Shown: piece after piece, positions 1 through 64,000 of the stretch | Layout: the number at the start of each line of letters is the position of its first letter | Position numbering within the stretch: the stretch's first letter is position 1 | Source of the DNA: a virus | IMG/VR virus record: IMGVR_UViG_3300025276_000024 | Location: 1 to 64,000 of that record | Reading direction: 5' to 3' (one strand) | Length of the DNA: 64,000 bases | Notes under the pieces: generated by a model | What the model saw: the letters and a program-made list of their open reading frames with translations, nothing else | What the model was told of the DNA's origin: nothing | Database searches by the model: none | Position numbers and translations under genes: made by a program

Positions 1-551
1 GCTTTAATTAGTGGTAGACACTAGAGTGATCAATCCCTAGTGTCATTGTAGTCATAAGATATACCGCCAAGTGTTACTACTTAAACCAAACCTTGACACG
101 GTGTAATAAATGAGTTTAGATTACTGTAAGTTCTCTCTTACGCCAACAGCTTATTGGATAGACTCAACCATATTTAGAGTGGTATTTAATCCGTTGCCAC
201 TATTTATTAAGATTACGGGTAATATGTCTATTATCCTATAGAGGAAGAGACAAAGACTACCCTTGTTGTATTGTTGTGTGTATTTGTTACTCTTGTAGTA
301 ACGTTAGCTATATTTATATTATTAGTAACACTCATAGTTACAAGAGTGGTAAAAGGTGGTATTTTGTGGGTATATGACCTCCCACTCAGTGTGACACACC
401 TAAATAAAATAAAATAACCACAATAATTATAGTTATTAGTAACATTCCTGACTATATGTAACAATAGTTAGAAGTTATTAGTTTGTTTAAGTAACATATT
501 CCACAATGGCTCTCATTGTTTAGGAATATGCTACATTAAACCTGCTAAACA

Positions 552-582
552 TAGTTAGGGAGCAGACGTGCTGAAAAGCACG
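552..582 (-). promoter_or_regulatory. Hairpin-motif repeat, copy 1 (candidate virion RNAP promoter)
   Basis: Plus strand TAGTTAGGGAGCAGA (552-566) + CGTGCT-GAAA-AGCACG; same architecture at 1138 and 1397. The repeat is seen directly; function is inferred. Confidence 0.6.
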
Positions 583-599
583 CCTACAGCCAGACTAGA

Positions 600-1061
600 T
601 TATGCAGTTACAGTCTCCTCCTTGAAGGCCTGCAAGCTCTCTACTGCTTCACCAGTTGAGTTTGCCTCACGAATCTGAGCACCATTTGTGTGTTTCACAA
701 AGGTAGATTGCTCATTGAGGTCATAAACAAGCTCAGTAGTTCTATATATTGCATCATCTCCTGCCATACATACTACGCCTGTGTTACCAGCATACTTAAG
801 ACCATAGGTCAAGTCAGCCTCATTAAGAGGTAGAATTGATTCTTTGACCACAATCTTACCAACAATAGGCTTTGTTAAGTCCATAGAGTTAAGAAGGTCC
901 ATTGGGCCCATTACTAATGCTGACAGAGTCTTATCTGCAAACCAGCCATTCTTGAGCTCAGTTGCCTTTTGCTCAAAGATGATGTATCCTATCTCAGGAT
1001 TCTTGGTCTTGTTGATTGATACTCCTTTGTCATTTACACGTACTGTTACTAAGTTATTCAT
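600..1061 (-). CDS. Conserved Bacteroidota-phage early protein, possibly ssDNA-binding
   Basis: 153 aa ATG..TAA ORF with A-rich leader. Motifs NPEIGYI, SALVMG, GKIVVKES, KYAGNTG..C...IYR resemble a family I recall from crAss-like phages; acidic C-tail. SSB role is inference. Confidence 0.7.
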   Translation of the reverse strand: MNNLVTVRVNDKGVSINKTKNPEIGYIIFEQKATELKNGWFADKTLSALVMGPMDLLNSMDLTKPIVGKIVVKESILPLNEADLTYGLKYAGNTGVVCMAGDDAIYRTTELVYDLNEQSTFVKHTNGAQIREANSTGEAVESLQAFKEETVTA

Positions 1062-1137
1062 AATAAAATTAATTTTGATTAAGACTGTGGTAATACAATC
1101 TCTGAAAGTTTATAAGCACAATTACCTGTGCATTTAA

Positions 1138-1169
1138 TAATTAGGGAGCAGATGCATTGAAAAATGCAT
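1138..1169 (-). promoter_or_regulatory. Hairpin-motif repeat, copy 2
   Basis: TAATTAGGGAGCAGA (1138-1152) + TGCATT-GAAA-AATGCA; 76 nt upstream of the 600..1061 start. Confidence 0.6.
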
Positions 1170-1396
1170 TATGTGTAGCATGCTGTGTTAGTATATATAC
1201 TAGTAATGAACACAAAACAAATCAATGATGTGTTGATATTTAGTAGTTACCTACGTTGACACAGTAGCACTACACTACTCCACACTGATAGATATGCATA
1301 GCCTATCTTTCTTTTTTTTAGATAGACACATTGCATTATCCTACAGTCACAGCCGTGTCCTCACAAAACATGAGGGGGTACCACCGCTGCAAAAAA

Positions 1397-1428
1397 TAAT
1401 TGGGGAGCAGATCATTAGAACCTATTGA
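1397..1428 (-). promoter_or_regulatory. Hairpin-motif repeat, copy 3
   Basis: TAATTGGGGAGCAGA (1397-1411) + TCATTA-GAACC-TATTGA (one T.T mismatch); GAA at the same offset as copies 1-2. Confidence 0.5.
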
Positions 1429-1571
1429 GCACGCAAAACACATAACTTTTGGGAGGGGCAGACTAAAAATTTATATCAGGTGGGGGGCATGTTGTGATAA
1501 AAAAATTTTCATAGGATTTAGAAATTTAGTATATTGTCTTTATAGAAGAGTTACTAACTTAATATTATAAC

Positions 1572-1889
1572 ATGGCTGAATGGGATGACAATAACGAAGC
1601 AGAAGGTTTATCTGAGGTACAACAAATGCAGTTAGATGAAATTTTACTTGACACAGCATATAACAATGCGTGGATGTTATTGTCCGGTGAACTTACATTT
1701 GATGAATTAATGATGACACAGTTTAAAACTGGAAAAGAATTAATAATGGCTTTTGATCCTGACAATGGTCCAAAGGAGGCCGAATTTCAGAACATGATAG
1801 ATTATTATGTTGAACATGAAGAATATGAAAAGTGTGCTAGATTAAGAGACTTAATGGTAGTGGCTTTTCCAAATATATATGAAGCATAA
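1572..1889 (+). CDS. Acidic protein with C-terminal UVR (UvrB/C-type) coiled-coil motif
   Basis: EHEEYEKCARLRD matches the UVR-domain pattern; first gene of the plus-strand block. Confidence 0.7.
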   Translation: MAEWDDNNEAEGLSEVQQMQLDEILLDTAYNNAWMLLSGELTFDELMMTQFKTGKELIMAFDPDNGPKEAEFQNMIDYYVEHEEYEKCARLRDLMVVAFPNIYEA

Positions 1890-1894
1890 ATATT

Positions 1895-2089
1895 ATGGCA
1901 GCTAAAAAGAAAAAGAGTACAGTAAATAGCAGTGGGAATTATACTAAACCCGGAATGCGTAAAAGGTTATTTAACTCAATAAAGGCTGGTAGTAAAGGTG
2001 GAGGCGCTGGACAATGGTCAGCTCGTAAAGCTCAAATGCTAGCTAAGAAATACAAAGCAAACGGAGGCGGATATAAAACTAAAAAATAA
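1895..2089 (+). CDS. Small basic protein, DUF5872-like N-terminal half
   Basis: NYTKP..IKAGSKGG..GQWSARKAQMLAKKYK..GGGY signature; Lys-rich. Confidence 0.8.
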   Translation: MAAKKKKSTVNSSGNYTKPGMRKRLFNSIKAGSKGGGAGQWSARKAQMLAKKYKANGGGYKTKK

Positions 2090-2093
2090 AATT

Positions 2094-2261
2094 ATGAAAG
2101 GCGTAAAACATTATTTAAAAAACGGAACTGAATGGAAAGGTGCTAGTCACAAAATGTCTAATGGTAAAATGCATACTGGTAAGACACATACTAAAACTAG
2201 CAAGCCCTTAGTTCACATGAAAGACTTATCTAAAACAGCTAAGGCTAAAGCTAAGAAGTAA
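2094..2261 (+). CDS. 55-aa His/Lys-rich protein (not in ORF track)
   Basis: MKGVKHYLKNGTEWKGASHKMSNGKMHTGKTHTKTSKPLVHMKDLSKTAKAKAKK; attATG start, TAATG coupling to next ORF. Confidence 0.8.
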   Translation: MKGVKHYLKNGTEWKGASHKMSNGKMHTGKTHTKTSKPLVHMKDLSKTAKAKAKK

Positions 2262-2377
2262 TGGCACTTAAAAAGCGTAAAAAGAAAACACCTTGCTGGT
2301 CAGGCTACACTAAAAAGGGCATGAAGAAAAAGGGAAATAAAATGGTAAACAATTGTGTACCTAAAAAGAGAAAGTAA
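2261..2377 (+). CDS. 38-aa basic peptide with PCWxGY..GMKKK..NCVP motif (not in ORF track)
   Basis: MALKKRKKKTPCWSGYTKKGMKKKGNKMVNNCVPKKRK; TAATG overlaps at both ends. Confidence 0.8.
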   Translation: MALKKRKKKTPCWSGYTKKGMKKKGNKMVNNCVPKKRK

Positions 2378-2619
2378 TGGCTAAGACTAAACAGCAAAAA
2401 AGTCTAACTAGGTGGACTAAACAAAAATGGACAACTGCATCAGGCAAAAAAAGTTCTGAGACAGGTGAAGTTTATGCTCCTAAGAAAACTATTGCTAAGT
2501 TAAAGAGTACTAAAAAAGGTAAAGCTAAACTAGCTGCAGCAAATAAAAAGAAAAGAGCAGCAACAAAGAAAGGTAAACAACATGCTAAGCATGGGCTACA
2601 TAAAGGAAAAAAACGTTAA
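2377..2619 (+). CDS. Small basic protein, DUF5872-like C-terminal half
   Basis: QKSLTRWTKQKWTT..GKKSSETGE.YAPK..AANKKKRAATKKGKQ; extremely Lys-rich. Confidence 0.75.
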   Translation: MAKTKQQKSLTRWTKQKWTTASGKKSSETGEVYAPKKTIAKLKSTKKGKAKLAAANKKKRAATKKGKQHAKHGLHKGKKR

Positions 2620-2634
2620 TTTAAAAATAAAAAA

Positions 2635-3279
2635 ATGAGTACAATATTACAAGACATGATGGGCATGTTAAAAAGAAGTGGTACAGTTATTCCTAAAGCG
2701 GATAACTATATTACAGTTGCTAGGTTTCCAAACCCACAAGAAAGATTGAAGCCGGCACCTAAGTTACAAACAGAATTAGTTACACTATCTTCGTTAAAGA
2801 CATTCTTTAATGCAGGATCTTCAGATGAGTATGTTAATGCAGCAAATTTTGATGGAGCCACAGATATATTAACTCTAACTAGAGTAGGAGGAACTGCTAT
2901 TACAGTAGACATGGACCGTAAGGACACTAAAGAATTTGTAAACTTTATTGCACTTACTGTTAATGGTGGATCTAATACAGTAATAAATACTAGCTCAAAA
3001 GGTCAATTATTTGTTGTTAGAAGAATAGGGTCAGATGGAACAGGAACACTTCAGTTACCTCCGGCAGCTGGAACAGAGAATTGGAGATACAGAAAAATAA
3101 CTATTTTAACTGATGGTACTACTACAGCATCAAAAACAGTTACACTTGATCCACAAGGAGTAGAAAGAATTAATGGTGCAGCTAGTTTTGTATTAGATAA
3201 AACATATGCATCAGTAACAATTTGGTCTGATGGTGCTAATTGGTTTATACTTTCATCATCTCAAGTAGCTGACTTATAA
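2635..3279 (+). CDS. Putative head/tail fibre-like structural protein
   Basis: Shares the 'F....ILTLTR.G...TVD' module with the fibres at 23970 and 27395; C-terminal LQLPPAA..INGAAS..SVTIWSDGANW fibre-type module. Confidence 0.6.
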   Translation: MSTILQDMMGMLKRSGTVIPKADNYITVARFPNPQERLKPAPKLQTELVTLSSLKTFFNAGSSDEYVNAANFDGATDILTLTRVGGTAITVDMDRKDTKEFVNFIALTVNGGSNTVINTSSKGQLFVVRRIGSDGTGTLQLPPAAGTENWRYRKITILTDGTTTASKTVTLDPQGVERINGAASFVLDKTYASVTIWSDGANWFILSSSQVADL

Positions 3280-3569
3280 TGGCACAGAAAAAAGATGGTA
3301 GATTAGCAAGGGCTGGAGTTTCTGGATTTAATAAACCTAAGAGAACTCCGTCCCACCCTAAAAAATCACACGTAGTTGTTGCTAAGGTGGGTGACAAAGT
3401 AAAGACTATTAGATTTGGTGAGCAAGGTGCTAGTACAGCTGGTAAACCTAAATCAGGTGAGTCAGCTAAAATGAAAGCTAAAAGAAAATCCTTTAAAGCT
3501 AGACATGGAAAAAATATTAAGAAAGGTAAGATGTCTGCAGCTTATTGGGCAGATAAAGTAAAATGGTAG
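3279..3569 (+). CDS. Small basic phage protein (KPKRTPSHP..IRFG..SFKARH..AYWA family)
   Basis: Recognisable marine-phage family pattern; TAATG-coupled. Confidence 0.75.
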   Translation: MAQKKDGRLARAGVSGFNKPKRTPSHPKKSHVVVAKVGDKVKTIRFGEQGASTAGKPKSGESAKMKAKRKSFKARHGKNIKKGKMSAAYWADKVKW

Positions 3570-3572
3570 ATT

Positions 3573-3821
3573 ATGACGGTAGCACAATTAAAAGAATTAG
3601 GGTTTACTAAACTTGGGCATGATGAAGATAATGACTTTCCAGAAAATTATTATTATTATACAATTGAGTTTGGTGATCTAATATTTCATTCATGTGGCAA
3701 TGATGAGGCAGAAGAAGAAGGTGGATGGTTTATAATAGATCCAGGATACTCAATTAAAATATGGCACTTTTCGGATGCCAAGATTTTAATAGACTTACTT
3801 AGGCGTAATCAAACATCTTAA
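3573..3821 (+). CDS. Hypothetical protein
   Basis: 82 aa, attATG start, acidic/aromatic. Confidence 0.7.
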   Translation: MTVAQLKELGFTKLGHDEDNDFPENYYYYTIEFGDLIFHSCGNDEAEEEGGWFIIDPGYSIKIWHFSDAKILIDLLRRNQTS

Positions 3822-3860
3822 AATAAATCATTAAACTTTTTTTATTTAAACTATTTTTAT

Positions 3861-3868
3861 TACTTTTG
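3861..3868 (+). promoter_or_regulatory. Bacteroidota sigma-A -7 element (TAnnTTTG)
   Basis: TACTTTTG in an intergenic gap 26 nt before ATG 3895. Confidence 0.55.
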
Positions 3869-3894
3869 TTTTTATTAACACTAAAAACATTATA

Positions 3895-4212
3895 ATGTCA
3901 AATTCAAAAACCAATCCGGAACTTCAAAACAAAGATCCTCAAAAAGAGATGTCTAAAAAAGAGATGTCTGAACGTAGAGAAGAAATAACTACATTCTACA
4001 AAGACAACATTCCTCATTTAGAAGTACAAGCTGATTATGAAACATTATTAGCTGCTATTGAAAAAGCTAGAGCAGAACGTATGCAAGCACAAATGTATAT
4101 GGCTCAACAATATGCTGCACAAAAAGGTGAAGGTGTCCCAGACCCAAATTCAAAAGAAGGGAAAGATTTTCAAGAAGCAATGTCAAAAGCCATGTCTAAT
4201 GAAACAAGTTAA
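3895..4212 (+). CDS. Hypothetical coiled-coil protein
   Basis: 105 aa, helical heptad character (LEVQADYETLLAAIEKARAER). Confidence 0.75.
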   Translation: MSNSKTNPELQNKDPQKEMSKKEMSERREEITTFYKDNIPHLEVQADYETLLAAIEKARAERMQAQMYMAQQYAAQKGEGVPDPNSKEGKDFQEAMSKAMSNETS

Positions 4213-5119
4213 ATTAGGTAGCAGAGGATCTGACGTAAAAACATTACAAAAAGCATTAGGTATTAGTGTAGATGGGGCTTTTGGTCCTATGACAGAAAAA
4301 GCTGTAGAAAAATTTCAGTTAGATAAAAATTTAATGATAACTGGAGTTGTTGATGCAAACATGTGGGTATTAGTACTGAACATGAAGTATGATGGTGACA
4401 CATCAATTGATGAAGACACTGATTCTGTATCTCAATATTTTACAACAAGCTATGATCAGATTATACATAAACATTATTTACCAAAGGATGAATATCTAAA
4501 AGGTCCAATCAAAAATGATTATATTATGTTACATCATACAGCAGGTAATGCTAATCCTTACAGATGTATAGATCATTGGGGAAGAGATACACGTGGACGT
4601 ATTGCAACTGAGTTTGTATTAGGTGGACAAAATCATAGAAATGGTGATGATGAATTTGATGGTGTAATGGTACAAGCATTTCCTACAGGTGCACAAGGAT
4701 GGCATTTAGGAAGAACTGGTTCTGGTTTTATGAACAGACATTCTGTTGGTCTAGAAATATGTAGTATGGGATATTTAGATGATGACTACAAAACATATGT
4801 TGGATCAAAATGCCACCCAGATCAAGTACGTGAGTTACCTGAACATTTTAAAGGTAAGCTATATTGGCACAAATATTCAGAAGCACAAATTAAGGAAACT
4901 GAAAAGTGGATCAGATTTGTTGGTGAAAGAGATGAAGTAGATATTAGATTAGGTCTTAAACAATATATAAAGAAATATGGTCCTTCAAAAGGATTTGAAT
5001 TTCAAGAAGACGCATTCTATGGTAGAGTAAAAGGTTTATTAACACATACCAATGTAAGAAAGTCTAAATGGGATTGTTATCCTGATCCAGACTTTGTTGA
5101 TATGATAATGAGTTTATAA
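4199..5119 (+). CDS. Endolysin: peptidoglycan-binding domain + N-acetylmuramoyl-L-alanine amidase (Amidase_2)
   Basis: Likely start ATG 4199 (MKQVKLGSRGSDVKTLQKAL..DGAFGPMTEKAVEKFQ = PG-binding 1), not TTG 4058; Zn ligands LHHTAG, GWHLG, SVGLEI, LLTH..KWDC. Confidence 0.9.
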   Translation: MKQVKLGSRGSDVKTLQKALGISVDGAFGPMTEKAVEKFQLDKNLMITGVVDANMWVLVLNMKYDGDTSIDEDTDSVSQYFTTSYDQIIHKHYLPKDEYLKGPIKNDYIMLHHTAGNANPYRCIDHWGRDTRGRIATEFVLGGQNHRNGDDEFDGVMVQAFPTGAQGWHLGRTGSGFMNRHSVGLEICSMGYLDDDYKTYVGSKCHPDQVRELPEHFKGKLYWHKYSEAQIKETEKWIRFVGERDEVDIRLGLKQYIKKYGPSKGFEFQEDAFYGRVKGLLTHTNVRKSKWDCYPDPDFVDMIMSL

Positions 5120-5121
5120 TT

Positions 5122-5493
5122 ATGGCTATAGTAAGTAAAGTAGAATTAAAACATCAAGTAGATTTAAATAAATCAATTAAGTATCAAATAGTTACTTATT
5201 GTTTTTTTAATGATACACTAATAAGTAATTCAGATTTAAAATTTTTGACAGAGCTATCTAAAATGCAAGGAATTGAATTGACTAAATTCTGTGAAAGTGC
5301 AGTAGCTAAAGGTATATTTAAAAGTTCTCAATCAGCAAGAAATGCAATAACAAAAGCTGAAAAAAAGAACTTACTTGTTAAGAAAGGACATAACAAAAAG
5401 ACTATATCATTAAATCCAGATATTAACGTTCAGTCAGAGGGGTTAGTATTACTGGATTATAAAATATTGGGACGTGAAACCAAAGAGTCATAA
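5122..5493 (+). CDS. Putative winged-helix DNA-binding protein
   Basis: FKSSQSARNAITKAEKKNLLVK..ISLNPDI wHTH-like pattern. Confidence 0.55.
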   Translation: MAIVSKVELKHQVDLNKSIKYQIVTYCFFNDTLISNSDLKFLTELSKMQGIELTKFCESAVAKGIFKSSQSARNAITKAEKKNLLVKKGHNKKTISLNPDINVQSEGLVLLDYKILGRETKES

Positions 5494-5842
5494 AGATTTT
5501 AAAAAAGGAATTGCTGATGAGGTAGGTGTACATCCTACTGTAGTAGATGATTTTATTTCTTTTTATTATAAGAAAGTAAGAGAAAATCTTTCTAACCTTT
5601 CATTTCCTAGAATAAATGTAGAGGGAATAGGAACGTTTTATTTAAGAAAAAATAAGTTAGACAAGGCTATACTAAAGAATAAAAGTTTATTAGGTAATAT
5701 AGCAAAGAGAACTTATAATGGTTTTGCAAAGAGTGAAGATATCCATATTAATATTGTACAAATGGAAAAGGCTATGTTTCAATTAGAAGAAGATATACGT
5801 AATAAAAAAAAATTTAAAAATGTCAAAAACAAAGTGGTCTAA
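5474..5842 (+). CDS. HU/IHF-like DNA-binding protein
   Basis: GTG start; IADEVGV..VVDDFI..RINVEGIGTF matches the HU/IHF beta-arm motif. Confidence 0.65.
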   Translation: MKPKSHKDFKKGIADEVGVHPTVVDDFISFYYKKVRENLSNLSFPRINVEGIGTFYLRKNKLDKAILKNKSLLGNIAKRTYNGFAKSEDIHINIVQMEKAMFQLEEDIRNKKKFKNVKNKVV

Positions 5843-6158
5843 ATATTTAGATATATTTAAAAATGCTGATAAAATAGCTGATGGCATTAAAAATAATATA
5901 TTTAAAAAAGAACATGTTGAAGCTGTTGCTACTGATAGATTTCAGATATGTATAAAATGTGGATTATTTGATGCTAAAGGAACGGATTGTTTAGCACCAG
6001 GTACTCAACCATGCTGTAGTGAGTGTGGCTGTTCTTTAGCATTTAAAGTAAGATCACTATCATCTGAGTGTCCAAAGGGTTATTGGGACTCTTATACAAA
6101 TGAAGAAGAAGAAGAAATAATAAATAAACAAATAGAATCAAATGGGAATATTAATTAA
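5820..6158 (+). CDS. Cys-rich zinc-binding protein
   Basis: R.QICIKC..C..CCSECGC.L..KVR....ECPKGYW. Confidence 0.75.
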   Translation: MSKTKWSKYLDIFKNADKIADGIKNNIFKKEHVEAVATDRFQICIKCGLFDAKGTDCLAPGTQPCCSECGCSLAFKVRSLSSECPKGYWDSYTNEEEEEIINKQIESNGNIN

Positions 6159-6234
6159 TTACGTATACAATAATCAAACTACTACAATAAAAACTGGTGA
6201 TCAAACTGGTTATTGGTATACATCAATAGCATAA
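6142..6234 (+). CDS. 30-aa hypothetical peptide (not in ORF track)
   Basis: MGILINYVYNNQTTTIKTGDQTGYWYTSIA fills the gap between two genes. Confidence 0.45.
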   Translation: MGILINYVYNNQTTTIKTGDQTGYWYTSIA

Positions 6235-6236
6235 CT

Positions 6237-7049
6237 ATGGGACTAAAATTTATAGAAGAAGGTCATGTGTATGAAAGTACAGATGAAAAGAAAATAAACT
6301 GGCTTAGTGTAACATCATTTATAGCAAAGTTTAAACCTAAGTTTGACAGAGACGGGCAAGCTAAAAAATCATCTAAGAATAAAAGATCTAAGTGGTATAA
6401 TATGACCCCTAAAGAAATTATAGCAGCATGGGATGGTGAGACAGAAAGAGCTATTAAATTAGGAAACTTTTATCATAATCAAAGAGAAGCAGATATGATG
6501 GAGTTAAATACAATAGGCCGTCATGGTGTTGAAGTACCAATTATAAAACCCATTATAGATGAAGATGGTATTAAATTTGCTCCTAAACAGAAACTGGTAG
6601 ATGGTGTATACCCTGAACACTTAGTGTATTTAAAATCAGTGGGGTTATGTGGTCAAGCAGATGTTGTTGAGATAGTAAATGGATACATAAATATTAATGA
6701 TTATAAAACAAATAAAGAAATAAAAGAAAAAGGATTTACAAATTGGGAAGGTATAACTAACAAAATGTACAAGCCTGTTAATCATTTGGATGATTGTAAT
6801 ATTAATCATTATAATCTACAGCTCAGTATTTATGCGTATATTATTAAGAAGCACAACCCTAAACTTAAAGTAGGTAAATTAACAATACAACATGTAAAGT
6901 TTAAACAAGTAGGGGAAGATACTAATGGATATCCAATAAATGAACACGTCAATGGAGAACCAGTTCTAGAAGAAGTAAAGATATATGAATTACCATATTT
7001 AAAGGATGAGGTAAACTCAATTATAATGTGGTTAAAAGATAACAAATAA
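6237..7049 (+). CDS. PD-(D/E)XK exonuclease (Cas4/RecB-like)
   Basis: Likely start ATG 6237; H.Y..SVT, G.FYH, E..V..GLCGQADVV..INDYKTN, HYNLQLSIY. Confidence 0.9.
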   Translation: MGLKFIEEGHVYESTDEKKINWLSVTSFIAKFKPKFDRDGQAKKSSKNKRSKWYNMTPKEIIAAWDGETERAIKLGNFYHNQREADMMELNTIGRHGVEVPIIKPIIDEDGIKFAPKQKLVDGVYPEHLVYLKSVGLCGQADVVEIVNGYININDYKTNKEIKEKGFTNWEGITNKMYKPVNHLDDCNINHYNLQLSIYAYIIKKHNPKLKVGKLTIQHVKFKQVGEDTNGYPINEHVNGEPVLEEVKIYELPYLKDEVNSIIMWLKDNK

Positions 7050-7060
7050 AATAAAAGATT

Positions 7061-7399
7061 ATGGCAGTAAATAGAATTCCCTTATACAAAAACAATTACA
7101 TTACATTAACACAGGTACAACCAAATCAAGTACAAGAAACTGATGCTAATGGCACACCATATTTTAAAACACTTTATGAATCAAAGACAGATATCTTTTT
7201 AAATAAAAGTGATATTATATCTGTTGCTAAACTATGGGATGCTAACTCTGCTACATTTATAAATGGACGTAGAATGATTTATATAAAAAACATGCCTATA
7301 CCAGTAATTGTATCAAATTCTTATAATGAAATTAAAGCATTAATGAATAGTGTAGATGAAAATGATCTATATGATTCAGGATGTTCTTGTTCATCTTAA
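7061..7399 (+). CDS. Hypothetical protein
   Basis: 112 aa, attATG start. Confidence 0.7.
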   Translation: MAVNRIPLYKNNYITLTQVQPNQVQETDANGTPYFKTLYESKTDIFLNKSDIISVAKLWDANSATFINGRRMIYIKNMPIPVIVSNSYNEIKALMNSVDENDLYDSGCSCSS

Positions 7400-7410
7400 A
7401 TATATAAAAT

Positions 7411-7929
7411 ATGGTAATAAGATTATTTGATATACAAAACAGTAAAGTGGTGGTAACAGAACATTGTTATTCATTACCATTTTTAAAAAAAATAATGGAT
7501 GAATATCCTGAGACACATATGCAAGTATATCAGTATTTATTTTATATGTCTTGTCCTAATCCTGATTTAAATCCTTTCTTTAATCTTCCAGAACATGAGA
7601 AAGAAGATATAATTATAGAAGAAATAGGATTAGAGGAATCACCAGAAGACGGTAAAATCAGATATGCAATGGATATGTGTAAACAAATGTATGAAACGCC
7701 TACATATAGGGCTTACGTGGGTATTAAAGCTATGTTAGATAGATTAGCAAGGTATATGGAGGTTACCCCTATAGAGCATGGTAGAGATGGTAATATGAAC
7801 TCTATGATAAATGCTGCTGCTAAATTTGAGCAAATAAGACAGTCATATAAAGGTGCATTTACAGATATGCAACAAGAACAAGAAAGCTCAGTACGTGGTG
7901 GTGCTGGATTATCTTATGATCAACTCTAA
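7411..7929 (+). CDS. Conserved pre-terminase protein, candidate terminase small subunit
   Basis: 172 aa helical protein ending VRGG..YDQL, shortly upstream of terL; role inferred from position. Confidence 0.5.
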   Translation: MVIRLFDIQNSKVVVTEHCYSLPFLKKIMDEYPETHMQVYQYLFYMSCPNPDLNPFFNLPEHEKEDIIIEEIGLEESPEDGKIRYAMDMCKQMYETPTYRAYVGIKAMLDRLARYMEVTPIEHGRDGNMNSMINAAAKFEQIRQSYKGAFTDMQQEQESSVRGGAGLSYDQL

Positions 7930-8082
7930 ATGAGTAGTAAAAAATCCTCATGGCATTTTTGCTACTGGGATGAACCAACTTTTAATAATGATAAACCAAA
8001 AACAAAAGAAAATGGCACAAAAAGTAATACCAGTAGGAAAGAAACTTCTAATAAAACCAAAAAAACAAGAAGAATTAAGTAA
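7930..8082 (+). CDS. Possible 50-aa peptide (not in ORF track)
   Basis: MSSKKSSWHFCYWDEPTF... starts right after the previous TAA but overlaps groES by 71 nt. Confidence 0.3.
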   Translation: MSSKKSSWHFCYWDEPTFNNDKPKTKENGTKSNTSRKETSNKTKKTRRIK

Positions 8083-8287
8083 AGGTGGAATTTATATTCC
8101 AGAAGTAGCTAGAAAAATAGAGTACAAAGGAACAATTGTAGGTAAAGGGAAAGATGTAGATGAAATGAACATAGGAGATATGGTTCAATACACTGATCAT
8201 TGTTTACCTACTCCAATGATGCATGATGGCATAGAACATTTACTTATACAAGAAGGTGATGTCTTTGCCATTTTAGTGGATGAGTAG
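8012..8287 (+). CDS. groES: Co-chaperonin GroES (Cpn10)
   Basis: Likely start ATG 8012; IPVGKKLLIKP, mobile loop EELSKGGIYIP, GTIVGKG, IGDMVQY, LLIQEGDVFAIL. Confidence 0.92.
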   Translation: MAQKVIPVGKKLLIKPKKQEELSKGGIYIPEVARKIEYKGTIVGKGKDVDEMNIGDMVQYTDHCLPTPMMHDGIEHLLIQEGDVFAILVDE

Positions 8288-10469
8288 AGTTATACCTACA
8301 TATGAGAATGGTTCATGGTCAACAACTGAATTTGACACTGATTTAAAATTTAGAGAATATCTTGAATCTATATTTAAAGAACCAGGTGCATATAATTTTA
8401 ATGAAACTGCATTAAAGTTTAATGAGCAAGCCAGAATTTTTAATGAACAAAGTTTCTATTGTAATAGTCCATTTAGATCAAAGGACTTTATAGCTTACTG
8501 GGATGATCAAAAAATTAAATGTAGAGTAGGAGTCATATATAAAGATAAAGGGCTAGAATGGTACCTTACAAGGGATTATTACATGTGGTTAAACTTCTTA
8601 CCAATCTTTGATAAGGAAGAAAAAAAATATGGCTTTGCAAAAGTAAGAGATGCTCAGTATCATATGGCTTTATATGAAATCATTGCAGAGTTAAATAATC
8701 AACACGCAGCTATATTAAAGAAACGTCAGATAGCTTCATCATATTTTCATATGGGGAAGATTATAAATCAATACTGGTTTGAAGAAGGATCAATTTGTAA
8801 GATTGGTGCATCTTTAAAAGATTATATAAATGATAAAGGTTCATGGAAGTTTTTAGAAGAATATAAAACTTTTCTTAATGAACATACTGCATGGTACAGA
8901 CCTAGTAACCCAGAAAAAGTATTATTGTGGCAACAACAGATTGAAGTTAAAATAAATAACAGAAAAACCTCTAGAGGGCTTAAATCAAAGATTCAAGGTG
9001 CTTCATTTGAAAAGAATGCTACTACTGGGGTAGGGGGTCCATGTACATATTTCTTTCATGAGGAGGCAGGTATTGCAAAAAATATGATGCAGACATATGA
9101 GTACCTACGTCCAGCTATGTCTTCTGGAATGATGACAACAGGACAGTTTATAGCAGCTGGATCAGTTGGTGATCTGGAACAGTGTGGACCATTAAAGGAT
9201 ATGATTCTTAATCCTGGTGCAAATGATATATATGCCGTAGAAACTAACTTAATGGATGCTGATGGTACTATTGCTATGGCAGGATTATTTATTCCAGAGC
9301 AGTGGTCTATGCCACCTTTCATTGATAATTATGGTAACTCACAAATAGAAGAGGCTGTACAAGCAATTAATATTGAAAGAGATAGATGGAAGAATGAATT
9401 AAGTGGAGAACAATTTCAACTAAGGATTTCTCAAAAACCACTTAATATTGCTGAGGCATTTGCATACAGAAAAGAATCTGTATTCCCTCAAGGTATACTA
9501 AGCAAGCAAGTTAAGAGGATAGAGGAAAAAGAATATTCATATGAACTTATTGCTCTTGATAGAGATGAGACAGGTGTAATAGCTAAACGCACTAAAAAAT
9601 TACCTATCTCAACTTTTCCAGTTAGAAAAAAAGAAGTAGATAAAACAGGTACAATAGTTGTTTGGGAAAGACCAGTACCTAAACCATCATTTGGAATGTA
9701 TTATGCTTCTATTGACCCTGTGTCAGAAGGTAAAACCACAACATCTGATTCTTTGTGTAGTATTTTTGTTTATAAAAACGCAGTAGAAGTTACTAGAGAA
9801 TTACCTGGTGGTGATGTAGAGCAATTTATTGAAAAAGATAAAGTAGTTGCAGCATGGTGTGGTAGATTTGATGATATAAATAAAACGCATGAGAGGCTTG
9901 AGTTAATTATAGAATGGTATAATGCTTGGACACTTGTTGAGAATAATATATCCCTTTTTATTCAGCACATGATTGCTAGAAGAAAGCAAAGATATTTAGT
10001 TCCAAAACAACAAATATTATTCTTAAAAGATCTTGGTTCTAATAGAACTGTATATCAAGAATATGGTTGGAAGAATACAGGTACATTATTTAAAAGCCAT
10101 TTAATTTCATATGCAATAGAATTTCTAAGAGAAGTAATTGATGAAGAAACTGATACTGAAGGAAATGTAATGTCACAAACATTAGGTATATCAAGAATAC
10201 CTGATCCAATGTTATTAAAAGAAATGTTAGCATATTATCCTGGATTAAACGTGGATAGACTTGTAGCATTTGGTGCATTAGTTGCATTTGTAAAAATTCA
10301 ACAATCAAATAGAGGATATACAAAGAGACGGGAATCAGAAGGTAATTCCTTGGATAATTCAGAAAAATTGAGTAAATTAAAGTATAATGGTCCTTTTAGA
10401 AATATAGGACGTAATAGGACATTAGGTGGTTCTAAAACTAGAAGATCAGGATTCAAGAATATAAAATAG
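8280..10469 (+). CDS. terL: Terminase large subunit (crAss-like)
   Basis: Walker-A-like LKKRQIASS, Walker B FFHEEAG, nuclease motifs SIDPV..SDS, LVENN, NVDRLVA; precedes portal. Confidence 0.95.
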   Translation: MSRVIPTYENGSWSTTEFDTDLKFREYLESIFKEPGAYNFNETALKFNEQARIFNEQSFYCNSPFRSKDFIAYWDDQKIKCRVGVIYKDKGLEWYLTRDYYMWLNFLPIFDKEEKKYGFAKVRDAQYHMALYEIIAELNNQHAAILKKRQIASSYFHMGKIINQYWFEEGSICKIGASLKDYINDKGSWKFLEEYKTFLNEHTAWYRPSNPEKVLLWQQQIEVKINNRKTSRGLKSKIQGASFEKNATTGVGGPCTYFFHEEAGIAKNMMQTYEYLRPAMSSGMMTTGQFIAAGSVGDLEQCGPLKDMILNPGANDIYAVETNLMDADGTIAMAGLFIPEQWSMPPFIDNYGNSQIEEAVQAINIERDRWKNELSGEQFQLRISQKPLNIAEAFAYRKESVFPQGILSKQVKRIEEKEYSYELIALDRDETGVIAKRTKKLPISTFPVRKKEVDKTGTIVVWERPVPKPSFGMYYASIDPVSEGKTTTSDSLCSIFVYKNAVEVTRELPGGDVEQFIEKDKVVAAWCGRFDDINKTHERLELIIEWYNAWTLVENNISLFIQHMIARRKQRYLVPKQQILFLKDLGSNRTVYQEYGWKNTGTLFKSHLISYAIEFLREVIDEETDTEGNVMSQTLGISRIPDPMLLKEMLAYYPGLNVDRLVAFGALVAFVKIQQSNRGYTKRRESEGNSLDNSEKLSKLKYNGPFRNIGRNRTLGGSKTRRSGFKNIK

Positions 10470-10480
10470 AATAGACAGGT

Positions 10481-13231
10481 ATGAGAGTATTAAACGCAAT
10501 GCAAATGAAGAATGGGGCCAAAGCTGAAGGCGGGCCTACATTTTCAAGCTTAACACAGCCGGTTCAGTTCTTACCTTATAAAGAAAAAACTGATGACTGG
10601 GCTGCTTGGAATCTTGACTGGTTAGAATTACAAGGAATAGAATTTTTGCGTGTTAATTCTAGAAGACTATTAAAAAATTACAAACTTGCTAAAGGTATAA
10701 TTGATAAAACAGATTATATAGTTGAACCAGATAATGAGTATAAAGATTTAATGGATACTCTTACAACTGAAAATGAATCTGCATTAGAATTAAAGTTTTA
10801 TCCTATTGTTCCTAATGTTATAAATGTATTAACAGGAGAGTTTGCAAAGAGATATTCTAAAGTACAATTTAGAGCAGTTGATGATGCATCTTACAATGAG
10901 ATGTTAGATCAAAAGAAAGTACAAATAGAAGAAGCTCTTTTATCAGATGCAGAAGCTAATCTAGTTAGAAAGATGATTGAAATGGGTATGGACCCAGGAT
11001 CTGAAGAAGCACAACAACAATTATCACCAGAGGGATTAAAATCTTTACCACAAATAGAAGACTTCTTTAGTAAGTCTTATAGAAGTATGGTAGAGGAATG
11101 GGCATCACATCAACTTGCAGTAGATGAAGAAAGATTTCATATGCAAGAACTTGAAGAAAGAGGATTTAGAGATATGCTTATAGCAGATAGAGAATTCTGG
11201 CATTTCCGTATGTTAGAAGATGACTATGACATTGAACTTTGGAATCCAGTATTAACTTTCTATCAAAAATCTCCAGATCAAAGATATATTGCTGATTCAA
11301 ATTACGCAGGTAAAGTTGATCTAATGACTGTGTCAGATGTAGTAGACAGATACGGATATCTAATGGATAGTAAACAATTAGAATCTTTACAAAAGATATA
11401 TCCTGCTAGATCAGCACAGTATCAAGTAAATGGTTACCAAAATGACGGAGCCTATTATGATGCTACAAGATCTCATGAATGGAATACCAATGCACCTGGT
11501 TTAGCATACAGACAATTTACTAGTAACTATCACAATGATCCAGCTAATGGTGGTGATATTTTAAGTGAGATACTAGATGAAAATGAAGATGTATCTATGT
11601 GGGGAGAAGGCAATTTAATGAGAGTTGCTACAATCTATTGGAAGACACAAAGAAAAGTTGGGCACTTAACTAAGATTGAAGATGATGGTGAAGTAACTCA
11701 AGAAATTATTGATGAAACATTTAAGAAGACAAAGAAAGCTGTTTATGATACATCAATATTTAAACAAAAAAATAAAGAGACATTATTAGAAGGAGAACAT
11801 ATTGACTGGATTTGGATTAATGAAGTTTGGGGTGGTGTAAAAATTGGACCAAACTTACCTGCAATGTGGCAATCCACAATGGGAGATAACATCAATCCAA
11901 TATATATAGGTATTAATAGAACTAAACCAGGTAGATTACCATTTCAATTTAAAGGGGAGACTTCTTTATATGGATGTAAATTACCTGTAGAAGGTAGAGT
12001 ATTTTCTGATAGAAATACTAGATCTACTTCATTAGTTGATCTAATGAAAGCGTATCAAGTTGGGTACAATATGGTTAATAATCAAATTGCAGACATTCTG
12101 ATAGATGAATTAGGAACAGTAATAATGTTTGATCAAAATGCTTTACCACGTCATTCTATGGGTGAGGATTGGGGCAAAAACAATTATGCCAAAGCATATG
12201 TAGCAATGAAAGATTTTCAAATGCTACCATTAGATACTTCAATTACTAATACTGAGAATGCCACCAACTTCAATCACTACCAGACTCTAAATATGGAGCA
12301 AACTAGTAGATTAATGTCAAGGATTCAATTAGCTAATTACTTTAAACAACAATGTTTTGATGCTATAGGAATCAACCCACAACGTTTAGGAGGAGCTGTA
12401 TCAGCTCAAACGGCAACTGGTGTAGTACAAGCTATGCAACAATCATATGCTCAAACAGAAATGTATTTTGTACAACACTCAGATCACTTGATGCCACGTA
12501 TACATCAAATGAGAACAGACTTAGCTCAATATTATTATAGCACTAATCCTAGTATTAGGTTACAATATATTTCTACAGAGGCTGAGAAAGTTAATTTTAC
12601 AATTAACGGAACAGATTTATTACTTAGAGACTTTAATGTATTTGCAACAACTAAGACTAATCATAGAGCAATCTTAGAAAACTTAAAGCAAATGGCCCTA
12701 ACAAATAATACTTCAGGTGCAAGTATATATGAATTAGGAAATATAGTTAAAGCGGACTCAATTGCAGAAGTATCTGATATCTTAAAAGATTCTGAAACTA
12801 GAATTCAGAAACAAAGAGAACAAGATATGCAGCAGCAACGTCAAATGCAGGAACAACAACTTCAAGCTAAAGCTCAAGAAGAGCAACAAAAGCTACAAGT
12901 TGAAATGACTGAGAATGATAAAGATAGGAAAAATGATGTCCTATTAGCAGAAATTAGATCAGCAGGATATGGATCTATGGTTGATTTAAATGAAAATAAA
13001 CAATCTGATTATCAAGATGCTATGAAGGATATTAAAGAAACCACACAGTATAGAGAACAGATGAATTTTAAACGTCAAGAAAGTGCTACTAAATCAGCAC
13101 AAGAGAATAATAGATTGACTGTTGAAAGAGAAAAGATTGCTGCTTCAAGACAAATTGCTGACACTAAACTTCAAATTGCAAAAGAGAACAAAAACAAGTA
13201 TGATATTAAAAATCCAAAGGATAAAAAGTAA
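10481..13231 (+). CDS. Portal protein
   Basis: 916 aa between terL and scaffold/MCP; YPIVPNVINVLTGE, WINEVWGG, SLVDLMK.YQ, GINPQRLG; coiled-coil barrel tail. Confidence 0.92.
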   Translation: MRVLNAMQMKNGAKAEGGPTFSSLTQPVQFLPYKEKTDDWAAWNLDWLELQGIEFLRVNSRRLLKNYKLAKGIIDKTDYIVEPDNEYKDLMDTLTTENESALELKFYPIVPNVINVLTGEFAKRYSKVQFRAVDDASYNEMLDQKKVQIEEALLSDAEANLVRKMIEMGMDPGSEEAQQQLSPEGLKSLPQIEDFFSKSYRSMVEEWASHQLAVDEERFHMQELEERGFRDMLIADREFWHFRMLEDDYDIELWNPVLTFYQKSPDQRYIADSNYAGKVDLMTVSDVVDRYGYLMDSKQLESLQKIYPARSAQYQVNGYQNDGAYYDATRSHEWNTNAPGLAYRQFTSNYHNDPANGGDILSEILDENEDVSMWGEGNLMRVATIYWKTQRKVGHLTKIEDDGEVTQEIIDETFKKTKKAVYDTSIFKQKNKETLLEGEHIDWIWINEVWGGVKIGPNLPAMWQSTMGDNINPIYIGINRTKPGRLPFQFKGETSLYGCKLPVEGRVFSDRNTRSTSLVDLMKAYQVGYNMVNNQIADILIDELGTVIMFDQNALPRHSMGEDWGKNNYAKAYVAMKDFQMLPLDTSITNTENATNFNHYQTLNMEQTSRLMSRIQLANYFKQQCFDAIGINPQRLGGAVSAQTATGVVQAMQQSYAQTEMYFVQHSDHLMPRIHQMRTDLAQYYYSTNPSIRLQYISTEAEKVNFTINGTDLLLRDFNVFATTKTNHRAILENLKQMALTNNTSGASIYELGNIVKADSIAEVSDILKDSETRIQKQREQDMQQQRQMQEQQLQAKAQEEQQKLQVEMTENDKDRKNDVLLAEIRSAGYGSMVDLNENKQSDYQDAMKDIKETTQYREQMNFKRQESATKSAQENNRLTVEREKIAASRQIADTKLQIAKENKNKYDIKNPKDKK

Positions 13232-13360
13232 GCGTTAGCTATATACTGCAAAAAACTTTCACTTTTATTAAAATTTTTTAAGTTTAACTTGCTAATATAT
13301 TCTAAAAGATTTCCTATATTATATATGTAAGAAGTATTAATATTAAAACCAACAAATATT

Positions 13361-14671
13361 ATGAGTACAATAACAGAAACAAAGCCTGTGAAAAGTAAGG
13401 TAGAACAAAACGTAGAAGTAAATTTAGATGAAATATTCAACGCTGCTCCAAGTGGTGCTGATATGATTCAGGATAATAAGTCTCAAGCAAAAAATATTTT
13501 TTCTGGATTAAATGAAAAAGCTGATATGAGTTTTGCTGATCCTGATAAAGATGATGCTACAGATGTTTTAGCTAAATCAGAGGAAAAAGAAGAATCAGAA
13601 ACTGAAAATGTATCTGATGAAACAGTAGAAGAAAAAGAAACTTCTAAGGATGATGTAGAAGAAATCTTTGGTGAATTAGGTTCTGAAGAACTAACTGAAG
13701 AAGAAGATACTAAAGAAAAAAGAGGTAGAAAATCAATTGATGGTATCTCAGATGTATTTAGTAAGTTGATTAAAGAGGACAAGATTGTACCTTTTGATGA
13801 TGATAAAGAACTTGCAGATTACTCTGCTAAAGATTGGGAAGAGTTAATTCAAGCTAATTTAGATGAAAAAGCTAGACAAGTAAGAAGTGAAACACCAAAA
13901 CAATTTTTCAACAGTCTACCACAAGAACTTCAAATAGCTGCAAAATATGTTGCTGATGGAGGTAAAGATCTAAAAGGATTATTTACTACTCTTGGTCAAG
14001 TAGAAGAAACAAAAACTATAGATTCTAAATCAGTTCAAGGACAGGAGAGAATCATTACTGAATACTTAAGTGCTACTGGATATGGTACTGCTGAAGACAT
14101 TCAAGAAGAAATAGAAATTTGGAAAGACTTAGGTAAGCTTGAAACACAGGCTAATAAGTTTAAACCAAAATTAGATAAGATGCAGGAAAAGGTTGTTGCA
14201 CAAAAACTTCAAGAGCAAGAGCTTAAGAAGAAGCAACAAGAAAATGCATCTCAAGCATACATGAAAAATGTATATGAAACATTAAAAGAAGGTAAATTAG
14301 GTGATCTTAAAGTAGATAGAAAGACTCAAGCTATGTTATATAATGGCTTAGTTCAACCAAATTACCCATCAGTAAGTGGACGTAATACTAATCTATTAGG
14401 ACACCTGCTTGAAAAATATCAATTTGTTGAACCAAATTATTCATTAATATCTGAAGCACTGTGGCTATTACAAGATCCATCAGGATATAAAGCTAAGATA
14501 ATGGATAAAGGTGCACAAAAAAGTGTTGAGAAAACGGTTAGAAAATTAAAAAGTGAACAATCAAATGTAGGAGGTGCGTCATTAGGAGTAAATGAAGCTG
14601 AAAAAGAGAATACAAAAAGAAGTTCAAAAAGAAAGATTCAAAGACCAACCAACATATTTAAACGAATTTAA
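13361..14671 (+). CDS. Capsid scaffolding protein (crAss gene-77-like)
   Basis: Highly acidic N-half, coiled coil, basic C-end; between portal and MCP. Confidence 0.75.
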   Translation: MSTITETKPVKSKVEQNVEVNLDEIFNAAPSGADMIQDNKSQAKNIFSGLNEKADMSFADPDKDDATDVLAKSEEKEESETENVSDETVEEKETSKDDVEEIFGELGSEELTEEEDTKEKRGRKSIDGISDVFSKLIKEDKIVPFDDDKELADYSAKDWEELIQANLDEKARQVRSETPKQFFNSLPQELQIAAKYVADGGKDLKGLFTTLGQVEETKTIDSKSVQGQERIITEYLSATGYGTAEDIQEEIEIWKDLGKLETQANKFKPKLDKMQEKVVAQKLQEQELKKKQQENASQAYMKNVYETLKEGKLGDLKVDRKTQAMLYNGLVQPNYPSVSGRNTNLLGHLLEKYQFVEPNYSLISEALWLLQDPSGYKAKIMDKGAQKSVEKTVRKLKSEQSNVGGASLGVNEAEKENTKRSSKRKIQRPTNIFKRI

Positions 14672-14731
14672 TTAGAAGTAAATTAAATATAAACAGTAAA
14701 TTAATTATTAACAACAAAAACAATCAAAATT

Positions 14732-16351
14732 ATGGCAACTCCAGTTTTAAATAATGGGATTTTCCTACGTGATACAAGCTACAAAGCAAGTTCACATGTT
14801 GATTCTTATCACCTAACCCAAATGCTTGGTAACCCTGAGCCTATGGATATGGGACCAATTGATCTATGGGCTATGACCCAAAAGGTAGAAATGCCTTTGT
14901 ATCAAATGGCTTCATTCGGTGGAAAGAATACAATCATGGTGGATAACGCTAGAGGTGAGTACAAGTGGCAAACTCCTATTGCACAAGATCTTCCCTACAT
15001 TGTAGCGGATATTGAACCAGGATCATCTAACAAAGGTGTAGACGGTACAACATTTAAGATCAAAATTAACAAGAGGACTTTTGGACATGGTGACATTATT
15101 ACTTATGATAAGTATAATGGACTAGAACTTTACATCACTGCGGATGATATTATCCCAGCAGGTGACGGTTTTGTATACACTGTTCAATTAGTAAACAACA
15201 ACAATGCAGCTATCTTGGATAACAAGTATTTAGCTAAAGGTACAAAGTTCTTCAGAAAAGGTTCTGCAAGAGGTGAGTACGGAGAAAGATTCTCTGACAT
15301 TGAAACAGGTTCTGGTTTCCGTGAATTCTACAACTTTGTAGGAGGAGCAGAAGCACATGTACACTATTCAATTTCTTCAAGAGCAGATTTAATGATCAAA
15401 GGCGGATTAAACGCTGATGGTACTGTACCTGTTACTGAAATTTGGAGAAACTTTAATACAGATCCAAACAATCCATCAGTACCTAGTATTGAAGGACTTG
15501 TTGCAAACATGGGTAAAGCTGGTGCTAGAGAAGCATTTGAAAATGGAACTCTTACAAGAACTTTCATTACAAATATGGAAGCAGCTCACTTATCTAAAAT
15601 TGCTACGGATATTGAAACTTACCTAATGTGGGGTAAAGGTGGTAGAATTAAACAAGATGGACCGGATGATATTAGATTATCTGTAGGTTTATGGTCACAG
15701 TTAGATAACTCTTTCAAAAGAGTATATAACAAGTCATCATTTACTCTTGACATGTTTAAGTCTGAACTTTACAACTTCTACCAAGGTAAAGTTGAATTTA
15801 AAGGGCCAGACCCACAAAGATCACTTGTTGTACAAACAGGTATTGGAGGTATGCAACTTATCAACAAAGCAATTGCTGATGAAGTGTATGGTTCAGGTCT
15901 AGTTCAAAATGCATCTGATATTGGAGCTGTTAAAGGTTCAGGTATGGATTTAGATTATGGTTTTGCTTACACAAGCTTTACTATTCCTTTCTTAGCTAAC
16001 GTTAAGTTTGTACTAAACCCAGCATTTGATAACTTAAACACAAATGACATTGAGAATCCATTAATTGATGGAAGACCTCTAAGTTCATTTAGCTTTATTA
16101 TCTTTGACGTAACTGATGAAGGAAATGACAACATTCACTTGTTGAAACTTTCTTGGGATAATCAACTTAAGTGGTTCTACCAAAATGGTACTATGGACTA
16201 CATGGGAAGAACTCAAGGGTTTGCATCTACTGGTCAGTTTAATGGATACAGAGTTTATATGACTCAAACCATGCCAGCTATCTGGGTTAAGGATCCAACT
16301 AAAGTTCTTAAAATTGTAATGAGAAATCCTATCACAGGAGGATCATTCTAG
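14732..16351 (+). CDS. Major capsid protein
   Basis: 539 aa, conserved position, E.YLMWG..GLW.QL, TG.GG motifs, terminator downstream. Confidence 0.92.
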   Translation: MATPVLNNGIFLRDTSYKASSHVDSYHLTQMLGNPEPMDMGPIDLWAMTQKVEMPLYQMASFGGKNTIMVDNARGEYKWQTPIAQDLPYIVADIEPGSSNKGVDGTTFKIKINKRTFGHGDIITYDKYNGLELYITADDIIPAGDGFVYTVQLVNNNNAAILDNKYLAKGTKFFRKGSARGEYGERFSDIETGSGFREFYNFVGGAEAHVHYSISSRADLMIKGGLNADGTVPVTEIWRNFNTDPNNPSVPSIEGLVANMGKAGAREAFENGTLTRTFITNMEAAHLSKIATDIETYLMWGKGGRIKQDGPDDIRLSVGLWSQLDNSFKRVYNKSSFTLDMFKSELYNFYQGKVEFKGPDPQRSLVVQTGIGGMQLINKAIADEVYGSGLVQNASDIGAVKGSGMDLDYGFAYTSFTIPFLANVKFVLNPAFDNLNTNDIENPLIDGRPLSSFSFIIFDVTDEGNDNIHLLKLSWDNQLKWFYQNGTMDYMGRTQGFASTGQFNGYRVYMTQTMPAIWVKDPTKVLKIVMRNPITGGSF

Positions 16352-16362
16352 GAACTATAATT

Positions 16363-16400
16363 AAAGGGGAGGCAGGTCAAACTTCCTCCCTTTTTATTTT
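16363..16400 (+). terminator. Intrinsic terminator after MCP
   Basis: GGGGAGG..CCTCCCT stem + T tract. Confidence 0.85.
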
Positions 16401-16420
16401 TAATCTTTAAAACAAATAAA

Positions 16421-16618
16421 ATGGGACTAGATATAAAATTAGCAAATAAAACATATGAATTTTCAAATTCAAGTGTGTCTAAAATAATCTCTTCAAAATC
16501 TGTTGGGAAAGATATATTAGTCAGAGACTATGCAAATAATGCTGCAGCAAAAGCAGCAGGTTTAGTTAAAGGTGATCTATATCATTCCACAGGAGATTTG
16601 AAGGTTGTAGTAGAATAA
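16421..16618 (+). CDS. Small head decoration/fibre-knob-like protein
   Basis: DYANNAAAKAAGLVKGDLYH resembles a short trimeric fibre module; follows MCP. Confidence 0.6.
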   Translation: MGLDIKLANKTYEFSNSSVSKIISSKSVGKDILVRDYANNAAAKAAGLVKGDLYHSTGDLKVVVE

Positions 16619-16737
16619 AAGTCAAAAACTTTAGCAAGGGTAAAACCTTGCTATTAGAAATATTAGTAATAATAGATTATGCATTACGGTGCATTATTTG
16701 ACTAGAGTAATAATTATTAATTTTTAAAAACCAAAAA

Positions 16738-17757
16738 ATGGAAGATTACACAATTGTTGAAAAGTATCAACAACAAAAAAAGAATAGCACAATTGCTATA
16801 CGCCCTTATTTTAATCCAAACAAGGAAAATATGGGATTAGAAACATATGGGTTATCATTACATGATGGAGTATTTCATCAAGAATCTTTAGCATGTTTAG
16901 AGATGAACGGAGTAAAAAGGTATATAACTGGATTAAATGAATTTGATCCTAAAGTTAAATTACTACCTCCTAAAGAAAAGAAAAAGAAAATTGCAGAGAT
17001 CAGACAAGTTGTTTCTGAACTTGAAGCAGAATTGGCAGCTAACGTTGTTGATCCTAATGATAAAGATTTTTGGAACAAGCTTACTGTAATGAAGCCAGAT
17101 AATTCTAAATTTTGGGATAAGATTTCATTAAGATGTGGTAATGACCCAGTATTTTTAGATGCTGATGTTGATCCATATGATAAAATTAAGTTATATGCTA
17201 TAAAAGCAGGAGGATTTTCTATTGTTGCTGGATCATTGAAAGATGCTAAGACTTCTCAAAATAGTCCTAAATTTTATTTAGATACTGTACAGGAAACTCT
17301 TACAACAAGAACTGAACAAACTAAATTAAAGAATAAAGCTTTATCTGCTTTACAAACTTTGTTTGATAGTAACCCTACCAAACTTATGTATGTTTCTAAA
17401 GTAGCTGATGTAGATAGTGTACAGTATACTAAGAATACTCCTAATGATGTTATGTATGAAAATATGGATACATACATAAATGGTAATGGAGGTGAGTCAA
17501 ATAAAAAGAGAGCTGCTCAGCAGTTCCTTGATGTTTCTCAATTAGATATGGAAGAATTAAAAATTAGAGCATTAATCAAGGATGGTTTATATTATAGATT
17601 TATAACTACAAAAGCTGGTGGATGGATTGAGCCAATTGATAGTGGTATTAGAATGGGTAAAAGACCATCTGAAGTTCTTGAGTTTTTGCAAAAACCTAAC
17701 AATGAAGAAGAATTACTTTCTTTGTTAGATAAAGTTGAACCATATTGGAATTCATAA
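16738..17757 (+). CDS. Conserved capsid-module protein (crAss gene-75-like)
   Basis: 339 aa; RYITGLNE, FWDK..L, position after MCP. Confidence 0.7.
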   Translation: MEDYTIVEKYQQQKKNSTIAIRPYFNPNKENMGLETYGLSLHDGVFHQESLACLEMNGVKRYITGLNEFDPKVKLLPPKEKKKKIAEIRQVVSELEAELAANVVDPNDKDFWNKLTVMKPDNSKFWDKISLRCGNDPVFLDADVDPYDKIKLYAIKAGGFSIVAGSLKDAKTSQNSPKFYLDTVQETLTTRTEQTKLKNKALSALQTLFDSNPTKLMYVSKVADVDSVQYTKNTPNDVMYENMDTYINGNGGESNKKRAAQQFLDVSQLDMEELKIRALIKDGLYYRFITTKAGGWIEPIDSGIRMGKRPSEVLEFLQKPNNEEELLSLLDKVEPYWNS

Positions 17758-17769
17758 ATATTATTAATA

Positions 17770-18477
17770 ATGGAAAATAGTACACTCTTAATTAAATTAA
17801 AACAAAGGCTAAATAAATTAGATAGCAATGACTATGATAATATAGAAACATGGCAATTTGTTGAGGCTTTTAATAAAGCACAAATAGAGTGGTGTAGAAG
17901 AAATCTGCATGGAGGTAATATGTATAAAGAAGGGGATGAGTTATCTAAAAAAAGAATAGATGATTTACAACCTTTACTTAGAGAACTAACTTTAACAGGA
18001 ATAGTTACAGATACATATTTCCAATCAAATAATTTTCCAGTTGATACTTATTTAGAATACAAGACAGTAACAACAGATGCAAATCAAGAATGTTGTCCTG
18101 AGCCAAGATCAATGACAGTATATTTAGCTGAAGAGGCTAATGTATCATTGTTAATGAGAGATCCTTTAAAGAATCCTGATTTTGAATGGGGAGAAACATT
18201 CTGCACAATGCTCAATAATACTATAAGAATATACAGGAATAGCAATTTTAATATTGTTAATCCTGTATTAACTTATTATCAGAAGCCTACTTTAATACAA
18301 GTCTTGGGTTCAGTTAATCCATATACAGGAACAGTTAGTACTGTAAATGTAAACTCTGAATTTAAAGATGATTTAGTTGAAGTAATGTTAGATGATACAG
18401 CTGCACTTATGGCTGGTGACATAGAAAACATGTACCAAGCCCAAAGAGGAACACAGGCAGCAGAAAGAAATAATTAA
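17770..18477 (+). CDS. Ring/head-tail adaptor protein (crAss gene-74-like)
   Basis: LNKLDSN..FNKAQ..KRIDDLQPL..LTYYQKP pattern. Confidence 0.75.
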   Translation: MENSTLLIKLKQRLNKLDSNDYDNIETWQFVEAFNKAQIEWCRRNLHGGNMYKEGDELSKKRIDDLQPLLRELTLTGIVTDTYFQSNNFPVDTYLEYKTVTTDANQECCPEPRSMTVYLAEEANVSLLMRDPLKNPDFEWGETFCTMLNNTIRIYRNSNFNIVNPVLTYYQKPTLIQVLGSVNPYTGTVSTVNVNSEFKDDLVEVMLDDTAALMAGDIENMYQAQRGTQAAERNN

Positions 18478-18502
18478 TATATTAAGAAATGTTGTTTGTT
18501 TT

Positions 18503-18513
18503 TTTGTATATTA
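18503..18513 (+). promoter_or_regulatory. TTTGTATATTA motif (candidate late promoter)
   Basis: Exact intergenic copies at 18503, 20195, 31617, 49607. Confidence 0.65.
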
Positions 18514-18606
18514 TTATAGTAACAAGGAAGTTACGCACAGAGTAAACTGTTAAAATCTTTTTTTATAACCAGAGGGGGTAATGGTCCTCTCACAAATTAA
18601 TAAATT

Positions 18607-20118
18607 ATGGCTTATTTTAATCATGCGTTTAACAAGACGTTTATTGCTGACAGTACCCTAGCGGTTGCTGGTACGGCAACAAGCGCCCTTACTGACGGTC
18701 AACTGGCCTTGGTAAGTGACGGAACATGGGCATCTGTAGCATTACCCGGAGCTCCAGCAGCTGGATCTTTAGGGTATATTGTACAAGGTTCATTTTATTC
18801 CAAAGACACTATTGGTAACAATCCAGGACATGGAGGATACCAAGAATCTGTAAAATCTAAAGGGATTAACCCAAGATATATTACAAGATTATGGGCATCA
18901 AATTGTGCTGTTGCTTCACAAGCAAAAGCTAGCCTTTCATTAGGATCTAACTGTGCACCATGTGGTAAAACTCAATTTATGAGAATTGATGTGAAGGGTT
19001 CACCTGCACTAAGATTTTTAAATCACAATGCATATGCTATTGCTGACTCAGCAAATATCTGTTGTATTGATGGACAAGAATACATTGATCCAACATTAGT
19101 AATAGCTACTATGGCTAAGATGGCTCTTGCAGATCCATTAATCAAGCCGTTTGTTGCTGAAGGAGATGTAGATGGGCTTCTTGAAGGAGCTGGTTTAACA
19201 TTATCTGCTGGAGTAGGTTATACTGTAGCACAGCATAAAACATCTGCTGTTGATTCATTAGGATCTGCTGTTACAGCTTCAAGCCGTACAGGTTTTGTTG
19301 ATGCAGAAGTTAGTGTATTAACTATAAGTGGTACTGGAGTAATACTTACTTTTGATATTGCTCAAGCAGGGGAAAATTACAAAGTAGGTGATGTTGTAAC
19401 TGTTATAGATGCTGCTGCAACTACTGATGCTACATTAACTGTTGCTGCCGCAGGTTTAACTGCTGGTGGTGTTGTTGTTACTAAAACAACAGGAGCTGTA
19501 GTAACTAATGCAGTATATTCTATTGCACAAGCTTTAGATGCAACTTATACTCCTTCTACTGATCCAAATGGAGCAACTAAAGTATCTGCAAAAGTTGATT
19601 TTGTAGGAGCTTATGTTGATACAGTATTTGGTAACTGTTCATTCAGTCCAAATGATCATTATAATGCAGAGCCTGTAGAGATTATTGTTTCTGAATTAGA
19701 TGAAACTGGTAATCCATGTAATGACTGTGGTGTTGCTACGCAAACTCCAGGTTCAATGCAACAAACTCAAGGTGAAGAAGTAGTTAGAGATTTAATTATG
19801 TCTGAAAGATACCGTCAATCTCCTTTTAATACAGGAAATGCTGACAGTTCAAGAATCAGAGAAATTGAAATGTCTAATGAGCTTTTAGCTGCTGTAGATA
19901 GAACAGCTACATACAGAGCATATTACGTACAACATTCTGTGCCAAGATTCAACAATCCTTCTGGAGTGTTTGATAATGACCAGTATGTATACAAAATCTT
20001 TGTAAAATGTAGTGACACTGCTGCACAAGGACAAGCATTAGCTTTACTTACTGCACTGTCCACATGGGCTGAATCAGCAGGTAATTTTGTACCGGTAGAA
20101 ACAAACGTTTACTGGTAG
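18607..20118 (+). CDS. Abundant virion protein, probable auxiliary capsid protein (crAss gene-73-like)
   Basis: 503 aa, Ala/Thr/Gly-rich, own promoter and terminator; central beta-rich insertion (AGENYKVGDVVTV). Confidence 0.7.
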   Translation: MAYFNHAFNKTFIADSTLAVAGTATSALTDGQLALVSDGTWASVALPGAPAAGSLGYIVQGSFYSKDTIGNNPGHGGYQESVKSKGINPRYITRLWASNCAVASQAKASLSLGSNCAPCGKTQFMRIDVKGSPALRFLNHNAYAIADSANICCIDGQEYIDPTLVIATMAKMALADPLIKPFVAEGDVDGLLEGAGLTLSAGVGYTVAQHKTSAVDSLGSAVTASSRTGFVDAEVSVLTISGTGVILTFDIAQAGENYKVGDVVTVIDAAATTDATLTVAAAGLTAGGVVVTKTTGAVVTNAVYSIAQALDATYTPSTDPNGATKVSAKVDFVGAYVDTVFGNCSFSPNDHYNAEPVEIIVSELDETGNPCNDCGVATQTPGSMQQTQGEEVVRDLIMSERYRQSPFNTGNADSSRIREIEMSNELLAAVDRTATYRAYYVQHSVPRFNNPSGVFDNDQYVYKIFVKCSDTAAQGQALALLTALSTWAESAGNFVPVETNVYW

Positions 20119-20143
20119 TCTAAATACTTGTTGAATAAATAAT

Positions 20144-20178
20144 AGAGCGGGAGAGAAATCTCCTGCTCTTTTTATTTT
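20144..20178 (+). terminator. Intrinsic terminator
   Basis: AGAGCGGGAGA-GAAA-TCTCCTGCTCT + T tract. Confidence 0.9.
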
Positions 20179-20194
20179 ATATTGTCTGTAATTT

Positions 20195-20205
20195 TTTGTA
20201 TATTA
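20195..20205 (+). promoter_or_regulatory. TTTGTATATTA motif
   Basis: Exact copy just after a terminator. Confidence 0.65.
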
Positions 20206-20233
20206 TCTATATAGTATAACAAAGTAATAAAAA

Positions 20234-20809
20234 ATGGCAAGTAAACACATCCTAAGTTTAGAAATTCCTACAGTATCAAACTGTGATTTATTGTGTATTA
20301 AAGACACAAGTCAATATTCCAAAGAGCTTGCAATTGATTGTGAAGAACTTTTAATTACATTACCTGGATTTAGTGTACCTGTACTTATTAAAGTGGATAA
20401 TGGCTTTGATATGTGTTTAACAGCATGCACATTGGCTATACAAAAAGAAAACTGTGGTACTATCCAAGAAAAAATTCCTGATGGAGTATATATTATTAGA
20501 TATAGTGTATCTCCAAACTCTAAAGTTTATGTAGAATATAATCACTTAAGAGTAACTAGATTGCTAAGTACTTATTATGAAGTATTATGTGATTTAGAAG
20601 TGCAAGCATGTCAACCTGATTCAGATAAACAATCCTTGTTATCTGAAATGAGTTATATAAGAACTGTTATTGACGCTGCTGTAGCTAATGTAGAGTATTG
20701 TCAGTCTGCTGCTCATGGTATGCAATTGTATAATTATGCTAAAAACAGACTAAATAAAATTGCTTGTCCATCAGGTAACTGTGGTTCAAGTTCAAAATAT
20801 TTAATTTAA
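20234..20809 (+). CDS. Cys-rich tail hub-like structural protein
   Basis: I.DTSQY..LLITLPG..IPDGVYIIRYSVSP pattern; many Cys. Confidence 0.65.
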   Translation: MASKHILSLEIPTVSNCDLLCIKDTSQYSKELAIDCEELLITLPGFSVPVLIKVDNGFDMCLTACTLAIQKENCGTIQEKIPDGVYIIRYSVSPNSKVYVEYNHLRVTRLLSTYYEVLCDLEVQACQPDSDKQSLLSEMSYIRTVIDAAVANVEYCQSAAHGMQLYNYAKNRLNKIACPSGNCGSSSKYLI

Positions 20810-20820
20810 AACCAAACAGT

Positions 20821-21000
20821 ATGGCAAATTGCGCACACTGCAACAAACAGTTTACTTGTGGATGTCAGAAGGCATCATTAGGAAATGGTGTTGTTGTATG
20901 TAAACAATGTAAAATAAAAGCTGATGCAGATTTATCTACCTCAAGTAATTTGAATAGAGAATTAGCTAGGCAACAGATTCAAGATTTAAGAAATAAATAA
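20821..21000 (+). CDS. 59-aa Cys-rich mini-protein (not in ORF track)
   Basis: MANCAHCNKQFTCGCQKASLGNGVVVCKQCK...; 6 Cys in first 30 aa; fills the gap exactly. Confidence 0.8.
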   Translation: MANCAHCNKQFTCGCQKASLGNGVVVCKQCKIKADADLSTSSNLNRELARQQIQDLRNK

Positions 21001-21001
21001 A

Positions 21002-21544
21002 ATGGCTAAAGCAACTAGATCATCTTCTAATGCAGAACAAGTAAAAGAGTTAGCACTACTAAAAAGGATTAATGTAGAACAGACTTTTGCACAGCAAGTA
21101 TATGCTAATTTTCAAGCTATACGTTTTGGTATAGAAGCATGTTGTTATACAGATATGGAATTAGCCATCTTAAGAAAAGATATATGTGATTGGCAAAATG
21201 CAACAAGTAATAAAGTAGTAGTAGCAACAGATACAAAAGGAGTCTTTGTTGAACCATTAGCTAAATTAAATACTAAAGCAAGTGTAAGTTGTCCAGCAAC
21301 ACCTAGTAGTGTTTGTACAATTTTAGACTTAGAAAGAGTACTAGCTGATACAGGTACATACTCACAATGTTTTGATGTTGATTCTAAAACATGGACAGTA
21401 ACACATAATCTAGGTAAATATCCATCAGTTACAGTAGTAGATGGTGATAACAATGTAGTTGTAGGTAATGTACAATATATAACTACACAACAATTAAAAA
21501 TAACATTTAGCATACCTTTTAGTGGTTGTGCTTTTCTAAATTAA
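21002..21544 (+). CDS. Tail hub/fibre-anchoring protein
   Basis: RFGIEACC N-part + TWTVTHNLGKYPSVTVVD..ITF..FSG.A.LN fibre-type C-domain. Confidence 0.65.
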   Translation: MAKATRSSSNAEQVKELALLKRINVEQTFAQQVYANFQAIRFGIEACCYTDMELAILRKDICDWQNATSNKVVVATDTKGVFVEPLAKLNTKASVSCPATPSSVCTILDLERVLADTGTYSQCFDVDSKTWTVTHNLGKYPSVTVVDGDNNVVVGNVQYITTQQLKITFSIPFSGCAFLN

Positions 21545-21569
21545 ATATAAATAACTTAAAACAATAACA

Positions 21570-23879
21570 ATGGCAATACAATTTCTTTCTGGGTTAAACA
21601 TTGATGGAAACATTGACTTAAACTCTAATCAGATAAAAGAGGTCAGAATAGATAACCTTAGTGCAGCTCCAACAGGATCCCTAGGAAGAATTTACTATGA
21701 TGACGCTACAAATAAACTTAGACTCTATAATGGAGCCTGGGTTGATTTAACAACAGGTGCAGATGGTGACACCACCTATACAATAGATGTTCCAACTGGA
21801 ACAACTAGTATTAACTTAAAAGGTACTGATGGAACAGATGATCCAATTGAACTTGCAGGTAGTGGATTACTAGCTGTAACTAGAACAAGTGCAAGTAAAT
21901 TAACGTTTAGTACTACTGCTACAGATAATGTAGGTACAGTTACAGACGTAGATGCAGGTAAAGGTATTCTTATTACAGGTACATCAACTGTAAAACCAAC
22001 AGTTTCTATAGACTACGCAGGTGCAGACAATGCAATCTTAGTTGCTTCAGCTGCAACACCAGTTGGTGGAGATACAATGTGGTTTTCTGATGCAGATGAT
22101 TCTGGTATTAAAAAAGCTACAATATCTAGTTTTCCAGGATTTGGAAAGGATGGTACAGTAACTGCTGTAGGAGCTAGTGCTGGTTTAAAAACAAATATAG
22201 CATTAGGAGCTGATATAACAAGTACAGGTGATGTAGAAGTAGATTATGTAGGAACAGATAACGTTATTTTATCAGCAGCTGATGGTACAGCTGTAGATGT
22301 AGCTTCTACAGATAAGATAATTATAAATGATGCTGATGACACTATTGTTAAGTTTGTAAATATATCACAAATTACTGCAGCAATTGGTGGTGGTACTGTA
22401 ACAAGCATTGATGTAAGTGGTGGAACTACGGGTTTAACAACAAGTGGTGGTCCAATTACAAGTAATGGAACAATTACACTAGCTGGCACACTAACTGAAG
22501 CAAATGGTGGTACTGGACAAACAGTTTATGCAGTAGGTGATTTACTATATGCTACTGCTACAAATAGACTATCTAAATTACCAATAGGATTAAAAGATCA
22601 AGTATTAAAAGTAAATGCAGCTGCAACAGCTCCAGAATGGGCAGCAGATGCTAATGCAGGTGGTACAGTTACAAGTATTAATTTAAAAGGTGATACAGGA
22701 ACTGGTACTGCTATAACAAGCAGTGGAGTATTTGCTATTGAAGGTGCTGGTAATATTTCTACAGCAATGTCTGGAGATACATTAACTATAAGTACTTCAG
22801 CAACAACTAACGTTGGTACTGTAACAAGTGTAACTGCAGGTGATGGTATGACACAATCAGGTACCTCAACTGTTGATCCAACATTAAATGTTGTTGGTGG
22901 TGATGGTATAACAGCCAATGCAGATGATATAGAAGTAGACAGTACAGTTATAAGAACATCTGGTGCACAAACTATGGCTGATGTAAAAACCTTTACATCT
23001 TTACCAACTATACCAACCACTCCATCAGCTGGAACAGACGCTGCTTCTAAAAATTATGTAGATACAAGTATTTCAGGATCTGGATCATTAATCTTCCAAG
23101 GAGGATATGATGCAACAAGTGCAGCACCAACAGGAGCAGCAGTTCTTAAAGGATTTACTTATGTAGTAACAGTAGCAGGTTCAGGAGATCCAGCAGGATT
23201 TTGGAATCCTGTTTTAGAAGTTGGTGATTTAATTATTGCTAACCAAAACAATCCTACAGATGCAACAGAATGGACAGAGGTCAACAAGAATGTTGATTTA
23301 GCTACTACAACAATTCCAGGTATTGCATCATTTGCAGCAGCAACTTTTGATGTAAGTGCAGCAGGTGAGGTTACAGTTAAAGCAGGTGGAATTTCTGATG
23401 CACAATTAGCAAGTACATTTAATAAGATCATTGGTATTGACACAGATATTAACACAAGCGGTGTTGATGTTGTTGATCAAATTAGTTTAACTGACGGTGT
23501 TGTTGGAACATTAACTACAAGAACCTTACCTACATCATTACCTGGTTCAGTTGGGGTAATTGCCACAGCAACAGCAGCAGAGGTAACGGCAGGAGTTGTA
23601 ACTAATAAAGCAGTAACACCAGCTACATTAGCAGGATCACATGCTGCACAAGGTTATTCAGCTACATTTCCAGCTGGAGCTGCAACAACATTTCAAATCA
23701 GAGGTACTACACACGGCTTAGGTACTGGACCATTAGTAGTTCAAATATATGATACAGTAAAAGGTGTACAAACTTTTATGGATGTAGATGTTGATCCAGC
23801 TAATGGAAATATTGATTTAGCTTGGACAACTAGTGTTGGAGCAAATGCATATACAGCAGCAGTTTTAAAAGTCTCCTAA
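21570..23879 (+). CDS. Tail fibre protein
   Basis: Repeated GTVTSV/GTVTSI, DAASKNYVD, ATAAEV.AG..KAVTP, C-terminal THGLGT module. Confidence 0.85.
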   Translation: MAIQFLSGLNIDGNIDLNSNQIKEVRIDNLSAAPTGSLGRIYYDDATNKLRLYNGAWVDLTTGADGDTTYTIDVPTGTTSINLKGTDGTDDPIELAGSGLLAVTRTSASKLTFSTTATDNVGTVTDVDAGKGILITGTSTVKPTVSIDYAGADNAILVASAATPVGGDTMWFSDADDSGIKKATISSFPGFGKDGTVTAVGASAGLKTNIALGADITSTGDVEVDYVGTDNVILSAADGTAVDVASTDKIIINDADDTIVKFVNISQITAAIGGGTVTSIDVSGGTTGLTTSGGPITSNGTITLAGTLTEANGGTGQTVYAVGDLLYATATNRLSKLPIGLKDQVLKVNAAATAPEWAADANAGGTVTSINLKGDTGTGTAITSSGVFAIEGAGNISTAMSGDTLTISTSATTNVGTVTSVTAGDGMTQSGTSTVDPTLNVVGGDGITANADDIEVDSTVIRTSGAQTMADVKTFTSLPTIPTTPSAGTDAASKNYVDTSISGSGSLIFQGGYDATSAAPTGAAVLKGFTYVVTVAGSGDPAGFWNPVLEVGDLIIANQNNPTDATEWTEVNKNVDLATTTIPGIASFAAATFDVSAAGEVTVKAGGISDAQLASTFNKIIGIDTDINTSGVDVVDQISLTDGVVGTLTTRTLPTSLPGSVGVIATATAAEVTAGVVTNKAVTPATLAGSHAAQGYSATFPAGAATTFQIRGTTHGLGTGPLVVQIYDTVKGVQTFMDVDVDPANGNIDLAWTTSVGANAYTAAVLKVS

Positions 23880-23894
23880 GTGTAAATACAATCT

Positions 23895-23939
23895 AAGGGG
23901 AGTCTAAACATACTATACGTTTATGGCTCCCTTTTTTTT
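23895..23939 (+). terminator. Intrinsic terminator
   Basis: AAGGGGAGTC..GGCTCCCTT + T tract. Confidence 0.8.
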
Positions 23940-23969
23940 AAATTTATTATCTTAGCAAAAACATAAATT

Positions 23970-25508
23970 ATGGCAATACAGTTTTTATCAGCAACAAATA
24001 TAGACGGAAGCGTTACAGCAAAAATAAGTGCTGATTCAAATTCTACATATACTGGGATTGTTATATCTGAAAATGGATTATTAAAATATAGAACCAAAGC
24101 TCAAATACTTAGTGATATTGGTGCTACAAATAATGTGGGTACAGTTACTTCAATAACAGTACAAGGTACCACAGGATTAAGTGGTAGTGGAACAATAACA
24201 ACAAATGGTACAATAACACTAACTAATATTGATAGAGGTTCATCACAGTTTATATATAAAAACATAGCAGCTGATTCAGGAGGAACAGCAGTAGCTAATA
24301 CTAATAATGATACAATAACTTTTGCTGGATCTGGTGCAGTTAAAACATCAAGAAGTGGTGATGTAATAACAATAACTTCTACTAACTCTAGTAACAATTT
24401 TGTAAGTTCAGCATCTTTTGCTACTGCTACTGGTGTATTAACACTTAATAGATCAGGTCTTAGTGCAGTAACAGTAGATCTTGATGGTAGATATGTTACA
24501 AGCTCAGGTGTTACAAGTGTTGCAACAGGTAACGGAATATCAGGAGGTATAATAACTACTACTGGTACTTTAACTGTTGGAGCAGGTAATGGTTTATCAC
24601 AGTCAACTACTGGTTTGTTAATGTCAGGTTCTTATACTGGAAATTATTCTATAAAAGGCGGTTTAACAACTGAAGCAACTATTAATATTAACAATCCTGC
24701 ATCTGATAAAAAAATATCATTTGATAGAACTGGAGGAAAAGCTATGTCAATAGAACATGACGCAACATCAATGTATTTTTACAATGAAACTGATGCTGTG
24801 ACAATGTTTAAAATGTTTAACGCTGGTTCAGCAACAGTAACAGGTGATTTTACTGTTAATGGTGGTGATATTGTTTTAGGTGGAACAGGTAGAATACAAG
24901 GAGTTGATACAGTAAGTTCAAATACAGATGCAGCTAATAAGTTGTATGTAGACAATGCTGTAAAGGTAAAGTCTATTACACCTAATGCACCTGCATCTTT
25001 GAAATTATCTATAGTTGGAGAAACAATTGAGGTATTATTTGATGCATCAACAACAGCAGGTATAGATTACTATCAAGTATGGTCATCTGATGATGGGGGT
25101 GATTTTGGAATTATAGGTCAAATACCAATAACAGATATAGCAGCTACAATGACTGTTGTAGATACAACATTCAATACAGGTGGTAATATGGCATATAGAG
25201 TATATGCTGTAAGAGATGGTGTTTATTCTGCACCTAAAACAGCAAATATTAATTATACAGTTGCTGCATTAAATGTATCTAGCTTATCAGTTATTAATTT
25301 TAACACAGCATATTATGTACAGTATGAAAAACCATCATCAAGATTTATAGATCATATAGAAATATATATGGATTCTCAAACAACACAAGCAGCATTAAGT
25401 AGATCTAATGCAGGAATAGTATACAGTGGACAAAATGCAGCATATATGCAAAATGTAGCAAAGAGTAGAAACTTTCATCAGTTTTGGGTTGAAGTAGTAA
25501 CATCATAA
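23970..25508 (+). CDS. Tail fibre protein with C-terminal FN3-like domains
   Basis: MAIQFLS start shared with 21570; GTVTSI, DAANKLYVD; PNAPASL..YYQVW..YRVYAV FN3 pattern. Confidence 0.8.
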   Translation: MAIQFLSATNIDGSVTAKISADSNSTYTGIVISENGLLKYRTKAQILSDIGATNNVGTVTSITVQGTTGLSGSGTITTNGTITLTNIDRGSSQFIYKNIAADSGGTAVANTNNDTITFAGSGAVKTSRSGDVITITSTNSSNNFVSSASFATATGVLTLNRSGLSAVTVDLDGRYVTSSGVTSVATGNGISGGIITTTGTLTVGAGNGLSQSTTGLLMSGSYTGNYSIKGGLTTEATININNPASDKKISFDRTGGKAMSIEHDATSMYFYNETDAVTMFKMFNAGSATVTGDFTVNGGDIVLGGTGRIQGVDTVSSNTDAANKLYVDNAVKVKSITPNAPASLKLSIVGETIEVLFDASTTAGIDYYQVWSSDDGGDFGIIGQIPITDIAATMTVVDTTFNTGGNMAYRVYAVRDGVYSAPKTANINYTVAALNVSSLSVINFNTAYYVQYEKPSSRFIDHIEIYMDSQTTQAALSRSNAGIVYSGQNAAYMQNVAKSRNFHQFWVEVVTS

Positions 25509-25510
25509 TT

Positions 25511-25681
25511 ATGGCAGGAATGGAACCAGGGACAACAAGAGAGTATTGGGAAAATTGCTTAGCTGAATATGAACTAGCTTTGGAAGAAGAATTTAATATG
25601 CAACCTGGAAAAGGGTTTAATGATGATATTATACAATTATTAAAATTTGAGATAAACGAATGTTTAAAACAACTAGCTTAG
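25511..25681 (+). CDS. 56-aa acidic helical protein (not in ORF track)
   Basis: MAGMEPGTTREYWENCLAEYELALEEEF...ECLKQLA; attATG; overlaps next ORF by 22 nt. Confidence 0.75.
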   Translation: MAGMEPGTTREYWENCLAEYELALEEEFNMQPGKGFNDDIIQLLKFEINECLKQLA

Positions 25682-27393
25682 AAAGAGCAGACATAAAAAG
25701 GATAGTAGGAGCAGCCGCCAATGATTATGGGGGTCAATATGCTATTGTACCCGTTACAAAAAGAGGTATGAGTAATGTTACTACATCTAGTGGTAGTGGT
25801 GAATATGATGGTGGAGATAGAGTTATTGGCTATAATAATGGATATGAAATTGATGGTGACTTAATGTTTACTACAGGTTGGGGTGATGGATTTGCTGTTA
25901 GAAGATTGAATAATGACGGTACTATGACAAGGCTGTTTTATGACTCTTACTTTTTATGGAGAGATACATCATCAACATATAACCATTTAACATCTGTTGC
26001 TATTGATACAAAAAATAAGATAGGTGTAGTAATGACATATAATGTTGAGGGCTATACTACTTTTGATTACAGTGGATGTGTAAACGGAGGATCTACTTTT
26101 GTTAAAGATCCAAGACCTACACATAGTAATCCAGACACTTTTATAGGATCACAAGATCTTGCTGGTGGTTATGTAAATAGAGTAGGTGGTGGTTATTATA
26201 GTGGGATGTGTGCTGCTGGAGAATGGATATGGGCGGCTGATCATGATTCACATCATTACAAAAAAGTAATGCGTAGAAACCTTAAAACTGGTGCAGAAGA
26301 AAGACTATCAACAGATGATACTAAAGTAATGTATCCTGGTTCAGCACCTGAAGATAGAAATGGATATAGAGGAAAGTGTTTTTATGATGAAGTAAATGAT
26401 AGAGTTTTAAACTCTAGATTTTACAATGCTAATTTTGTATTAATATTAGATGCATCAACGGCAAACCCAAAAACAGTATGGTGTGATATGTCTGATGCAG
26501 GTCAAGGAGATGATGGTTATGAACATGGTTGGTTTATACCAAACCCTAAAGATGAACCTAATATCTTTTGGACAGGTTGTAATTCTAGATTTACTAAAAT
26601 GGATGTAACACCATGTTTTTCAGGGAACACTGCTACAATACTAGATATAAGGTATGTTGAATCACAGACTCCTGGTAATAACTTTGCTGTAGAATTTAGA
26701 GCAGGTACAAAGTATAGAACTGTTACAGGTGGACAACCTACTGATTTGATGCCTGGGTATCCTAACTTTATGCCTACATCTTCAGATAGAGGAAAAGCTA
26801 TGAACCCAGGATGGATAGATTTTGATAATAACAGAGTAGTAACTCTTTTGAGATATAATAATATTACTGAAGATACTACTTCATTAGGTAGGGGTAGATC
26901 ATACAGATCTGATTATGGGAACAATATAGTAAGAATGTATTCTGAAAACGGAACACCATGGTGGGTGCAAACAGGATATGGAAGTGATGGTCATGGATTT
27001 AGAATTTGGAGTGATACTTATAGAAATGAATTAATAGGAAATTGGGAAATTAGTTATGGTGATTATACACTAGATAACAGTGCAGATATAAATTTTGTTT
27101 TTTGGGATGCTGTTGATTGGTTTATACCTTCAAGCTGTTCATTAAGCTATTTTGCTTCTAATGATGGTGGAACAACATTTGAATCAATTAATCCTAGAAC
27201 AGTACATACATTTAGTTCAACAGGTACAACTCTTCAAGTAAAAGCAGTGGCAACAGGATTTCCTGATAAAGCTCCATATAAAATGTCAGACGGAAAAGAT
27301 ATATTAGTTTATGGATCAATGTTTAGTGCACAGATGGATGCTTCAATTGAATTACAAATGACTAGGTTTAAATTAAAAGGAAAAAAAGTATAA
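25660..27393 (+). CDS. Putative receptor-binding / beta-propeller tail protein
   Basis: 577 aa, Gly/Asp/aromatic-rich beta repeats, [11 protein letters not shown] Asp-box-like segment; within the fibre cluster. Confidence 0.55.
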
Positions 27394-27394
27394 C

Positions 27395-30754
<3,360 letters not shown>

Positions 30755-30758
30755 TAAT

Positions 30759-31241
30759 ATGAAAAAGAAAGCAAAAAATAAAGTCCAAAAGAAAGGGCTT
30801 ACAATAACATTAAGGGGTAGACAACCTTCTCAAATAGCTATTTTAAAATTAAAAAATGCTGTTGAGAAAAAAGAAACAGAACAAAGAAAGAAAGAAAAAC
30901 CTTTTATTAGATATAGTTTTCATATTGAATCTGTTGAGGTAGATGGCAATAACTTATTGGAGGAAATTGTATTTCTTTATAAGGGTACAATGGTTATACC
31001 TAAATCACAAAAAGATAATTTTGATCAAGGTTCTTATTCAGTAAATGGAACATACGTAGTTCCTCATAATATTGATCATGTAGTTAGATTACAAGATTTT
31101 AACCAAATTAAAAGAAAAGATGTCATAGACTTACTATCAAAGAATGTAAGAGAAGATTATGTTAAAGGTATGAGAGAAATGATTCATAAACAATTGATGC
31201 CTGAATACAAAATAATTACTGATCTTCCTTGGAAGTCTTAA
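30759..31241 (+). CDS. Putative fibre assembly/chaperone protein
   Basis: Follows fibre; ends in DLPW like a widespread small fibre-associated family. Confidence 0.55.
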   Translation: MKKKAKNKVQKKGLTITLRGRQPSQIAILKLKNAVEKKETEQRKKEKPFIRYSFHIESVEVDGNNLLEEIVFLYKGTMVIPKSQKDNFDQGSYSVNGTYVVPHNIDHVVRLQDFNQIKRKDVIDLLSKNVREDYVKGMREMIHKQLMPEYKIITDLPWKS

Positions 31242-31250
31242 TATTTTATC

Positions 31251-31258
31251 TATCTTTG
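31251..31258 (+). promoter_or_regulatory. Bacteroidota sigma-A -7 element
   Basis: TATCTTTG, intergenic; near-matches TATCTTAG (23948), TATCTTTA (34565), TAATTTTA (55392) in other gaps. Confidence 0.65.
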
Positions 31259-31289
31259 CTAATAATAATTATTAAAACCAAATATTGAG

Positions 31290-31550
31290 ATGGCTAAAAA
31301 AGCAAAAAAAATATCTGCAAAAGAACTTGAAAATATCAAGTCACTTCAAGAAAAAATCAATACTGTAATTATGAATTTAGGTAATGCAGTAGTAGTACAA
31401 AATCAACTTACTTCAACTCATGTAGGTTTACAAGAAGAGTGGAAAGAAGAAACTTCTAAGCTAGAAAAAAAGTATGGTAATGTAAACATTAGTTTAGAAG
31501 ACGGTGCAATTTCAGAAATTGTAGAAGAAGTTCCTTTATCAGCAGTATAA
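31290..31550 (+). CDS. Small coiled-coil protein (fibre chaperone-like)
   Basis: KISAKEL..IKSLQ..LG..LEKKYGNVNISLEDG family pattern. Confidence 0.7.
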   Translation: MAKKAKKISAKELENIKSLQEKINTVIMNLGNAVVVQNQLTSTHVGLQEEWKEETSKLEKKYGNVNISLEDGAISEIVEEVPLSAV

Positions 31551-31616
31551 CATCCTTTCATATTTGTTAGTATAAAATTTTTTAAGACCAGCATTTCTTG
31601 TTTGGTTTTAAAAAAT

Positions 31617-31627
31617 TTTGTATATTA
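31617..31627 (+). promoter_or_regulatory. TTTGTATATTA motif
   Basis: Exact copy at the foot of a long AT-rich hairpin (31575-31619). Confidence 0.65.
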
Positions 31628-31678
31628 TTAATGTATATAGTTTACAACAAAACATTACATTAGATAAATAACATTAAT

Positions 31679-33895
31679 ATGATCCCAACAAATTCAAGTG
31701 GCACAACCAATGGGTGTGACAATATATCATCTAATTGCGTTATATGGCAAGGTCCAGACATTACATGTATAGATTTATGTAGTGGAGATACAATTAGTGA
31801 AGTCACATTTAAATTAGCAACAAAGGTATGTAAGCTTATTACTGATGGTGTAGCAGCAAATCCAAGTTTAGTTGGTTTAGATCTCAAATGTTTAAATATT
31901 GTAGGAGTAACTCCTACCACCTTAGTTCCTGTACTGCAGGAAATGGTAGATTCTATATGTAGAAATACAGCATCAGGTGGGGGAAGAAGTAATACAACTA
32001 CATTACCTATAATGACTTTACCTGCATGTTTGCAGTATAATAATAAAGAAGGTAATCCAGTAACTTCATTACCACTAGATCAGTTTGCTACTCTTATAGC
32101 AAATCAAGTATGTACTAATTTAGCTAGTATAAATCTTATTAATTCTACATTAACTAGTTATAGTTCTAGATTAGATGTATTAGAAGCTTGCGTGTTACCT
32201 TGTTCAGGTGGTGTTGTAGAAGCTCAAATTGTTCCTACTTGCGTTAGTAATATAGGAACTTTAACTAATGTCTCAGTAGTAGTACTAGCATTAGAAAGTG
32301 CATTTTGTGCATTTAGGAGTGCAGTAGGTTTAGTTAGTGCAATCAACGGTGCAGTTTCACAAAGTGGTTTAACTGGATCAAGTAAACAATTAGCAGCATC
32401 AACTGGTACATATAGTGGTATAACAGGATGGAATAATAATCCTAATACATTAGCTGAATCAGTACAGAATGCATGGGTTGTAATTGATGATATGTATGCT
32501 GCAATAACAAGTGTTCAAAATAATTGTTGTCCAGGTGGATGTGAAAGTGTAGTATTTGGATATACTACAGCAAATACATTAACAAGTGGATTTATTACGG
32601 ATGTTGTGTTTAACTTTATACCTTCTAGTATACCTAGTACATTTACTGATTCATCTGGTTATAGTCAAATTACTATTACAGATGCTTTAGGTGCTTCAAT
32701 AAATCAAGTGGTAAGTGTTAGTTCATTACAAAACAATACAACAGGTATTTCAATTAATACAGGTTCATTAAATACTTTTCAAAATTTATCTGTAAGTGTA
32801 GACTTTAGAGTAACTGACGGTTCAGATACATGTGAATCAAATTCAGCAAGTGTAATATCAGGTATAGTACCTTGCCCAAACACAACAATAACAAGTATTA
32901 CAGCAACAGGCTTTACATTAAATATTGCTAATGTATTAGGAACTACTGCGGTATATACTATAGATATATTAGATCCATCAAATGTAGTTGTAGCTACATA
33001 CACACAAAATAGCCCATCAGGTAATTTTGCACATGCATTTACTGGTTTAATTGCTAATACAGCATATAATATCAGAACTACAATAGTAATACAAGGAGCT
33101 ACTAAAATTTGTAATTTAATTCCTGTCTCAACACAAGCAGCTGGTTCACCATGTTCAGCTGGATTAGATGTAGCATTTATATTAGATTATTCAGTTTCTA
33201 TGGAGCCTTCAGTAAAAGTTCTTAAATCAGCAATGGGAGGTGTAACAACTACCATAGCTAATCAAGTTGGAGGAAATAACTATAGACTAGGTTTAGTTAC
33301 TGTTGATGAAGATACTTCAGAGTTACCTAATTATGCAGCTTGTACAGATTACACAAGTTTACCTGCATCACAAAAAATCTCAAATACTGGATCAGCTGGA
33401 ACAAACCAGTACTATACAGCATGGGAGATGTTTGCTACGAATAACAAAACAAGCTTTGAATCTACCTTTGCAAAATTAAATGGTGGAGTTGTAGGTGGAG
33501 CTGGATGTATTCAAATGGGTGATGGAGCAGGTTCAGCAGAACCAATGGATATTGCAATTGAAAATGTAGTTGGTGCAAATAATTTTGTTGGAGCATATAA
33601 TTCTAATATTGCTAAATATGTTTTAGCATTTACAGATCAGCTACCATCAGGAGAAGGAAATGCAATGTCATCTACAGTATATGCAAGAATACTAAGCTTA
33701 ATTACGACATGTAACAATAAAGGTATTAAAGTCTTTGTCTTTGGTGCAGGTGTTAATTTAACTTGGGATAATGGTGGAACAATTTCTCCAGCAATATATC
33801 CTTGGAGAGAGTTAGCAACTCAAACAAGTGGTGGATATTTTGCAAATATTGATCAACCAACAATTCAGAATGCAATAATTAATGGATGTGCATAA
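31679..33895 (+). CDS. Cys-rich tail protein with FN3 and vWA domains
   Basis: SSNCVIWQGPDI.C N-term; FTGLIANTAYNI (FN3); LDVAFILDYSVSM (MIDAS DxSxS), RLGLVT, AFTDQ. Confidence 0.8.
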   Translation: MIPTNSSGTTNGCDNISSNCVIWQGPDITCIDLCSGDTISEVTFKLATKVCKLITDGVAANPSLVGLDLKCLNIVGVTPTTLVPVLQEMVDSICRNTASGGGRSNTTTLPIMTLPACLQYNNKEGNPVTSLPLDQFATLIANQVCTNLASINLINSTLTSYSSRLDVLEACVLPCSGGVVEAQIVPTCVSNIGTLTNVSVVVLALESAFCAFRSAVGLVSAINGAVSQSGLTGSSKQLAASTGTYSGITGWNNNPNTLAESVQNAWVVIDDMYAAITSVQNNCCPGGCESVVFGYTTANTLTSGFITDVVFNFIPSSIPSTFTDSSGYSQITITDALGASINQVVSVSSLQNNTTGISINTGSLNTFQNLSVSVDFRVTDGSDTCESNSASVISGIVPCPNTTITSITATGFTLNIANVLGTTAVYTIDILDPSNVVVATYTQNSPSGNFAHAFTGLIANTAYNIRTTIVIQGATKICNLIPVSTQAAGSPCSAGLDVAFILDYSVSMEPSVKVLKSAMGGVTTTIANQVGGNNYRLGLVTVDEDTSELPNYAACTDYTSLPASQKISNTGSAGTNQYYTAWEMFATNNKTSFESTFAKLNGGVVGGAGCIQMGDGAGSAEPMDIAIENVVGANNFVGAYNSNIAKYVLAFTDQLPSGEGNAMSSTVYARILSLITTCNNKGIKVFVFGAGVNLTWDNGGTISPAIYPWRELATQTSGGYFANIDQPTIQNAIINGCA

Positions 33896-33919
33896 AAGAA
33901 AAAAATAAAAAATAAAAAA

Positions 33920-34480
33920 ATGGCATGTAATTGTACAAAATGTAGTCAAAAATGTGGATGTGCTGATACAGCAATCACTAATGCATGTACATACACTGAT
34001 TGTAGTGTAGGTAGTGAAAGATGTGATGATGTTCAGTGTGCATCATGTGTAAGTTATTGTGGTACTTCATTTCAAATTGGAGCTGCTAATGCACAGATAA
34101 CAATAACTTCTGGGGAAAGATTAGATTCTATTATTCAGAAGTACGCTATGATATTAGCAAATGGATTAGGTAGTTGTACATCAAATGATACTCAACATGA
34201 TCCATACAATGTATATGCAGGAACAGTAACAAATAGTACAATTTCAGTATTATGGGATGGTATATATAGTAGTAGTAATGGAGTTAATGTTTATATTGAT
34301 ACTCAAGTTAGTCCAAGTGGATGGGTATTACAAAACACAAGTCCAATAGTTGTTACAACAAATAACTTTACTATTTCAAATTTAGTGGCTAGTACAGCAT
34401 ATAAAATAAAAGTTGTTGATAATGGGAACTCAGCTTCCTGTAAACCAATAGAAATACTTATTTCTACATTAGCAACATAA
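33920..34480 (+). CDS. Cys-rich protein with FN3 domain
   Basis: 11 Cys in first 47 aa; FTISNLVASTAYKIKV. Confidence 0.75.
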   Translation: MACNCTKCSQKCGCADTAITNACTYTDCSVGSERCDDVQCASCVSYCGTSFQIGAANAQITITSGERLDSIIQKYAMILANGLGSCTSNDTQHDPYNVYAGTVTNSTISVLWDGIYSSSNGVNVYIDTQVSPSGWVLQNTSPIVVTTNNFTISNLVASTAYKIKVVDNGNSASCKPIEILISTLAT

Positions 34481-34485
34481 AAGAA

Positions 34486-34562
34486 CAACATGCAAGTGGT
34501 TTGTTGGTTTTCTACTGCAAACGTTGGAAGAGGCTGGGTTTCACCTGGTCTCTTTTTTTTTT
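34486..34562 (+). ncRNA. Candidate 3'-UTR small RNA (hairpin with 12-nt loop + terminator)
   Basis: TGC(A)AGTGG-[TTTGTTGGTTTT]-CTACTGCA closed by CAAC/GTTG, followed by a terminator. Confidence 0.35.
34528..34562 (+). terminator. Intrinsic terminator
   Basis: AGAGGCTGGGT-TTC-ACCTGGTCTCT + T tract. Confidence 0.85.
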
Positions 34563-34599
34563 ACTATCTTTACAATAAAAAATCTTAATAAAAAAATCA

Positions 34600-35823
34600 A
34601 TGGCTAATTTAAAACAAAAAGTTCTAGACAGTTTAAAATGGAAAAAACATCCTTCTTATTGTGCTGATAAATTAAATATCACAGAAGACCAATATGTAAA
34701 ATTAAAGAAAAGCATTTTACGTGAAAGAAAAGTCAAAAAGAAAAAATCAATATTCTTTAATAAAGCTGCAGATAATGCACAACTAGTTGAATCAATTGAT
34801 TTAGAAAGAGGAGAAGGAAAAATATCAGGAACATTTGATTATGAACCTAAAAGTGCTGAAGAAATAATTTCTTTATTAAAGATAGATACAAATAAATGGA
34901 AGCTATCACAATATTGGAATAAACAAATGGGTGATCATTGGAGAGTGTCAGCTTTAGTTTCTCAAGTTAAAAATCCAGAAGAAAAATTATTTGAAGAGTT
35001 ATTAGCAAATTGGAATCCTAAAACATATAAAATACCCAAAGTAAATTTAAAGAAAATTAAATCAGATGAACCTGTGTGTGGTGTAATATCTTTACAAGAT
35101 ATACATTTTGGTAAAGAAGGTAATGACACCATAGATAAAGATTTTGAAGATACTGTTACATATCTTATTAACAAAGCTGCTCCAGTAAACTATATAGAAA
35201 GAATGTATTTTGTAGTAGGAGGAGATATAATTAATATGGATACCTTTTCTGGTACAACTACAGGCGGAACTCCAGTAGACAACTGCATGAGTGCTACTCA
35301 GGCTTACGTACAGGCATTTGATGCTATGCATTGGGCTATTAACTACATTAAAGCTTTCTGTAAGGAATTAGTGGTTGTATACGTCCCAGGTAATCATGAT
35401 AGATTATCTTCATATCATTTAGTGCATGCTTTATCTATGTCAATAGAAAGTACAGAGATAACTTGGGATACTAAATATGAAGAAAGAAAAGTACATGTAT
35501 GGCATAATAACTTTAATGCTTTTGAACATGGAGATAAACGTAGTAAAAATAATCCATTAATATATGCTTCAGAATACCCAAAACAATGGGGTGCTACAAC
35601 TAATAGAACATTATTTAAAGGACACATTCATACAGATAGGAAAGTTGAGTATATGACTTCAAATGAAACAGCAGGTTTTATAGAAAAGACTTTACCAAGT
35701 TTAGGAAAAACAGATTACTATCATTACAGCAATAAATTTGTAGGCAACAGGAGGTCAGGTAAACTTGAACTGCAACATCCTACAATGGGTAATATATGTG
35801 AATTAACATACCAAGCTTTGTAA
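34600..35823 (+). CDS. Calcineurin-like metallophosphoesterase with N-terminal HTH-like region
   Basis: DIH, GDIIN.D, PGNHD, HGD, GHIH motifs. Confidence 0.9.
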   Translation: MANLKQKVLDSLKWKKHPSYCADKLNITEDQYVKLKKSILRERKVKKKKSIFFNKAADNAQLVESIDLERGEGKISGTFDYEPKSAEEIISLLKIDTNKWKLSQYWNKQMGDHWRVSALVSQVKNPEEKLFEELLANWNPKTYKIPKVNLKKIKSDEPVCGVISLQDIHFGKEGNDTIDKDFEDTVTYLINKAAPVNYIERMYFVVGGDIINMDTFSGTTTGGTPVDNCMSATQAYVQAFDAMHWAINYIKAFCKELVVVYVPGNHDRLSSYHLVHALSMSIESTEITWDTKYEERKVHVWHNNFNAFEHGDKRSKNNPLIYASEYPKQWGATTNRTLFKGHIHTDRKVEYMTSNETAGFIEKTLPSLGKTDYYHYSNKFVGNRRSGKLELQHPTMGNICELTYQAL

Positions 35824-35824
35824 A

Positions 35825-35861
35825 GACCTCACTTTTAATTTCATTAAGTGGGGTTTTTTTT
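35825..35861 (+). terminator. Intrinsic terminator
   Basis: ACCTCACTT..AAGTGGGGT + T tract; overlaps variant motif TTTGTAAATTA (35859). Confidence 0.8.
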
Positions 35862-35882
35862 GTAAATTATAAATATAACTGT

Positions 35883-36449
35883 ATGATCAACAATTTTAAA
35901 AAACCTAATTTAAATGCTCCTAGATATAGGGAAAAAAGATTAGGGTTATTAAATGAAGAAACAATAAAAGAGTTTAAAGAGAAAAAACCTTTATACTCTG
36001 ATATAGATAGTATAAAATTAAAAAAAATAATTAAGACATATAATGTTAGACTTTGGAATGCTGTAGTAGATAATAGAGATGGTGTTGAGTTACCTGATTC
36101 ATTAGGATATCTTTTTATAGGTACATGTCCTTCTTCAAAATCAGTCAATACAAATTATGCATTATCAAATCAATATGGTAAAGTCTTACAAAACAAAAAT
36201 TGGGAAACAGATGGCAACTTAGGTAAAATATTTTATACAAACTATTCAACTAAATATAGATTTAAAAATAGAGAGTTGTGGAGGTTTGTAGCATGTAGAG
36301 ATTTCAAAAGATCTGTTGCAAAATTTTATCCCATTAATTGGACAAAGTATGTAGTAATGAAAAACAAATATAAGGTGGCTCATTTATATGATGAAAATCC
36401 TGAAGAAACTAGCAAAGCATTAAAGAATTATAATGAATTTGAAAAATAG
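35883..36449 (+). CDS. IHF/HU-like protein of the crAss tail module
   Basis: DGVELPDSLGYLFI..WRFVACRDFKR; conserved position before ring/tube genes. Confidence 0.7.
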   Translation: MINNFKKPNLNAPRYREKRLGLLNEETIKEFKEKKPLYSDIDSIKLKKIIKTYNVRLWNAVVDNRDGVELPDSLGYLFIGTCPSSKSVNTNYALSNQYGKVLQNKNWETDGNLGKIFYTNYSTKYRFKNRELWRFVACRDFKRSVAKFYPINWTKYVVMKNKYKVAHLYDENPEETSKALKNYNEFEK

Positions 36450-36454
36450 AAAAC

Positions 36455-37129
36455 ATGGCAACAATAGCAGAAGTAGTATCTAGAATTAGAGGTCAAGTAA
36501 AAGCAGGAGTTCAAGATGCTTTTGTTACTGATAGATATATCTACAGCTTAATAGAAAAGTATGCTCAGTTTTTAATGAGAAGACAAGACTATGCAAATAA
36601 ATTATTAAAATTTAATTCAGTATGGAAAACATTACCATATGTAGAATTAATTGACGTAGATAAAATAGAAGCTCATTGTGCTGGTATACAAAGTGGATGT
36701 ACAATAAAACGTACAAAATTAAAGCTACCTTCAATGTTTGAAGGGTACTGGGGTCCTTTAATCCGTACTATTAGTTCAATAGATGGATCACAAGAATTAC
36801 AAGGAACTCAACCTGGCACATATACTTCATTAACAAAAACAACTTCTTTTAGATATAATAAAACTTTATATTTTTGGTGGTTAGATGGATATATTTATTG
36901 TCCTAATATAGCATGGGATGCAATTAAAGTAGAAGGTGTATTTGATTCTGATATAACTAATTGGGATTGTGATACTGAAAATGATTGTACACCTAGGTAT
37001 AATCAAGAAATATATATACCAGAAGCATTGTTTGCAGAAATAGAAAGTCAAGTTATTGCTACTATGTCAGGTACATTACAAATACCATCTGAAGATTCAG
37101 ATAATAAACGTAACCTAGCTAGAACATAA
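36455..37129 (+). CDS. Tail ring protein
   Basis: TIAEVVSRIR..TDRYIY..IKRTK.KLP..YFWWLDGYIY..VEGVF. Confidence 0.75.
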   Translation: MATIAEVVSRIRGQVKAGVQDAFVTDRYIYSLIEKYAQFLMRRQDYANKLLKFNSVWKTLPYVELIDVDKIEAHCAGIQSGCTIKRTKLKLPSMFEGYWGPLIRTISSIDGSQELQGTQPGTYTSLTKTTSFRYNKTLYFWWLDGYIYCPNIAWDAIKVEGVFDSDITNWDCDTENDCTPRYNQEIYIPEALFAEIESQVIATMSGTLQIPSEDSDNKRNLART

Positions 37130-37140
37130 AAATTATAACA

Positions 37141-38094
37141 ATGGGAGTATCACAAAAATATAGAACTTTTAGTCAATTAATGGAGGATGTCTCTATTGAT
37201 TTTTCAACATACGCATTAGAAGGTTTGATTGAACCAGCACAATTAATTAAAGTTGCAACAAGAGTAAACTATGATTTAGGTCTTAAGATTCATAGAACTA
37301 AAGAAGTTATTATAGATATTGAACATGGCAGAGGTCAAATGCCTATGGATTTTCAATATTTAAATTATGCATTTAGATGTGGTTCATATACTATTAATCA
37401 GACAATGCCTTCAGGAACACATATTGAAACATTTAATGATGTACCATATGTACCTGCACCAGGTGAAGTTGCTCCTTGTGAAGATGGAAAAGTATGTAAA
37501 GATGTATGTGTAGTCAAAACTTGTGATGATAAAAATAGTTATCAATTGGTACAAAGAGTTGGTCCAAATAATTTTAGAACATTTAATACTTGGACGGAAT
37601 TAAGAATTAAAGATGTAAATGATAAAGTATGTTATTGTCCTAGTTTAGGTGCACAAGCAATAGACATTGCTGAGATTAAAGACGGTTTTTTAGTTACAAC
37701 ATTTAGAACAGGTAAAGTTTATATTAGTTACCAAGGTGCAATGGAAAATGCTGAGGGAGATCTATTAGTATTAGATCAACCATATTGTAATGAATATTAT
37801 GAATATGCAATAAAACAAAGAATATTAGAAAACATGGTTTGGAATGGTGAGAATGTTTCTCAACAATTACAACTAGTTGAAGGAAGGTTAAGGGGTGCAA
37901 GGAATAATGCATTAAGTTTTGTCAATACACCAGATTTTGCAGATATGAGAAAGGTGTGGCATATGAATAGAAGAGCACAATATCATAATTATTATAACAT
38001 GTTTTTAAGTTATGCACCTTCTAATCCAAGAGTAGTTAGTGCACCCAATACATTACCAAGTTCAACAGCAACAACAGCATGTCCAACTTGTTAA
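37141..38094 (+). CDS. Tail tubular/ring protein (P22 gp4-like)
   Basis: MPMDF, TTFRTGKVYISYQG..EGDLLV.D; directly before the muzzle gene. Confidence 0.75.
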   Translation: MGVSQKYRTFSQLMEDVSIDFSTYALEGLIEPAQLIKVATRVNYDLGLKIHRTKEVIIDIEHGRGQMPMDFQYLNYAFRCGSYTINQTMPSGTHIETFNDVPYVPAPGEVAPCEDGKVCKDVCVVKTCDDKNSYQLVQRVGPNNFRTFNTWTELRIKDVNDKVCYCPSLGAQAIDIAEIKDGFLVTTFRTGKVYISYQGAMENAEGDLLVLDQPYCNEYYEYAIKQRILENMVWNGENVSQQLQLVEGRLRGARNNALSFVNTPDFADMRKVWHMNRRAQYHNYYNMFLSYAPSNPRVVSAPNTLPSSTATTACPTC

Positions 38095-38108
38095 ACAAGT
38101 AATATATT

Positions 38109-41100
38109 ATGGCAAAAAAAAAAGAATCTAATCCTACTCCTACTCCAAGAAATGGATCATCATCAGTAAATATAAATTCATTTAATAAAGGAATGAACAA
38201 GGATGTTGCTCCTTCATTTGAAAGTCAACAATCTTGGTGGCATGCACGTAATGCAGCAAATAATTCAGAAGACGGTGATTTAGGATTAATAGGTAATGAA
38301 CCATCTAACTTACAATGTGGTGTAATTCCCTATACAGTTATTGGTGCAATACATAGATTTGGTGATGAATGGATAGTTTACTCAACAGATAATATCAGTT
38401 CAGAAATAGGTAGGTTTGATGATAGTGAATGTAAGTATACTACAATAGTAAATGATCCTTGTTTAAATTTTAGTACAAAACATTTAATAACTGGTGCAGC
38501 AAAAGAAAACTTTGATTGTACGTGGGAAGTGTATTGGGATGATGCTAATAATCCATCTAGAGCATTTAATATTGATAATGTACCATATAAAAAAGTTCAA
38601 ATTACCGGACCACTTATTGATGGAGATCCATGTGTTACTTTTGAAGTTATTGAACCTAAGCAATTAAATTGTGAAGAGATTAGATTAGCTCCGTTGTTAG
38701 ATACACCGTGTGTTAAACTTACTCAAGCTACTGATGGTGGTATGATACGTAATGGTACATATCAAGCATTTATAGCATATGTAGAAAATGAACAACGTGT
38801 AACAGATTATATAGGTGTATCAAATTTACAAACTATATGGAGTCATGAAGGTGGCTCAGGATCATTAGAAATAACTTTAACTAATTTAGATCAATCATAT
38901 TTCTTTTATGAATTGATTATATTAAGAAGAAATCAAGGACAAACATCAGCAAAGAAAATTGGTCTTTACAGTACAGAGCAATCATCAATTAATATTGATT
39001 TTATTGATGAAGCATTGGTAGCCATAGATTTAAAATTAATTCCATTGCGTAGTCCTGCATATGAAAAGTCAGAATCAATGTTTGTTGTAAATGACTGGTT
39101 AATTAGACAGGGACCTACTGAACAGTTTGATTTTAATTATCAACCTATAGCAAATAATATCACAACTAATTGGGTAGTAAATCAAGTAAGTAGTAAGTAT
39201 TATATATTAGGTGGAAACAAATTAGGTTTCATGCGTGATGAACAATATGCATTTTTTATAAGGTGGATATATAATACAGGTGAAAGGTCATCATCATATC
39301 ACATACCTGGAAGAGCACCTAGAGATTATACATTACCTAGTGGTATAGATAAATTAGAAAATGAACCTATTTCTGGAGATAATACAATAGGGACTGAACC
39401 TCTTTTTCACGTTTATAATACAGCTGATGCAATATCTTTAAATATTAGTGAAGTACAAGAAGATGACTCATTAGTTATTGCAAGAGGTGAGATGGGTTAT
39501 TGGGAATCAACAGAACTTTACCCATCTAACAGACCAGATATTTGGGGTGATTTATGTGGTAAACCTATTAGACATCATAAAATGCCTGATGAATCTCTTG
39601 GCGGTTCAGCTTCACCTCTACATATAAGTACAACAACTGGAGATTTAATTAATTTAATAGGTGTTGAGTTTTCAAATATAGGTAGGCCTAAATATAATAA
39701 TGGATCATATATAGAAAATATTGTTGGCTATGAAATATTACGTGGGTCAAGACAAGGGGCAAGATCCATATTAGCAAAGGGTATGTTTAAAAACATGCGT
39801 AAATATAGAATTCCTAATGCAGAAAATTTATTAGGGAACTCTCAAGGTTTATACCCCAATTATCCATATAACTCATTACAAGATGATGTATTCTTTTTTG
39901 ATGCTGGTAATAATCCAGATGCTGAAGATACACTAACAACAGGTTGTGATAATTTTACACAATCAATAAATGCTTATCCTCCATTAAGTGGATATACTAA
40001 AGATGTATTTACATTTAGTGCACCAGATTTAATGTTTGCCAAGCCTTTTTTAAATGCTTATGAAACAAAAATATATGGAGCAATACATGGTAAAGCAAAT
40101 GGTTCATTTGTACCTTCTGAAGACCATCCACAATTTAAATTATTAAGACCCAAAGCGGCTACTCTAGCTTGTGTGATTGGTATTGGTTATGCATTAAATG
40201 CTGTACAAGGAACTCAGTCTAAGGGTTTAAACCCATTACAAGCAAATAACCTTGCAGGTGCACCTTTTGTTGGTGTAGTTCCTCCTGTGTTGTCTGTTGG
40301 TTATCCTACTATTGGTACTGCTAGTGGTGGAGGTCTTTCATTATTTAATCTTCTTCAAGGTTTATTAATGGATACTTTACTAGATGGAGTTGTTGATATG
40401 GGTGATTTATATTCTGGTGGTGTTCTATCTCAATTAGTATACCAAGCAGAAAATACAGCTAACTTAATTAAAGCTTCTGTAGTTCCTGGTGCATCAGGTG
40501 GTGGTACTACATCTAATACAACATTTGATAAACCAGAAGGATCACTACCAACACTTTTAAGAGCCTTTATAGGTATATCAATGGCTCAAAAAAATATTGC
40601 TATAGGAGGTAATGAAATTATTGATCTATTTTATAATCTTGTAGATGAAGCTGACTTTGTATATAAATATAATTCAGTAGGTTTTTATAATACTTTTGAA
40701 AAAGTTAACCGCAATAATATATTCAGAACTAAAAATCATGATGCAAATTATTTAGGTTCTTCATTTCAAACTTTTGATGGTATAAAATATAAAATTAATA
40801 ATTTATTTAGACCATCCACAATAGCTGTATCAACAGTTAATGAATTAGATAATCCACCTGTAATAGATAATTCTAGATTTTCATTAGGGGGTTATATAAA
40901 TCAAAATGGTAGTACTGTTGATTTTGAAAACAAGTATATGAAGAATCCATCTGGGGCAAGTTCAATACAAACAAATATTTCAGCTTTATATGGTGCATTA
41001 AAATATAACTTTGATAATCAGTACGGACAGCTAGATGGAGTTAAGCAAATACAGATGCGTGGTTGTGTAGAACCAATAGGAGGATTAGATAAAGACGGAA

Positions 41101-44100
41101 ATGCTATACCTGATCAATTTTTATACACAAGTAAACCTATCTTTAGTGGAGATGTTTCTATAAACAGATATACTGAAAAATGTATAATGCCAATCTTTAC
41201 AAACTTTCTAAAAGGCCAACCTAATTTTTATTCATTTGACTATAGTTTATATGTAAATATTCCTTATCCTAGATTCTGGTTGAACTCTACTAAATTTGAT
41301 ATTAGTGGTATTGCACGTGAAGTAGCAACATTAGGACTTAGCCCAGGAAGTTATGCAGATGCATTACCTACAGCAAAGTATTATTTAGATAGAGGATATG
41401 ACAACTGTCAGGGTGGTGGATTTTTTAATAGTTTATTTGGTGGTGGTGGTGACTTAAATCCAGCATGGAATATGTTGTATGCTTATATGTATACACACAT
41501 AAATGGGATAAATGAATTTTTTGTTGAGACAGAAATAAACTTAGCATATAGAGATTGGGAAGACATGCCTAGTAAAAGGTTTTATGATCCATATGAATTT
41601 AATGATTTAGGTGTATTGTTTCATCCTGATAATATTAAAGCAGATAACTTTTATAAGTATGATGATTCATTATCTGCTTCAAAGTTTCCTACACAAATGG
41701 GATCTTATGGTCAAATACAACCTAGAGATTATGATCCATACGTAGCAGCAAATTGTTATATAAGTTATCCTAAGAGATTAATATATTCTTTACAAGCTCA
41801 AGAAGAATCTAAAAGAGATTATTGGAGAGTATTTTTAAATAACAATTATAAAGATTTTAAAAATGAAGTTAGTATAATTAAACCCATAAATAAAAGTGGA
41901 GCAATTATATTTTTTCCATATCTATCACCACAAATGTTTCAGGGTTTAGATACATTAAAGACAGAAACAGATACTAAGCTTACTATAGGTGACGGAGGTT
42001 TATTTAGTCAGCCATTTCAGAATATAGCTAATGCAGATATATCTAATGAATATGGTTCATGTGAAAGTTTAAGAGGAGTTATAAATACACCTATGGGATT
42101 ATTTTTTATATCTCAACAACAAGGTAAAATATTTCAATATGCTGGTAAAGGGTTAGATCCTATATCTAATAATGGAATGAAGTGGTGGTTTAATAAATAC
42201 TTACCTTCTAGATTTATTAGACAATTCCCAGCATCTGAAAATTCACAATGGACTGATAATCCTGTTGCAGGAGTTGGATGTCAAGTAATGTATGATTCAG
42301 TAGATGATGTAGTATACTTTATGAAAAAGGATTATCAACTAAAGCCACAATTTATTGCAAGTGCAACATTTAGAGATGCTCCAACTAAACCAGTAACAAT
42401 TACTATATCAAGTAAACTAGCTGGTAGTGATACTAGAATTCCTATTGACATTGGTGATCCATTATATTTTGATGATTGTTCTTGGACGATTAGTTATGAT
42501 CCTAAATCTAAAGCATGGATTTCATTTCATGACTGGCATCCTGAATTAGCTTTACCAAGCATAAATCATTTTTTTACAACTAAAACTATTGAGACAACAA
42601 TACCTCAATGTCCTCCGGGATACAACTTTAATCCTATTACAGGTTTATGTGAGATAGGTGTAAATACATCAGAACTAGCAGATGTAATTATAGATCAAAT
42701 AGCATCTACAGTTTCAGGTGGTCCTACTGCTTGTAAATTAGATCTTGTAATATCAATGGATGTATCAGGAAGTACTATTAGTTTTGGTAGAAGACAGGCT
42801 CAACAGGCTTTTATGACTATATTATTAAATGATCCCCAAGTAGTCAACTTAATGTCTAATAGTCAAATGCAAGTTGGATTTTGTACTTGGGATAGCAGCA
42901 GTACAACATTTAATATACCTAACGGGGGGAGTACAGTAACAATGAGTCATTTAGTAACTGAAAATCAAGCTACCACCTTTATGAATAATAATTGGACGAA
43001 TGGTTCTACTAGTGTTGCATTAGGATTACAAACTGGATTTAATATACTTAGTAATGTATCAAATTCAACATTGGGTGATAGGACAGCAGATGCTGATTAT
43101 AGAGCAATACAGATTTTAATTACTGATACAACTGATGCCGCAGGAACTAATGCTGGACAAAATTATACATCTCAAGGTACTGGTACTGCTCCTAGTTATA
43201 TGTCTGTTTATGCTATGTACTGTGGAGCTTCTAGTTCTATTCCACCGACTGCAGGAGTATTAAATGATATATCTATGACTAGTGGACCTGTTAATGTTGA
43301 TCCATATCAATGGGGTATTAATGCATCAGATTCTTCTACTAGTCAAGCAGTAGCATCAGCAATTGCAGGTGCAGTATGTGGTACGGATTATGTATGTGAT
43401 TGTCCATCAGGATACACTAAAGTATTTTTTGATCCAACTACAGCAACTTATACAGCATCAAGTGGAGAATGTGATGACAGTGATAGAGCACCTGTCTGTA
43501 GAAAAGTAACATGTGATTGTCCTATATCTACAGTACCGGGTTCTGTTGTAACTCAGTCTGGTGCATGTCCTACTGGAGCAGATATATATAATTTAGATGG
43601 AACAGGTAATTGGACTGACCCAAATCCATTAGTATGTAATTATTTTTACTTTGATCAAATAGCTGCTAATTATAGAGTTGGGGGATTTTGGAGACATAAT
43701 GTAAGATGTGATTCATTTGTAAATTATTATGGTGAGGATTATCCTTGGGAAATAGATTTAATATCTAACACAGGACAAGCAGTTAATACAATAAGAAGTT
43801 TTGAATATCAATTAGAAACATATGTATATAAAGGAGATCCTCAATATAACATGTGTGGAGGAGATAAGTGGGAAGATTTAGATTATAATTTTGATGCATC
43901 TATTATATATAATAATGATCAAGTATCAGGACTACTAGTTTTAAATACTCAACCAGTTAATAATCCATGGGGTAATTTAACTTATCCTATTGTTGGTTTT
44001 AATAATATTGATATACTAGTTTCTAAAGTTGAACATAAGTTTAGATTTAATCAGTTTTGGGATATTACTAATGATAGAGGAGAATTTACAAATGTAGAAC

Positions 44101-44297
44101 AATCTATATTTGATACATCATGTAATGGTTATGTAAGACCATTAAATTCCATAAATCTAAATTATAATAAACCACAAACACAACGCAAGAAATTTAGACA
44201 CTACTCTAATAATATTATATTACGTAGAAATGTATCTGGAAATAGAAAGATGTTGCTTAGACTAAATAATACTAAACTTTTACTATCACAAAGATAA
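38109..44297 (+). CDS. Tail stabilisation/muzzle protein (P22 gp10-like) with vWA insertion
   Basis: FNKGMNKD, FMRDEQYAF, GYWESTE.YP, IRHHKMP, WTISYD..WISFHDW motifs; 2062 aa. Confidence 0.88.
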   Translation: MAKKKESNPTPTPRNGSSSVNINSFNKGMNKDVAPSFESQQSWWHARNAANNSEDGDLGLIGNEPSNLQCGVIPYTVIGAIHRFGDEWIVYSTDNISSEIGRFDDSECKYTTIVNDPCLNFSTKHLITGAAKENFDCTWEVYWDDANNPSRAFNIDNVPYKKVQITGPLIDGDPCVTFEVIEPKQLNCEEIRLAPLLDTPCVKLTQATDGGMIRNGTYQAFIAYVENEQRVTDYIGVSNLQTIWSHEGGSGSLEITLTNLDQSYFFYELIILRRNQGQTSAKKIGLYSTEQSSINIDFIDEALVAIDLKLIPLRSPAYEKSESMFVVNDWLIRQGPTEQFDFNYQPIANNITTNWVVNQVSSKYYILGGNKLGFMRDEQYAFFIRWIYNTGERSSSYHIPGRAPRDYTLPSGIDKLENEPISGDNTIGTEPLFHVYNTADAISLNISEVQEDDSLVIARGEMGYWESTELYPSNRPDIWGDLCGKPIRHHKMPDESLGGSASPLHISTTTGDLINLIGVEFSNIGRPKYNNGSYIENIVGYEILRGSRQGARSILAKGMFKNMRKYRIPNAENLLGNSQGLYPNYPYNSLQDDVFFFDAGNNPDAEDTLTTGCDNFTQSINAYPPLSGYTKDVFTFSAPDLMFAKPFLNAYETKIYGAIHGKANGSFVPSEDHPQFKLLRPKAATLACVIGIGYALNAVQGTQSKGLNPLQANNLAGAPFVGVVPPVLSVGYPTIGTASGGGLSLFNLLQGLLMDTLLDGVVDMGDLYSGGVLSQLVYQAENTANLIKASVVPGASGGGTTSNTTFDKPEGSLPTLLRAFIGISMAQKNIAIGGNEIIDLFYNLVDEADFVYKYNSVGFYNTFEKVNRNNIFRTKNHDANYLGSSFQTFDGIKYKINNLFRPSTIAVSTVNELDNPPVIDNSRFSLGGYINQNGSTVDFENKYMKNPSGASSIQTNISALYGALKYNFDNQYGQLDGVKQIQMRGCVEPIGGLDKDGNAIPDQFLYTSKPIFSGDVSINRYTEKCIMPIFTNFLKGQPNFYSFDYSLYVNIPYPRFWLNSTKFDISGIAREVATLGLSPGSYADALPTAKYYLDRGYDNCQGGGFFNSLFGGGGDLNPAWNMLYAYMYTHINGINEFFVETEINLAYRDWEDMPSKRFYDPYEFNDLGVLFHPDNIKADNFYKYDDSLSASKFPTQMGSYGQIQPRDYDPYVAANCYISYPKRLIYSLQAQEESKRDYWRVFLNNNYKDFKNEVSIIKPINKSGAIIFFPYLSPQMFQGLDTLKTETDTKLTIGDGGLFSQPFQNIANADISNEYGSCESLRGVINTPMGLFFISQQQGKIFQYAGKGLDPISNNGMKWWFNKYLPSRFIRQFPASENSQWTDNPVAGVGCQVMYDSVDDVVYFMKKDYQLKPQFIASATFRDAPTKPVTITISSKLAGSDTRIPIDIGDPLYFDDCSWTISYDPKSKAWISFHDWHPELALPSINHFFTTKTIETTIPQCPPGYNFNPITGLCEIGVNTSELADVIIDQIASTVSGGPTACKLDLVISMDVSGSTISFGRRQAQQAFMTILLNDPQVVNLMSNSQMQVGFCTWDSSSTTFNIPNGGSTVTMSHLVTENQATTFMNNNWTNGSTSVALGLQTGFNILSNVSNSTLGDRTADADYRAIQILITDTTDAAGTNAGQNYTSQGTGTAPSYMSVYAMYCGASSSIPPTAGVLNDISMTSGPVNVDPYQWGINASDSSTSQAVASAIAGAVCGTDYVCDCPSGYTKVFFDPTTATYTASSGECDDSDRAPVCRKVTCDCPISTVPGSVVTQSGACPTGADIYNLDGTGNWTDPNPLVCNYFYFDQIAANYRVGGFWRHNVRCDSFVNYYGEDYPWEIDLISNTGQAVNTIRSFEYQLETYVYKGDPQYNMCGGDKWEDLDYNFDASIIYNNDQVSGLLVLNTQPVNNPWGNLTYPIVGFNNIDILVSKVEHKFRFNQFWDITNDRGEFTNVEQSIFDTSCNGYVRPLNSINLNYNKPQTQRKKFRHYSNNIILRRNVSGNRKMLLRLNNTKLLLSQR

Positions 44298-47200
44298 TGG
44301 GAAATAAAAAAAGCACAGGACTACCAGGAGGACCAAATGAATTTCTAAAAGATATTACACAACATATATCTGTAGATGGTTATAAACGTTATAGTGAAGA
44401 TGTAAACAATCCTTATAATGTTATTGAGTCAGGTAATATAACTATGGAAGATGTAGATTTTCCTGTTATGGGAACAGATAACTTAGGTAATAGTCAAATG
44501 ATGACACCTGGTAATAACTATCAGTTTCCAGGTGACAAAGTGTTTGAAATACCCATGGCTCAATATGGTATTAAAAATCAATACCCACTTCCAAAGAGAA
44601 ACGGTATTAGAGAGAACTATGATGCAGAAGGAAATGTCAATGGTGAGTCTTCTCATATAATGAGAACAGAAACTTTAGATGAAGTTAATTGGTTTTCTTT
44701 TCCTACTTTATTTCAAGATGAAGATGGTACTTGGGTTGACATGTCTAAAGAGGCAGAAAAAGACTGGAGACCTGCATATGAAGAAGCCAAAAGAAGAGGA
44801 GAAGTTATAGAGTTTGGTGAAGATAAAGATGCTGCTTTTAAATTTGGAGAAGGTTCTTGGAAACCTAAAATGAAACGTGGAGGTGGTTTACTAAATAAAA
44901 CCATGTCTTGTAATAGCTGTGGTTGGGAATGGAAAGCAGCAGATGGTGGAGCTGATGTATCTACATGTCACAAGTGTGGTGGGAGCGCATTACCTAAAGC
45001 TCAGTTTGGAAACAATGGAGAACAAACATTTTTACAAGCTATTACTAATCCAATTAGAAAAGCAGTGGCTGATAATATTTATCCTTATACTTATATGGAT
45101 CCGGTTGATAGGTTTTGGAATGCAATGAAAGGTGATAAAAATACTCATGATAATAGAAGTGATAATGCTAATGAAAACCCTGCATGGATGAATGAGAGGA
45201 CAGATCTTCTAAATTTATATATGGGTCAACCTCAAAAACATAATACAATAGAAGAGTCTCTTTATAAACCAACTAAGTCTAAAAATCCAGATGCAACTTA
45301 TTATACTTCTAAACAAACTGAAAAATCACTTATAAAGATGCTTCAGCGTAATGGGTGGAATGATTTTGATACATTAAAGAATTTTGGTGGGGTTTTAGGT
45401 CAGTTTAAAGTAGACAAAGGTGAAGATGAAAAAGGTAAGTATATATCATACTATGATGTGTGGGATGTAGAACCTTTAGATAATGTATTGTCAAAAGACA
45501 TGCAAAGCAAATTTGGAGTAAATGCTCCTGAAATATATGGTAGAATATATATAGATGATGTAAAAGATGTTCCAGCATACAGTAAAACTTTTGAAAGAAG
45601 TAAATTACCTGAAGGTCAGTACGGTGGCCGTTTTATGCAAGATGCTGGAGAAACTGAATTTGAAGATAATATCCAAACTGTACAATTACCTGAAGTAACA
45701 GTAACTGGAAATAAAGAAAAAAAAGGTTTTGATTGGAAGAATTTACTTAACAATACACTAAACCCTTTATATATTGCAGATAATGCATTACAGCTTTTAG
45801 GTACACCTGCTAATTTAGTTAGAGAAAGTATAGAAGGTATTAGTGGTAAAGGTGATGGTAAATTTAATTGGGGTAACATAGTACCTGATGTATATGGTAC
45901 TACTATACTTGATGATGATGCTAAACAAAAATCAGTATCACAAACTTTAGGTGTAGATAATTTTTGGGGAGGATTGGCACTTGACATGCTAACAGATCCT
46001 ACTACATATATTGGTGCAGGTATAGTAAAAAATCTTGTAAAAACTGGAGGTAAAAAAACAATACCTTCTGTATTAAAAGCTATTAAAGCTCCAATTAAAA
46101 AACAACTTAAAAAAATACCAAGAAAAGTAAACACACCTATTGTAGGTACAGACATGGTAATGACTACTAATTCTAAAATAGGTGAACTTGTTGATAAAAC
46201 AGGTATACCAAAAATGTTTTGGCCTAAAGGTTTTAACTACGGACCTGATGAATTTGGTAGAAGGTTTGTTGCAAGTGCAACTAATGAAAGTGGAGATATT
46301 GTTGATTTATCTAAATATACTGATGAAGTAGGTGATTATTTTTCTTTTGACAATGCCTTTGTAAAAAACCCTTTTACTGCTGGAAGAACAATGAATGCTA
46401 TGGAAGAGCTTGTACCTAAGTATGGTATTATGAAACAAAACACTTTAACAGGTTCATTAAGTGAAGATTCATTTAGTATGGCGTTAAACCGTTTAAGGAA
46501 CCCAAAGAAATTTTCAGATGCAACAGACTATGGACAAACCACTTTCTTAAATAGATCTGGTACTAATAGAACTATTGCAGACGGACCTGCAAGTAATTTT
46601 TTAAAAGATAAAGGTTTATTTGATGCTAGTGAAGTTAAAGCATTAGAACTTAAGTATGGTAAAATATTTGAACGCTTACAAAATAAAGGATTGTTAAATG
46701 ATGAGTTCCGTGGTTTAGGAATTAGAGGTGTAAAGTTAGATGGGTTAGCAGATGAAGTTTATCAAGTAGGTGTACCAAATATAGCATTGCAAAAACTATT
46801 TCAAGATGGTGGTGGTATAAGCCCTGATGTTTTATATAAGCAAGCGTTTATTGAATCTAGCTTAGATCCAAATGCAGCAAATGAAAAAGGATACAAAGGT
46901 TTAGGACAAATAGGTAGTGATATAATTGAAGATTATAAAAAAGCAACAGGTGTAGAGGAAGTAGATCCATTTAATCCTAAACAAAATAGTGATATACAAA
47001 AATGGTCAATGAATGAATTATATAACTCTTCATTTATAAATAAAGAAGGCCAGTTAGATTCTGTTAGATTAGCTAAAACATTAGCATCTTACAATTGGGG
47101 TAGAGGTAATGTTAGATCCTTATTAAATGAATTAAAAGAAGAAGGTGTAGATATATATAACTCAAGTGATTGGACATCCAGATTACCAAGGGAAACACGG

Positions 47201-49576
47201 GAATATATAGATATGATTCTTAACAATGCAGATACTGAAGGAAGACCTGATGTACAGGAAAATTTTAATAAAGTAAATACAGATGAAAAATATAAACAAT
47301 ATAAAGATTTATATACAATGCAATATGGAGGAGAAGACTTCCAACCTTATGATACTTCATTAATACCTGAATTTGCACCAGTTAATGAAGTAGATAAATA
47401 TATTGGTCCTTATAAAAGTGATTATACTCCAGTAGAAGGAGAATATGGTTATGACCCAACTAAAGAAGTAAAAACTAAACCTAATAGTAGAACATATAAA
47501 GTAGAAGCTGGAGATAACTTAACAAGAATAGCAGAAAAATATGATACTACAGTAGATGAAATTGTAACTCTAAATAATATTGACAACCCAAGTCAGATAA
47601 ATATTAATCAAGAAATTATTTTACCTGAGAGTAAAACTAAGTTTGCTGTTTATAATGTTAAGGCAGGAGATACATTAGGTAGAATAGCTAAAACATTTGG
47701 TACATCTACTAGAAAATTAAAAGAAGCTAACTCTCTTAGAGATATTAATAAAATTAATGTTAATCAACAATTAAAAATACCTCAAGAATCATATGAGCAA
47801 TTAGATGAAGTTAAAGAAAGTTGGATTGATGTAGATGTTTTAGATCAAGATAGAATGATCATTAATAGTGATGGATCAGATGAAGATATTATTAAAAAAT
47901 CACAATTAGTTAATGACCCTAATTCTCCTTATGTTATAGTAAATAAAAAAACAAAACGTTTAGAAGTTTGGAGAGGTGGTAAATCTATACTAGACTTTGA
48001 AGTACTAACTGGTGCTAATGAAGGTGACGCACAAACAGTAACTAAAATGTGGGATCTTAATGGTGATGGTATAATTACTGATGAGGATAAAAGAAATGGT
48101 AAATGGATACCTAATTGGGCTGCAGGAAATAAAAATACTGGGGCAGGTAAATTTTATATAAATGCTAGTTATGAAGACTCACCTAATAAATATGGTGGTA
48201 AAGGTGTACCTTCTTTTAATTTATTTACTGATGGTACTGACATAGATGTAGCAACAGCAATACATGGGCCTACTGCAAATAGAACTGGATTATTTGATGA
48301 TAATAATTTAGAAAACAATAAAGCAAGTAATGGATGTATAAATGGTCAATGTACTGATATGCAAGCATTATATGATTTAGATTTACCTAAAGGTACTTCA
48401 GTATATATTTTACCAGAAGATGAAGGTAATCAATTCCAATGGGTAGATGGTGAAGCGGTTATGAGAATGTCAGGTGAAAATAGAAAGAAGTATGGTTCAT
48501 CATATTTAGATTCACAGGGTAATAAACAAACAAGTCAAGGTTCTAACTATGCTACAAACACATTAAACTATAAACCAATTAGACCTGTATTTAATACAGA
48601 ACTCTTTGAAAAAGAAGTATATAATGAATCACGTATTGGAGATTATTTTACTTCTGATACTAGTGACAAACAAGAATTTGAAACAACAACAAAGCCCTTT
48701 ATAAATGCTTTGGTTGCAAACAAACAAAAAATCATGGTTACTGCTAGTATACCTAGTGATGTATATAATGATATAGCTAGAATAGCTTTTGGTATATATG
48801 GTAACGAATCTAAATTTGGTGATACACACAGTGGTTCTGGAAATCTTTTAAGAGGAGCTCAGAAAAAAGTAGCTGATATGAATAAAAAAGGTGAGTTACC
48901 TGTTATAGGATCTACATCTATGTTACCTACTGTAACTTCTTCACCAGATGTATTTAAAAAATATGATGGATATTCATTAGATAACATTACAAGTGCTGAG
49001 CCTTTCTATGAAATAAATGCAAGAGGAAATGATAACAGTGTTGGTCTAACACAATTAAGATGGTCTAATGTAGCTAATGAAGGTCTCACTAATGAAGAAA
49101 TAATTGCAGGTAAAGAATCTGATTTACTTAAACAGTTTTATGAGTTTGATATAAAATCAAATAAAGATTTATTAGATCCTGAAAAAGCAGCAATAGCAAC
49201 AGTTCTTAGATTGGCTTTTTTAGCTAATAATAGGAAGGGTGTAGATAGAAACAATTTATTTGAAACATTACCTAGACACTGGGGAGGGTCTAGTAAAGAT
49301 GGTGGTAAAACATATACTACCAATGTTATGAATAATGCTAAATATTTAAAATTTCAACAACTAGATAAGTATTTGCCTGGGTTTAAAAGAGGTGGAGAAA
49401 AACAAGATCTAGAAATGTACAAAGGTTATATGGAAGGTCTATATGATGGTACAGAAAAAGAAGTTGAAGCAAAGAATTTATATGATAAGCTTAATAGGCT
49501 TCATTATAATGATGCTAAAACCCTAGGTAACATGAGTCCTCCTAATTATATTATGACTCATTTGTATAAACCTTAA
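44297..49576 (+). CDS. Multidomain ejected/cargo protein: Zn ribbon, 2 lysozyme-like transglycosylases, 2 LysM, L,D-transpeptidase-like
   Basis: CNSC..CHKC; IESS..GLGQ..SYNWG..ETREYI; two Y.V.AGD.L.RIA LysM; AIHG..SNGCIN; NESKFG..SVGLTQ..DPEKA. Confidence 0.88.
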   Translation: MGNKKSTGLPGGPNEFLKDITQHISVDGYKRYSEDVNNPYNVIESGNITMEDVDFPVMGTDNLGNSQMMTPGNNYQFPGDKVFEIPMAQYGIKNQYPLPKRNGIRENYDAEGNVNGESSHIMRTETLDEVNWFSFPTLFQDEDGTWVDMSKEAEKDWRPAYEEAKRRGEVIEFGEDKDAAFKFGEGSWKPKMKRGGGLLNKTMSCNSCGWEWKAADGGADVSTCHKCGGSALPKAQFGNNGEQTFLQAITNPIRKAVADNIYPYTYMDPVDRFWNAMKGDKNTHDNRSDNANENPAWMNERTDLLNLYMGQPQKHNTIEESLYKPTKSKNPDATYYTSKQTEKSLIKMLQRNGWNDFDTLKNFGGVLGQFKVDKGEDEKGKYISYYDVWDVEPLDNVLSKDMQSKFGVNAPEIYGRIYIDDVKDVPAYSKTFERSKLPEGQYGGRFMQDAGETEFEDNIQTVQLPEVTVTGNKEKKGFDWKNLLNNTLNPLYIADNALQLLGTPANLVRESIEGISGKGDGKFNWGNIVPDVYGTTILDDDAKQKSVSQTLGVDNFWGGLALDMLTDPTTYIGAGIVKNLVKTGGKKTIPSVLKAIKAPIKKQLKKIPRKVNTPIVGTDMVMTTNSKIGELVDKTGIPKMFWPKGFNYGPDEFGRRFVASATNESGDIVDLSKYTDEVGDYFSFDNAFVKNPFTAGRTMNAMEELVPKYGIMKQNTLTGSLSEDSFSMALNRLRNPKKFSDATDYGQTTFLNRSGTNRTIADGPASNFLKDKGLFDASEVKALELKYGKIFERLQNKGLLNDEFRGLGIRGVKLDGLADEVYQVGVPNIALQKLFQDGGGISPDVLYKQAFIESSLDPNAANEKGYKGLGQIGSDIIEDYKKATGVEEVDPFNPKQNSDIQKWSMNELYNSSFINKEGQLDSVRLAKTLASYNWGRGNVRSLLNELKEEGVDIYNSSDWTSRLPRETREYIDMILNNADTEGRPDVQENFNKVNTDEKYKQYKDLYTMQYGGEDFQPYDTSLIPEFAPVNEVDKYIGPYKSDYTPVEGEYGYDPTKEVKTKPNSRTYKVEAGDNLTRIAEKYDTTVDEIVTLNNIDNPSQININQEIILPESKTKFAVYNVKAGDTLGRIAKTFGTSTRKLKEANSLRDINKINVNQQLKIPQESYEQLDEVKESWIDVDVLDQDRMIINSDGSDEDIIKKSQLVNDPNSPYVIVNKKTKRLEVWRGGKSILDFEVLTGANEGDAQTVTKMWDLNGDGIITDEDKRNGKWIPNWAAGNKNTGAGKFYINASYEDSPNKYGGKGVPSFNLFTDGTDIDVATAIHGPTANRTGLFDDNNLENNKASNGCINGQCTDMQALYDLDLPKGTSVYILPEDEGNQFQWVDGEAVMRMSGENRKKYGSSYLDSQGNKQTSQGSNYATNTLNYKPIRPVFNTELFEKEVYNESRIGDYFTSDTSDKQEFETTTKPFINALVANKQKIMVTASIPSDVYNDIARIAFGIYGNESKFGDTHSGSGNLLRGAQKKVADMNKKGELPVIGSTSMLPTVTSSPDVFKKYDGYSLDNITSAEPFYEINARGNDNSVGLTQLRWSNVANEGLTNEEIIAGKESDLLKQFYEFDIKSNKDLLDPEKAAIATVLRLAFLANNRKGVDRNNLFETLPRHWGGSSKDGGKTYTTNVMNNAKYLKFQQLDKYLPGFKRGGEKQDLEMYKGYMEGLYDGTEKEVEAKNLYDKLNRLHYNDAKTLGNMSPPNYIMTHLYKP

Positions 49577-49606
49577 ACCCTAAAGATTAGTGAATCTCCC
49601 TAATTA

Positions 49607-49617
49607 TTTGTATATTA
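49607..49617 (+). promoter_or_regulatory. TTTGTATATTA motif
   Basis: Exact copy 19 nt before GTG 49637. Confidence 0.65.
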
Positions 49618-49636
49618 ATAATATAATTATATCAAC

Positions 49637-52348
49637 GTGGATTTAAACAAAATAAGTGTAAAACAGCAAGGTGGACAAATGATTCCAGGTGAACCTGGTA
49701 TGCAATCACAACAACCTATGCATCAAATGCCTGATGGTTCAATGATGCCGGGTGCAACACATGGTGAACAACCTATGATGGGAGCTCAAGAGGAAATTGA
49801 CCCTCAAGTAATGCAAATTACAGAATTATTTAACACATCAATTCAAGAAGGTAATAAACCACATGATGTAGTTATATCTTTGATTGAACAACAAGTAGAT
49901 CAAAATCTTATAGGTCAAGCCCTTATGCAACTTGGTATGGAACAAGAAGCAATTGTGCAATTGTTTCAGGAAGTACAACAAATGCAACAACCTCAAGAAC
50001 CATCAGCTGAGCAGATCAATAATAATCCACAACAGATTTCAAGGGCAGAAGCTATACAAGAAGAAGCTCCAGGTATGGACATGAATATAACTTCTATAGA
50101 TCAAGCTAAGTCTGGTATAGAAATTAAGCCAGAGAACAAGGGAAAGTTTACTAGATGGGCTAAAGCCCGTGGTATGACCGTTCCTGAAGCTGCTAAGAAG
50201 GTTATGTCAAATACTAAGGCTTACCCACCATCTGTAGTTAAGATGGCTAATTTTGCAAAGAATGCAGCAACTTTTAAAAAACAAGAGGGTGGAGCAACAG
50301 ACTATACAGAAGGGGTAAGACAAAGAGAAGGTTCTTATAATCCTCCTAATAGAAAGTATACTTTAGATCCAAGATTTAAAGCACAGACAGGTACAGAAAC
50401 TTCTACAGCTAATACAGGAACACAGGGTCAGGAGAATCTCAACATGATGAATGCTATTACAGCAGGGAAAGTAAATTTTACTGACACAAGTAAACCTAAA
50501 CCAAAAGGACCAGGTTTTATTGAGGGTTTAGAAAATGAAGGTATTCTAGAGCCAGGACCAATGTATGTCAATCCTGCTATATATAATCAAGGCAAATTTA
50601 ATTTGGGTAATGCAGCTAATGCTCTACTTGGTGGTTATGAAGATATGTTTAGTGGAAGAGACACAGATGGTGATGGTGTTAAAGATGGTTCATTTAGAGA
50701 TTGGAAAGGCAAAACAATTAAAAATAAAATGAACAAAGTTGCTAATGCAACATATGATTTAGAACTTAATTTAAGTGATGAAAATAAAACTGCTGCCAAA
50801 AATTGGTGGGAACAGTTTAAAATAGAAAACCCTGATGAAACTCAACAAAAAGATTTATTGGGTAATATTATACAAACAGAAACTGAAAAGCAAATCAATA
50901 AGGCAAATGCACCAAGTGGATTATCAGATGTTTCTGCTAAATTAATAGAACAATGGAAAGCTGGTTCTGCTGCTACAAAAGCATATATTGAAAGTATATT
51001 AAAACAACAGGGAAAAACTATACCAGCTGAAGAAGAAGTTGAAGAAGAAGTTGAAGTAGAGGTAGAAAAAGAAGAAGTATTAAGAAATGGTGGTTCATTA
51101 CCAAGAGCTCAGTATAGTTTTCCAGATGGTCCAGGTAGCTATGATGGTAGCTATGGTGGTGGTAAATATACTTTTCCGGATGGGTTTGACTCTAGCACAA
51201 TGGACTTTAGTAATTACTTTAAACAATTTCAAACAACTGATTATAATAGAGATACTCGTAATGCAGCAGATGCTGTTTTACAATCAGCAAATCCTACATT
51301 AGGGCCTACTCCACTACAACAGCAAACCAATCAAATGATGCAGAACTTAGCATCAGGACCACAAAATGTTAGCACTAAGGCAAAAGAAGAAAAAGGATTA
51401 GTAGAAGAAGTAAAACCTGAAACTGCAGAAGATCTTTACAAAAAAATAGATCAAGGAAGTTTAGATGTAAACTATGGTGGTGTTGGTGGATTTATTGATA
51501 GAGTTAAAAATGGCAAAGTTGCAACAGCTTTTGGAGATGTAAGTGATTTTCTTGTAAAAGGTGCAGGTGTAGTTAATGATTATTTTGATGAAGTAGAGCA
51601 AGAAGAAGCTATGCAAGATATGAGAGTTGGTTTGTCTGCTGATAATATATATGGAACTAAGACAGATGCATTTAATAAAAGAGGTACCTTTGATATTAAT
51701 ACTGGGATAATGGGTAGTGAAGGTGATGCTACTACAGGATTATATATGAGCAAAAAAGGTGGGGGTGTTAATAACCCAGGCTTTAAAGCATTGCCACCAG
51801 AAGCGCAACATAACATACTTAAGTTTATGCAAAATGCAGGTGAGATAGTTGAAGTTCCTGCCGAGGAAGAGCAATTAACTGTAGCACAAGATACGTTACA
51901 ACCACTGCCAAAAGAATTTAGAGAAAGTGAACTAGGAAAACAACTTTATAATTTAAGTCAACCATCACAAGAAGAAGTAATGTCTGTATGGGATCAAGCT
52001 AAAAATATTGATTCAATAGGTACCGGTTTAGATTTCTTTTCAGAAGTATCTAAAAAAGATTTACAACGCCTTTTACAAGAAGCTCAAATAGAAAAGCAAG
52101 ATGTAAGAGATTATGTTTATGATCAACCTTTTTATCAAGATGCTAGTGGAGTAAGTAAATTTGGAATTAGATCAGCAATGAAAATTAAAGGATTAAAAAA
52201 AGGGGGAGAAGCTGCGTACTTAGCAAATAGAGATAGAGTTATAAAAAGAGAAATGGCTAAAGCACAAGGTGGTGGTGAAATAGTACAAGTAGATTCAAGA
52301 ATGTTGGCAAAATTAATTGCAGCTGGAGCTGACATAGAAAAATTATAA
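49637..52348 (+). CDS. Modular low-complexity cargo protein
   Basis: GTG start; Q/M-rich segments, IEIKPENKGKFT..ANFAKNA mini-domain, many xQxGG motifs. Confidence 0.75.
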   Translation: MDLNKISVKQQGGQMIPGEPGMQSQQPMHQMPDGSMMPGATHGEQPMMGAQEEIDPQVMQITELFNTSIQEGNKPHDVVISLIEQQVDQNLIGQALMQLGMEQEAIVQLFQEVQQMQQPQEPSAEQINNNPQQISRAEAIQEEAPGMDMNITSIDQAKSGIEIKPENKGKFTRWAKARGMTVPEAAKKVMSNTKAYPPSVVKMANFAKNAATFKKQEGGATDYTEGVRQREGSYNPPNRKYTLDPRFKAQTGTETSTANTGTQGQENLNMMNAITAGKVNFTDTSKPKPKGPGFIEGLENEGILEPGPMYVNPAIYNQGKFNLGNAANALLGGYEDMFSGRDTDGDGVKDGSFRDWKGKTIKNKMNKVANATYDLELNLSDENKTAAKNWWEQFKIENPDETQQKDLLGNIIQTETEKQINKANAPSGLSDVSAKLIEQWKAGSAATKAYIESILKQQGKTIPAEEEVEEEVEVEVEKEEVLRNGGSLPRAQYSFPDGPGSYDGSYGGGKYTFPDGFDSSTMDFSNYFKQFQTTDYNRDTRNAADAVLQSANPTLGPTPLQQQTNQMMQNLASGPQNVSTKAKEEKGLVEEVKPETAEDLYKKIDQGSLDVNYGGVGGFIDRVKNGKVATAFGDVSDFLVKGAGVVNDYFDEVEQEEAMQDMRVGLSADNIYGTKTDAFNKRGTFDINTGIMGSEGDATTGLYMSKKGGGVNNPGFKALPPEAQHNILKFMQNAGEIVEVPAEEEQLTVAQDTLQPLPKEFRESELGKQLYNLSQPSQEEVMSVWDQAKNIDSIGTGLDFFSEVSKKDLQRLLQEAQIEKQDVRDYVYDQPFYQDASGVSKFGIRSAMKIKGLKKGGEAAYLANRDRVIKREMAKAQGGGEIVQVDSRMLAKLIAAGADIEKL

Positions 52349-52350
52349 TT

Positions 52351-55344
52351 ATGGCAAAAATTAAAATAAATAAATTACCACAAGGTTTTAGTATCCGTAA
52401 TGGAAATGTTGTAGAAGACAATACTATGAAAGATGGTGGAATGACTACAGGTGATCAAGCTGATTATGGTTTGGTTACAACTCCACAGGCATACTATGGT
52501 GAGACTAATTTTAACAATTCACAAGATGAATCAGTTAGATACAGTTTATCAAGTGTACCTAGAGAAGATGCAAATATAGAAGCAGAAGGTGGAGAAACAG
52601 TATTAACTGATTTGAATAATGATGGTACATTTGGTTTATATGACATACAAGGTCCTAGGCATGGAAGTGGTGGTGTTCCAATGTTTTTGCCTGATCAATC
52701 ATTTATTTTTTCTGATACTAGAAAACTAAAGTTTACTAAAGATGAAATGAATGAGTTTAATGTAGGAGGTAGTAAGAAAACCCCTGCTAAAATATCTAAG
52801 AAATTTGGACTGCAAGATTATTATGCTGAATTAGATTCACAATATGCTGATAACATATCTGCAACAAGTGCAGAGTTAATGTTAAAGAAAAACATGAATG
52901 ATTTATCTAAATTAGCATTTGTACAAGAAGCTAAAAAAGATTTTTCTGATGGTGTACCTTTAGCATCACATCCTTATTTAGTTTCTATAGGGGAAGACCC
53001 AATAGAGTTTACAGCTAAAGTAGAAGAAATATCAAGGAAAGAAGCAGAGGCCAAAGCACTAGCAGCATTACCCATTGAGCAACAGCAACAGATAATGATG
53101 ATGCAACAAATGATGGCTCAACAAGAACAACAACAGGGTATGCAACCACAAGGTATGCAACAGCAAATGCCACAACAAGGTATGCCTTCACCTATGGAAG
53201 AATTTATGCCTCAAGTAGGTGAGCCAGGTTTAGCTATGGAAAACAATGCTATGTTAGGAACTGCAATGTTTGGTTCTGAGTTAGGAGATTTCTTAACTAA
53301 AGCACAAGGGGGTGAGGAAATAGTATATGAGACAGTAGATACTGGAGATACTAATGATGGAGGTGTAACAACAGTTAATGATGGGTTTGGTTCATATTAC
53401 GTACCTCCAACTAGTGCCGCTGAAGAAGGTAAGTATTATCTAAATAAAAACACTGGTCAAGGTTATCAATTTACAAATGGAAAGTATGTTGAAGTAGAAC
53501 AGGTTACTCTTGATAGTGACAATAAAGTAGTCAGACCTCAAGTAGAAGTAGAAGAAACTTCTGAGGAAGTTGCATCAGGACCCACTAATGACGTTGCTGT
53601 GGAAGCTGTAACAACAGATAAAACTGTAGAGGCTACTGATAAACAAGTAGAAACTGTTGTTGATTCTGGGGGTAACAAAAACCCTTATAAAGCAGGAAGT
53701 GAAAAAGCTATAAAGTTTGATAAATTTATTGCTGATGGATATACTCCTACTATAGTAAAAGATGGTAAGAAGAGTAAAATATCTTTTGTACGTGAGGCAA
53801 AAGATGGTAGAACAATAAAAGGAGCTACTGAGGTTCAGGTATTTGATCAAGATAAAATAAAGGGTGCAGGTGGTTTAGGTGATACATATACTCCTGATAT
53901 TAGAGCTCAAGAAGAATTAAATAATGATCCTGATGTTGGTGATGTAGCTACATTTATATCTGGTAAGTTTTCTGGTAATAAATTACCTGACACACAATCA
54001 AGGAATACTGATGGTTTTGGATATGGTTCAGATATGTTTTCTAGTGAAGAATCTGAAGAAGATTTTTATTACAGAAATCAGACTGTTATAGATGAATTAA
54101 AAGCAGATGGTGTTGACTTCCAGTTTAACATGGATATGAAAGATCCAAACTATGATGCAAATTGGAGAGGCTTTCAAAACAAGTATGAAGAGAAAAGAAA
54201 AGAATACTTTGAGAAAAAAAATGTTCAATATATACCATACTTCTTTACAGATGAAGTATTACAAGAAAGACTTAAAAATGATCCTGATACTTATGATACA
54301 GATGGAGATGGTAAGTTAGATAAAGAATGGAAAAAAAGAAGGTTTGATGGTAAGAGAGGTGGTTATACTGTAAATGCTCCTGGGTTTGATATGAATTATC
54401 AAGCAAGAGATGAGCAGTTTATGGAACTTGATGAAGAACCACCAGAAACCAAAATACCACCAGTAGTCAAACCACCACCAAAAAAAGAATGGTGGAAACA
54501 AGATCAAAATAATATTCAAGCTTTAAATAATATTGATGATGAATTGTACCTGCCTTGGGCACCACAATTAGAAGATCAAAAAATTGATTATGTTTTGGAT
54601 GATTATACAGGCCGTGTTAATGCTAACCTTGCAAGTCAAAATACTATGGCTCAAGCATTAGGGGCATATGGTCCACAAGCTATTGCAAGAAGTAATATTC
54701 AAGGAAAAACTTTAGATGCTAATGCAAAAGCTATAAATCAAGTAAATCAAAACAATGTTAAAACAATGAATAGAGTAGCAACTATGCAACCTCAACTTGA
54801 TATGAAAGTTGATATGGCAAACAATGCTACAAATAAACAACTGTATGATGATACTACAGTAGCTCTTCAAAATGCTAATAACTTTGATAATTGGAAGACT
54901 GGTAAAATGAATGATTTATATAATGCTGGAATAACCAATGCAGCAAATACTTATAATATGAATCAGCTATATGATTATTATAATGTAAATACACTAAAAG
55001 GTGGGGATGTTGAATTTGGCCCTAATGGTAAAAAATTAATGAAAGATTCTTCTGGTAACTCAGCTCAGCAAAATATTGAGAATTACCAAGAGCTCCAAAA
55101 ACTAATGGGTAAAGATGAAAAAGGTAATCAACAGCAAGTTCCTGAATGGTTATTTAATCAAACTTATGGTACTACTCCACCAAATGCAAGTAGAACAAAT
55201 GGTCAAAATGAATTATTAAATAATTCAGGAGTAACTGGATATGACGCAGCTGGTAATAAAGTTGGTGGAGCAAGAAAAGGAAAAGAAATAAAGAAGTTAT
55301 CAAAGTGGGCAGTACCTTTTTACAGTGGTAAAATGGGATTATAA
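52351..55344 (+). CDS. Cargo protein (EAEGGE..GPRH..GG family)
   Basis: NIEAEGGETV..GPRHGSGGVP..IFSD..TPAKISK N-domain; N/Q-rich coiled C-term. Confidence 0.75.
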   Translation: MAKIKINKLPQGFSIRNGNVVEDNTMKDGGMTTGDQADYGLVTTPQAYYGETNFNNSQDESVRYSLSSVPREDANIEAEGGETVLTDLNNDGTFGLYDIQGPRHGSGGVPMFLPDQSFIFSDTRKLKFTKDEMNEFNVGGSKKTPAKISKKFGLQDYYAELDSQYADNISATSAELMLKKNMNDLSKLAFVQEAKKDFSDGVPLASHPYLVSIGEDPIEFTAKVEEISRKEAEAKALAALPIEQQQQIMMMQQMMAQQEQQQGMQPQGMQQQMPQQGMPSPMEEFMPQVGEPGLAMENNAMLGTAMFGSELGDFLTKAQGGEEIVYETVDTGDTNDGGVTTVNDGFGSYYVPPTSAAEEGKYYLNKNTGQGYQFTNGKYVEVEQVTLDSDNKVVRPQVEVEETSEEVASGPTNDVAVEAVTTDKTVEATDKQVETVVDSGGNKNPYKAGSEKAIKFDKFIADGYTPTIVKDGKKSKISFVREAKDGRTIKGATEVQVFDQDKIKGAGGLGDTYTPDIRAQEELNNDPDVGDVATFISGKFSGNKLPDTQSRNTDGFGYGSDMFSSEESEEDFYYRNQTVIDELKADGVDFQFNMDMKDPNYDANWRGFQNKYEEKRKEYFEKKNVQYIPYFFTDEVLQERLKNDPDTYDTDGDGKLDKEWKKRRFDGKRGGYTVNAPGFDMNYQARDEQFMELDEEPPETKIPPVVKPPPKKEWWKQDQNNIQALNNIDDELYLPWAPQLEDQKIDYVLDDYTGRVNANLASQNTMAQALGAYGPQAIARSNIQGKTLDANAKAINQVNQNNVKTMNRVATMQPQLDMKVDMANNATNKQLYDDTTVALQNANNFDNWKTGKMNDLYNAGITNAANTYNMNQLYDYYNVNTLKGGDVEFGPNGKKLMKDSSGNSAQQNIENYQELQKLMGKDEKGNQQQVPEWLFNQTYGTTPPNASRTNGQNELLNNSGVTGYDAAGNKVGGARKGKEIKKLSKWAVPFYSGKMGL

Positions 55345-55403
55345 ACTTAAAGGGTTTATATAAAACACTTTGTAAACTTATATAATTATATTAATTTTAC
55401 ATT

Positions 55404-58400
55404 ATGGCAACATACGTTAAAGGAGTAGAAACATACTTACCAGATATTAAACCGTTTACACCGGATTATAAATTCTTGTCTGCAGTTTTAGAGACTAGAA
55501 CAGATAAGTATGATAGAAACTATAAAGCTACAAATGACTTATATAATAAAGTTGTTTATGCAGACTTAGCAAGAGAAGATACTAAAGAAAGAAGGGATCA
55601 ATATGCAGAACAAATTGCTCCTAACATTGAACAAATATCAGGATTAGATTTATCATTGCAATCAAATGTTGATGCAGCTAAAGGTGTGTTTGCCCCTTTC
55701 TATGACGATGATATGACTGTAAGAGATATGGTATATACCTCAAGGTTTAGAGACCAGAATAGGCAAGCACAGAACTTATTAAATTCTCCTGACCAAACTG
55801 TACAAGATCAGTATTGGGAAGTTGGTAAACGAGCTATGCAATATCAAATGGATGAGTTTATTAATGCTGATCCAGATAAAGCTATGTCTATGAGGTTACC
55901 AGAGTTTGTTCCTCAAGCTAACTTATTTAAGATGAGTCAACAGTTGTTAGAAAACATGGACCCACCTCTTAAAATGAAGATGGATAGATTTGCTAAAGTT
56001 GCAAATCCTAATTTTAATCCAAATCAAGATGTATCAAAATCAAACCCAAAAGAAATAGCAAATACTGATTGGGTTATTACTGAGCAAAATGGTTCTTTAG
56101 TAACTGGTGCTGCATTACAAACAATACGAGCAAGTTTAATTGATAATGCTGGAGTACAAAAAGCATATCAGACTGAGGCTTATGTAAAAAGTATGGACTG
56201 GGCTACACAAGCTGTAGAAAGCGGAAGTGCAGGTTCACTTGCTAATGGTCAAGAAATGTGGGCAACTGAAACTGTTAGAAGAATAGAAGCAGTAAATCAA
56301 TATAAATTAAATAATGATTTAAAGAGTTTAGAAAAAGCAGAAAAAGCTGCAGTAACATGGGCAAATTATAAAGGTGGTAAAGGTCTTGTACCTGGTAGTC
56401 AATTAGATAACTTAGATAAAGAACAATTATCTGATATAGAAAAATATAAATTAGATATTGAAGCTAAGAAAAGAATAGCTAATGAGGCCGTATTACCTTC
56501 TCCAACAAATCAGAACCTATTAAATAAAGCATATAGTTTATATATGCAAAGCAATATTTTAAATGATATGCAAGAGTCTGCACAATCATGGAGTGCTAGA
56601 GACTACATATATGAAATGAATCCTAATGAGTTTGCTCTTAAAGAAAAACAGTTTAAGTACAACATGGCTGAAATTTCAGCACGTAGTACTAATGCTTTTA
56701 ATCAAGCAAAGTATAATGCAGATAGAAAAGATAATAATACTTTATTAGATAAAGGCTACCAATATGATGACGCAGGTAATTTGGTGAAAATGCCTTGGGC
56801 TGAAGGTGGTGGTGGAGCAAATAGTGGTTTAGGAGCTTTCCTTAATCAAGGAGGAGTAACTATTGGTGATGCTAATACAATTGAAGGAGCGGTAGATAAG
56901 GACGGAGATGTTTCTCCAAATTCAGATATTATGGAAACAGCTAAAGCTGACCATGGTCTTCATATGCAAAATGTAGGTAGAGAGCAAATTTCTATGTTGT
57001 TAGGTTCAACGGGACAAGTGGGTATGTTACAACAGCTTAATCCTAAAGGAAATACTGGTGATGATAATCAAAGGTTTAGAATTAATTTAGGAGGTAGAGA
57101 AGTTGTAGGTGATTTACAGGAAATAAGAAAAGAACTTTCACAACCTATGAATAGAGATGGTTCCGGTGGTTTAAAATATCTTAATGATATTAAAAACTTG
57201 TATACAGAGCAACAACTTCTTTTTAATGATACAAGACAAGTAACTAAAGATAATATAGAAACTACACAAGGTGATGCTAATCAAAGGACACAATATGATG
57301 ATCTATATGATTTGATGTCAGGACCTAATGGTACTAATATAAAAATGAAAGCTGGTGATGTATTTATAAAAGAAGCATATAAGACATATAAACAAGCCTT
57401 TGATCAAAATCAAATATTAGAAACAGCAAGAAAAGATAGTGACATAAGAGGGTTTATGGATGCAGGAATGCCAACTCTTTTTGCTGAAGGATCAAACATG
57501 CCTTACAGTCTAAAAGAATATCAAGATGCAGTTATAGAAGGAGTTAAAAACGGTACTATAAAAAACTATGATGAATGGGGATGGGATATTGGTACAAGTG
57601 AAAGAAACTATTTAATTCCACTAAGGGAAAAGGTACAAGGGAAACCAAGTACTAGTATTTCACCAACAACTGGTGTAGTTACCACATCAGATGGTTCATA
57701 TATGAGAGATGTATTTGAAGCAGATGGTGTTACTCCAGTAATGACTGTAGATGTCAGAGCTATTAGAGCTGAGGCAAAACAAGTATATGATGAATTAAAG
57801 ACTAATCTTAATGCTGCACTTACAGATCAAAAAGATGCTAATACAAATTCAGCTTCTTTTAATTCTATTAAGTATGGTATAGAGGGTGGATACGCAGATG
57901 TCATTAGTAATTTTACATATAACTATACTGTTAATCCGTTATCACGGGATGCTGATAGTGAAAATGAAGTTATCAATTTTGTAGGACAAATGAGAGATAT
58001 GGATTCTAAAGGTTTACCATATGGAATAGGCGTAGGTAAATTAGGTAATGTAGGTGAGTTAACAGAAAAAGATCCATTAGCTATTAAGGTTAGGGATAGA
58101 TTGATGAAAGATCTTCAAACTTGGATTAATAACCCTAAGAGATCTAACACTGCAGCAATTGCTCCTATATTTAATTTAGCTTACAAGCCTGTTTTTGGTA
58201 GAGCAAAAGAAGCTAATAAAGTTCATGCTGGTTATGAAGTTGGTAATATAGATGCTTGGCTTGCATCATATGTAAAAGGCGGAGTCAATGATGAGTATGG
58301 TGTATTTTCCAGGGATGATTTAAAAAGGCTTAAGGGTATTGGTGATGATAATGAAGGTTCAGGTATATTTGTTGTATTTGATCAAGAGTATGATTTAAAT

Positions 58401-58775
58401 ACTAAAGCTAAAAAGAATGATTATTATTCTAGTACTGAAGTAGATATATTAAGTGGAGATGATAGTGGCTATGCTGACTACAAAGTTCCTAATGATAATG
58501 GTATAACACCAACTGCTGAGTTTAGAGTTATTAAAAATGGTACTGGTGATTATTCAGTTCAATATTCTGTCAATACATATAATCCAAAACCTGCAGATCC
58601 AGACTTAGCAGCAAACTGGTCAGAATATACTCAAGAGACGGGAACAGTACCTATGGACTTTAAACATGGACTACGTGGTATAGATGTACAAGTTCAAAAT
58701 TATCTCTTTGAATATAGAAATACTAGAGATAATAATCAGCGCCTAAGACAAAAAGATGAGGCTATTAATAAATAA
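55404..58775 (+). CDS. Large ejected/cargo protein
   Basis: 1123 aa; PFTPDY N-term with coiled coil; position before the giant cargo gene. Confidence 0.7.
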   Translation: MATYVKGVETYLPDIKPFTPDYKFLSAVLETRTDKYDRNYKATNDLYNKVVYADLAREDTKERRDQYAEQIAPNIEQISGLDLSLQSNVDAAKGVFAPFYDDDMTVRDMVYTSRFRDQNRQAQNLLNSPDQTVQDQYWEVGKRAMQYQMDEFINADPDKAMSMRLPEFVPQANLFKMSQQLLENMDPPLKMKMDRFAKVANPNFNPNQDVSKSNPKEIANTDWVITEQNGSLVTGAALQTIRASLIDNAGVQKAYQTEAYVKSMDWATQAVESGSAGSLANGQEMWATETVRRIEAVNQYKLNNDLKSLEKAEKAAVTWANYKGGKGLVPGSQLDNLDKEQLSDIEKYKLDIEAKKRIANEAVLPSPTNQNLLNKAYSLYMQSNILNDMQESAQSWSARDYIYEMNPNEFALKEKQFKYNMAEISARSTNAFNQAKYNADRKDNNTLLDKGYQYDDAGNLVKMPWAEGGGGANSGLGAFLNQGGVTIGDANTIEGAVDKDGDVSPNSDIMETAKADHGLHMQNVGREQISMLLGSTGQVGMLQQLNPKGNTGDDNQRFRINLGGREVVGDLQEIRKELSQPMNRDGSGGLKYLNDIKNLYTEQQLLFNDTRQVTKDNIETTQGDANQRTQYDDLYDLMSGPNGTNIKMKAGDVFIKEAYKTYKQAFDQNQILETARKDSDIRGFMDAGMPTLFAEGSNMPYSLKEYQDAVIEGVKNGTIKNYDEWGWDIGTSERNYLIPLREKVQGKPSTSISPTTGVVTTSDGSYMRDVFEADGVTPVMTVDVRAIRAEAKQVYDELKTNLNAALTDQKDANTNSASFNSIKYGIEGGYADVISNFTYNYTVNPLSRDADSENEVINFVGQMRDMDSKGLPYGIGVGKLGNVGELTEKDPLAIKVRDRLMKDLQTWINNPKRSNTAAIAPIFNLAYKPVFGRAKEANKVHAGYEVGNIDAWLASYVKGGVNDEYGVFSRDDLKRLKGIGDDNEGSGIFVVFDQEYDLNTKAKKNDYYSSTEVDILSGDDSGYADYKVPNDNGITPTAEFRVIKNGTGDYSVQYSVNTYNPKPADPDLAANWSEYTQETGTVPMDFKHGLRGIDVQVQNYLFEYRNTRDNNQRLRQKDEAINK

Positions 58776-58786
58776 ATCAACATTAG

Positions 58787-61700
58787 ATGGAAAACGAATC
58801 TAAAGGCCCTTTATCAGAGGAAATAGTATCACAACAAAGACCTGCCCCAAGTATTATACCTGAAGGGCAGTTCCGCTTTGAACCAATTGCTGATTTGTTT
58901 GAAACTCCTGAAACTAACTTTAATGATCTATTAATGAGTGGACCATTAGCTGCTGATGAAATATCAGGTGTTAATGAATATAAAGCTGATATAGATAAGT
59001 ATGGTATAAGTGCTATGGCTTCTTTAGGTGTAGGTGTTCCAAGTTTTGCAACTGATACATATAATCCAATTGCTCAGGATCAACCTGATAAGAGTACATT
59101 TTCTAAAATGCAAGAGCTTTCTACTCTGCCAAATGCACCCGTGTCTACTAATAGATTAGCTCCTGTGTTTTCAGGAATGAGACAAACTCAATTTTTGAGA
59201 TATTATAATCATCCTGAATTTGATAAGTTAGGTTTTTCACCATATGCAAATATGGAGAACTTTTATAATGAGAATTCTACTATATGGGATGATATGGAAA
59301 GAATGAGAGGACAATGGTTTTCTCTAGCCGGTACTGGATTAAATTCTGTATATGGATCACTTACAAGTGGTACTGATTACCTAGAACCAGACTTAGCTTC
59401 TGCTTCAGAATTTGAAGATATAATGGCAATCTCTTCTTCTACTAGAGGTGGAGTAGGTGGTTTCATTAATAACTTAGCTGCTAACTCTGCATACACAGGG
59501 GGTATACTTGCATCAATAGCAATTGAAGAAGTAATACTTGCAGGAGCAGCAGCATTACAAGGTGGTATGAATCCTGTTTCTGATGCAGCTCTTATAGCAA
59601 GAACCGCTAAGAATACAGTAACAGGTACAAAAGCTCTTTATAGTTTTACAAAATTATTTGAGAGAACAAGAAAGATATTACAAAAAGCTAAAGAATTAGA
59701 AACAGCAAGAGATTTTTTTACTGCTGTAAAATCAGGAGGTAAAATGTCACTTAATCTATTAGGTAAAGGATTTACACCTAATACAGTAAAGGCATTTAGA
59801 AATATTAAGACTGCTGAAAATGCTGGTCAGAATATGTCTAATCTAGCTAAGATGTCTACTAAGTTTGGTGGATTTTATAGAGACCTTAGAGCAGTTAATT
59901 TAGCAATGGCTGAATCTAAACTTGAAGCAGGAATGGTTTACAACCAGGTAATGAGACAAGGTTTAACAGAGGCATCTAATAAAAATATGGGTAAAGGACC
60001 CGGAGAAGATTTTGAAGGAGATATAGCCAATGCAGCAAACAATGCATCATTCAAAGCTATGTTAGCTAATGCACCTTTAATTTATGCAAGTAACTGGTTT
60101 GTTATTGGTAATGCATTAGGTGGTTTTCAAAGAGGAATACAAAGAACATTAGGTAATACATTTCAAAAAGGTTTTGCTAAAAATATAGTTAATACTGCAG
60201 GTAAGAAAGTAGTAAACTCTGCTGGTGAATTAATTAAAAGCCCATTTAAATATGTAGGCAATAGCTTTTCAAACATGTGGGGTAAGGTTAAAGCTGGTGG
60301 CTTTAAAGGTCTTACCGGTGCAGGTAGTATAGCAATGCTTGATTATTTTGCTGCTAACGTTGCAGAAGGTATACAAGAGATTGGACAGGAAGCTATCTCA
60401 GCAGCAACTGTAGGTTACTATACTGAAATACTAGATAATCCTGCACAAGGAGGTATTGATTTAAGAAATCAAATGATAATGTCTGCAATGGGTGATCAGT
60501 TTTCTGCTGAAGGAGCCAATGTATTTTTATCTGGTTTTCTTATGGGTGGATTAGTATCTGGTCCACAAAAATTATTCTTTCAAGGTGTACCTTCTATATA
60601 TAATTATGGGCTTCAGCAAGCTGGTATTGGTTTAGCATCTAAGTCTCAAAAAGAAGCATACGCAGAATACAAGAAGAACAGAGAGGAAATGATTGATGAG
60701 GTTGTGAAATCTTATAATAAATCATGGGATACTCAAGCATATGACCCTTCAGACTTATTTGATCTTACAAGAATGAACTTTATGGTTCAAAAGGAAGCAG
60801 CAGAAAGTATCAGAAAGAATGTATTTAGCCAAGACAGGTTCGGTGTTATAGATGCAAAAGATGCATCTAAATTTTCACAGTATAATTATATGTTTGCTAC
60901 AGGAGGATCAGCTAATTTTAAAAATCAATTACAAGGATTTCTAGAATTATCAGATGAAGAACTCATACAAGCATTTCCTAATGTATCTAAACAAGATAAA
61001 CAATCTGGAAAGTTAAGAGAACGTATTACTAGTATGATGACTAGTATGGATAAAATTGAAGATTCCTATAATAGGAATAAAGATAAAAATGTAAACCCAT
61101 TTAATAAAAATAAGTACAATAGAAAGACTCAAGAAACAGAATATATTGCTGAAGCATTAAATCAATATGCATATGATCATGTGCGTTATTTACAAATGTT
61201 TACTGAGAACGGTTTTAACAGAGCGTTAGAAAGAGCAGATGGTATTTATTCTATATTAGAATCTGAACCATTATTTAAAGGCATGTCTGCTAATGATATA
61301 ACAGTTTTACTAGACTCAGATTCAATAGAGAAAGAAATATCAATGCTTCAACAACAAATTGCAGCTACTGAAGGTGCTGACAAAGGTCTTGGAGAAAGCA
61401 ATAAAACCAAAAGACAAAAAATTAAAAGGTTGACAGCAATGTATAAGATTGTTACTGACCCACAAAATAGATTTAAGAATGGAACCTTTAAAAGAAATAA
61501 ACTTTTAAAAGGAAAACTAAGAAGTGAATTTAAAAATTATGTAAGATTCATGGCATCTAGTAAAGGTGAATTTGTATCTGAAGATAAAATAGATACAGCA
61601 CTTGAACAGATAGTTGATTATGGTGCTCTTAAAGGTAGAGCAAGGGTATATGATAAAGCCATTCAGTATTTACAGAATCCTGAAAAGTTTGCTGAGATAC

Positions 61701-64000
61701 AACAAAGACAGTATGAAGTAAATAAAGTTATATATGGTAAGAGAGCTGAGATTACTAGAAGATCTGTAGAGAAGTATACAGAAGTAGTTGAAGCCAATGA
61801 GTTTGTAAACCAATTGGCTAAAGAAGGAATATTTGCTGACATTGGTGAAATGGAAATGTTTTTAAAAACAGGAAATATTAATTTCTTACAAACATTTTAT
61901 GATGATAATGGTTTGATAAATCCTGCTGTGCATGAAATTAAACATGGCATGATTCAAAGGCTAATTGGAGATTGGAAAAGTACTAGAAAAGATGTTAAGC
62001 CAGAAGAAGAAAAATCTGAGGAAGAGGCAGCTGTAGAACAAACAGAAGACTCAAGAAATAAATTAGATACACTATTAGATAAAGCAGGTATTACAATTGA
62101 TATTGATACTACAACTAATAGCCCATTAGTTGTTAAAGCATTAAAGAAAAACTATGCTTTATATAGAGCTAGACAAACTAGACTAGGTCTACCTATTTTA
62201 GATAGTGTTGAATGGGCTAATTCAGCTGAAGCATTAGATGTTAGGAATACAGTAAATGCACTAAAAAGAATTTGGGCATCAGGTGAGGCATCTGTGAATA
62301 GTGCAGATGGAACTTTAATATTTAATAATCCAAAAGAGTCAGATATAATTAATGGTGATATTGGATTTGAGGAATTTTTACAAGATTCAGAAGTTTTAAT
62401 TAATAATCCTTTGGTTCAAAGTGTTTTAAATCAAAGTACATTAGATCTATCTAATATAGTTTCAATGGCTGAAACAGAGTTAGAAGAAGGTGAATCTTTA
62501 CCAGATACTCCACAAAGACAATTCTATAAAGGAGGCCTTGCTGGAGATATATATAAAATAACAACTTTTGATAAAACTAATAACACTACAGATGTATCAT
62601 ATCAAATTTTAGATAAATCAGGTAACCCATTATCAAAAGAGTATTTAGATTTTCTAGATGACAACTTTGCATCTGTACAGGGTACTTTTCTAGAGAAAGA
62701 AGCACAGATAGCAAAAGATGCATTAGATGCCTTAGATGAGACTATGCCAGATACAACAGAGTTTTCTTTTGATGGTGTTGGTGGTTTAACATATGGTCAG
62801 CCTGTCTATAAAGGAAGTGTTAAATATATAGTAGTTCAGAAGCCTCAGTATTCAAATAGATTTGGAGATAACCAAAAACTTAAAGTTATTAAAGAGTCTG
62901 AAAATGTTGGACCAATATCAGAAAGAAAGTTTGAATTTATTGAACAAGGTGATTTTGCTAACAACTTTACTGTTGAAGAAACAACGTTTAATTTATTACC
63001 TGATTCTGTTACTAAGATTCAAATAAAAGATCTAACAACTTTATATCCTCATACAAACTATACTGAGCTAGGTGCTGGAGAAAATTCAATAGCAAGGGAA
63101 AGTGCTATACGTAGTGATAACCTAAAGGCTAAAGATAGATTTAATATGATATTGTCTGAACTAAGCCCTAGTGAAATTGAAGGTTTAGAATTTGTGGTGT
63201 CATTAGATCCTAATGGAGGTAATGTAAGGGGAGCTTATACAGCAAAAAATAGAGATGGTAAAATATATAAAGAAGCAAATCCATTAATTGATGCACGTAC
63301 TAGTAAGTATATTATAGGTGTGAGAATTGCTAATCCAAAATTAAGGGCTGATATAAACAATAAGCTTATTGATAGTGGGATGGAAATTTCTAATAGCCCA
63401 GAAGAAGTATTTGCATATTTAAATAATGAAGCTTTTATAATTAGAGATCAACGTACAGGAAAAGAAATTGATCCTAGATCAATGAATAATGAGCAAGCAA
63501 GTAATGTTATATTACAACCAAATAAAAACTTGACACTTGAAGAAAAACAAGCGGCTCTTAGCAAAGTACAAAATGACTTTGCATTAAATGCATTAATAGT
63601 TCAATCATTTGATAAACTAGATATAGGTAGTACACCTCAATACTTTGTAGCAGGTAGTAAAGAATTACCTTTTACAATTGACCTTACAGCTGGGGGTGGT
63701 AAAGTTGCTTATGCAAAATCAAGAGAAAGGGTTTATCCTATTCCAATGGATGCATTACAATATGATACAGCAGACAGTGAAGGTAATTTATTTGTTTTTA
63801 ATTTAAAATATAATAAAGAAACAGGGCAAAGAGACTATGACTTTACTACAAATCTAAAAGGTGCTGAGAGAGATGCACTTGAAGATGCTGTTGAGTTACA
63901 ACTTAAAAAGCAAAATCAATGGGATAATCTATTACGTGCTGGTAAAGGTACTGATAGATATCTTGCTATGGTTAGATTACCTAATGGTACATTTGCCAAA
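58787..64000 (+). CDS. Giant ejected protein, 5' part (>1738 aa; probable virion RNAP block; not in ORF track)
   Basis: ATG 58787 (MENESKGPLS...); the same frame reads ...LPNGTFAK at the window end (absent from the track, consistent with no stop). Gly/Ala hydrophobic segments, ESKLEAG and EGIQEIGQE motifs. No DxDxD RNAP motif noticed in the window. Confidence 0.8.
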   Translation, partial: MENESKGPLSEEIVSQQRPAPSIIPEGQFRFEPIADLFETPETNFNDLLMSGPLAADEISGVNEYKADIDKYGISAMASLGVGVPSFATDTYNPIAQDQPDKSTFSKMQELSTLPNAPVSTNRLAPVFSGMRQTQFLRYYNHPEFDKLGFSPYANMENFYNENSTIWDDMERMRGQWFSLAGTGLNSVYGSLTSGTDYLEPDLASASEFEDIMAISSSTRGGVGGFINNLAANSAYTGGILASIAIEEVILAGAAALQGGMNPVSDAALIARTAKNTVTGTKALYSFTKLFERTRKILQKAKELETARDFFTAVKSGGKMSLNLLGKGFTPNTVKAFRNIKTAENAGQNMSNLAKMSTKFGGFYRDLRAVNLAMAESKLEAGMVYNQVMRQGLTEASNKNMGKGPGEDFEGDIANAANNASFKAMLANAPLIYASNWFVIGNALGGFQRGIQRTLGNTFQKGFAKNIVNTAGKKVVNSAGELIKSPFKYVGNSFSNMWGKVKAGGFKGLTGAGSIAMLDYFAANVAEGIQEIGQEAISAATVGYYTEILDNPAQGGIDLRNQMIMSAMGDQFSAEGANVFLSGFLMGGLVSGPQKLFFQGVPSIYNYGLQQAGIGLASKSQKEAYAEYKKNREEMIDEVVKSYNKSWDTQAYDPSDLFDLTRMNFMVQKEAAESIRKNVFSQDRFGVIDAKDASKFSQYNYMFATGGSANFKNQLQGFLELSDEELIQAFPNVSKQDKQSGKLRERITSMMTSMDKIEDSYNRNKDKNVNPFNKNKYNRKTQETEYIAEALNQYAYDHVRYLQMFTENGFNRALERADGIYSILESEPLFKGMSANDITVLLDSDSIEKEISMLQQQIAATEGADKGLGESNKTKRQKIKRLTAMYKIVTDPQNRFKNGTFKRNKLLKGKLRSEFKNYVRFMASSKGEFVSEDKIDTALEQIVDYGALKGRARVYDKAIQYLQNPEKFAEIQQRQYEVNKVIYGKRAEITRRSVEKYTEVVEANEFVNQLAKEGIFADIGEMEMFLKTGNINFLQTFYDDNGLINPAVHEIKHGMIQRLIGDWKSTRKDVKPEEEKSEEEAAVEQTEDSRNKLDTLLDKAGITIDIDTTTNSPLVVKALKKNYALYRARQTRLGLPILDSVEWANSAEALDVRNTVNALKRIWASGEASVNSADGTLIFNNPKESDIINGDIGFEEFLQDSEVLINNPLVQSVLNQSTLDLSNIVSMAETELEEGESLPDTPQRQFYKGGLAGDIYKITTFDKTNNTTDVSYQILDKSGNPLSKEYLDFLDDNFASVQGTFLEKEAQIAKDALDALDETMPDTTEFSFDGVGGLTYGQPVYKGSVKYIVVQKPQYSNRFGDNQKLKVIKESENVGPISERKFEFIEQGDFANNFTVEETTFNLLPDSVTKIQIKDLTTLYPHTNYTELGAGENSIARESAIRSDNLKAKDRFNMILSELSPSEIEGLEFVVSLDPNGGNVRGAYTAKNRDGKIYKEANPLIDARTSKYIIGVRIANPKLRADINNKLIDSGMEISNSPEEVFAYLNNEAFIIRDQRTGKEIDPRSMNNEQASNVILQPNKNLTLEEKQAALSKVQNDFALNALIVQSFDKLDIGSTPQYFVAGSKELPFTIDLTAGGGKVAYAKSRERVYPIPMDALQYDTADSEGNLFVFNLKYNKETGQRDYDFTTNLKGAERDALEDAVELQLKKQNQWDNLLRAGKGTDRYLAMVRLPNGTFAK

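Follow-up and report, generated by a model that had tools for sequence, protein, structure and literature searches.

Genome organization and the region between the two arms

The window analyzed here is a stretch of 64,000 nucleotides, positions 1 to 64,000 of the viral record IMGVR_UViG_3300025276_000024, which is 114,829 bp long (114.8 kb) and has a GC content of 0.326. It derives from an uncultured marine phage assigned to the crAss-like phages on the basis of its terminase and portal PHROGs, its Crassvirales terminase relatives, and a 4639-residue ORF carrying the sequence DFDID. The terminase is only ~24% identical to those of cultured Crassvirales. The DFDID two-barrel motif makes the 4639-residue protein a candidate virion-type RNA polymerase (RNAP); tblastn searches with its N-terminal 1738 residues returned no match in cultured phages. 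A search of the genome for PF05731 (TROVE) found none, and a search for the T7-like RNAP family PF00940 gave no match, the control for PF00940 being silent as well. An imperfect 210-nt repeat lies close to both contig ends.

The genome is organized in two opposed arms. The minus-strand arm carries ribonucleotide reductase, GroEL-like, SF2 helicase, and DUF2201/VWA genes; its counterpart in the Cellulophaga phage phi14:2 is the early, rifampicin-resistant arm. The plus-strand arm is structural, and its first gene (1572..1889, 105 residues) served as the anchor for finding relatives. A 2.4-kb gene-poor zone separates the two and holds three direct repeats of a short motif together with strongly conserved non-coding blocks.

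The only convincing ORF in positions 1-1570 is a minus-strand gene of 153 codons (600..1061, stop codon at 600-602). Its product matches no Pfam or PHROG family, and a single-protein search of viral contigs retrieved nothing; querying metagenome contigs with an alignment yielded three loci, one of them useful (L189). Homologs occupy the same place in locus L189 (49% identity) and in the related genome G001 (50%). Downstream of this gene, the non-coding stretch 201..527 is covered by RNA and contains blocks identical across three lineages. A further ~170 nt of DNA between the third motif copy and the first late gene are conserved among relatives, for which RNAalifold gave only a weak consensus on the two strands (-16.8 and -15.1) and no convincing fold. 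An Rfam scan of window positions 1-2000, on both strands and with E-values up to 1, returned no match.

A strand-specific repeat pointing into the early arm

The window contains three exact copies of GGGAGCAGA, and the rest of the record adds none; all three are on the plus strand and within 850 nt, confirming a repeat noticed earlier from the bare sequence. The copies read TAGTTAGGGAGCAGA at 552-566, TAATTAGGGAGCAGA at 1138-1152, and TAATTGGGGAGCAGA at 1397-1411. About 0.17 exact copies are expected on both strands from base composition (an arithmetic estimate at GC 0.326), and the reversed-pattern control gave none. Allowing one mismatch yields nine matches for 7.1 expected, which is no excess, and the repeat is therefore restricted to the exact copies.

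On the minus strand, the conserved unit reads TCTGCTCCC-N3-CT-N6-TG, or more fully the 22-nt 5'-TCTGCTCCC-YWM-CT-N6-TG-3'. Copy 1 (545..566) reads TCTGCTCCC-TAA-CT-ATGTTT-AG and ends with its final G at 545; copy 2 (1131..1152) reads TCTGCTCCC-TAA-TT-ATTAAA-TG, with the G at 1131; copy 3 (1390..1411) reads TCTGCTCCC-CAA-TT-ATTTTT-TG, with the G at 1390. A 23-nt weight matrix built from the relatives alone scores them at 23.7, 22.7, and 25.5 bits, respectively, while the next best site in the genome reaches 16.9 bits and shuffled sequences 8-13 bits at most. The spacings between copies are 586 and 259 nt. All three elements point into the minus-strand (early/replicative) arm, the orientation first proposed for them, and copy 2 lies 82 nt (core) or 69 nt (final G) from the ATG of the 153-codon gene. 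No published description of this motif was found.

Conservation in related loci

The relatives comprise 38 non-redundant loci, 300 kb in all. In these, the core GGGAGCA[GA] occurs on the same strand in a ratio of 70:2, with no match to the reversed control, and 68 of 72 copies are found on that side of the anchor gene where the early arm lies; many relatives are close kin, and the counts therefore overstate the number of independent events. In the near-complete relatives, the strand counts are 2/0, 0/2, 0/2, 0/5, and 4/0 (control 0). The initial annotation had suggested such a scan, which returned further copies only in the same orientation and, where mapped, in the early arm.

The conservation extends beyond the searched core, to a C (92%), two T (92% and 82%), and the final G (95%). 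All 67 upstream copies, 64 of them in relatives, are intergenic with respect to large ORFs, a few overlapping ORFs of 47-67 codons, and the next early-arm ATG is 38-88 nt away in 43 of 58 cases. In every relative found, the first late-arm gene is preceded by an equivalent of copy 3, at a distance of 138-194 nt (mostly 166-181). Copies may be spaced by up to 12 kb, and the cargo between them varies: G000 and G001 harbor the 153-codon gene, G002 has four genes between two copies, and most relatives present a 109-codon ORF after the proximal copy. Window positions 1176-1373 could not be aligned with G001.

Broader scans were less productive. A 16-mer pattern scan of viral contigs returned 80 loci, mostly chance single matches, from which true relatives were picked by the presence of multiple copies. 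The hairpin-spaced pattern TTAGGGAGCAGA-N6-GAAA retrieved only contigs resembling G001 and chance matches. In the most distant loci (L151-L179), a search for private repeated 10-mers revealed nothing clear, and the architecture is possibly not shared there.

RNA coverage around the motif copies

The RNA data are contigs assembled from four marine metatranscriptomes of one study, which give neither strand nor exact 5' ends; the RNA-free parts of window positions 1-4000 serve as an internal contrast only, not as proof of silence. RNA is abundant over 594..1380, where the deepest contig of each run spans 613-1378, 594-1341, 662-1377, and 617-1380. The right edge thus falls, in three runs, 10-13 nt past G1390, the final G of copy 3. 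These edges are 23-31 nt downstream of the motif core, not inside it. The depth is ~12-25 to the left of copy 3 as against 0-1.2 over 1475-1608, and positions 1412-1570 are almost free of RNA. This uneven cover, deep on the left and near zero on the right, argues against DNA carry-over. Further contigs cover the 201..527 stretch (210-527, 201-621, 253-434, and 201-428), and in one run a contig stops at 527, which is 18 nt beyond the last G of copy 1. The deepest contig runs across copy 2 with unbroken cover. The same contigs would equally fit plus-strand RNA bounded by copies 1 and 3.

By its position, its conservation, and the edge of abundant RNA beside copy 3, the motif behaves like a promoter.

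Hairpins beside the motif

Copies 1 and 2 are each adjoined by a small hairpin with a GAAA loop on the plus strand. Hairpin 1 (567..582, CGTGCT-GAAA-AGCACG) has a 6-bp stem and a folding energy of -9.2 kcal/mol (z -3.7), and its orthologs in L097 and L189 covary. Hairpin 2 (1153..1168, TGCATT-GAAA-AATGCA) has a 6-bp stem, or 7 bp with the pair A1152-T1169, and a folding energy of -6.2 kcal/mol (z -3.9). The orthologous hairpins of two other lineages are built from different stems (GCCTGT/ACAGGC, GGCATT/AATGCC, CGTGCAT/ATGCACG, and AGGCATT/AATGCCT). Over the three lineages, all 36 pair cells of hairpins 1 and 2 are paired, 13 of them changed on both sides, a result matched by none of 500 shuffles. 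Hairpins 1 and 2 are structures under selection for pairing. A third hairpin had been proposed at copy 3 (1412..1428, TCATTA-GAACC-TATTGA), and here the claim of conserved structure fails: the stem has an internal T.T mismatch, the fold is not significant (-1.6 kcal/mol, z -0.17), and neither of the other two lineages has a hairpin at its copy 3 ortholog.

On the plus strand, each of the six loops has a GNRA sequence (four GAAA and two GGAA), which agrees better with a structure in plus-strand nucleic acid than with a terminator in minus-strand RNA. Where a hairpin exists, it is located ~22-37 nt before the conserved final G and centered near -30. The ~60 motif copies of other relatives stand without a neighboring hairpin; since these and copy 3 lack it, the hairpin does not belong to the conserved unit.

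A different stem-loop starts at the conserved G of copy 2 on the minus strand (1116..1131, GCACA-GGTAAT-TGTGC), with covarying orthologs (GCGTA..TACGT and GAGTA..TACTC). Such stem-loops fold more stably as RNA of the minus strand. A separate comparison of folding energies for the element after the proximal copy found the plus strand more stable in 23 of 26 cases, mostly by a near-constant 1-2 kcal/mol; this difference looks like a loop-bonus effect and was not used as strand evidence.

A candidate early promoter and its competitors

On balance, the three elements are probably copies of one strand-specific, lineage-specific 22-nt early promoter. Each copy would direct leftward transcription from its final G or a few nucleotides beyond. 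Copy 3 would yield a non-coding leader of ~330 nt, copy 2 would serve the 153-codon gene, and copy 1 would produce the conserved non-coding RNA. The reader of the motif is possibly the injected two-barrel virion RNAP, i.e., the 4639-residue DFDID protein, since the motif is unlike host promoters and is placed ahead of the first genes. As to the GNRA-loop hairpins beside copies 1 and 2, they are a clade-specific adjunct that most likely ends or insulates the preceding unit; alternatively, they may be template-strand DNA hairpins aiding promoter opening. A more specific proposal, which we hold as a serious, if tentative, possibility, is that a crAss-type two-barrel virion RNAP has TCTGCTCCC-N3-CT-N6-TG as its native promoter, starting at the final G, and that an optional template-strand GNRA hairpin helps this single-strand-preferring enzyme to open dsDNA.

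Reading by the host RNA polymerase, through a primary or alternative sigma factor and perhaps a phage factor binding CTGCTCCC, is unlikely while keeping some credibility. The primary-sigma consensus of Bacteroidetes consists of TTTG at -33 and TAnnTTTG at -7, the TTTG being ~19 nt upstream of the -7 box. The last nine nucleotides of the motif bear a loose resemblance to this -7 box: the T-rich stretch ending in TG would be a variant of it, TTG occurring in 33 of 68 copies and TAnnnTTTG in 11 of 68. The contig edges 10-13 nt after the final G are at a plausible distance for a -7 box, and a similar-looking TATATTG box precedes the first late gene in all relatives. However, an exact TAnnTTTG ending at the conserved G is found in one of 68 copies only, no conserved TTTG exists upstream of the core among the aligned copies, and the minus strand of positions 1-1700 contains no TTTG-N17-21-TAnnTTTG. 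The best-conserved part, CTGCTCCC-N3-CT, is without counterpart in the host consensus, and an immediate-early promoter dependent on a phage activator would require that activator to be injected.

The initial annotation had explained the repeats as promoters of the coliphage N4 type, in which the virion RNAP recognizes a template-strand hairpin with a GNA or GNRA loop; the start would then fall ~11 nt from the loop center, inside TCTGCTCCC. The early promoters P1-P3 of N4, read by an injected virion RNAP, each possess such a hairpin as recognition element, centered at -11, with a 5-7 bp stem and a 3-nt loop on the template strand (-17 to -5), within a sequence conserved from ~-17 to +1 in all copies (PMC4496689). 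Its extrusion needs negative supercoiling and SSB, the promoters are on the DNA end that enters first, and the polymerase, a T7-like single-subunit enzyme, acts on single-stranded or denatured DNA (PMC4496689). The selected pairing of hairpins 1 and 2 and the GNRA nature of all six loops on the strand that is the early-arm template agree with this scheme, as does gp66 of phi14:2, which like the N4 enzyme is active in vitro only on single-stranded or denatured DNA (10.1101/2020.03.07.982082). As a general mechanism, though, the N4 model is not supported: copy 3 has an RNA edge yet no significant hairpin, most copies in relatives lack one, and the hairpin, where it exists, occupies positions of about -37 to -22, counted from the conserved G, instead of -17 to -5. 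Contigs stop downstream of the core and not within it, and the polymerase is of the two-barrel type, not T7-like. Recognition of this kind is rather improbable.

A low likelihood also attaches to elements that act within the early RNA itself (as processing sites, 5'-UTR operators, or hairpin-plus-motif terminators), the promoter then being elsewhere. This option, raised from the start, finds some support at hairpin 1 only. Hairpin 1 begins 17 nt past the stop codon of the 153-codon gene, and five further pairs, two of them G.U, can extend its stem on the minus-strand RNA only; inspection of the sequence bears out both features as first described. The abundant contigs end 12-35 nt before this hairpin (80 nt in run X3), and three of the four runs show a gap in cover over hairpin 1 and its motif. 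A processing site would likewise yield a sharp RNA edge at copy 3. Against such elements, no other conserved minus-strand promoter candidate is found upstream of copy 3, in a region almost devoid of RNA; most copies are without a hairpin, the contig runs unbroken through copy 2 and hairpin 2, and Rfam has no matching family.

Rightward T7-like promoters on the plus strand, with a TAnTTn box, a GGGAG start, and a 5' GNRA hairpin, would give antisense or late-leader RNAs and are very improbable. The plus strand does read TA.TT.|GGGAGCAGA followed by a GNRA hairpin, recalling GGGAGA starts; copy 3 keeps a fixed distance of ~170 nt to the first late gene across conserved DNA, and the contigs, read rightward, begin shortly after hairpin 1, at the distances given above. 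Almost no RNA is present to the right of copy 3, however, distal copies would all produce antisense RNA of early genes, it is to the early-arm ATGs that the spacing is fixed, and the stem-loops at the conserved G favor minus-strand RNA; a T7-like RNAP was not detected either, in the search with the silent control. Replication or packaging DNA sites (iterons, pac) are scarcely credible: the three direct repeats, with their gene-poor setting and the strongly conserved non-coding blocks beside them, would suit such sites, as would the nearby contig ends with a 210-nt repeat, but iterons are not spaced like these copies (586 and 259 nt here, as much as 12 kb in relatives), and the copies track ORF starts.

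Comparison with other phage systems

In phi14:2, it is the injected RNAP gp66 that transcribes the early replicative arm; this arm opens with two long intergenic regions that are strongly expressed in the early direction, and the authors found no motif common to the sequences upstream of early transcripts (10.1101/2020.03.07.982082). The statement that no promoter had been defined for a crAss-like virion RNAP agrees with that study, and the first 6 kb of phi14:2, when searched for repeats, revealed only AT-rich ones before ATGs and no comparable motif. Both phages share the two opposed arms and the long, highly transcribed non-coding regions at the head of the early arm; they differ in the shared early motif, for which no counterpart was found upstream of the phi14:2 early transcripts, and in their distant terminases.

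With the early promoters of N4, the present elements have in common their number, about three copies ahead of the genes expressed first, a short conserved sequence ending at the putative start site, and a reader that is probably a polymerase carried in the particle. The 22-nt block is common to all copies and relatives, and its start site is bracketed only by the contig ends 10-13 nt past the final G. Two of the copies also present small, very stable template-strand hairpins with loops closed by G..A. The loops, however, count four nucleotides instead of three, the sequences are unrelated, and a two-barrel DFDID enzyme replaces the T7-like one.

The Thermus phage P23-45 provides an enzymatic parallel: gp96 is a single-chain two-barrel virion RNAP, linked to AT-rich pre-early promoters by ONT-cappable-seq and ChIP-seq (10.1101/2022.12.01.518664). 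As in P23-45, a conserved motif would lie within ~30 nt upstream of the first transcripts, common to enzyme-carrying relatives and with no hairpin required. The motifs themselves are unrelated, AT-rich in P23-45 and with a C-rich core here, where the link to the polymerase is inferred.

The PeSL cassettes of T4-type phages combine a sigma-70-like early promoter with a proven stem-loop terminator and are repeated between small early genes (PMC2839356). The arrangement described here likewise has a stem-loop adjoining a repeated candidate early promoter, boxing small early units whose gene cargo varies between relatives. In contrast, the candidate promoter is not host-like, the stem-loop abuts the motif at two of the three copies only (in three lineages), and its terminator role is putative; RNA contigs end before hairpin 1 yet cross hairpin 2.

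Significance for crAss-like phages

The crAss-like phages are among the most abundant phages known and, to our knowledge, all inject a giant two-barrel RNA polymerase. If the proposed assignment is true, the motif would be the first defined promoter for the crAss-type two-barrel virion RNAP class, available in natural versions with and without an adjacent hairpin. With the candidate promoter, in vitro transcription would have an exact template, as would structural studies of the way in which the enzyme finds and opens its DNA; the natural variants and the environmental RNA beside the motif add value. The phage being uncultured, in vivo tests are limited to a cultured relative or recombinant enzyme. 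For the biology of these phages, the motif would mark the earliest transcription units, which are here, as in phi14:2, largely non-coding RNAs.

The Genome and Its Two Arms

Judged by gene content, the phage is a distant crAss-like phage. Its terminase and portal match crAss PHROGs, the terminase matches among cultured phages belong to Crassvirales only (~24% identity), and a 4639-aa ORF (58787-72706) contains DFDID, a motif of crAss virion RNA polymerases. The record, of which the window is the first 64 kb, is 114,829 bp long, has a GC content of 32.6%, and is rated complete in IMG/VR. The plus arm (1572 to ~81 kb, + strand) harbors the structural genes and the virion cargo. The minus arm (81142-113974, minus strand, plus a single gene at 600-1061) covers most of the remaining genome and encodes a ribonucleotide reductase, a GroEL-like protein, an SF2 helicase, and a DUF2201/VWA protein. 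Nucleotides 1-210 recur at 114598-114807 with 98.6% identity, and the record therefore closes on itself, which places the motif copies described below in the gene-poor zone of arm divergence, at the head of the minus arm. Near the record's end, 22 different bases follow the repeat (to 114829). This alternative continuation corresponds to loose ends at position 210 in RNA contigs from three runs; both junctions thus exist in the community, either as strain variants or as a genome-end repeat. Small lysine-rich proteins of the plus arm (1895-2435) have DNA ~72-79% identical to hypothetical genes of phages infecting Pelagibacter, Methylophilales, and Roseobacter, a likeness that suggests exchange across marine phages of different hosts.

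A Strand-Specific Motif Heading the Early Arm

The initial annotation described three elements, each a 15-mer followed by a hairpin, as candidate template-strand hairpin promoters of a virion RNA polymerase (RNAP), as in phage N4. The 15-mers are indeed present at 552, 1138, and 1397. In the whole genome, GGGAGCAGA occurs exactly three times, always on the + strand, against ~0.17 copies expected from base composition by our own arithmetic and 0 for the reversed control; a one-mismatch search for it gave no excess over expectation. Relatives were gathered by a pattern scan, by the 105-aa first gene of the plus arm (the anchor gene, 1572-1889; 80 loci, oriented alike), and by comparing the 153-aa protein encoded on the minus strand between copies 1 and 2 with metagenome contigs. 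Alignment of 68 distinct copies, in the minus-strand reading, yields a conserved unit composed of (T)CTGCTCCC, then Y-W-M, C (92%), T (92%), six mostly A/T positions, T (82%), and G (95%). The last four conserved positions (C, T, T, and G) provide independent support because they were absent from the search pattern. A weight matrix built from the relatives alone finds only the three copies in this genome (545-566, 1131-1152, and 1390-1411).

Non-redundant related loci totalling 300 kb contain the core 72 times, 70 on the + strand and 2 on the opposite one, against none for the reversed control. Relative to the anchor gene, 68 of the 72 copies are located toward the early arm. These counts are not independent events, since many loci are close kin. 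The pattern nonetheless persists in lineages whose anchor protein is just 35-55% identical. Five large relatives, of which four are 94-100% complete, show strand counts of 2/0, 0/2, 0/2, 0/5, and 4/0, with copies found as far as ~12 kb inside the early arm. Every one of the 67 upstream copies, 64 of which are in relatives, lies between large ORFs; a few overlap ORFs of 47-67 aa. The next minus-strand ATG is located 38-88 nt away in 43 of 58 cases, the others being mostly tandem copies 165-180 nt apart or non-coding stretches at the arm's head. Two other lineages, G001-like and L189, possess the same three copies at nearly the spacing seen in this genome.

The cargo between motif copies varies among relatives, recalling the shuffling of PeSL cassettes in T4-type phages (PMC2839356). 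In four related loci (L106, L111, L115, and L144), tandem copies 165-180 nt apart, at ~-610 to -1090 from the anchor gene, flank a short non-coding unit with the conserved start TACTGGGAATGCATCCTGGGGAAGCAA, a candidate small early RNA of that clade. In most relatives, the proximal copy is followed after 63-74 nt by a conserved early ORF of 109 aa, with a covarying stem (GTGG/CCAC, GAGG/CCTC, GCGG/CCGC) that encloses a G-run ahead of it; this genome and G001 display a non-coding leader in place of this ORF.

Transcription over the Locus

RNA cover was drawn from four marine metatranscriptome runs of one study (X1-X4), as assembled contigs without strand or exact ends. The deepest contigs, strand not given, span 613-1378 (X1, depth 24), 594-1341 (X2, 24.7), 662-1377 (X3, 21.7), and 617-1380 (X4, 11.8). 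Depth is 0-1.2 in 1475-1608 and mostly 0-6 over plus-arm genes; cover this uneven within 100 nt points to RNA rather than DNA carry-over. In three of the four runs the right-hand edges agree within 3 nt, falling 10-13 nt beyond the terminal G1390 of copy 3; almost no RNA is found to the right of this copy. On the left, the contigs end at the stop codon of the 153-aa gene, leaving 12-35 nt (80 nt in X3) to hairpin 1 (567-582). Cover shows a gap over hairpin 1 and copy 1 in three runs, X2 reading through, and is shallower beyond it (210-527 in X1, 253-434 in X3, 201-428 in X4), the X1 edge at 527 lying 18 nt past G545, the last base of copy 1. Copy 2 is interior to the deepest contig.

The simplest reading is that of two minus-strand units. 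The first would start at copy 3 and comprise a 330-nt leader and the 153-aa gene, mostly ending near hairpin 1; the second would start at copy 1 and be non-coding, and an ORF search of the stretch downstream of that copy returned none. Phage phi14:2 is similar, as the head of its early arm contains two long intergenic regions that out-transcribe most genes (10.1101/2020.03.07.982082). The same contigs could come from a + strand RNA lying between copies 1 and 3, but this is less likely, as such an RNA would leave copy 3 silent and be antisense to a conserved gene, and the distance of the motif to early-arm ATGs is fixed in relatives. In several lineages, a stem-loop starts exactly at the conserved G (GCACA..TGTGC here; GCGTA..TACGT, GAGTA..TACTC, and others in relatives), and G.U pairs give these stem-loops greater stability as minus-strand RNA. 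The stem-loops and the contig edges jointly suggest that the conserved G is the start site or directly precedes it, which would put the motif at ~-21 to +1 and the hairpins at ~-37 to -22.

Two further stretches stand out by their conservation. The non-coding region 200-545, downstream of copy 1, is covered by RNA contigs and contains blocks identical in three lineages, including the 27-nt TACTAATAATATAAATATAGCTAACGT, the neighbouring 153-aa protein being just ~50% identical; it may specify a conserved non-coding early RNA or else serve as an origin or packaging site in the DNA. Within 1340-1571, ~215 nt before the first late-arm gene are conserved at the nucleotide level, including the blocks ATGCCAAAYACAYAATTTT and TTTTTTAATCAGGTGGGGG, the protein being just 45-60% identical in those relatives. 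This stretch displays four + strand G-tracts (about 1375, 1401, 1455, and 1483), a TATATTG box ~35 nt before the late-gene ATG resembling the host -7 element, and near-zero RNA cover; a consensus fold of both strands revealed nothing convincing.

Hairpins beside the Motif

Hairpins 1 and 2 (1153-1168), adjoining copies 1 and 2, are perfect 6-bp stems with GAAA loops (z ~ -3.7 and -3.9). The third proposed hairpin (1412-1428) is not significant: it contains a T.T mismatch, reaches -1.6 kcal/mol with a z of -0.17, and copy 3 in the G001-like and L189 lineages is devoid of any. At copies 1 and 2, these lineages possess other stems with GAAA or GGAA loops; over the three lineages, 36 of 36 pair cells are paired and 13 changed on both sides, a result reached by 0 of 500 shuffles. 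All other relatives keep the motif without the adjacent hairpin. Its absence there and from copy 3 places the hairpin outside the conserved unit; on this comparative evidence, it is a genuine structure under selection, yet an adjunct confined to one clade and to two of the copies.

Its function is hinted at in two different directions, neither being preferred. The loops are GNRA in 6 of 6 cases on the + strand, the template strand of the early arm, a feature compatible with either a stable DNA hairpin like that of N4 or RNA of the + strand. Hairpin 1, however, is placed 17 nt after a stop codon, lies near the end of the abundant RNA, and extends through the core in three lineages by pairs (G.U, G-C, A-U, G.U, G-C) that form in minus-strand RNA only, which would suit a terminator or 3' stabiliser, as in PeSL cassettes.

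Candidate Polymerase and Known Systems

In sequence, the motif departs from the Bacteroidetes promoter consensus (TTTG and TAnnTTTG). An exact TAnnTTTG ending at the conserved G is found in 1 of 68 copies and TAnnnTTTG in 11 of 68, the 68 aligned copies show no conserved TTTG on the upstream side of the core, and a search for a bipartite host-type promoter on the minus strand of the whole of 1-1700 gave no match. In phi14:2, the injected, rifampicin-resistant gp66 transcribes the arm equivalent to that headed by the motif (10.1101/2020.03.07.982082), and P23-45 offers a precedent for a virion RNAP of the two-barrel type that uses a plain sequence motif as its promoter (10.1101/2022.12.01.518664). 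The departure from the host consensus, the gp66-type arm, and the P23-45 precedent favour a virion RNAP as the candidate reader. Host RNAP, possibly with a factor, is a live rival, the end of the motif being T-rich.

A literature search found no published definition of a crAss-like phage early promoter, and the phi14:2 authors report that they could detect none (10.1101/2020.03.07.982082). The promoter role initially proposed is well supported, whereas the hairpin-dependent mechanism is not. In N4, every promoter contains a hairpin, centred at -11 (PMC4496689), and the enzyme is T7-like; neither defining feature is found here, which sets the elements outside the N4 family. Functionally, they would compare to the phage-specific early promoters of N4 or P23-45.

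Follow-up and report, generated by a model that had tools for sequence, protein, structure and literature searches.

Antisense RNA c4 of phages P1 and P7, which is processed from the leader of the operon that it controls, pairs through exposed loops with short boxes in leaders, blocks translation downstream of these boxes, and governs immunity (icd/ant). In phage P22, the scaffolding protein gp8 is autoregulated post-transcriptionally, the effector being free scaffolding protein. OppZ and CarZ of Vibrio cholerae are autoregulatory small RNAs (sRNAs) that are cut from 3' UTRs by RNase E, are bound by Hfq, and act on their own operons (PMC7398697). For the virulent Pseudomonas phage PAK_P3, the available part of the source describes ncRNA1 and ncRNA2 as late, 3'-UTR-derived RNAs of 120-210 nt that have no start site of their own (PMC10914365). 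Most known phage sRNAs act on host targets (reviewed in PMC12197685). Control of a phage's own late genes by a trans-acting RNA is known for very few virulent phages, and a literature search revealed no trans-acting phage-encoded sRNA described for phages of Bacteroidota (Bacteroidetes) and nothing on the element analyzed here.

This element is located in the window, a 64,000-nt stretch that constitutes the first 64 kb of a 114,829-bp IMG/VR phage contig (G000) rated complete and having a G+C content of 33%. The genes on the + strand are arranged in the order terminase, portal, a 436-aa putative scaffold without a family match, capsid and, further downstream, the tail-fibre region, the hairpin, and the exonuclease; gene starts were assigned by a simple ORF rule, with no gene finder. 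The transcription unit that ends in the hairpin is the tail-fibre unit 31290-34480, whose first gene codes for 86 aa. The gene directly upstream of the hairpin (33920-34480, 186 aa) has a weak, sub-threshold match to fibronectin type III, and the exonuclease gene downstream of it (34600-35823) matches phrog_704. The leaders are A-rich (~52% A) and lack Shine-Dalgarno (SD) sequences, and several units begin after TAnnTTTG-like boxes, a combination that we take to point to a Bacteroidota host. No DNA-level relatives were found among cultured phages; the nearest phages by capsid protein are Leptolyngbya phage Lbo-JY46 (28% identity), Cellulophaga phages phi4:1 and phi17:2 (24%), and the crAss-like phage csAssE-Sib (23%).

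Several other features of the contig were observed along the way. The first 232 nt of G000 (1-232) and the last 232 nt (114598-114829) are 91% identical (212/232), an imperfect direct repeat at the termini of a contig that its record lists as linear and free of end repeats. The ORF starting at 58787 runs past the end of the window (64000) to position 72706 of the contig and encodes 4639 aa; the next ORF encodes 1948 aa. A box T(T)GTATATTAT, followed after 3-4 nt by AT(G/A)TA, occurs at 13310-13330, 20195-20225, and 31615-31650, preceding the scaffold gene, gene 20234, and gene 31679, respectively, and is kept in all relatives of the scaffold leader; it may be a late promoter or a leader element distinct from the TAnnTTTG boxes. 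The unit ending in the hairpin opens with a TATCTTTG box (31251-31289).

The element was compared in three lineages: relatives of the window (clade 1), a distant second clade (clade 2), and the cultured phages phi4:1 and phi17:2. In the window, it comprises the following parts.

34481-34491, + strand: A-rich 5' flank, holding CAAC at 34486-34489
34492-34518, + strand: hairpin, with the stem 34492-34499 / 34512-34518 and the loop 34500-34511, the proposed seed
34519-34527, + strand: linker, with a second GUUGG (34523-34527) abutting the terminator
34526-34562, + strand: intrinsic terminator, with a 14-pair stem (34526-34556) and ten T at 34553-34562
34563-34599, + strand: promoter-like region of the next unit, holding a TAnnTTTR box

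The stem, the 12-nt loop at 34500-34511, and the terminator described in an earlier note on this DNA are thus all present. In the predicted fold, the stem has 7 pairs and one bulged A and closes the 12-nt loop, and a weak outer helix joins 34486-34489 with 34523-34526; the minimum free energy (MFE) is -26.4 kcal/mol (z = -3.2). Two words of the YUNR type are present in the loop; in known antisense RNAs, such words form U-turns, by which pairing is accelerated. The terminator combines a G+C-rich stem with a U tract, and its stem pairs covary across relatives. The order of the stop codon (TAA, 34478-34480 in the window), the hairpin, and the terminator is the same in all relatives, and the gap of 10-25 nt between the stop codon and the hairpin leaves no space for a promoter. 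The hairpin shares the intrinsic terminator of its parent mRNA, which is the layout of a 3'-UTR-derived sRNA. The TAnnTTTR box that follows is presumably of the Bacteroidota -7 type; its assignment to a promoter is our assumption, based on the generally known consensus.

Within clade 1, the CAAC of the 5' flank is kept, with a spacing to the stem that varies from 1 to 6 nt, and it may be the 5' arm of the weak outer helix or a place of RNA processing. Because it is absent from clade 2 and phi4:1, it is not essential to the element. The 3' GUUGG (34523-34527) repeats part of the loop and, like the 5' CAAC, is confined to clade 1: the linker columns G45, T47, and G48 are invariant within this clade, and neither clade 2 nor phi4:1 has the linker GUUGG. 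This word may serve as a second seed or pair with the 5' flank. A search of the whole window with Rfam 15 gave no match at or above the gathering score; the best sub-threshold match to the element was L20_leader, at 23.6 bits versus a cut-off of 58.7, and it was driven by the terminator. No further copies of the hairpin were found in the genome; it is a single copy per genome and, in the genomes examined, always lies at the end of the tail-fibre gene block.

The clade 1 sample consists of 79 loci fetched via the upstream protein (39-82% identity), about 77 of which carry the element; as the loci were fetched via a neighbouring protein, the sample is unbiased towards the loop. Among the 48 distinct sequences, the 14 nt that comprise the loop and its closing pair are invariant except for one extra U in three sequences. 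All 7 stem pairs are formed in 100% of these sequences, although five of them vary, three on both sides. The observed covariation score was reached by none of 500 shuffles, and sliding the pairing partner by 1-3 columns reduced pairing from 96% to 52-66%. Many pairs in the stem are G.U, and these exist on the + strand alone. A covarying stem with G.U pairs confined to the + strand indicates a structure at the level of RNA, in the + sense; therefore, the hairpin is a real conserved RNA structure of this sense. The earlier note had offered, as an alternative role of the loop, a local pseudoknot with 34442-34452. This alternative was rejected, as the proposed partner follows Lys-Pro-Ile codons and is lost in 21 of the 53 distinct relatives, while the loop stays.

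Complements of the loop were found in the leaders of five genes of the window.

13345-13356, + strand: scaffold leader site, an exact 12-nt complement of the loop; ATG at 13361
16726-16737, + strand: leader of the 339-aa gene (the gene after capsid, start 16738), seed match, 8 pairs
7993-7999, + strand: groES leader, seed match 13-19 nt before the likely start 8012
20808-20815, + strand: leader of the 59-aa Cys-rich gene (20821-21000), seed match
31274-31281, + strand: leader of the 86-aa gene (start 31290), seed match; first gene of the hairpin's own unit

As the earlier note had claimed, the scaffold leader site, at -16 to -5 of its ATG, is the exact reverse complement of the loop; it is the sole other exact copy in the window, for which shuffles give an expectation of 0.02 exact 12-mer copies. 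The shorter matches that had been noted before groES, 16738, 20821, and 31290 are present too, with AAACCAA at 7993, 16728, 20809, and 31275, each 6-19 nt 5' of a start codon. For the groES-like gene (7970-8287), the start is most likely the ATG at 8012 rather than 7970, because the Cpn10 match (E = 5e-10) begins at residue 18 and ATGGCA, a start typical of this phage, is present at 8012. The motif is absent from the leader of the capsid gene. The 339-aa target has no Pfam or PHROG match, and the protein atlas lists only unnamed viral clusters for it; its AlphaFold model has a mean pLDDT of 59.5 and no Foldseek match at E <= 0.001.

Enrichment of the motif at gene starts was assessed in leaders (-30 to -1) of three divergent genomes, with the expectation computed from the leaders' own composition. 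The hexamers AAACCA, AACCAA, and AAAACC show the strongest enrichment in G000 and G002 and belong to the top few in G004 (5-12 occurrences observed versus 1.3-1.8 expected in these genomes), and thus the AAACCAA-type motif exceeds the A/C-rich background, a check that the earlier note had suggested. We also ranked all start regions by the energy of their duplex with the loop, a check akin to the IntaRNA ranking proposed there. The scaffold start was first in three genomes (1/80 in G000, 1/82 in G002, and 1/167 in G161) and 5/66 in G004. With the bare 12-nt loop, the ranks of individual targets span 1-27, some predicted targets reaching only 11-27, and these ranks are to be read with the caveat that U-rich loops pair easily with A-rich leaders. 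A null was built on the summed log ranks of the scaffold start and the start of the post-capsid gene, taken together in G000, in the complete clade 2 genome G174, and in phi4:1: none of 300 composition-matched shuffled loops reached the observed combined rank. This null is conservative, since the shuffles often recreate similar words.

The scaffold leader was followed through 80 loci collected via the scaffold protein and eight more divergent genomes (65-90% identity). About 93 relatives (33 distinct sequences) retain its core, with variation at the flanking positions; in every relative examined, the leader offers 9-12 contiguous pairs with the loop. Changes opposite a G or a U of the loop are mostly wobble-compatible, and one lineage has lost the upstream part of the leader but not the core. 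A conserved A-U hairpin that would display the scaffold target was suggested by one fold and was discarded, as RNAalifold found no consensus in the 33 distinct leaders. In the other leaders, the motif is kept before the 339-aa gene in four of four clade 1 genomes, and before the 59-aa gene in three of four (as a 12-13-nt match in G002, and also in G004), with a wobble variant in G161. The groES leader has a wobble-compatible variant in G002 and G004, and none in G161. In relatives, the leader of the 86-aa gene either keeps the motif or has a C-to-U change that still allows pairing as G.U. Thus, the seed is complementary to conserved start regions of its predicted targets.

In duplex DNA, one site comprises both a motif and its complement, and the leader motifs lie close to promoter-like boxes. 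One could thus imagine a single DNA-binding regulator that recognizes this site at late-gene starts and, in reverse, in the hairpin region. We give this explanation little credence. G.U pairs found on the + strand only are a signature of RNA and not of duplex DNA, the motif is displayed exactly in the loop in all lineages, and the leader copies have the same orientation and stand 6-23 nt before the ATG regardless of the position of the promoter.

The second clade was revealed by an exact-pattern scan that retrieved contig G165, which has the same loop on a different stem and lacks the clade 1 flanks. Its gene order is the same as that of the window, and its capsid and exonuclease proteins are 21% and 27% identical to those of the window. 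Relatives of G165 were collected via the exonuclease: 518 were found, 80 loci were kept, and these contained 52 distinct upstream regions. In all 52, a hairpin and a terminator stand just 5' of the exonuclease promoter, with stems that bear no relation to the clade 1 stems. These hairpins share the 10-nt loop core of clade 1, apart from a G-to-A substitution in 7 of the 52 regions and small changes of the closing pair in four others. In eight clade 2 genomes, the scaffold gene and a 322-aa post-capsid gene have the core motif in their leaders, at about -23 to -16; the 322-aa protein is 21% identical (E = 1e-6) to the product of its orthologue, the 339-aa gene of the window. Besides this core, nothing in the clade 2 target leaders resembles clade 1. 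In the complete genome G174, the scaffold and the 322-aa gene rank 5 and 9 among 188 start regions, and two clade-specific genes, one of 338 aa and one RecA-like, take the top two places.

Two further features of clade 2 were observed. The target leaders share a second box, AACTACAT, directly 5' of the ATG (L408-L415; G165 2395-2434, 2820-2859), and so they look like copies of one module composed of the seed match, 6-9 nt, the box, and the ATG. A conserved palindrome, TAATCAAATTGATTA or AACTAAAAAAGTTA, is found ~10-40 nt past the terminator, before the exonuclease gene (L329-L407; e.g. L329:1385-1420), and looks like an operator for a dimeric regulator.

The third lineage is represented by the cultured phage phi4:1 (NC_021788.1) and, identically, by phi17:2. 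In these genomes, the tail-fibre gene gp046 is followed by an 11-bp stem with a 12-nt loop, a strong terminator, and a TAnnTTTG box (MFE -27.2, z = -5.0). In NC_021788.1, the hairpin occupies about 51,000-51,035 on the minus strand. The loop consists of U with a central GG and is a close variant of the window's loop. The leader of gp063, the positional counterpart of the 339-aa gene, contains an 11-nt perfect complement of phi4:1's own loop, and the leader of the scaffold gene gp065 contains AAACCA and forms 8 pairs with it; these genes rank 2 and 4 among the 227 start regions of phi4:1. A search for environmental relatives of phi4:1 with gp045 and the capsid protein found none. As a separate observation, gp045 (minus strand, L432 1440-1470) starts 5 nt after a TAGATTTG box, and therefore its mRNA may have almost no leader.

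The earlier note had suggested that several of the targets look like non-structural assembly factors, and this description fits only in part. GroES and a putative scaffold are on the list. In the phi4:1 record, gp063 and gp065 are hypothetical proteins surrounded by genes whose products are virion proteins by mass spectrometry, which also agrees with the description.

Comparison of the three lineages revealed a common architecture: (i) downstream of a tail-fibre gene block stand a hairpin, whose loop contains UUGGUUU, and a terminator, (ii) the stems are unrelated, (iii) the scaffold gene and the gene after capsid both have AAACCAA in their leaders (AAACCA in the case of the phi4:1 scaffold gene), and (iv) the leader copies have the same orientation in all lineages and stand 6-23 nt 5' of the ATG. 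The conserved single-stranded stretch is the invariant loop in clade 1, the 10-nt core in clade 2, and the GG-centred core in phi4:1. Thus, three deep lineages have a conserved hairpin structure and a conserved complementarity between its loop and leaders.

Such a pattern bears directly on coincidence, that is, on a fortuitous match of A-rich leaders to the U-rich loop of an ordinary hairpin that precedes a terminator. The composition of a genome with 33% G+C and leaders with ~52% A is favourable to such matches, and across the window AAACCAA occurs 31 times versus ~18 expected. Nevertheless, the exact 12-mer is expected only 0.02 times per window, stems and terminators are replaced around an unchanging loop, orthologous leaders of three lineages retain the motif, and no shuffled loop among 300 does as well. 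From these comparisons, we judge chance to be very unlikely, with next to no probability left to it.

The earlier note had also asked whether the loop is conserved and covaries with its target. The loop is conserved; strict loop-target covariation was not seen, both sides being nearly invariant. The clade 2 genomes with G-to-A loop variants gave a divided answer: one target fits (the leader in G169 matches perfectly), and two do not (those of G166 and G167 give an A.C mismatch). In clade 1, the whole 12-14-nt loop is invariant, although the part shared by all targets is only a 7-nt core. Invariance beyond the shared core hints at a further constraint, e.g. a protein or another partner.

These observations, together with the constant position of the element next to a terminator at the boundary of transcription units, agree with a cis-acting 3'-end element. 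In that case, the loop would be a site for a phage or host protein that controls how stable the tail-fibre mRNA is, or whether transcription terminates or reads through into the exonuclease unit; AAACCAA would be a separate leader signal, e.g. a translation enhancer, and the complementarity would have no function. We consider such an element unlikely. It would make a coincidence of the fact that the loop core complements the most enriched leader motif in three lineages, and the same two leaders, those of the scaffold and post-capsid genes, carry the motif across 21-24% capsid identity. The result of the shuffled-loop null (0/300) also argues against it. Finally, no Hfq or RRM protein encoded by the phage was found (the control search for Hfq in Bacteroides thetaiotaomicron gave no match either), although other RNA binders are still possible.

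Thus, the hairpin is probably a trans-acting 3'-UTR RNA that pairs with leaders and controls their translation. In the proposed mechanism, transcription of the tail-fibre unit (31290-34480) would end at the terminator, and the 3' end would persist, guarded by two hairpins, either as a ~75-nt fragment comprising the hairpin and the terminator or as the 3' UTR of the mRNA. The covarying stem would hold the U/G-rich loop open, so that it could pair in trans with the AAACCAA leaders of the scaffold gene, the 339-aa gene, the 59-aa gene, groES, and the first gene of its own unit. Pairing would be nucleated by the loop on unstructured, A-rich, SD-less leaders 6-23 nt before the ATG. It would most likely block binding of the 30S subunit and lower the translation of head-assembly factors as tail-fibre transcripts accumulate: because the pairing site lies within the ribosome footprint, rising levels of these transcripts would mean less translation of the scaffold and its companions. 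We infer accumulation of the RNA, pairing in the cell, and a repressive effect from the comparisons above; activation instead of repression is possible. Since the first gene of the hairpin's unit also carries the motif, feedback of the OppZ type on its own operon, through the leader of the 86-aa gene, is possible as well (PMC7398697).

A more specific version of the trans-acting model, which we put forward tentatively and with some doubt, is that of a chaperone-independent kissing-loop riboregulator serving as a morphogenesis checkpoint. The 3' end of the tail-fibre message would repress the head scaffold and other non-virion assembly factors, and the RNA and its regulon would have stayed associated from a time before the separation of lineages with capsids 21-24% identical. 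If true, no known sRNA regulon of virulent phages would be more deeply conserved, and phages of Bacteroidota would have their first example.

A conserved partner in the host would also be in keeping with the extreme conservation of the loop among phages that are otherwise very divergent, and most known phage sRNAs hit host targets (PMC12197685). The RNA might then act on a host RNA in takeover or counter-defence, the matches to phage leaders being secondary. We find this quite improbable, as it leaves the motif before the same phage genes in three lineages unexplained. Two Flavobacteriaceae 16S rRNAs lack UUGGUUU, so the version in which the loop mimics rRNA is unsupported and was dropped. There is also no homologous hairpin in 150 Flavobacteriaceae genomes. 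The search for a host copy of the RNA in these genomes with model R1 gave only terminator-like matches, the best of which (L310) buries a similar stretch inside a stem, and the matches in genome contigs proved to be phage contigs binned into MAGs and one chance match.

We file the element as a presumptive new RNA family of the 3'-UTR-derived base-pairing kind with a predicted, deeply conserved regulon, since no curated family matches it. It recurs as one element in hundreds of environmental phage genomes, with a short conserved list of predicted targets, and suggests post-transcriptional balancing of head-assembly factors against tail-fibre expression. As such, it is a candidate for a new Rfam family and provides a handle on translation regulation in SD-less leaders. 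The same architecture is present in phi4:1 and phi17:2, which are cultured together with Cellulophaga baltica, and therefore the idea is testable at the bench.

Among the known systems, c4 is likewise a structured phage RNA that acts by loop pairing; it has no sequence or positional likeness to the present element and does not act in morphogenesis. In P22, synthesis of the scaffold is likewise tuned after transcription by the state of assembly; here, the effector would be the RNA of the tail-fibre message in place of the gp8 protein. The likeness to ncRNA1 and ncRNA2 of PAK_P3 is that of a small RNA of a lytic phage without its own start site; in contrast to the conserved set of targets predicted here, the available part of the source reports neither targets nor functions for these RNAs, and their host is unrelated (PMC10914365). 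OppZ and CarZ are similar in that the RNA is part of an operon's 3' UTR and uses the operon's intrinsic terminator, and in that a conserved seed pairs with the translation-start region to inhibit translation, as is predicted for the phage element. The differences are that OppZ and CarZ are proteobacterial, whereas the host of the phage is probably a member of Bacteroidota; that they are known from experiment, and the present element from sequence alone; and that its seed is displayed in the loop of a hairpin, with the main predicted targets belonging to other transcription units up to 21 kb away.

Follow-up and report, generated by a model that had tools for sequence, protein, structure and literature searches.

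A marine phage genome raises the question of why one short Gly-Gly peptide recurs along three large neighboring proteins (ORFs A, B and C), and what it does there. The window, i.e., the whole stretch of DNA that was analysed, comprises the first 64,000 nt of IMG/VR record IMGVR_UViG_3300025276_000024. Based on its structural genes, the source phage is an uncultured marine crassvirus (crAss-like). The ORF at 14732-16351 matched PF23898 Crass_capsid, the crassvirus major capsid protein (Pfam, E 4.5e-30). A P22_portal match was located at 10481-13231, in an ORF that is 22% identical to gp20 of ΦcrAss001 (E 1e-31), and 36455-37129 matched PF25702 CrAss_Ring_2 (E 1.3e-17), with ring and P22-like portal in one gene block. 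The closest cultured phage by capsid protein was Leptolyngbya phage Lbo-JY46 (28% identity, GenBank phage search); in tblastn against GenBank phages, the matches of ORF A were confined to LysM, and ORF B had none. The 2062-aa virion protein that follows ring protein 2 is probably the muzzle protein, judged by its position, and served as a motif-poor control. Further downstream, cargo protein E is a fusion of the counterparts of ΦcrAss001 gp47 and gp50. It carries DFDID at aa 3648 (genome ~69728, beyond the window), DFDxD being the motif of giant virion RNA polymerases, and its residues 3336-3661 matched gp50 1237-1496 (E 1e-15), placing an RNA polymerase gene downstream of the cargo genes. Because their genes sit between ring/muzzle-like and RNA polymerase genes, A, B and C are probably packaged as virion cargo (ejection) proteins, as judged from this synteny.

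Pfam assignments revealed that A is a single chain with several effector domains from unrelated families. Its constant N module (aa 1-91) precedes a Zn ribbon (205-228), a module with no assigned family (453-595), an SLT domain (840-947), two LysM domains (1055-1162), a YkuD domain (1211-1371) and a constant C module (1700-1756). AF2 models depicted B as largely disordered with small helical modules, and in the alignment of relatives, C was conserved in its N domain (31-316) and its C part but hypervariable in the middle (~322-480). The genes and motif sites are listed in Table 1.

Table 1. Cargo genes, neighboring genes and motif sites in the window (aa, residues of the respective ORF)
Feature	Coordinates	Strand	Description
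ORF A, 1759 aa	44297..49576	+	modular; Pfam, mosaic structure among 52 homologues
A aa 8-12 GLPGG	44318..44332	+	ends basic N-terminal leader; kept in nearly all A homologues
A aa 86-91 PMAQYG	44552..44569	+	end of constant N module; conserved PMAQxG; 31 HSPs end at aa 91
A aa 192-197 MKRGGG	44870..44887	+	directly 5' of Zn ribbon; HSP starts/ends cluster at 192/197
A aa 234-238 KAQFG	44996..45010	+	directly after Zn ribbon; 13 HSPs end at ~aa 240
A aa 440-451 GQYGG + MQDAG	45614..45649	+	upstream border of module 453-595
A aa 835-840 FQDGGG	46799..46816	+	directly before SLT (starts aa 840); HSP starts at 840
A aa 1008-1012 MQYGG	47318..47332	+	end of SLT module; HSP ends at 1013
A aa 1696-1700 FKRGG	49382..49396	+	start of constant C module; xxGGE conserved
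ORF B, 903 aa, GTG start	49637..52348	+	AF2; 590 homologues; hhalign
B aa 9-13 KQQGG	49661..49675	+	end of leader NKKSVKQQGG; GG in 30/30 aligned
B aa 157-160 AKSG	50105..50116	+	start of most conserved module; 33/35 identical
B aa 215-219 KQEGG	50279..50293	+	GG in 31/35; 29 HSPs end at 219
B aa 248-252 KAQTG	50378..50392	+	final G in 31/33; 31 sequences with insertion just before
B aa 482-486 LRNGG	51080..51094	+	lineage-specific; GG in just 8/32
B aa 705-710 SKKGGG	51749..51766	+	GG in 34/35; border of pLDDT<50 and folded 711-732
B aa 731-735 MQNAG	51827..51841	+	helix 721-732 ends here; MAYGG in most relatives
B aa 853-857 LKKGG	52193..52207	+	lineage-specific copy
B aa 876-880 AQGGG	52262..52276	+	GG in 32/33; directly before C-terminal 23-aa helix peptide
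ORF C, 997 aa	52351..55344	+	cargo protein; alignment of relatives
C aa 26-30 MKDGG	52426..52440	+	end of leader MAKIKINKLP...; G29, G30 invariant in 10/10
C aa 305-321 AMFG + KAQGG(E)	53263..53313	+	border of conserved N domain and hypervariable middle
2062-aa virion protein	38109..44297	+	directly 5' of ORF A, after ring protein 2 (PF25702)
Cargo protein E, N-terminal part	58787..64000	+	full length 4639 aa

The original prediction listed 20 strings in the three ORFs under the pattern [AFML]-[QKR]-x-G(G). All 20 were present in the translations, each at its listed position, although five of them (GQYGG, KQQGG, KQEGG, SKKGG and AMFG) fall outside that pattern. Against composition-preserving shuffles (n = 1000), the pattern proved too loose and was marginally enriched: [AFML][QKR]xG occurred 8 times in A (4.4 expected; 67/1000 shuffles equal or exceed), 7 times in B (3.4 expected; 48/1000) and 5 times in C (3.1 expected; 183/1000). 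By contrast, the core [KQR]-x-G-G was enriched ~5-fold in A (10 vs 2.1 expected) and ~5-fold in B (7 vs 1.5 expected), counts seen in 0/1000 shuffles for either protein; C alone was not significant (3 vs 1.35 expected), and the adjoining giant proteins carried the core at the expected count. The form [AFML][QKR]xGG was found four times in A, three times in B and once in C, and was absent from the other 27 ORFs of the window. Genome-wide, A, B and C account for ~10% of the proteome (3,659 of ~36,000 aa) and hold 20 of the 41 [KQR]xGG copies, together with all five copies of [KM]AQxG. Relatives showed an equal bias, with 2.6 motifs per 1000 aa in A and 5.2 in B vs 0.5-1.1 in the adjoining giant proteins. 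In Lbo-JY46, the three proteins encoded after the muzzle contain LQAGG, RQNGG, FQTGG and FQQGG, together with LPKAQIG at an N terminus. The further claim that capsid and tail proteins are free of the motif was borne out by the ORF and genome-wide scans, and the capsid protein contained none.

Our analysis yielded the consensus K-K-[QK]-x-G-G-E with the variants [KM]-A-Q-x-G and [MK]-Q-x-A-G; the GG, the K/Q at -2 and the E at +1 were retained across relatives. Copies share no more than 8 nt of DNA and their synonymous codons vary, so the signal resides in the peptide and not in the DNA; a DNA-level repeat or recombination signal was rejected on these grounds. The motif is selected at the protein level, and this Lys/Gln-x-Gly-Gly junction peptide is real and apparently new to the literature. 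Three tiny basic ORFs ~30 kb downstream, outside the window, contain 2-5 copies each, spaced 9-24 aa apart. Three [KQR]xGG copies of A that the original prediction did not list lie inside folds (aa 1227, 1300 and 1669); they are conserved in close relatives only and are chance occurrences.

The motif was also predicted to mark the borders of plug-and-play modules, leaving open whether as a protease site or as a loading tag. Border coincidence, shuffling and linker position all supported the first part; protease site and uncut tag come out nearly equal in probability. As claimed, the Zn ribbon is bracketed by MKRGGG and KAQFG, the SLT domain by FQDGGG and MQYGG, and the LysM-YkuD block by MQYGG and FKRGG. 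Motif sites fell on the borders of homology blocks in both A (P<2e-4) and B (P = 4e-4), coinciding with breakpoints at 39% vs 9% in A and 35% vs 11% in B. The AlphaFold comparison placed the sites in low-confidence linkers adjoining folded modules, and every B site lies within a stretch of pLDDT<50 that abuts a folded module. Between phages, modules are present or absent, permuted, or relocated from one of genes A and B to the other together with the motifs on either side. Module 453-595 of A is located in gene B of other phages, insert modules follow KQEGG of B, and in other phage contigs (L062-L082) the AKSG module of B stands by itself.

Hundreds of marine relatives conserve most of the sites, and 6-7 of the 9 B sites, plus the C sites, persist at 35-55% overall identity. 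HSPs start at A 1696-1704 in nearly all homologues. FQDGGG varies in sequence among relatives, and the counterparts of A 1008-1012 read YQYGG, FRDGG or KQ[FY]AG. In C, the family pattern at 26-30 is [MK][KRQN]xGG, and at 305-321 Q319 is invariant, G321 is kept in at least 90% and MA..G.E is conserved. The C-terminal 23-aa helix peptide of B is nearly invariant (residues 885-903). A, B, C and also gp45 of ΦcrAss001 each open with a short, basic leader whose last residues are GG; the leader of A reads NKKS.GLPGG, followed by PNE. A, B and C are strings of independent, swappable modules with the motif at the N-terminal leaders and most joints. The motif accounts for how cell-wall enzymes and other modules can switch between cargo genes. 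No A-B or B-C gene fusion was found among 79 loci, and the fission point inside E has no motif. A split B gene in one relative (L061) was considered as a fission at a seam and rejected, the frameshift lying away from any motif.

Most simply, a single shared partner would recognize the motif, and this partner is most likely a protease carried along with the cargo. A lethal-factor-like zincin (MPTase) domain in the 4639-aa RNA-polymerase cargo protein E is the foremost candidate enzyme and may cut the strings into separate modules, either after head loading or during ejection. The basic leaders ending in GG could then act like the capsid-targeting sequences of T4. We infer cutting of A, B and C by the co-packaged zincin with a probability of about 0.42. 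GG-ending basic leaders and tiny ORFs made of motif copies are features expected of cleaved substrates. The zincin is the only candidate for a co-packaged protease. Its HEAFH (E aa 2163-2167, genome ~65273, beyond the window) is kept in 98% of 140 representatives, and in E2226-E2227...A2230-D2231 both Glu are kept in 99% and the A and D in 95-96% of the same set. ΦcrAss001 gp47 has an identical HEAFH and was detected in virions (PMC10172136). MPTase autoprocessing was proposed for polyvalent proteins by Iyer et al. 2017 (PMC5512222), and Drobysheva et al. proposed equivalent processing for crAss RNA polymerase polyproteins. Structural comparison of the zincin used an AF2 model with a mean pLDDT of 57: Foldseek returned no match with this model, and the best VIA-align hits were in the noise range (metal-dependent hydrolase 3dl1, Z 5.1; anthrax LF, Z 4.2; PPEP-2, Z 3.6). 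A second motif, HEIKH at E 1049, is not conserved and was therefore rejected as the catalytic site.

Several observations argue against cutting. The zincin-bearing proteins themselves have no motif excess, and since they are full length in ΦcrAss001, nothing points to activity of the domain inside the virion. In some conserved copies the next residue is Pro (GLPGG-P in A), and a Pro after the site is disfavoured by many proteases. The motif is also degenerate and takes three or four forms. Ejection proteins of T7, P22 and N4, likewise podoviruses, are not known to be processed. No classical prohead, clan-CE or C39 peptidase was detected by Pfam in the ~50 ORFs scanned, which took in part of the small ORFs and of which many had no match. 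The structural-region ORFs scanned likewise contained no peptidase family, and the 436-aa ORF between portal and capsid had no match at all.

The cargo protein C1 of ΦcrAss001 (gp45; Bayfield et al. 2023, PMC10172136; PF25725 crAss_CARG1) occupies the same genomic slot as A, B and C, after the ring/muzzle genes and before the RNA-polymerase cargo genes, and shares the basic leader ending in GG. Residues 151-215 of B are homologous to gp45 364-425 (hhalign probability 75%, E 2.5e-5; BLASTP 35% identity, E 7e-4). B and C had no match to PF25725/PF25712 up to E 10, and A had none up to E 0.01; gp45 and gp46 matched these families strongly in the run that included B and C. Since the C family had no significant match to gp45, a by-eye likeness of the C N domain to the portal-binding domain was dropped. 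Unlike gp45, the cargo here is spread over three genes and includes cell-wall enzymes, and the motif takes a different form: [KQ]xGG(E) and KAQxG here vs A-[FY]-G-G in gp45, where it recurs 4 times vs 0.1 expected. The gp45 copies mark the edges of both the Pfam domain (424-555) and the two resolved segments, and both resolved pieces start at or just after a copy. These pieces were located in two compartments 420 Å apart, and the study describes no motif, module shuffling or cutting in gp45 (PMC10172136). A search for gp45 homologues returned only proteins 96-100% identical, too close to gauge A[FY]GG conservation in gut crassviruses.

We re-analysed bands 1-10 of the published MALDI peak lists of ΦcrAss001 (Shkoporov et al. 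2018). In these bands, gp45 (91 kDa at full length) was never above noise at 70 kDa or more, and the equally abundant portal, gp47, gp49 and gp50 were found at full-length size. The absence of gp45 from the large bands is suggestive of cutting, as negative evidence from partial data. It is possible, if somewhat doubtful, that crassviruses in general use the Gly-Gly seam as the code by which the zincin recognizes and processes cargo inside the virion, in which case the two gp45 locations would be those of separate fragments and not of one threaded chain. If so, the strings would be released as free modules in the head or at ejection, and any seam-flanked domain (in A, B and C here, and in C1/gp45 of gut crassviruses) would be an injectable effector. 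The seam motif offers an alternative that can be tested against the threaded-chain model of gp45.

Nearly as probable as cutting is an uncut docking handle or hinge, i.e., a short linear motif retained in the chain. Its target would be a site that recurs within the particle (portal wing, tail-barrel rings or capsid interior), or it would act as a defined flexible joint, in both cases letting the cargo strings pack in order and thread module by module through portal and tail. In the cryo-EM model, the gp45 chain runs unbroken from A425 over G427-G428 to the portal-bound domain, and the authors of the model place one chain across portal and tail (PMC10172136). This copy (AFGG 425-428), ordered and homologous to B 215-219, is thus not cut after GG, and another copy lies 4 residues ahead of the tail-barrel helix 214-245. 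Multivalent binding would suit both the abundance of copies in each protein and the tiny copy-only proteins, and the full-length gp47, gp49 and gp50 in virions and the failure to find a dedicated maturation protease gene also favor an uncut chain. However, pure hinges rarely keep their sequence across such distances, in contrast to the GG, K/Q and E retained here. A handle leaves leaders of just 12-30 residues that end in the motif unexplained and the conserved co-packaged zincin domain without a role; the re-analysed bands showed no gp45 of full-length size, and no motif peptide has been reported bound to capsid or ring proteins.

An improbable alternative is that the motif has no partner and is structural punctuation, a helix C-cap plus glycines isolating folding units. 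It would be kept since cargo must unfold and refold, and its border position would partly reflect recombination at GGN-GGN microhomology. Gly is the commonest helix C-cap residue, and 2-3 of the 9 B sites are at predicted helix ends (731-735, 876-880); conserved anchors also draw alignment gaps, which inflates the breakpoint statistic. Most sites, however, come after coil and not helix, the N-terminal leaders and tiny ORFs have no fold to cap, and capping requires neither K/Q at -2 nor E at +1; the short shared DNA and variable synonymous sites speak against microhomology. The weakest explanation, that the motif arises by chance or from the composition of low-complexity proteins rich in Gly, Lys and Gln, could draw on the Q/M/P-rich stretches in B and C and on the count in C alone, but is refuted by the shuffles that never reached the counts of A and B, by the equal bias in relatives, by motif positions kept across hundreds of them and by the Gly-richer tail fibre and muzzle-like proteins, which lack the motif.

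Protease cutting of the strings can be compared with known systems. Polyvalent proteins (PMC5512222) are, like the cargo here, large multi-domain proteins delivered with DNA, and include virion RNA polymerases fused to lethal-factor-like HExxH domains, sometimes with transglycosylases; E correspondingly has HEAFH...ExxxD next to DFDID. That study defines domains and architectures and describes no junction peptide, recognition or cleavage motif. In contrast to polyvalent proteins, the motif bearers (A, B and C) and the MPTase bearer (E) are separate polypeptides here. In the prohead systems of T4, φKZ, 201φ2-1 and SPN3US, a short motif likewise recurs in internal and ejection proteins, proteins are directed into the head by N-terminal propeptides 10-20 residues long, and substrates have multiple sites, core proteins being chopped into peptides (PMC5694885). 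Their motifs end in Glu (L/I-x-E, S/A/G-x-E, A-x-E), unlike the GG motif, and their cutter is a serine protease resembling herpesvirus assemblin, with its gene next to the head genes; none was found here in the ORFs scanned. Prohead systems also cut the major capsid protein, whereas the capsid protein here lacks the motif, and cutting is proven there but proposed from sequence here.

Adenain cleaves at (M/I/L)XGG-X and (M/I/L)XGX-G, and ASFV pS273R at GG-X sites. These resemble the sites here in placing Gly-Gly in virion core proteins, including small basic ones, and in having two consensus forms; the viruses are unrelated to this phage. The adenovirus analogy of the original prediction was off register: the hydrophobic residue is at P5 (M-K-R-G-G, F-Q-D-G-G, M-Q-Y-G-G) and not at P4, and neither K/Q at -2 nor E at +1 is typical of adenain sites. 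Polymorphic toxins have demarcation motifs (VENN in CdiA; PxxxxDPxGL in Rhs, also a cleavage site), which likewise are short conserved peptides between a carrier and an exchangeable cassette. Toxins have one border and a variable C-terminal toxin, whereas here there are many borders, constant ends and interior cassettes.

Crassviruses are among the most abundant gut phages and also common in marine waters. The junction peptide provides a concrete handle on the way in which these phages load and inject several megadaltons of protein, as it predicts where cargo proteins get cut or docked. The T4 capsid-targeting sequence has already been used to put foreign proteins into particles; if the motif is a loading or processing tag, foreign proteins could similarly go into phage particles.

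Sequence searches of solved structures with B and C returned no match. A scan of viral contigs with B alone gave matches confined to its Q/M/P-rich stretch.

The original prediction held that A, B and C, three ORFs encoding putative virion cargo proteins, are punctuated by the pattern [AFML]-[QKR]-x-G(G), and all 20 strings it listed were confirmed by position. The loose pattern was not significant (8, 7 and 5 matches in A, B and C versus 4.4, 3.4 and 3.1 expected), whereas a tighter core, [KQR]-x-G-G, was enriched over shuffled proteins, with 10 copies in A versus 2.1 expected and 7 in B versus 1.5, neither count being matched in any of 1000 shuffles. C carries 3 copies against 1.35 expected, which is not significant by itself, and counts in the muzzle-position protein, protein D and the RNA-polymerase protein E are at expectation. 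Genome-wide, 20 of the 41 core copies fall in A, B and C, one tenth of the proteome, and all five occurrences of [KM]-A-Q-x-G are found there. Around the GG, relatives of A and B prefer K at -4/-3, Q/K at -2, E/Q/D at -1 and E at +1, preferences absent from control proteins. In all three proteins the N-terminus is a short, basic leader that ends in GG. The portal N-terminus is also seam-like (MQMKNG-AKAEGG-P).

At least 590 B homologues were found in marine metagenomes, with a mean of 4.8 copies per 822 aa among the 120 listed. Across 79 related loci, densities per 1000 aa were 5.2 in the B family, 2.6 in the A family, 1.8 in the C family and 0.5-1.1 in the flanking giant proteins. Most of 35 diverse sequences retain the B copies at 9-13, 157-160, 215-219, 248-252, 705-709, 731-735 and 876-880; those at 482-486 and 853-857 are restricted to certain lineages. 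C shows no variation at GG 29-30 or Q319, and A retains PMAQxG (86-91), LPKAQxG (~234-238) and two further copies, one following SLT and one preceding the C module. Because codons vary between copies, the conserved entity is the peptide. Matches in A that fall within the YkuD fold or the C-terminal domain were set aside as chance.

Homologues of A vary in length between about 400 and 2276 aa, with only the N module (aa 1-91) and the C module (aa ~1700-1756) constant; the interior modules (Zn ribbon, 453-595, SLT and LysM-YkuD) vary in presence and order. Two lineages have module 453-595 in gene B instead, again flanked by seams on both sides. Distinct internal HSP borders fell within 6 residues of a motif more often than expected in A (39% observed versus 9% expected, P <2e-4) and B (35% versus 11%, P 4e-4), as predicted for module borders, and the result for C was not significant; part of the effect is technical, because conserved anchors draw alignment ends. 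In the AlphaFold model of B (mean pLDDT 47), the chain is largely disordered and bears small helical modules; all sites lie in stretches with pLDDT <50 and 6 of 8 directly adjoin a folded module, in agreement with the proposed domain boundaries. There is good support for the motif, for its conservation and for its position where exchangeable cargo modules join.

B also carries a His/Met-rich mini-module, HQMPDGSMMPGATHG, that most homologues lack, while this phage is missing a His-rich module (EF.PHFMY...H...GY.H) that follows KKEEGG in most homologues; these His-rich modules may be metal-binding cassettes. Long Gln/Met/Pro-rich runs of low complexity adjoin seams in B and C, and the run in B is its sole part matching unrelated viral contigs.

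Coordinates of features in the IMG/VR virus record
Feature	Coordinates	Size or residues	Remark
Portal N-terminus	window 10481-10540		seam-like
Amidase_2 gene	window 4058-5119		PG_binding_1 domain
Exonuclease gene	window 34600-35823		phrog_704
ORF A	44297-49576		
ORF B	49637-52348		
Gln/Met/Pro-rich run	window 49700-49800	B N-terminus	
His/Met-rich mini-module	window 49718-49792	B aa 28-52	
ORF C	52351-55344		
Gln/Met/Pro-rich run	window 53071-53250	C aa 241-300	
Protein E	genome 58787-72706	4639 aa	
Tiny basic ORF	genome 84498-84743	81 aa	outside window
Tiny basic ORF	genome 86336-86641	101 aa	outside window
Tiny basic ORF	genome 86666-86893	75 aa	outside window
DUF2201-vWA gene	genome 99288-101729		minus strand

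The record is 114,829 bp long, its first 64 kb forming the window. Judged by sequence markers, the phage is placed in Crassvirales: Pfam identified a major capsid protein (PF23898, E 4.5e-30), a P22-like portal and a tail ring protein (PF25702), and the RNA-polymerase motif DFDID occurs in E, downstream of the other crassvirus markers. By BLASTP, E is a fusion of ΦcrAss001 gp47-like and gp50-like parts, and the 1948-aa protein that follows it matches gp49. A, B and C are flanked by the 2062-aa muzzle-position protein and the polymerase proteins, the position that cargo proteins C1/C2 (gp45/gp46) occupy in ΦcrAss001. A GenBank phage search returned no B homologue in cultured phages; the closest cultured-phage capsid protein, of Leptolyngbya phage Lbo-JY46, is 28% identical. 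In Lbo-JY46, a possible experimental model, 495-, 674- and 484-aa proteins (PP438436.1 77867-82844) follow a 1654-aa protein and contain LQAGG, RQNGG, FQTGG and FQQGG, one with N-terminal MKIRIIGLPKAQIG.

Residues 364-425 of gp45 are homologous to B 151-215, with KKQEGG of B aligned to NAFGG (424-428), and gp45 has 4 copies of A-[FY]-G-G versus 0.1 expected. Since the portal-bound segment in cryo-EM is 425-552 (PMC10172136) and the Pfam domain crAss_CARG1 is 424-555, this segment begins at one copy and stops just before the next (560-563). The tail-barrel helix 214-245 begins 4 residues past the copy at 207-210. As gp45 shares a B module and has its own copies at the edges of its resolved parts, the seam is not limited to the marine clade.

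We tentatively read the seam as a protease processing site (probability roughly 0.4). Processing would account for the leaders, the invariant GG, the two gp45 locations, a putative co-packaged zincin in E, and tiny motif-only proteins. The latter are encoded ~30 kb downstream of A/B/C beside head-fibre-like and GTA-holin-like genes, and each of the three has 2-5 copies of [MFY]-x-x-G-G, 9-24 residues apart. The seam could almost equally well be an uncut docking handle or hinge: the gp45 copy at 425-428 is ordered and continuous with the downstream chain, evidence against cutting at this point, and no dedicated protease gene (prohead, clan-CE or C39) was detected when about 50 ORFs were scanned with Pfam.

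Theoretical tryptic masses were compared with the MALDI peak lists that Shkoporov et al. 2018 published for gel bands of ΦcrAss001 virions. The best matches were gp50 and gp47 in band 3 (47 and 42 peaks), gp49 and gp44 in band 4, the portal (gp20) in band 5, and gp26, gp22, gp25 and gp23 in bands 6-9. Given gp50/gp47 in band 3 and gp49 in band 4, the polymerase cargo runs full length, as do the portal and gp44. By contrast, gp45 (91 kDa; ~12 copies, as for the portal) never rose above chance in bands of at least 70 kDa, negative evidence that fits a cut gp45.

For processing, the candidate enzyme would be the gluzincin signature of E (aa 2163-2231): among 140 representatives (<=50% identity), HEAFH (2163-2167) is retained in 98% and the downstream E-E-x-x-A-D in 95-99%. 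HEAFH also occurs in gp47 (aa 2157). The model of the zincin fold is of low quality: a metal-dependent hydrolase, anthrax lethal factor and PPEP-2 come closest, at Z 3.6-5.1, and all of these scores lie within noise. Processing of large cargo proteins by such domains was proposed by Iyer et al. 2017 (PMC5512222) and by Drobysheva et al.; no description of the junction motif was found in the literature, including these two papers, the ΦcrAss001 atlas (PMC10172136) and a 2023 review. A less likely second candidate, located in the replication arm, is a gene for a putative DUF2201 metallopeptidase with a vWA domain, which adjoins a MoxR-like AAA ATPase gene. The window also holds an endolysin-like amidase_2 gene, distant from the holin-like gene, and a DNA-repair exonuclease gene within the structural block.
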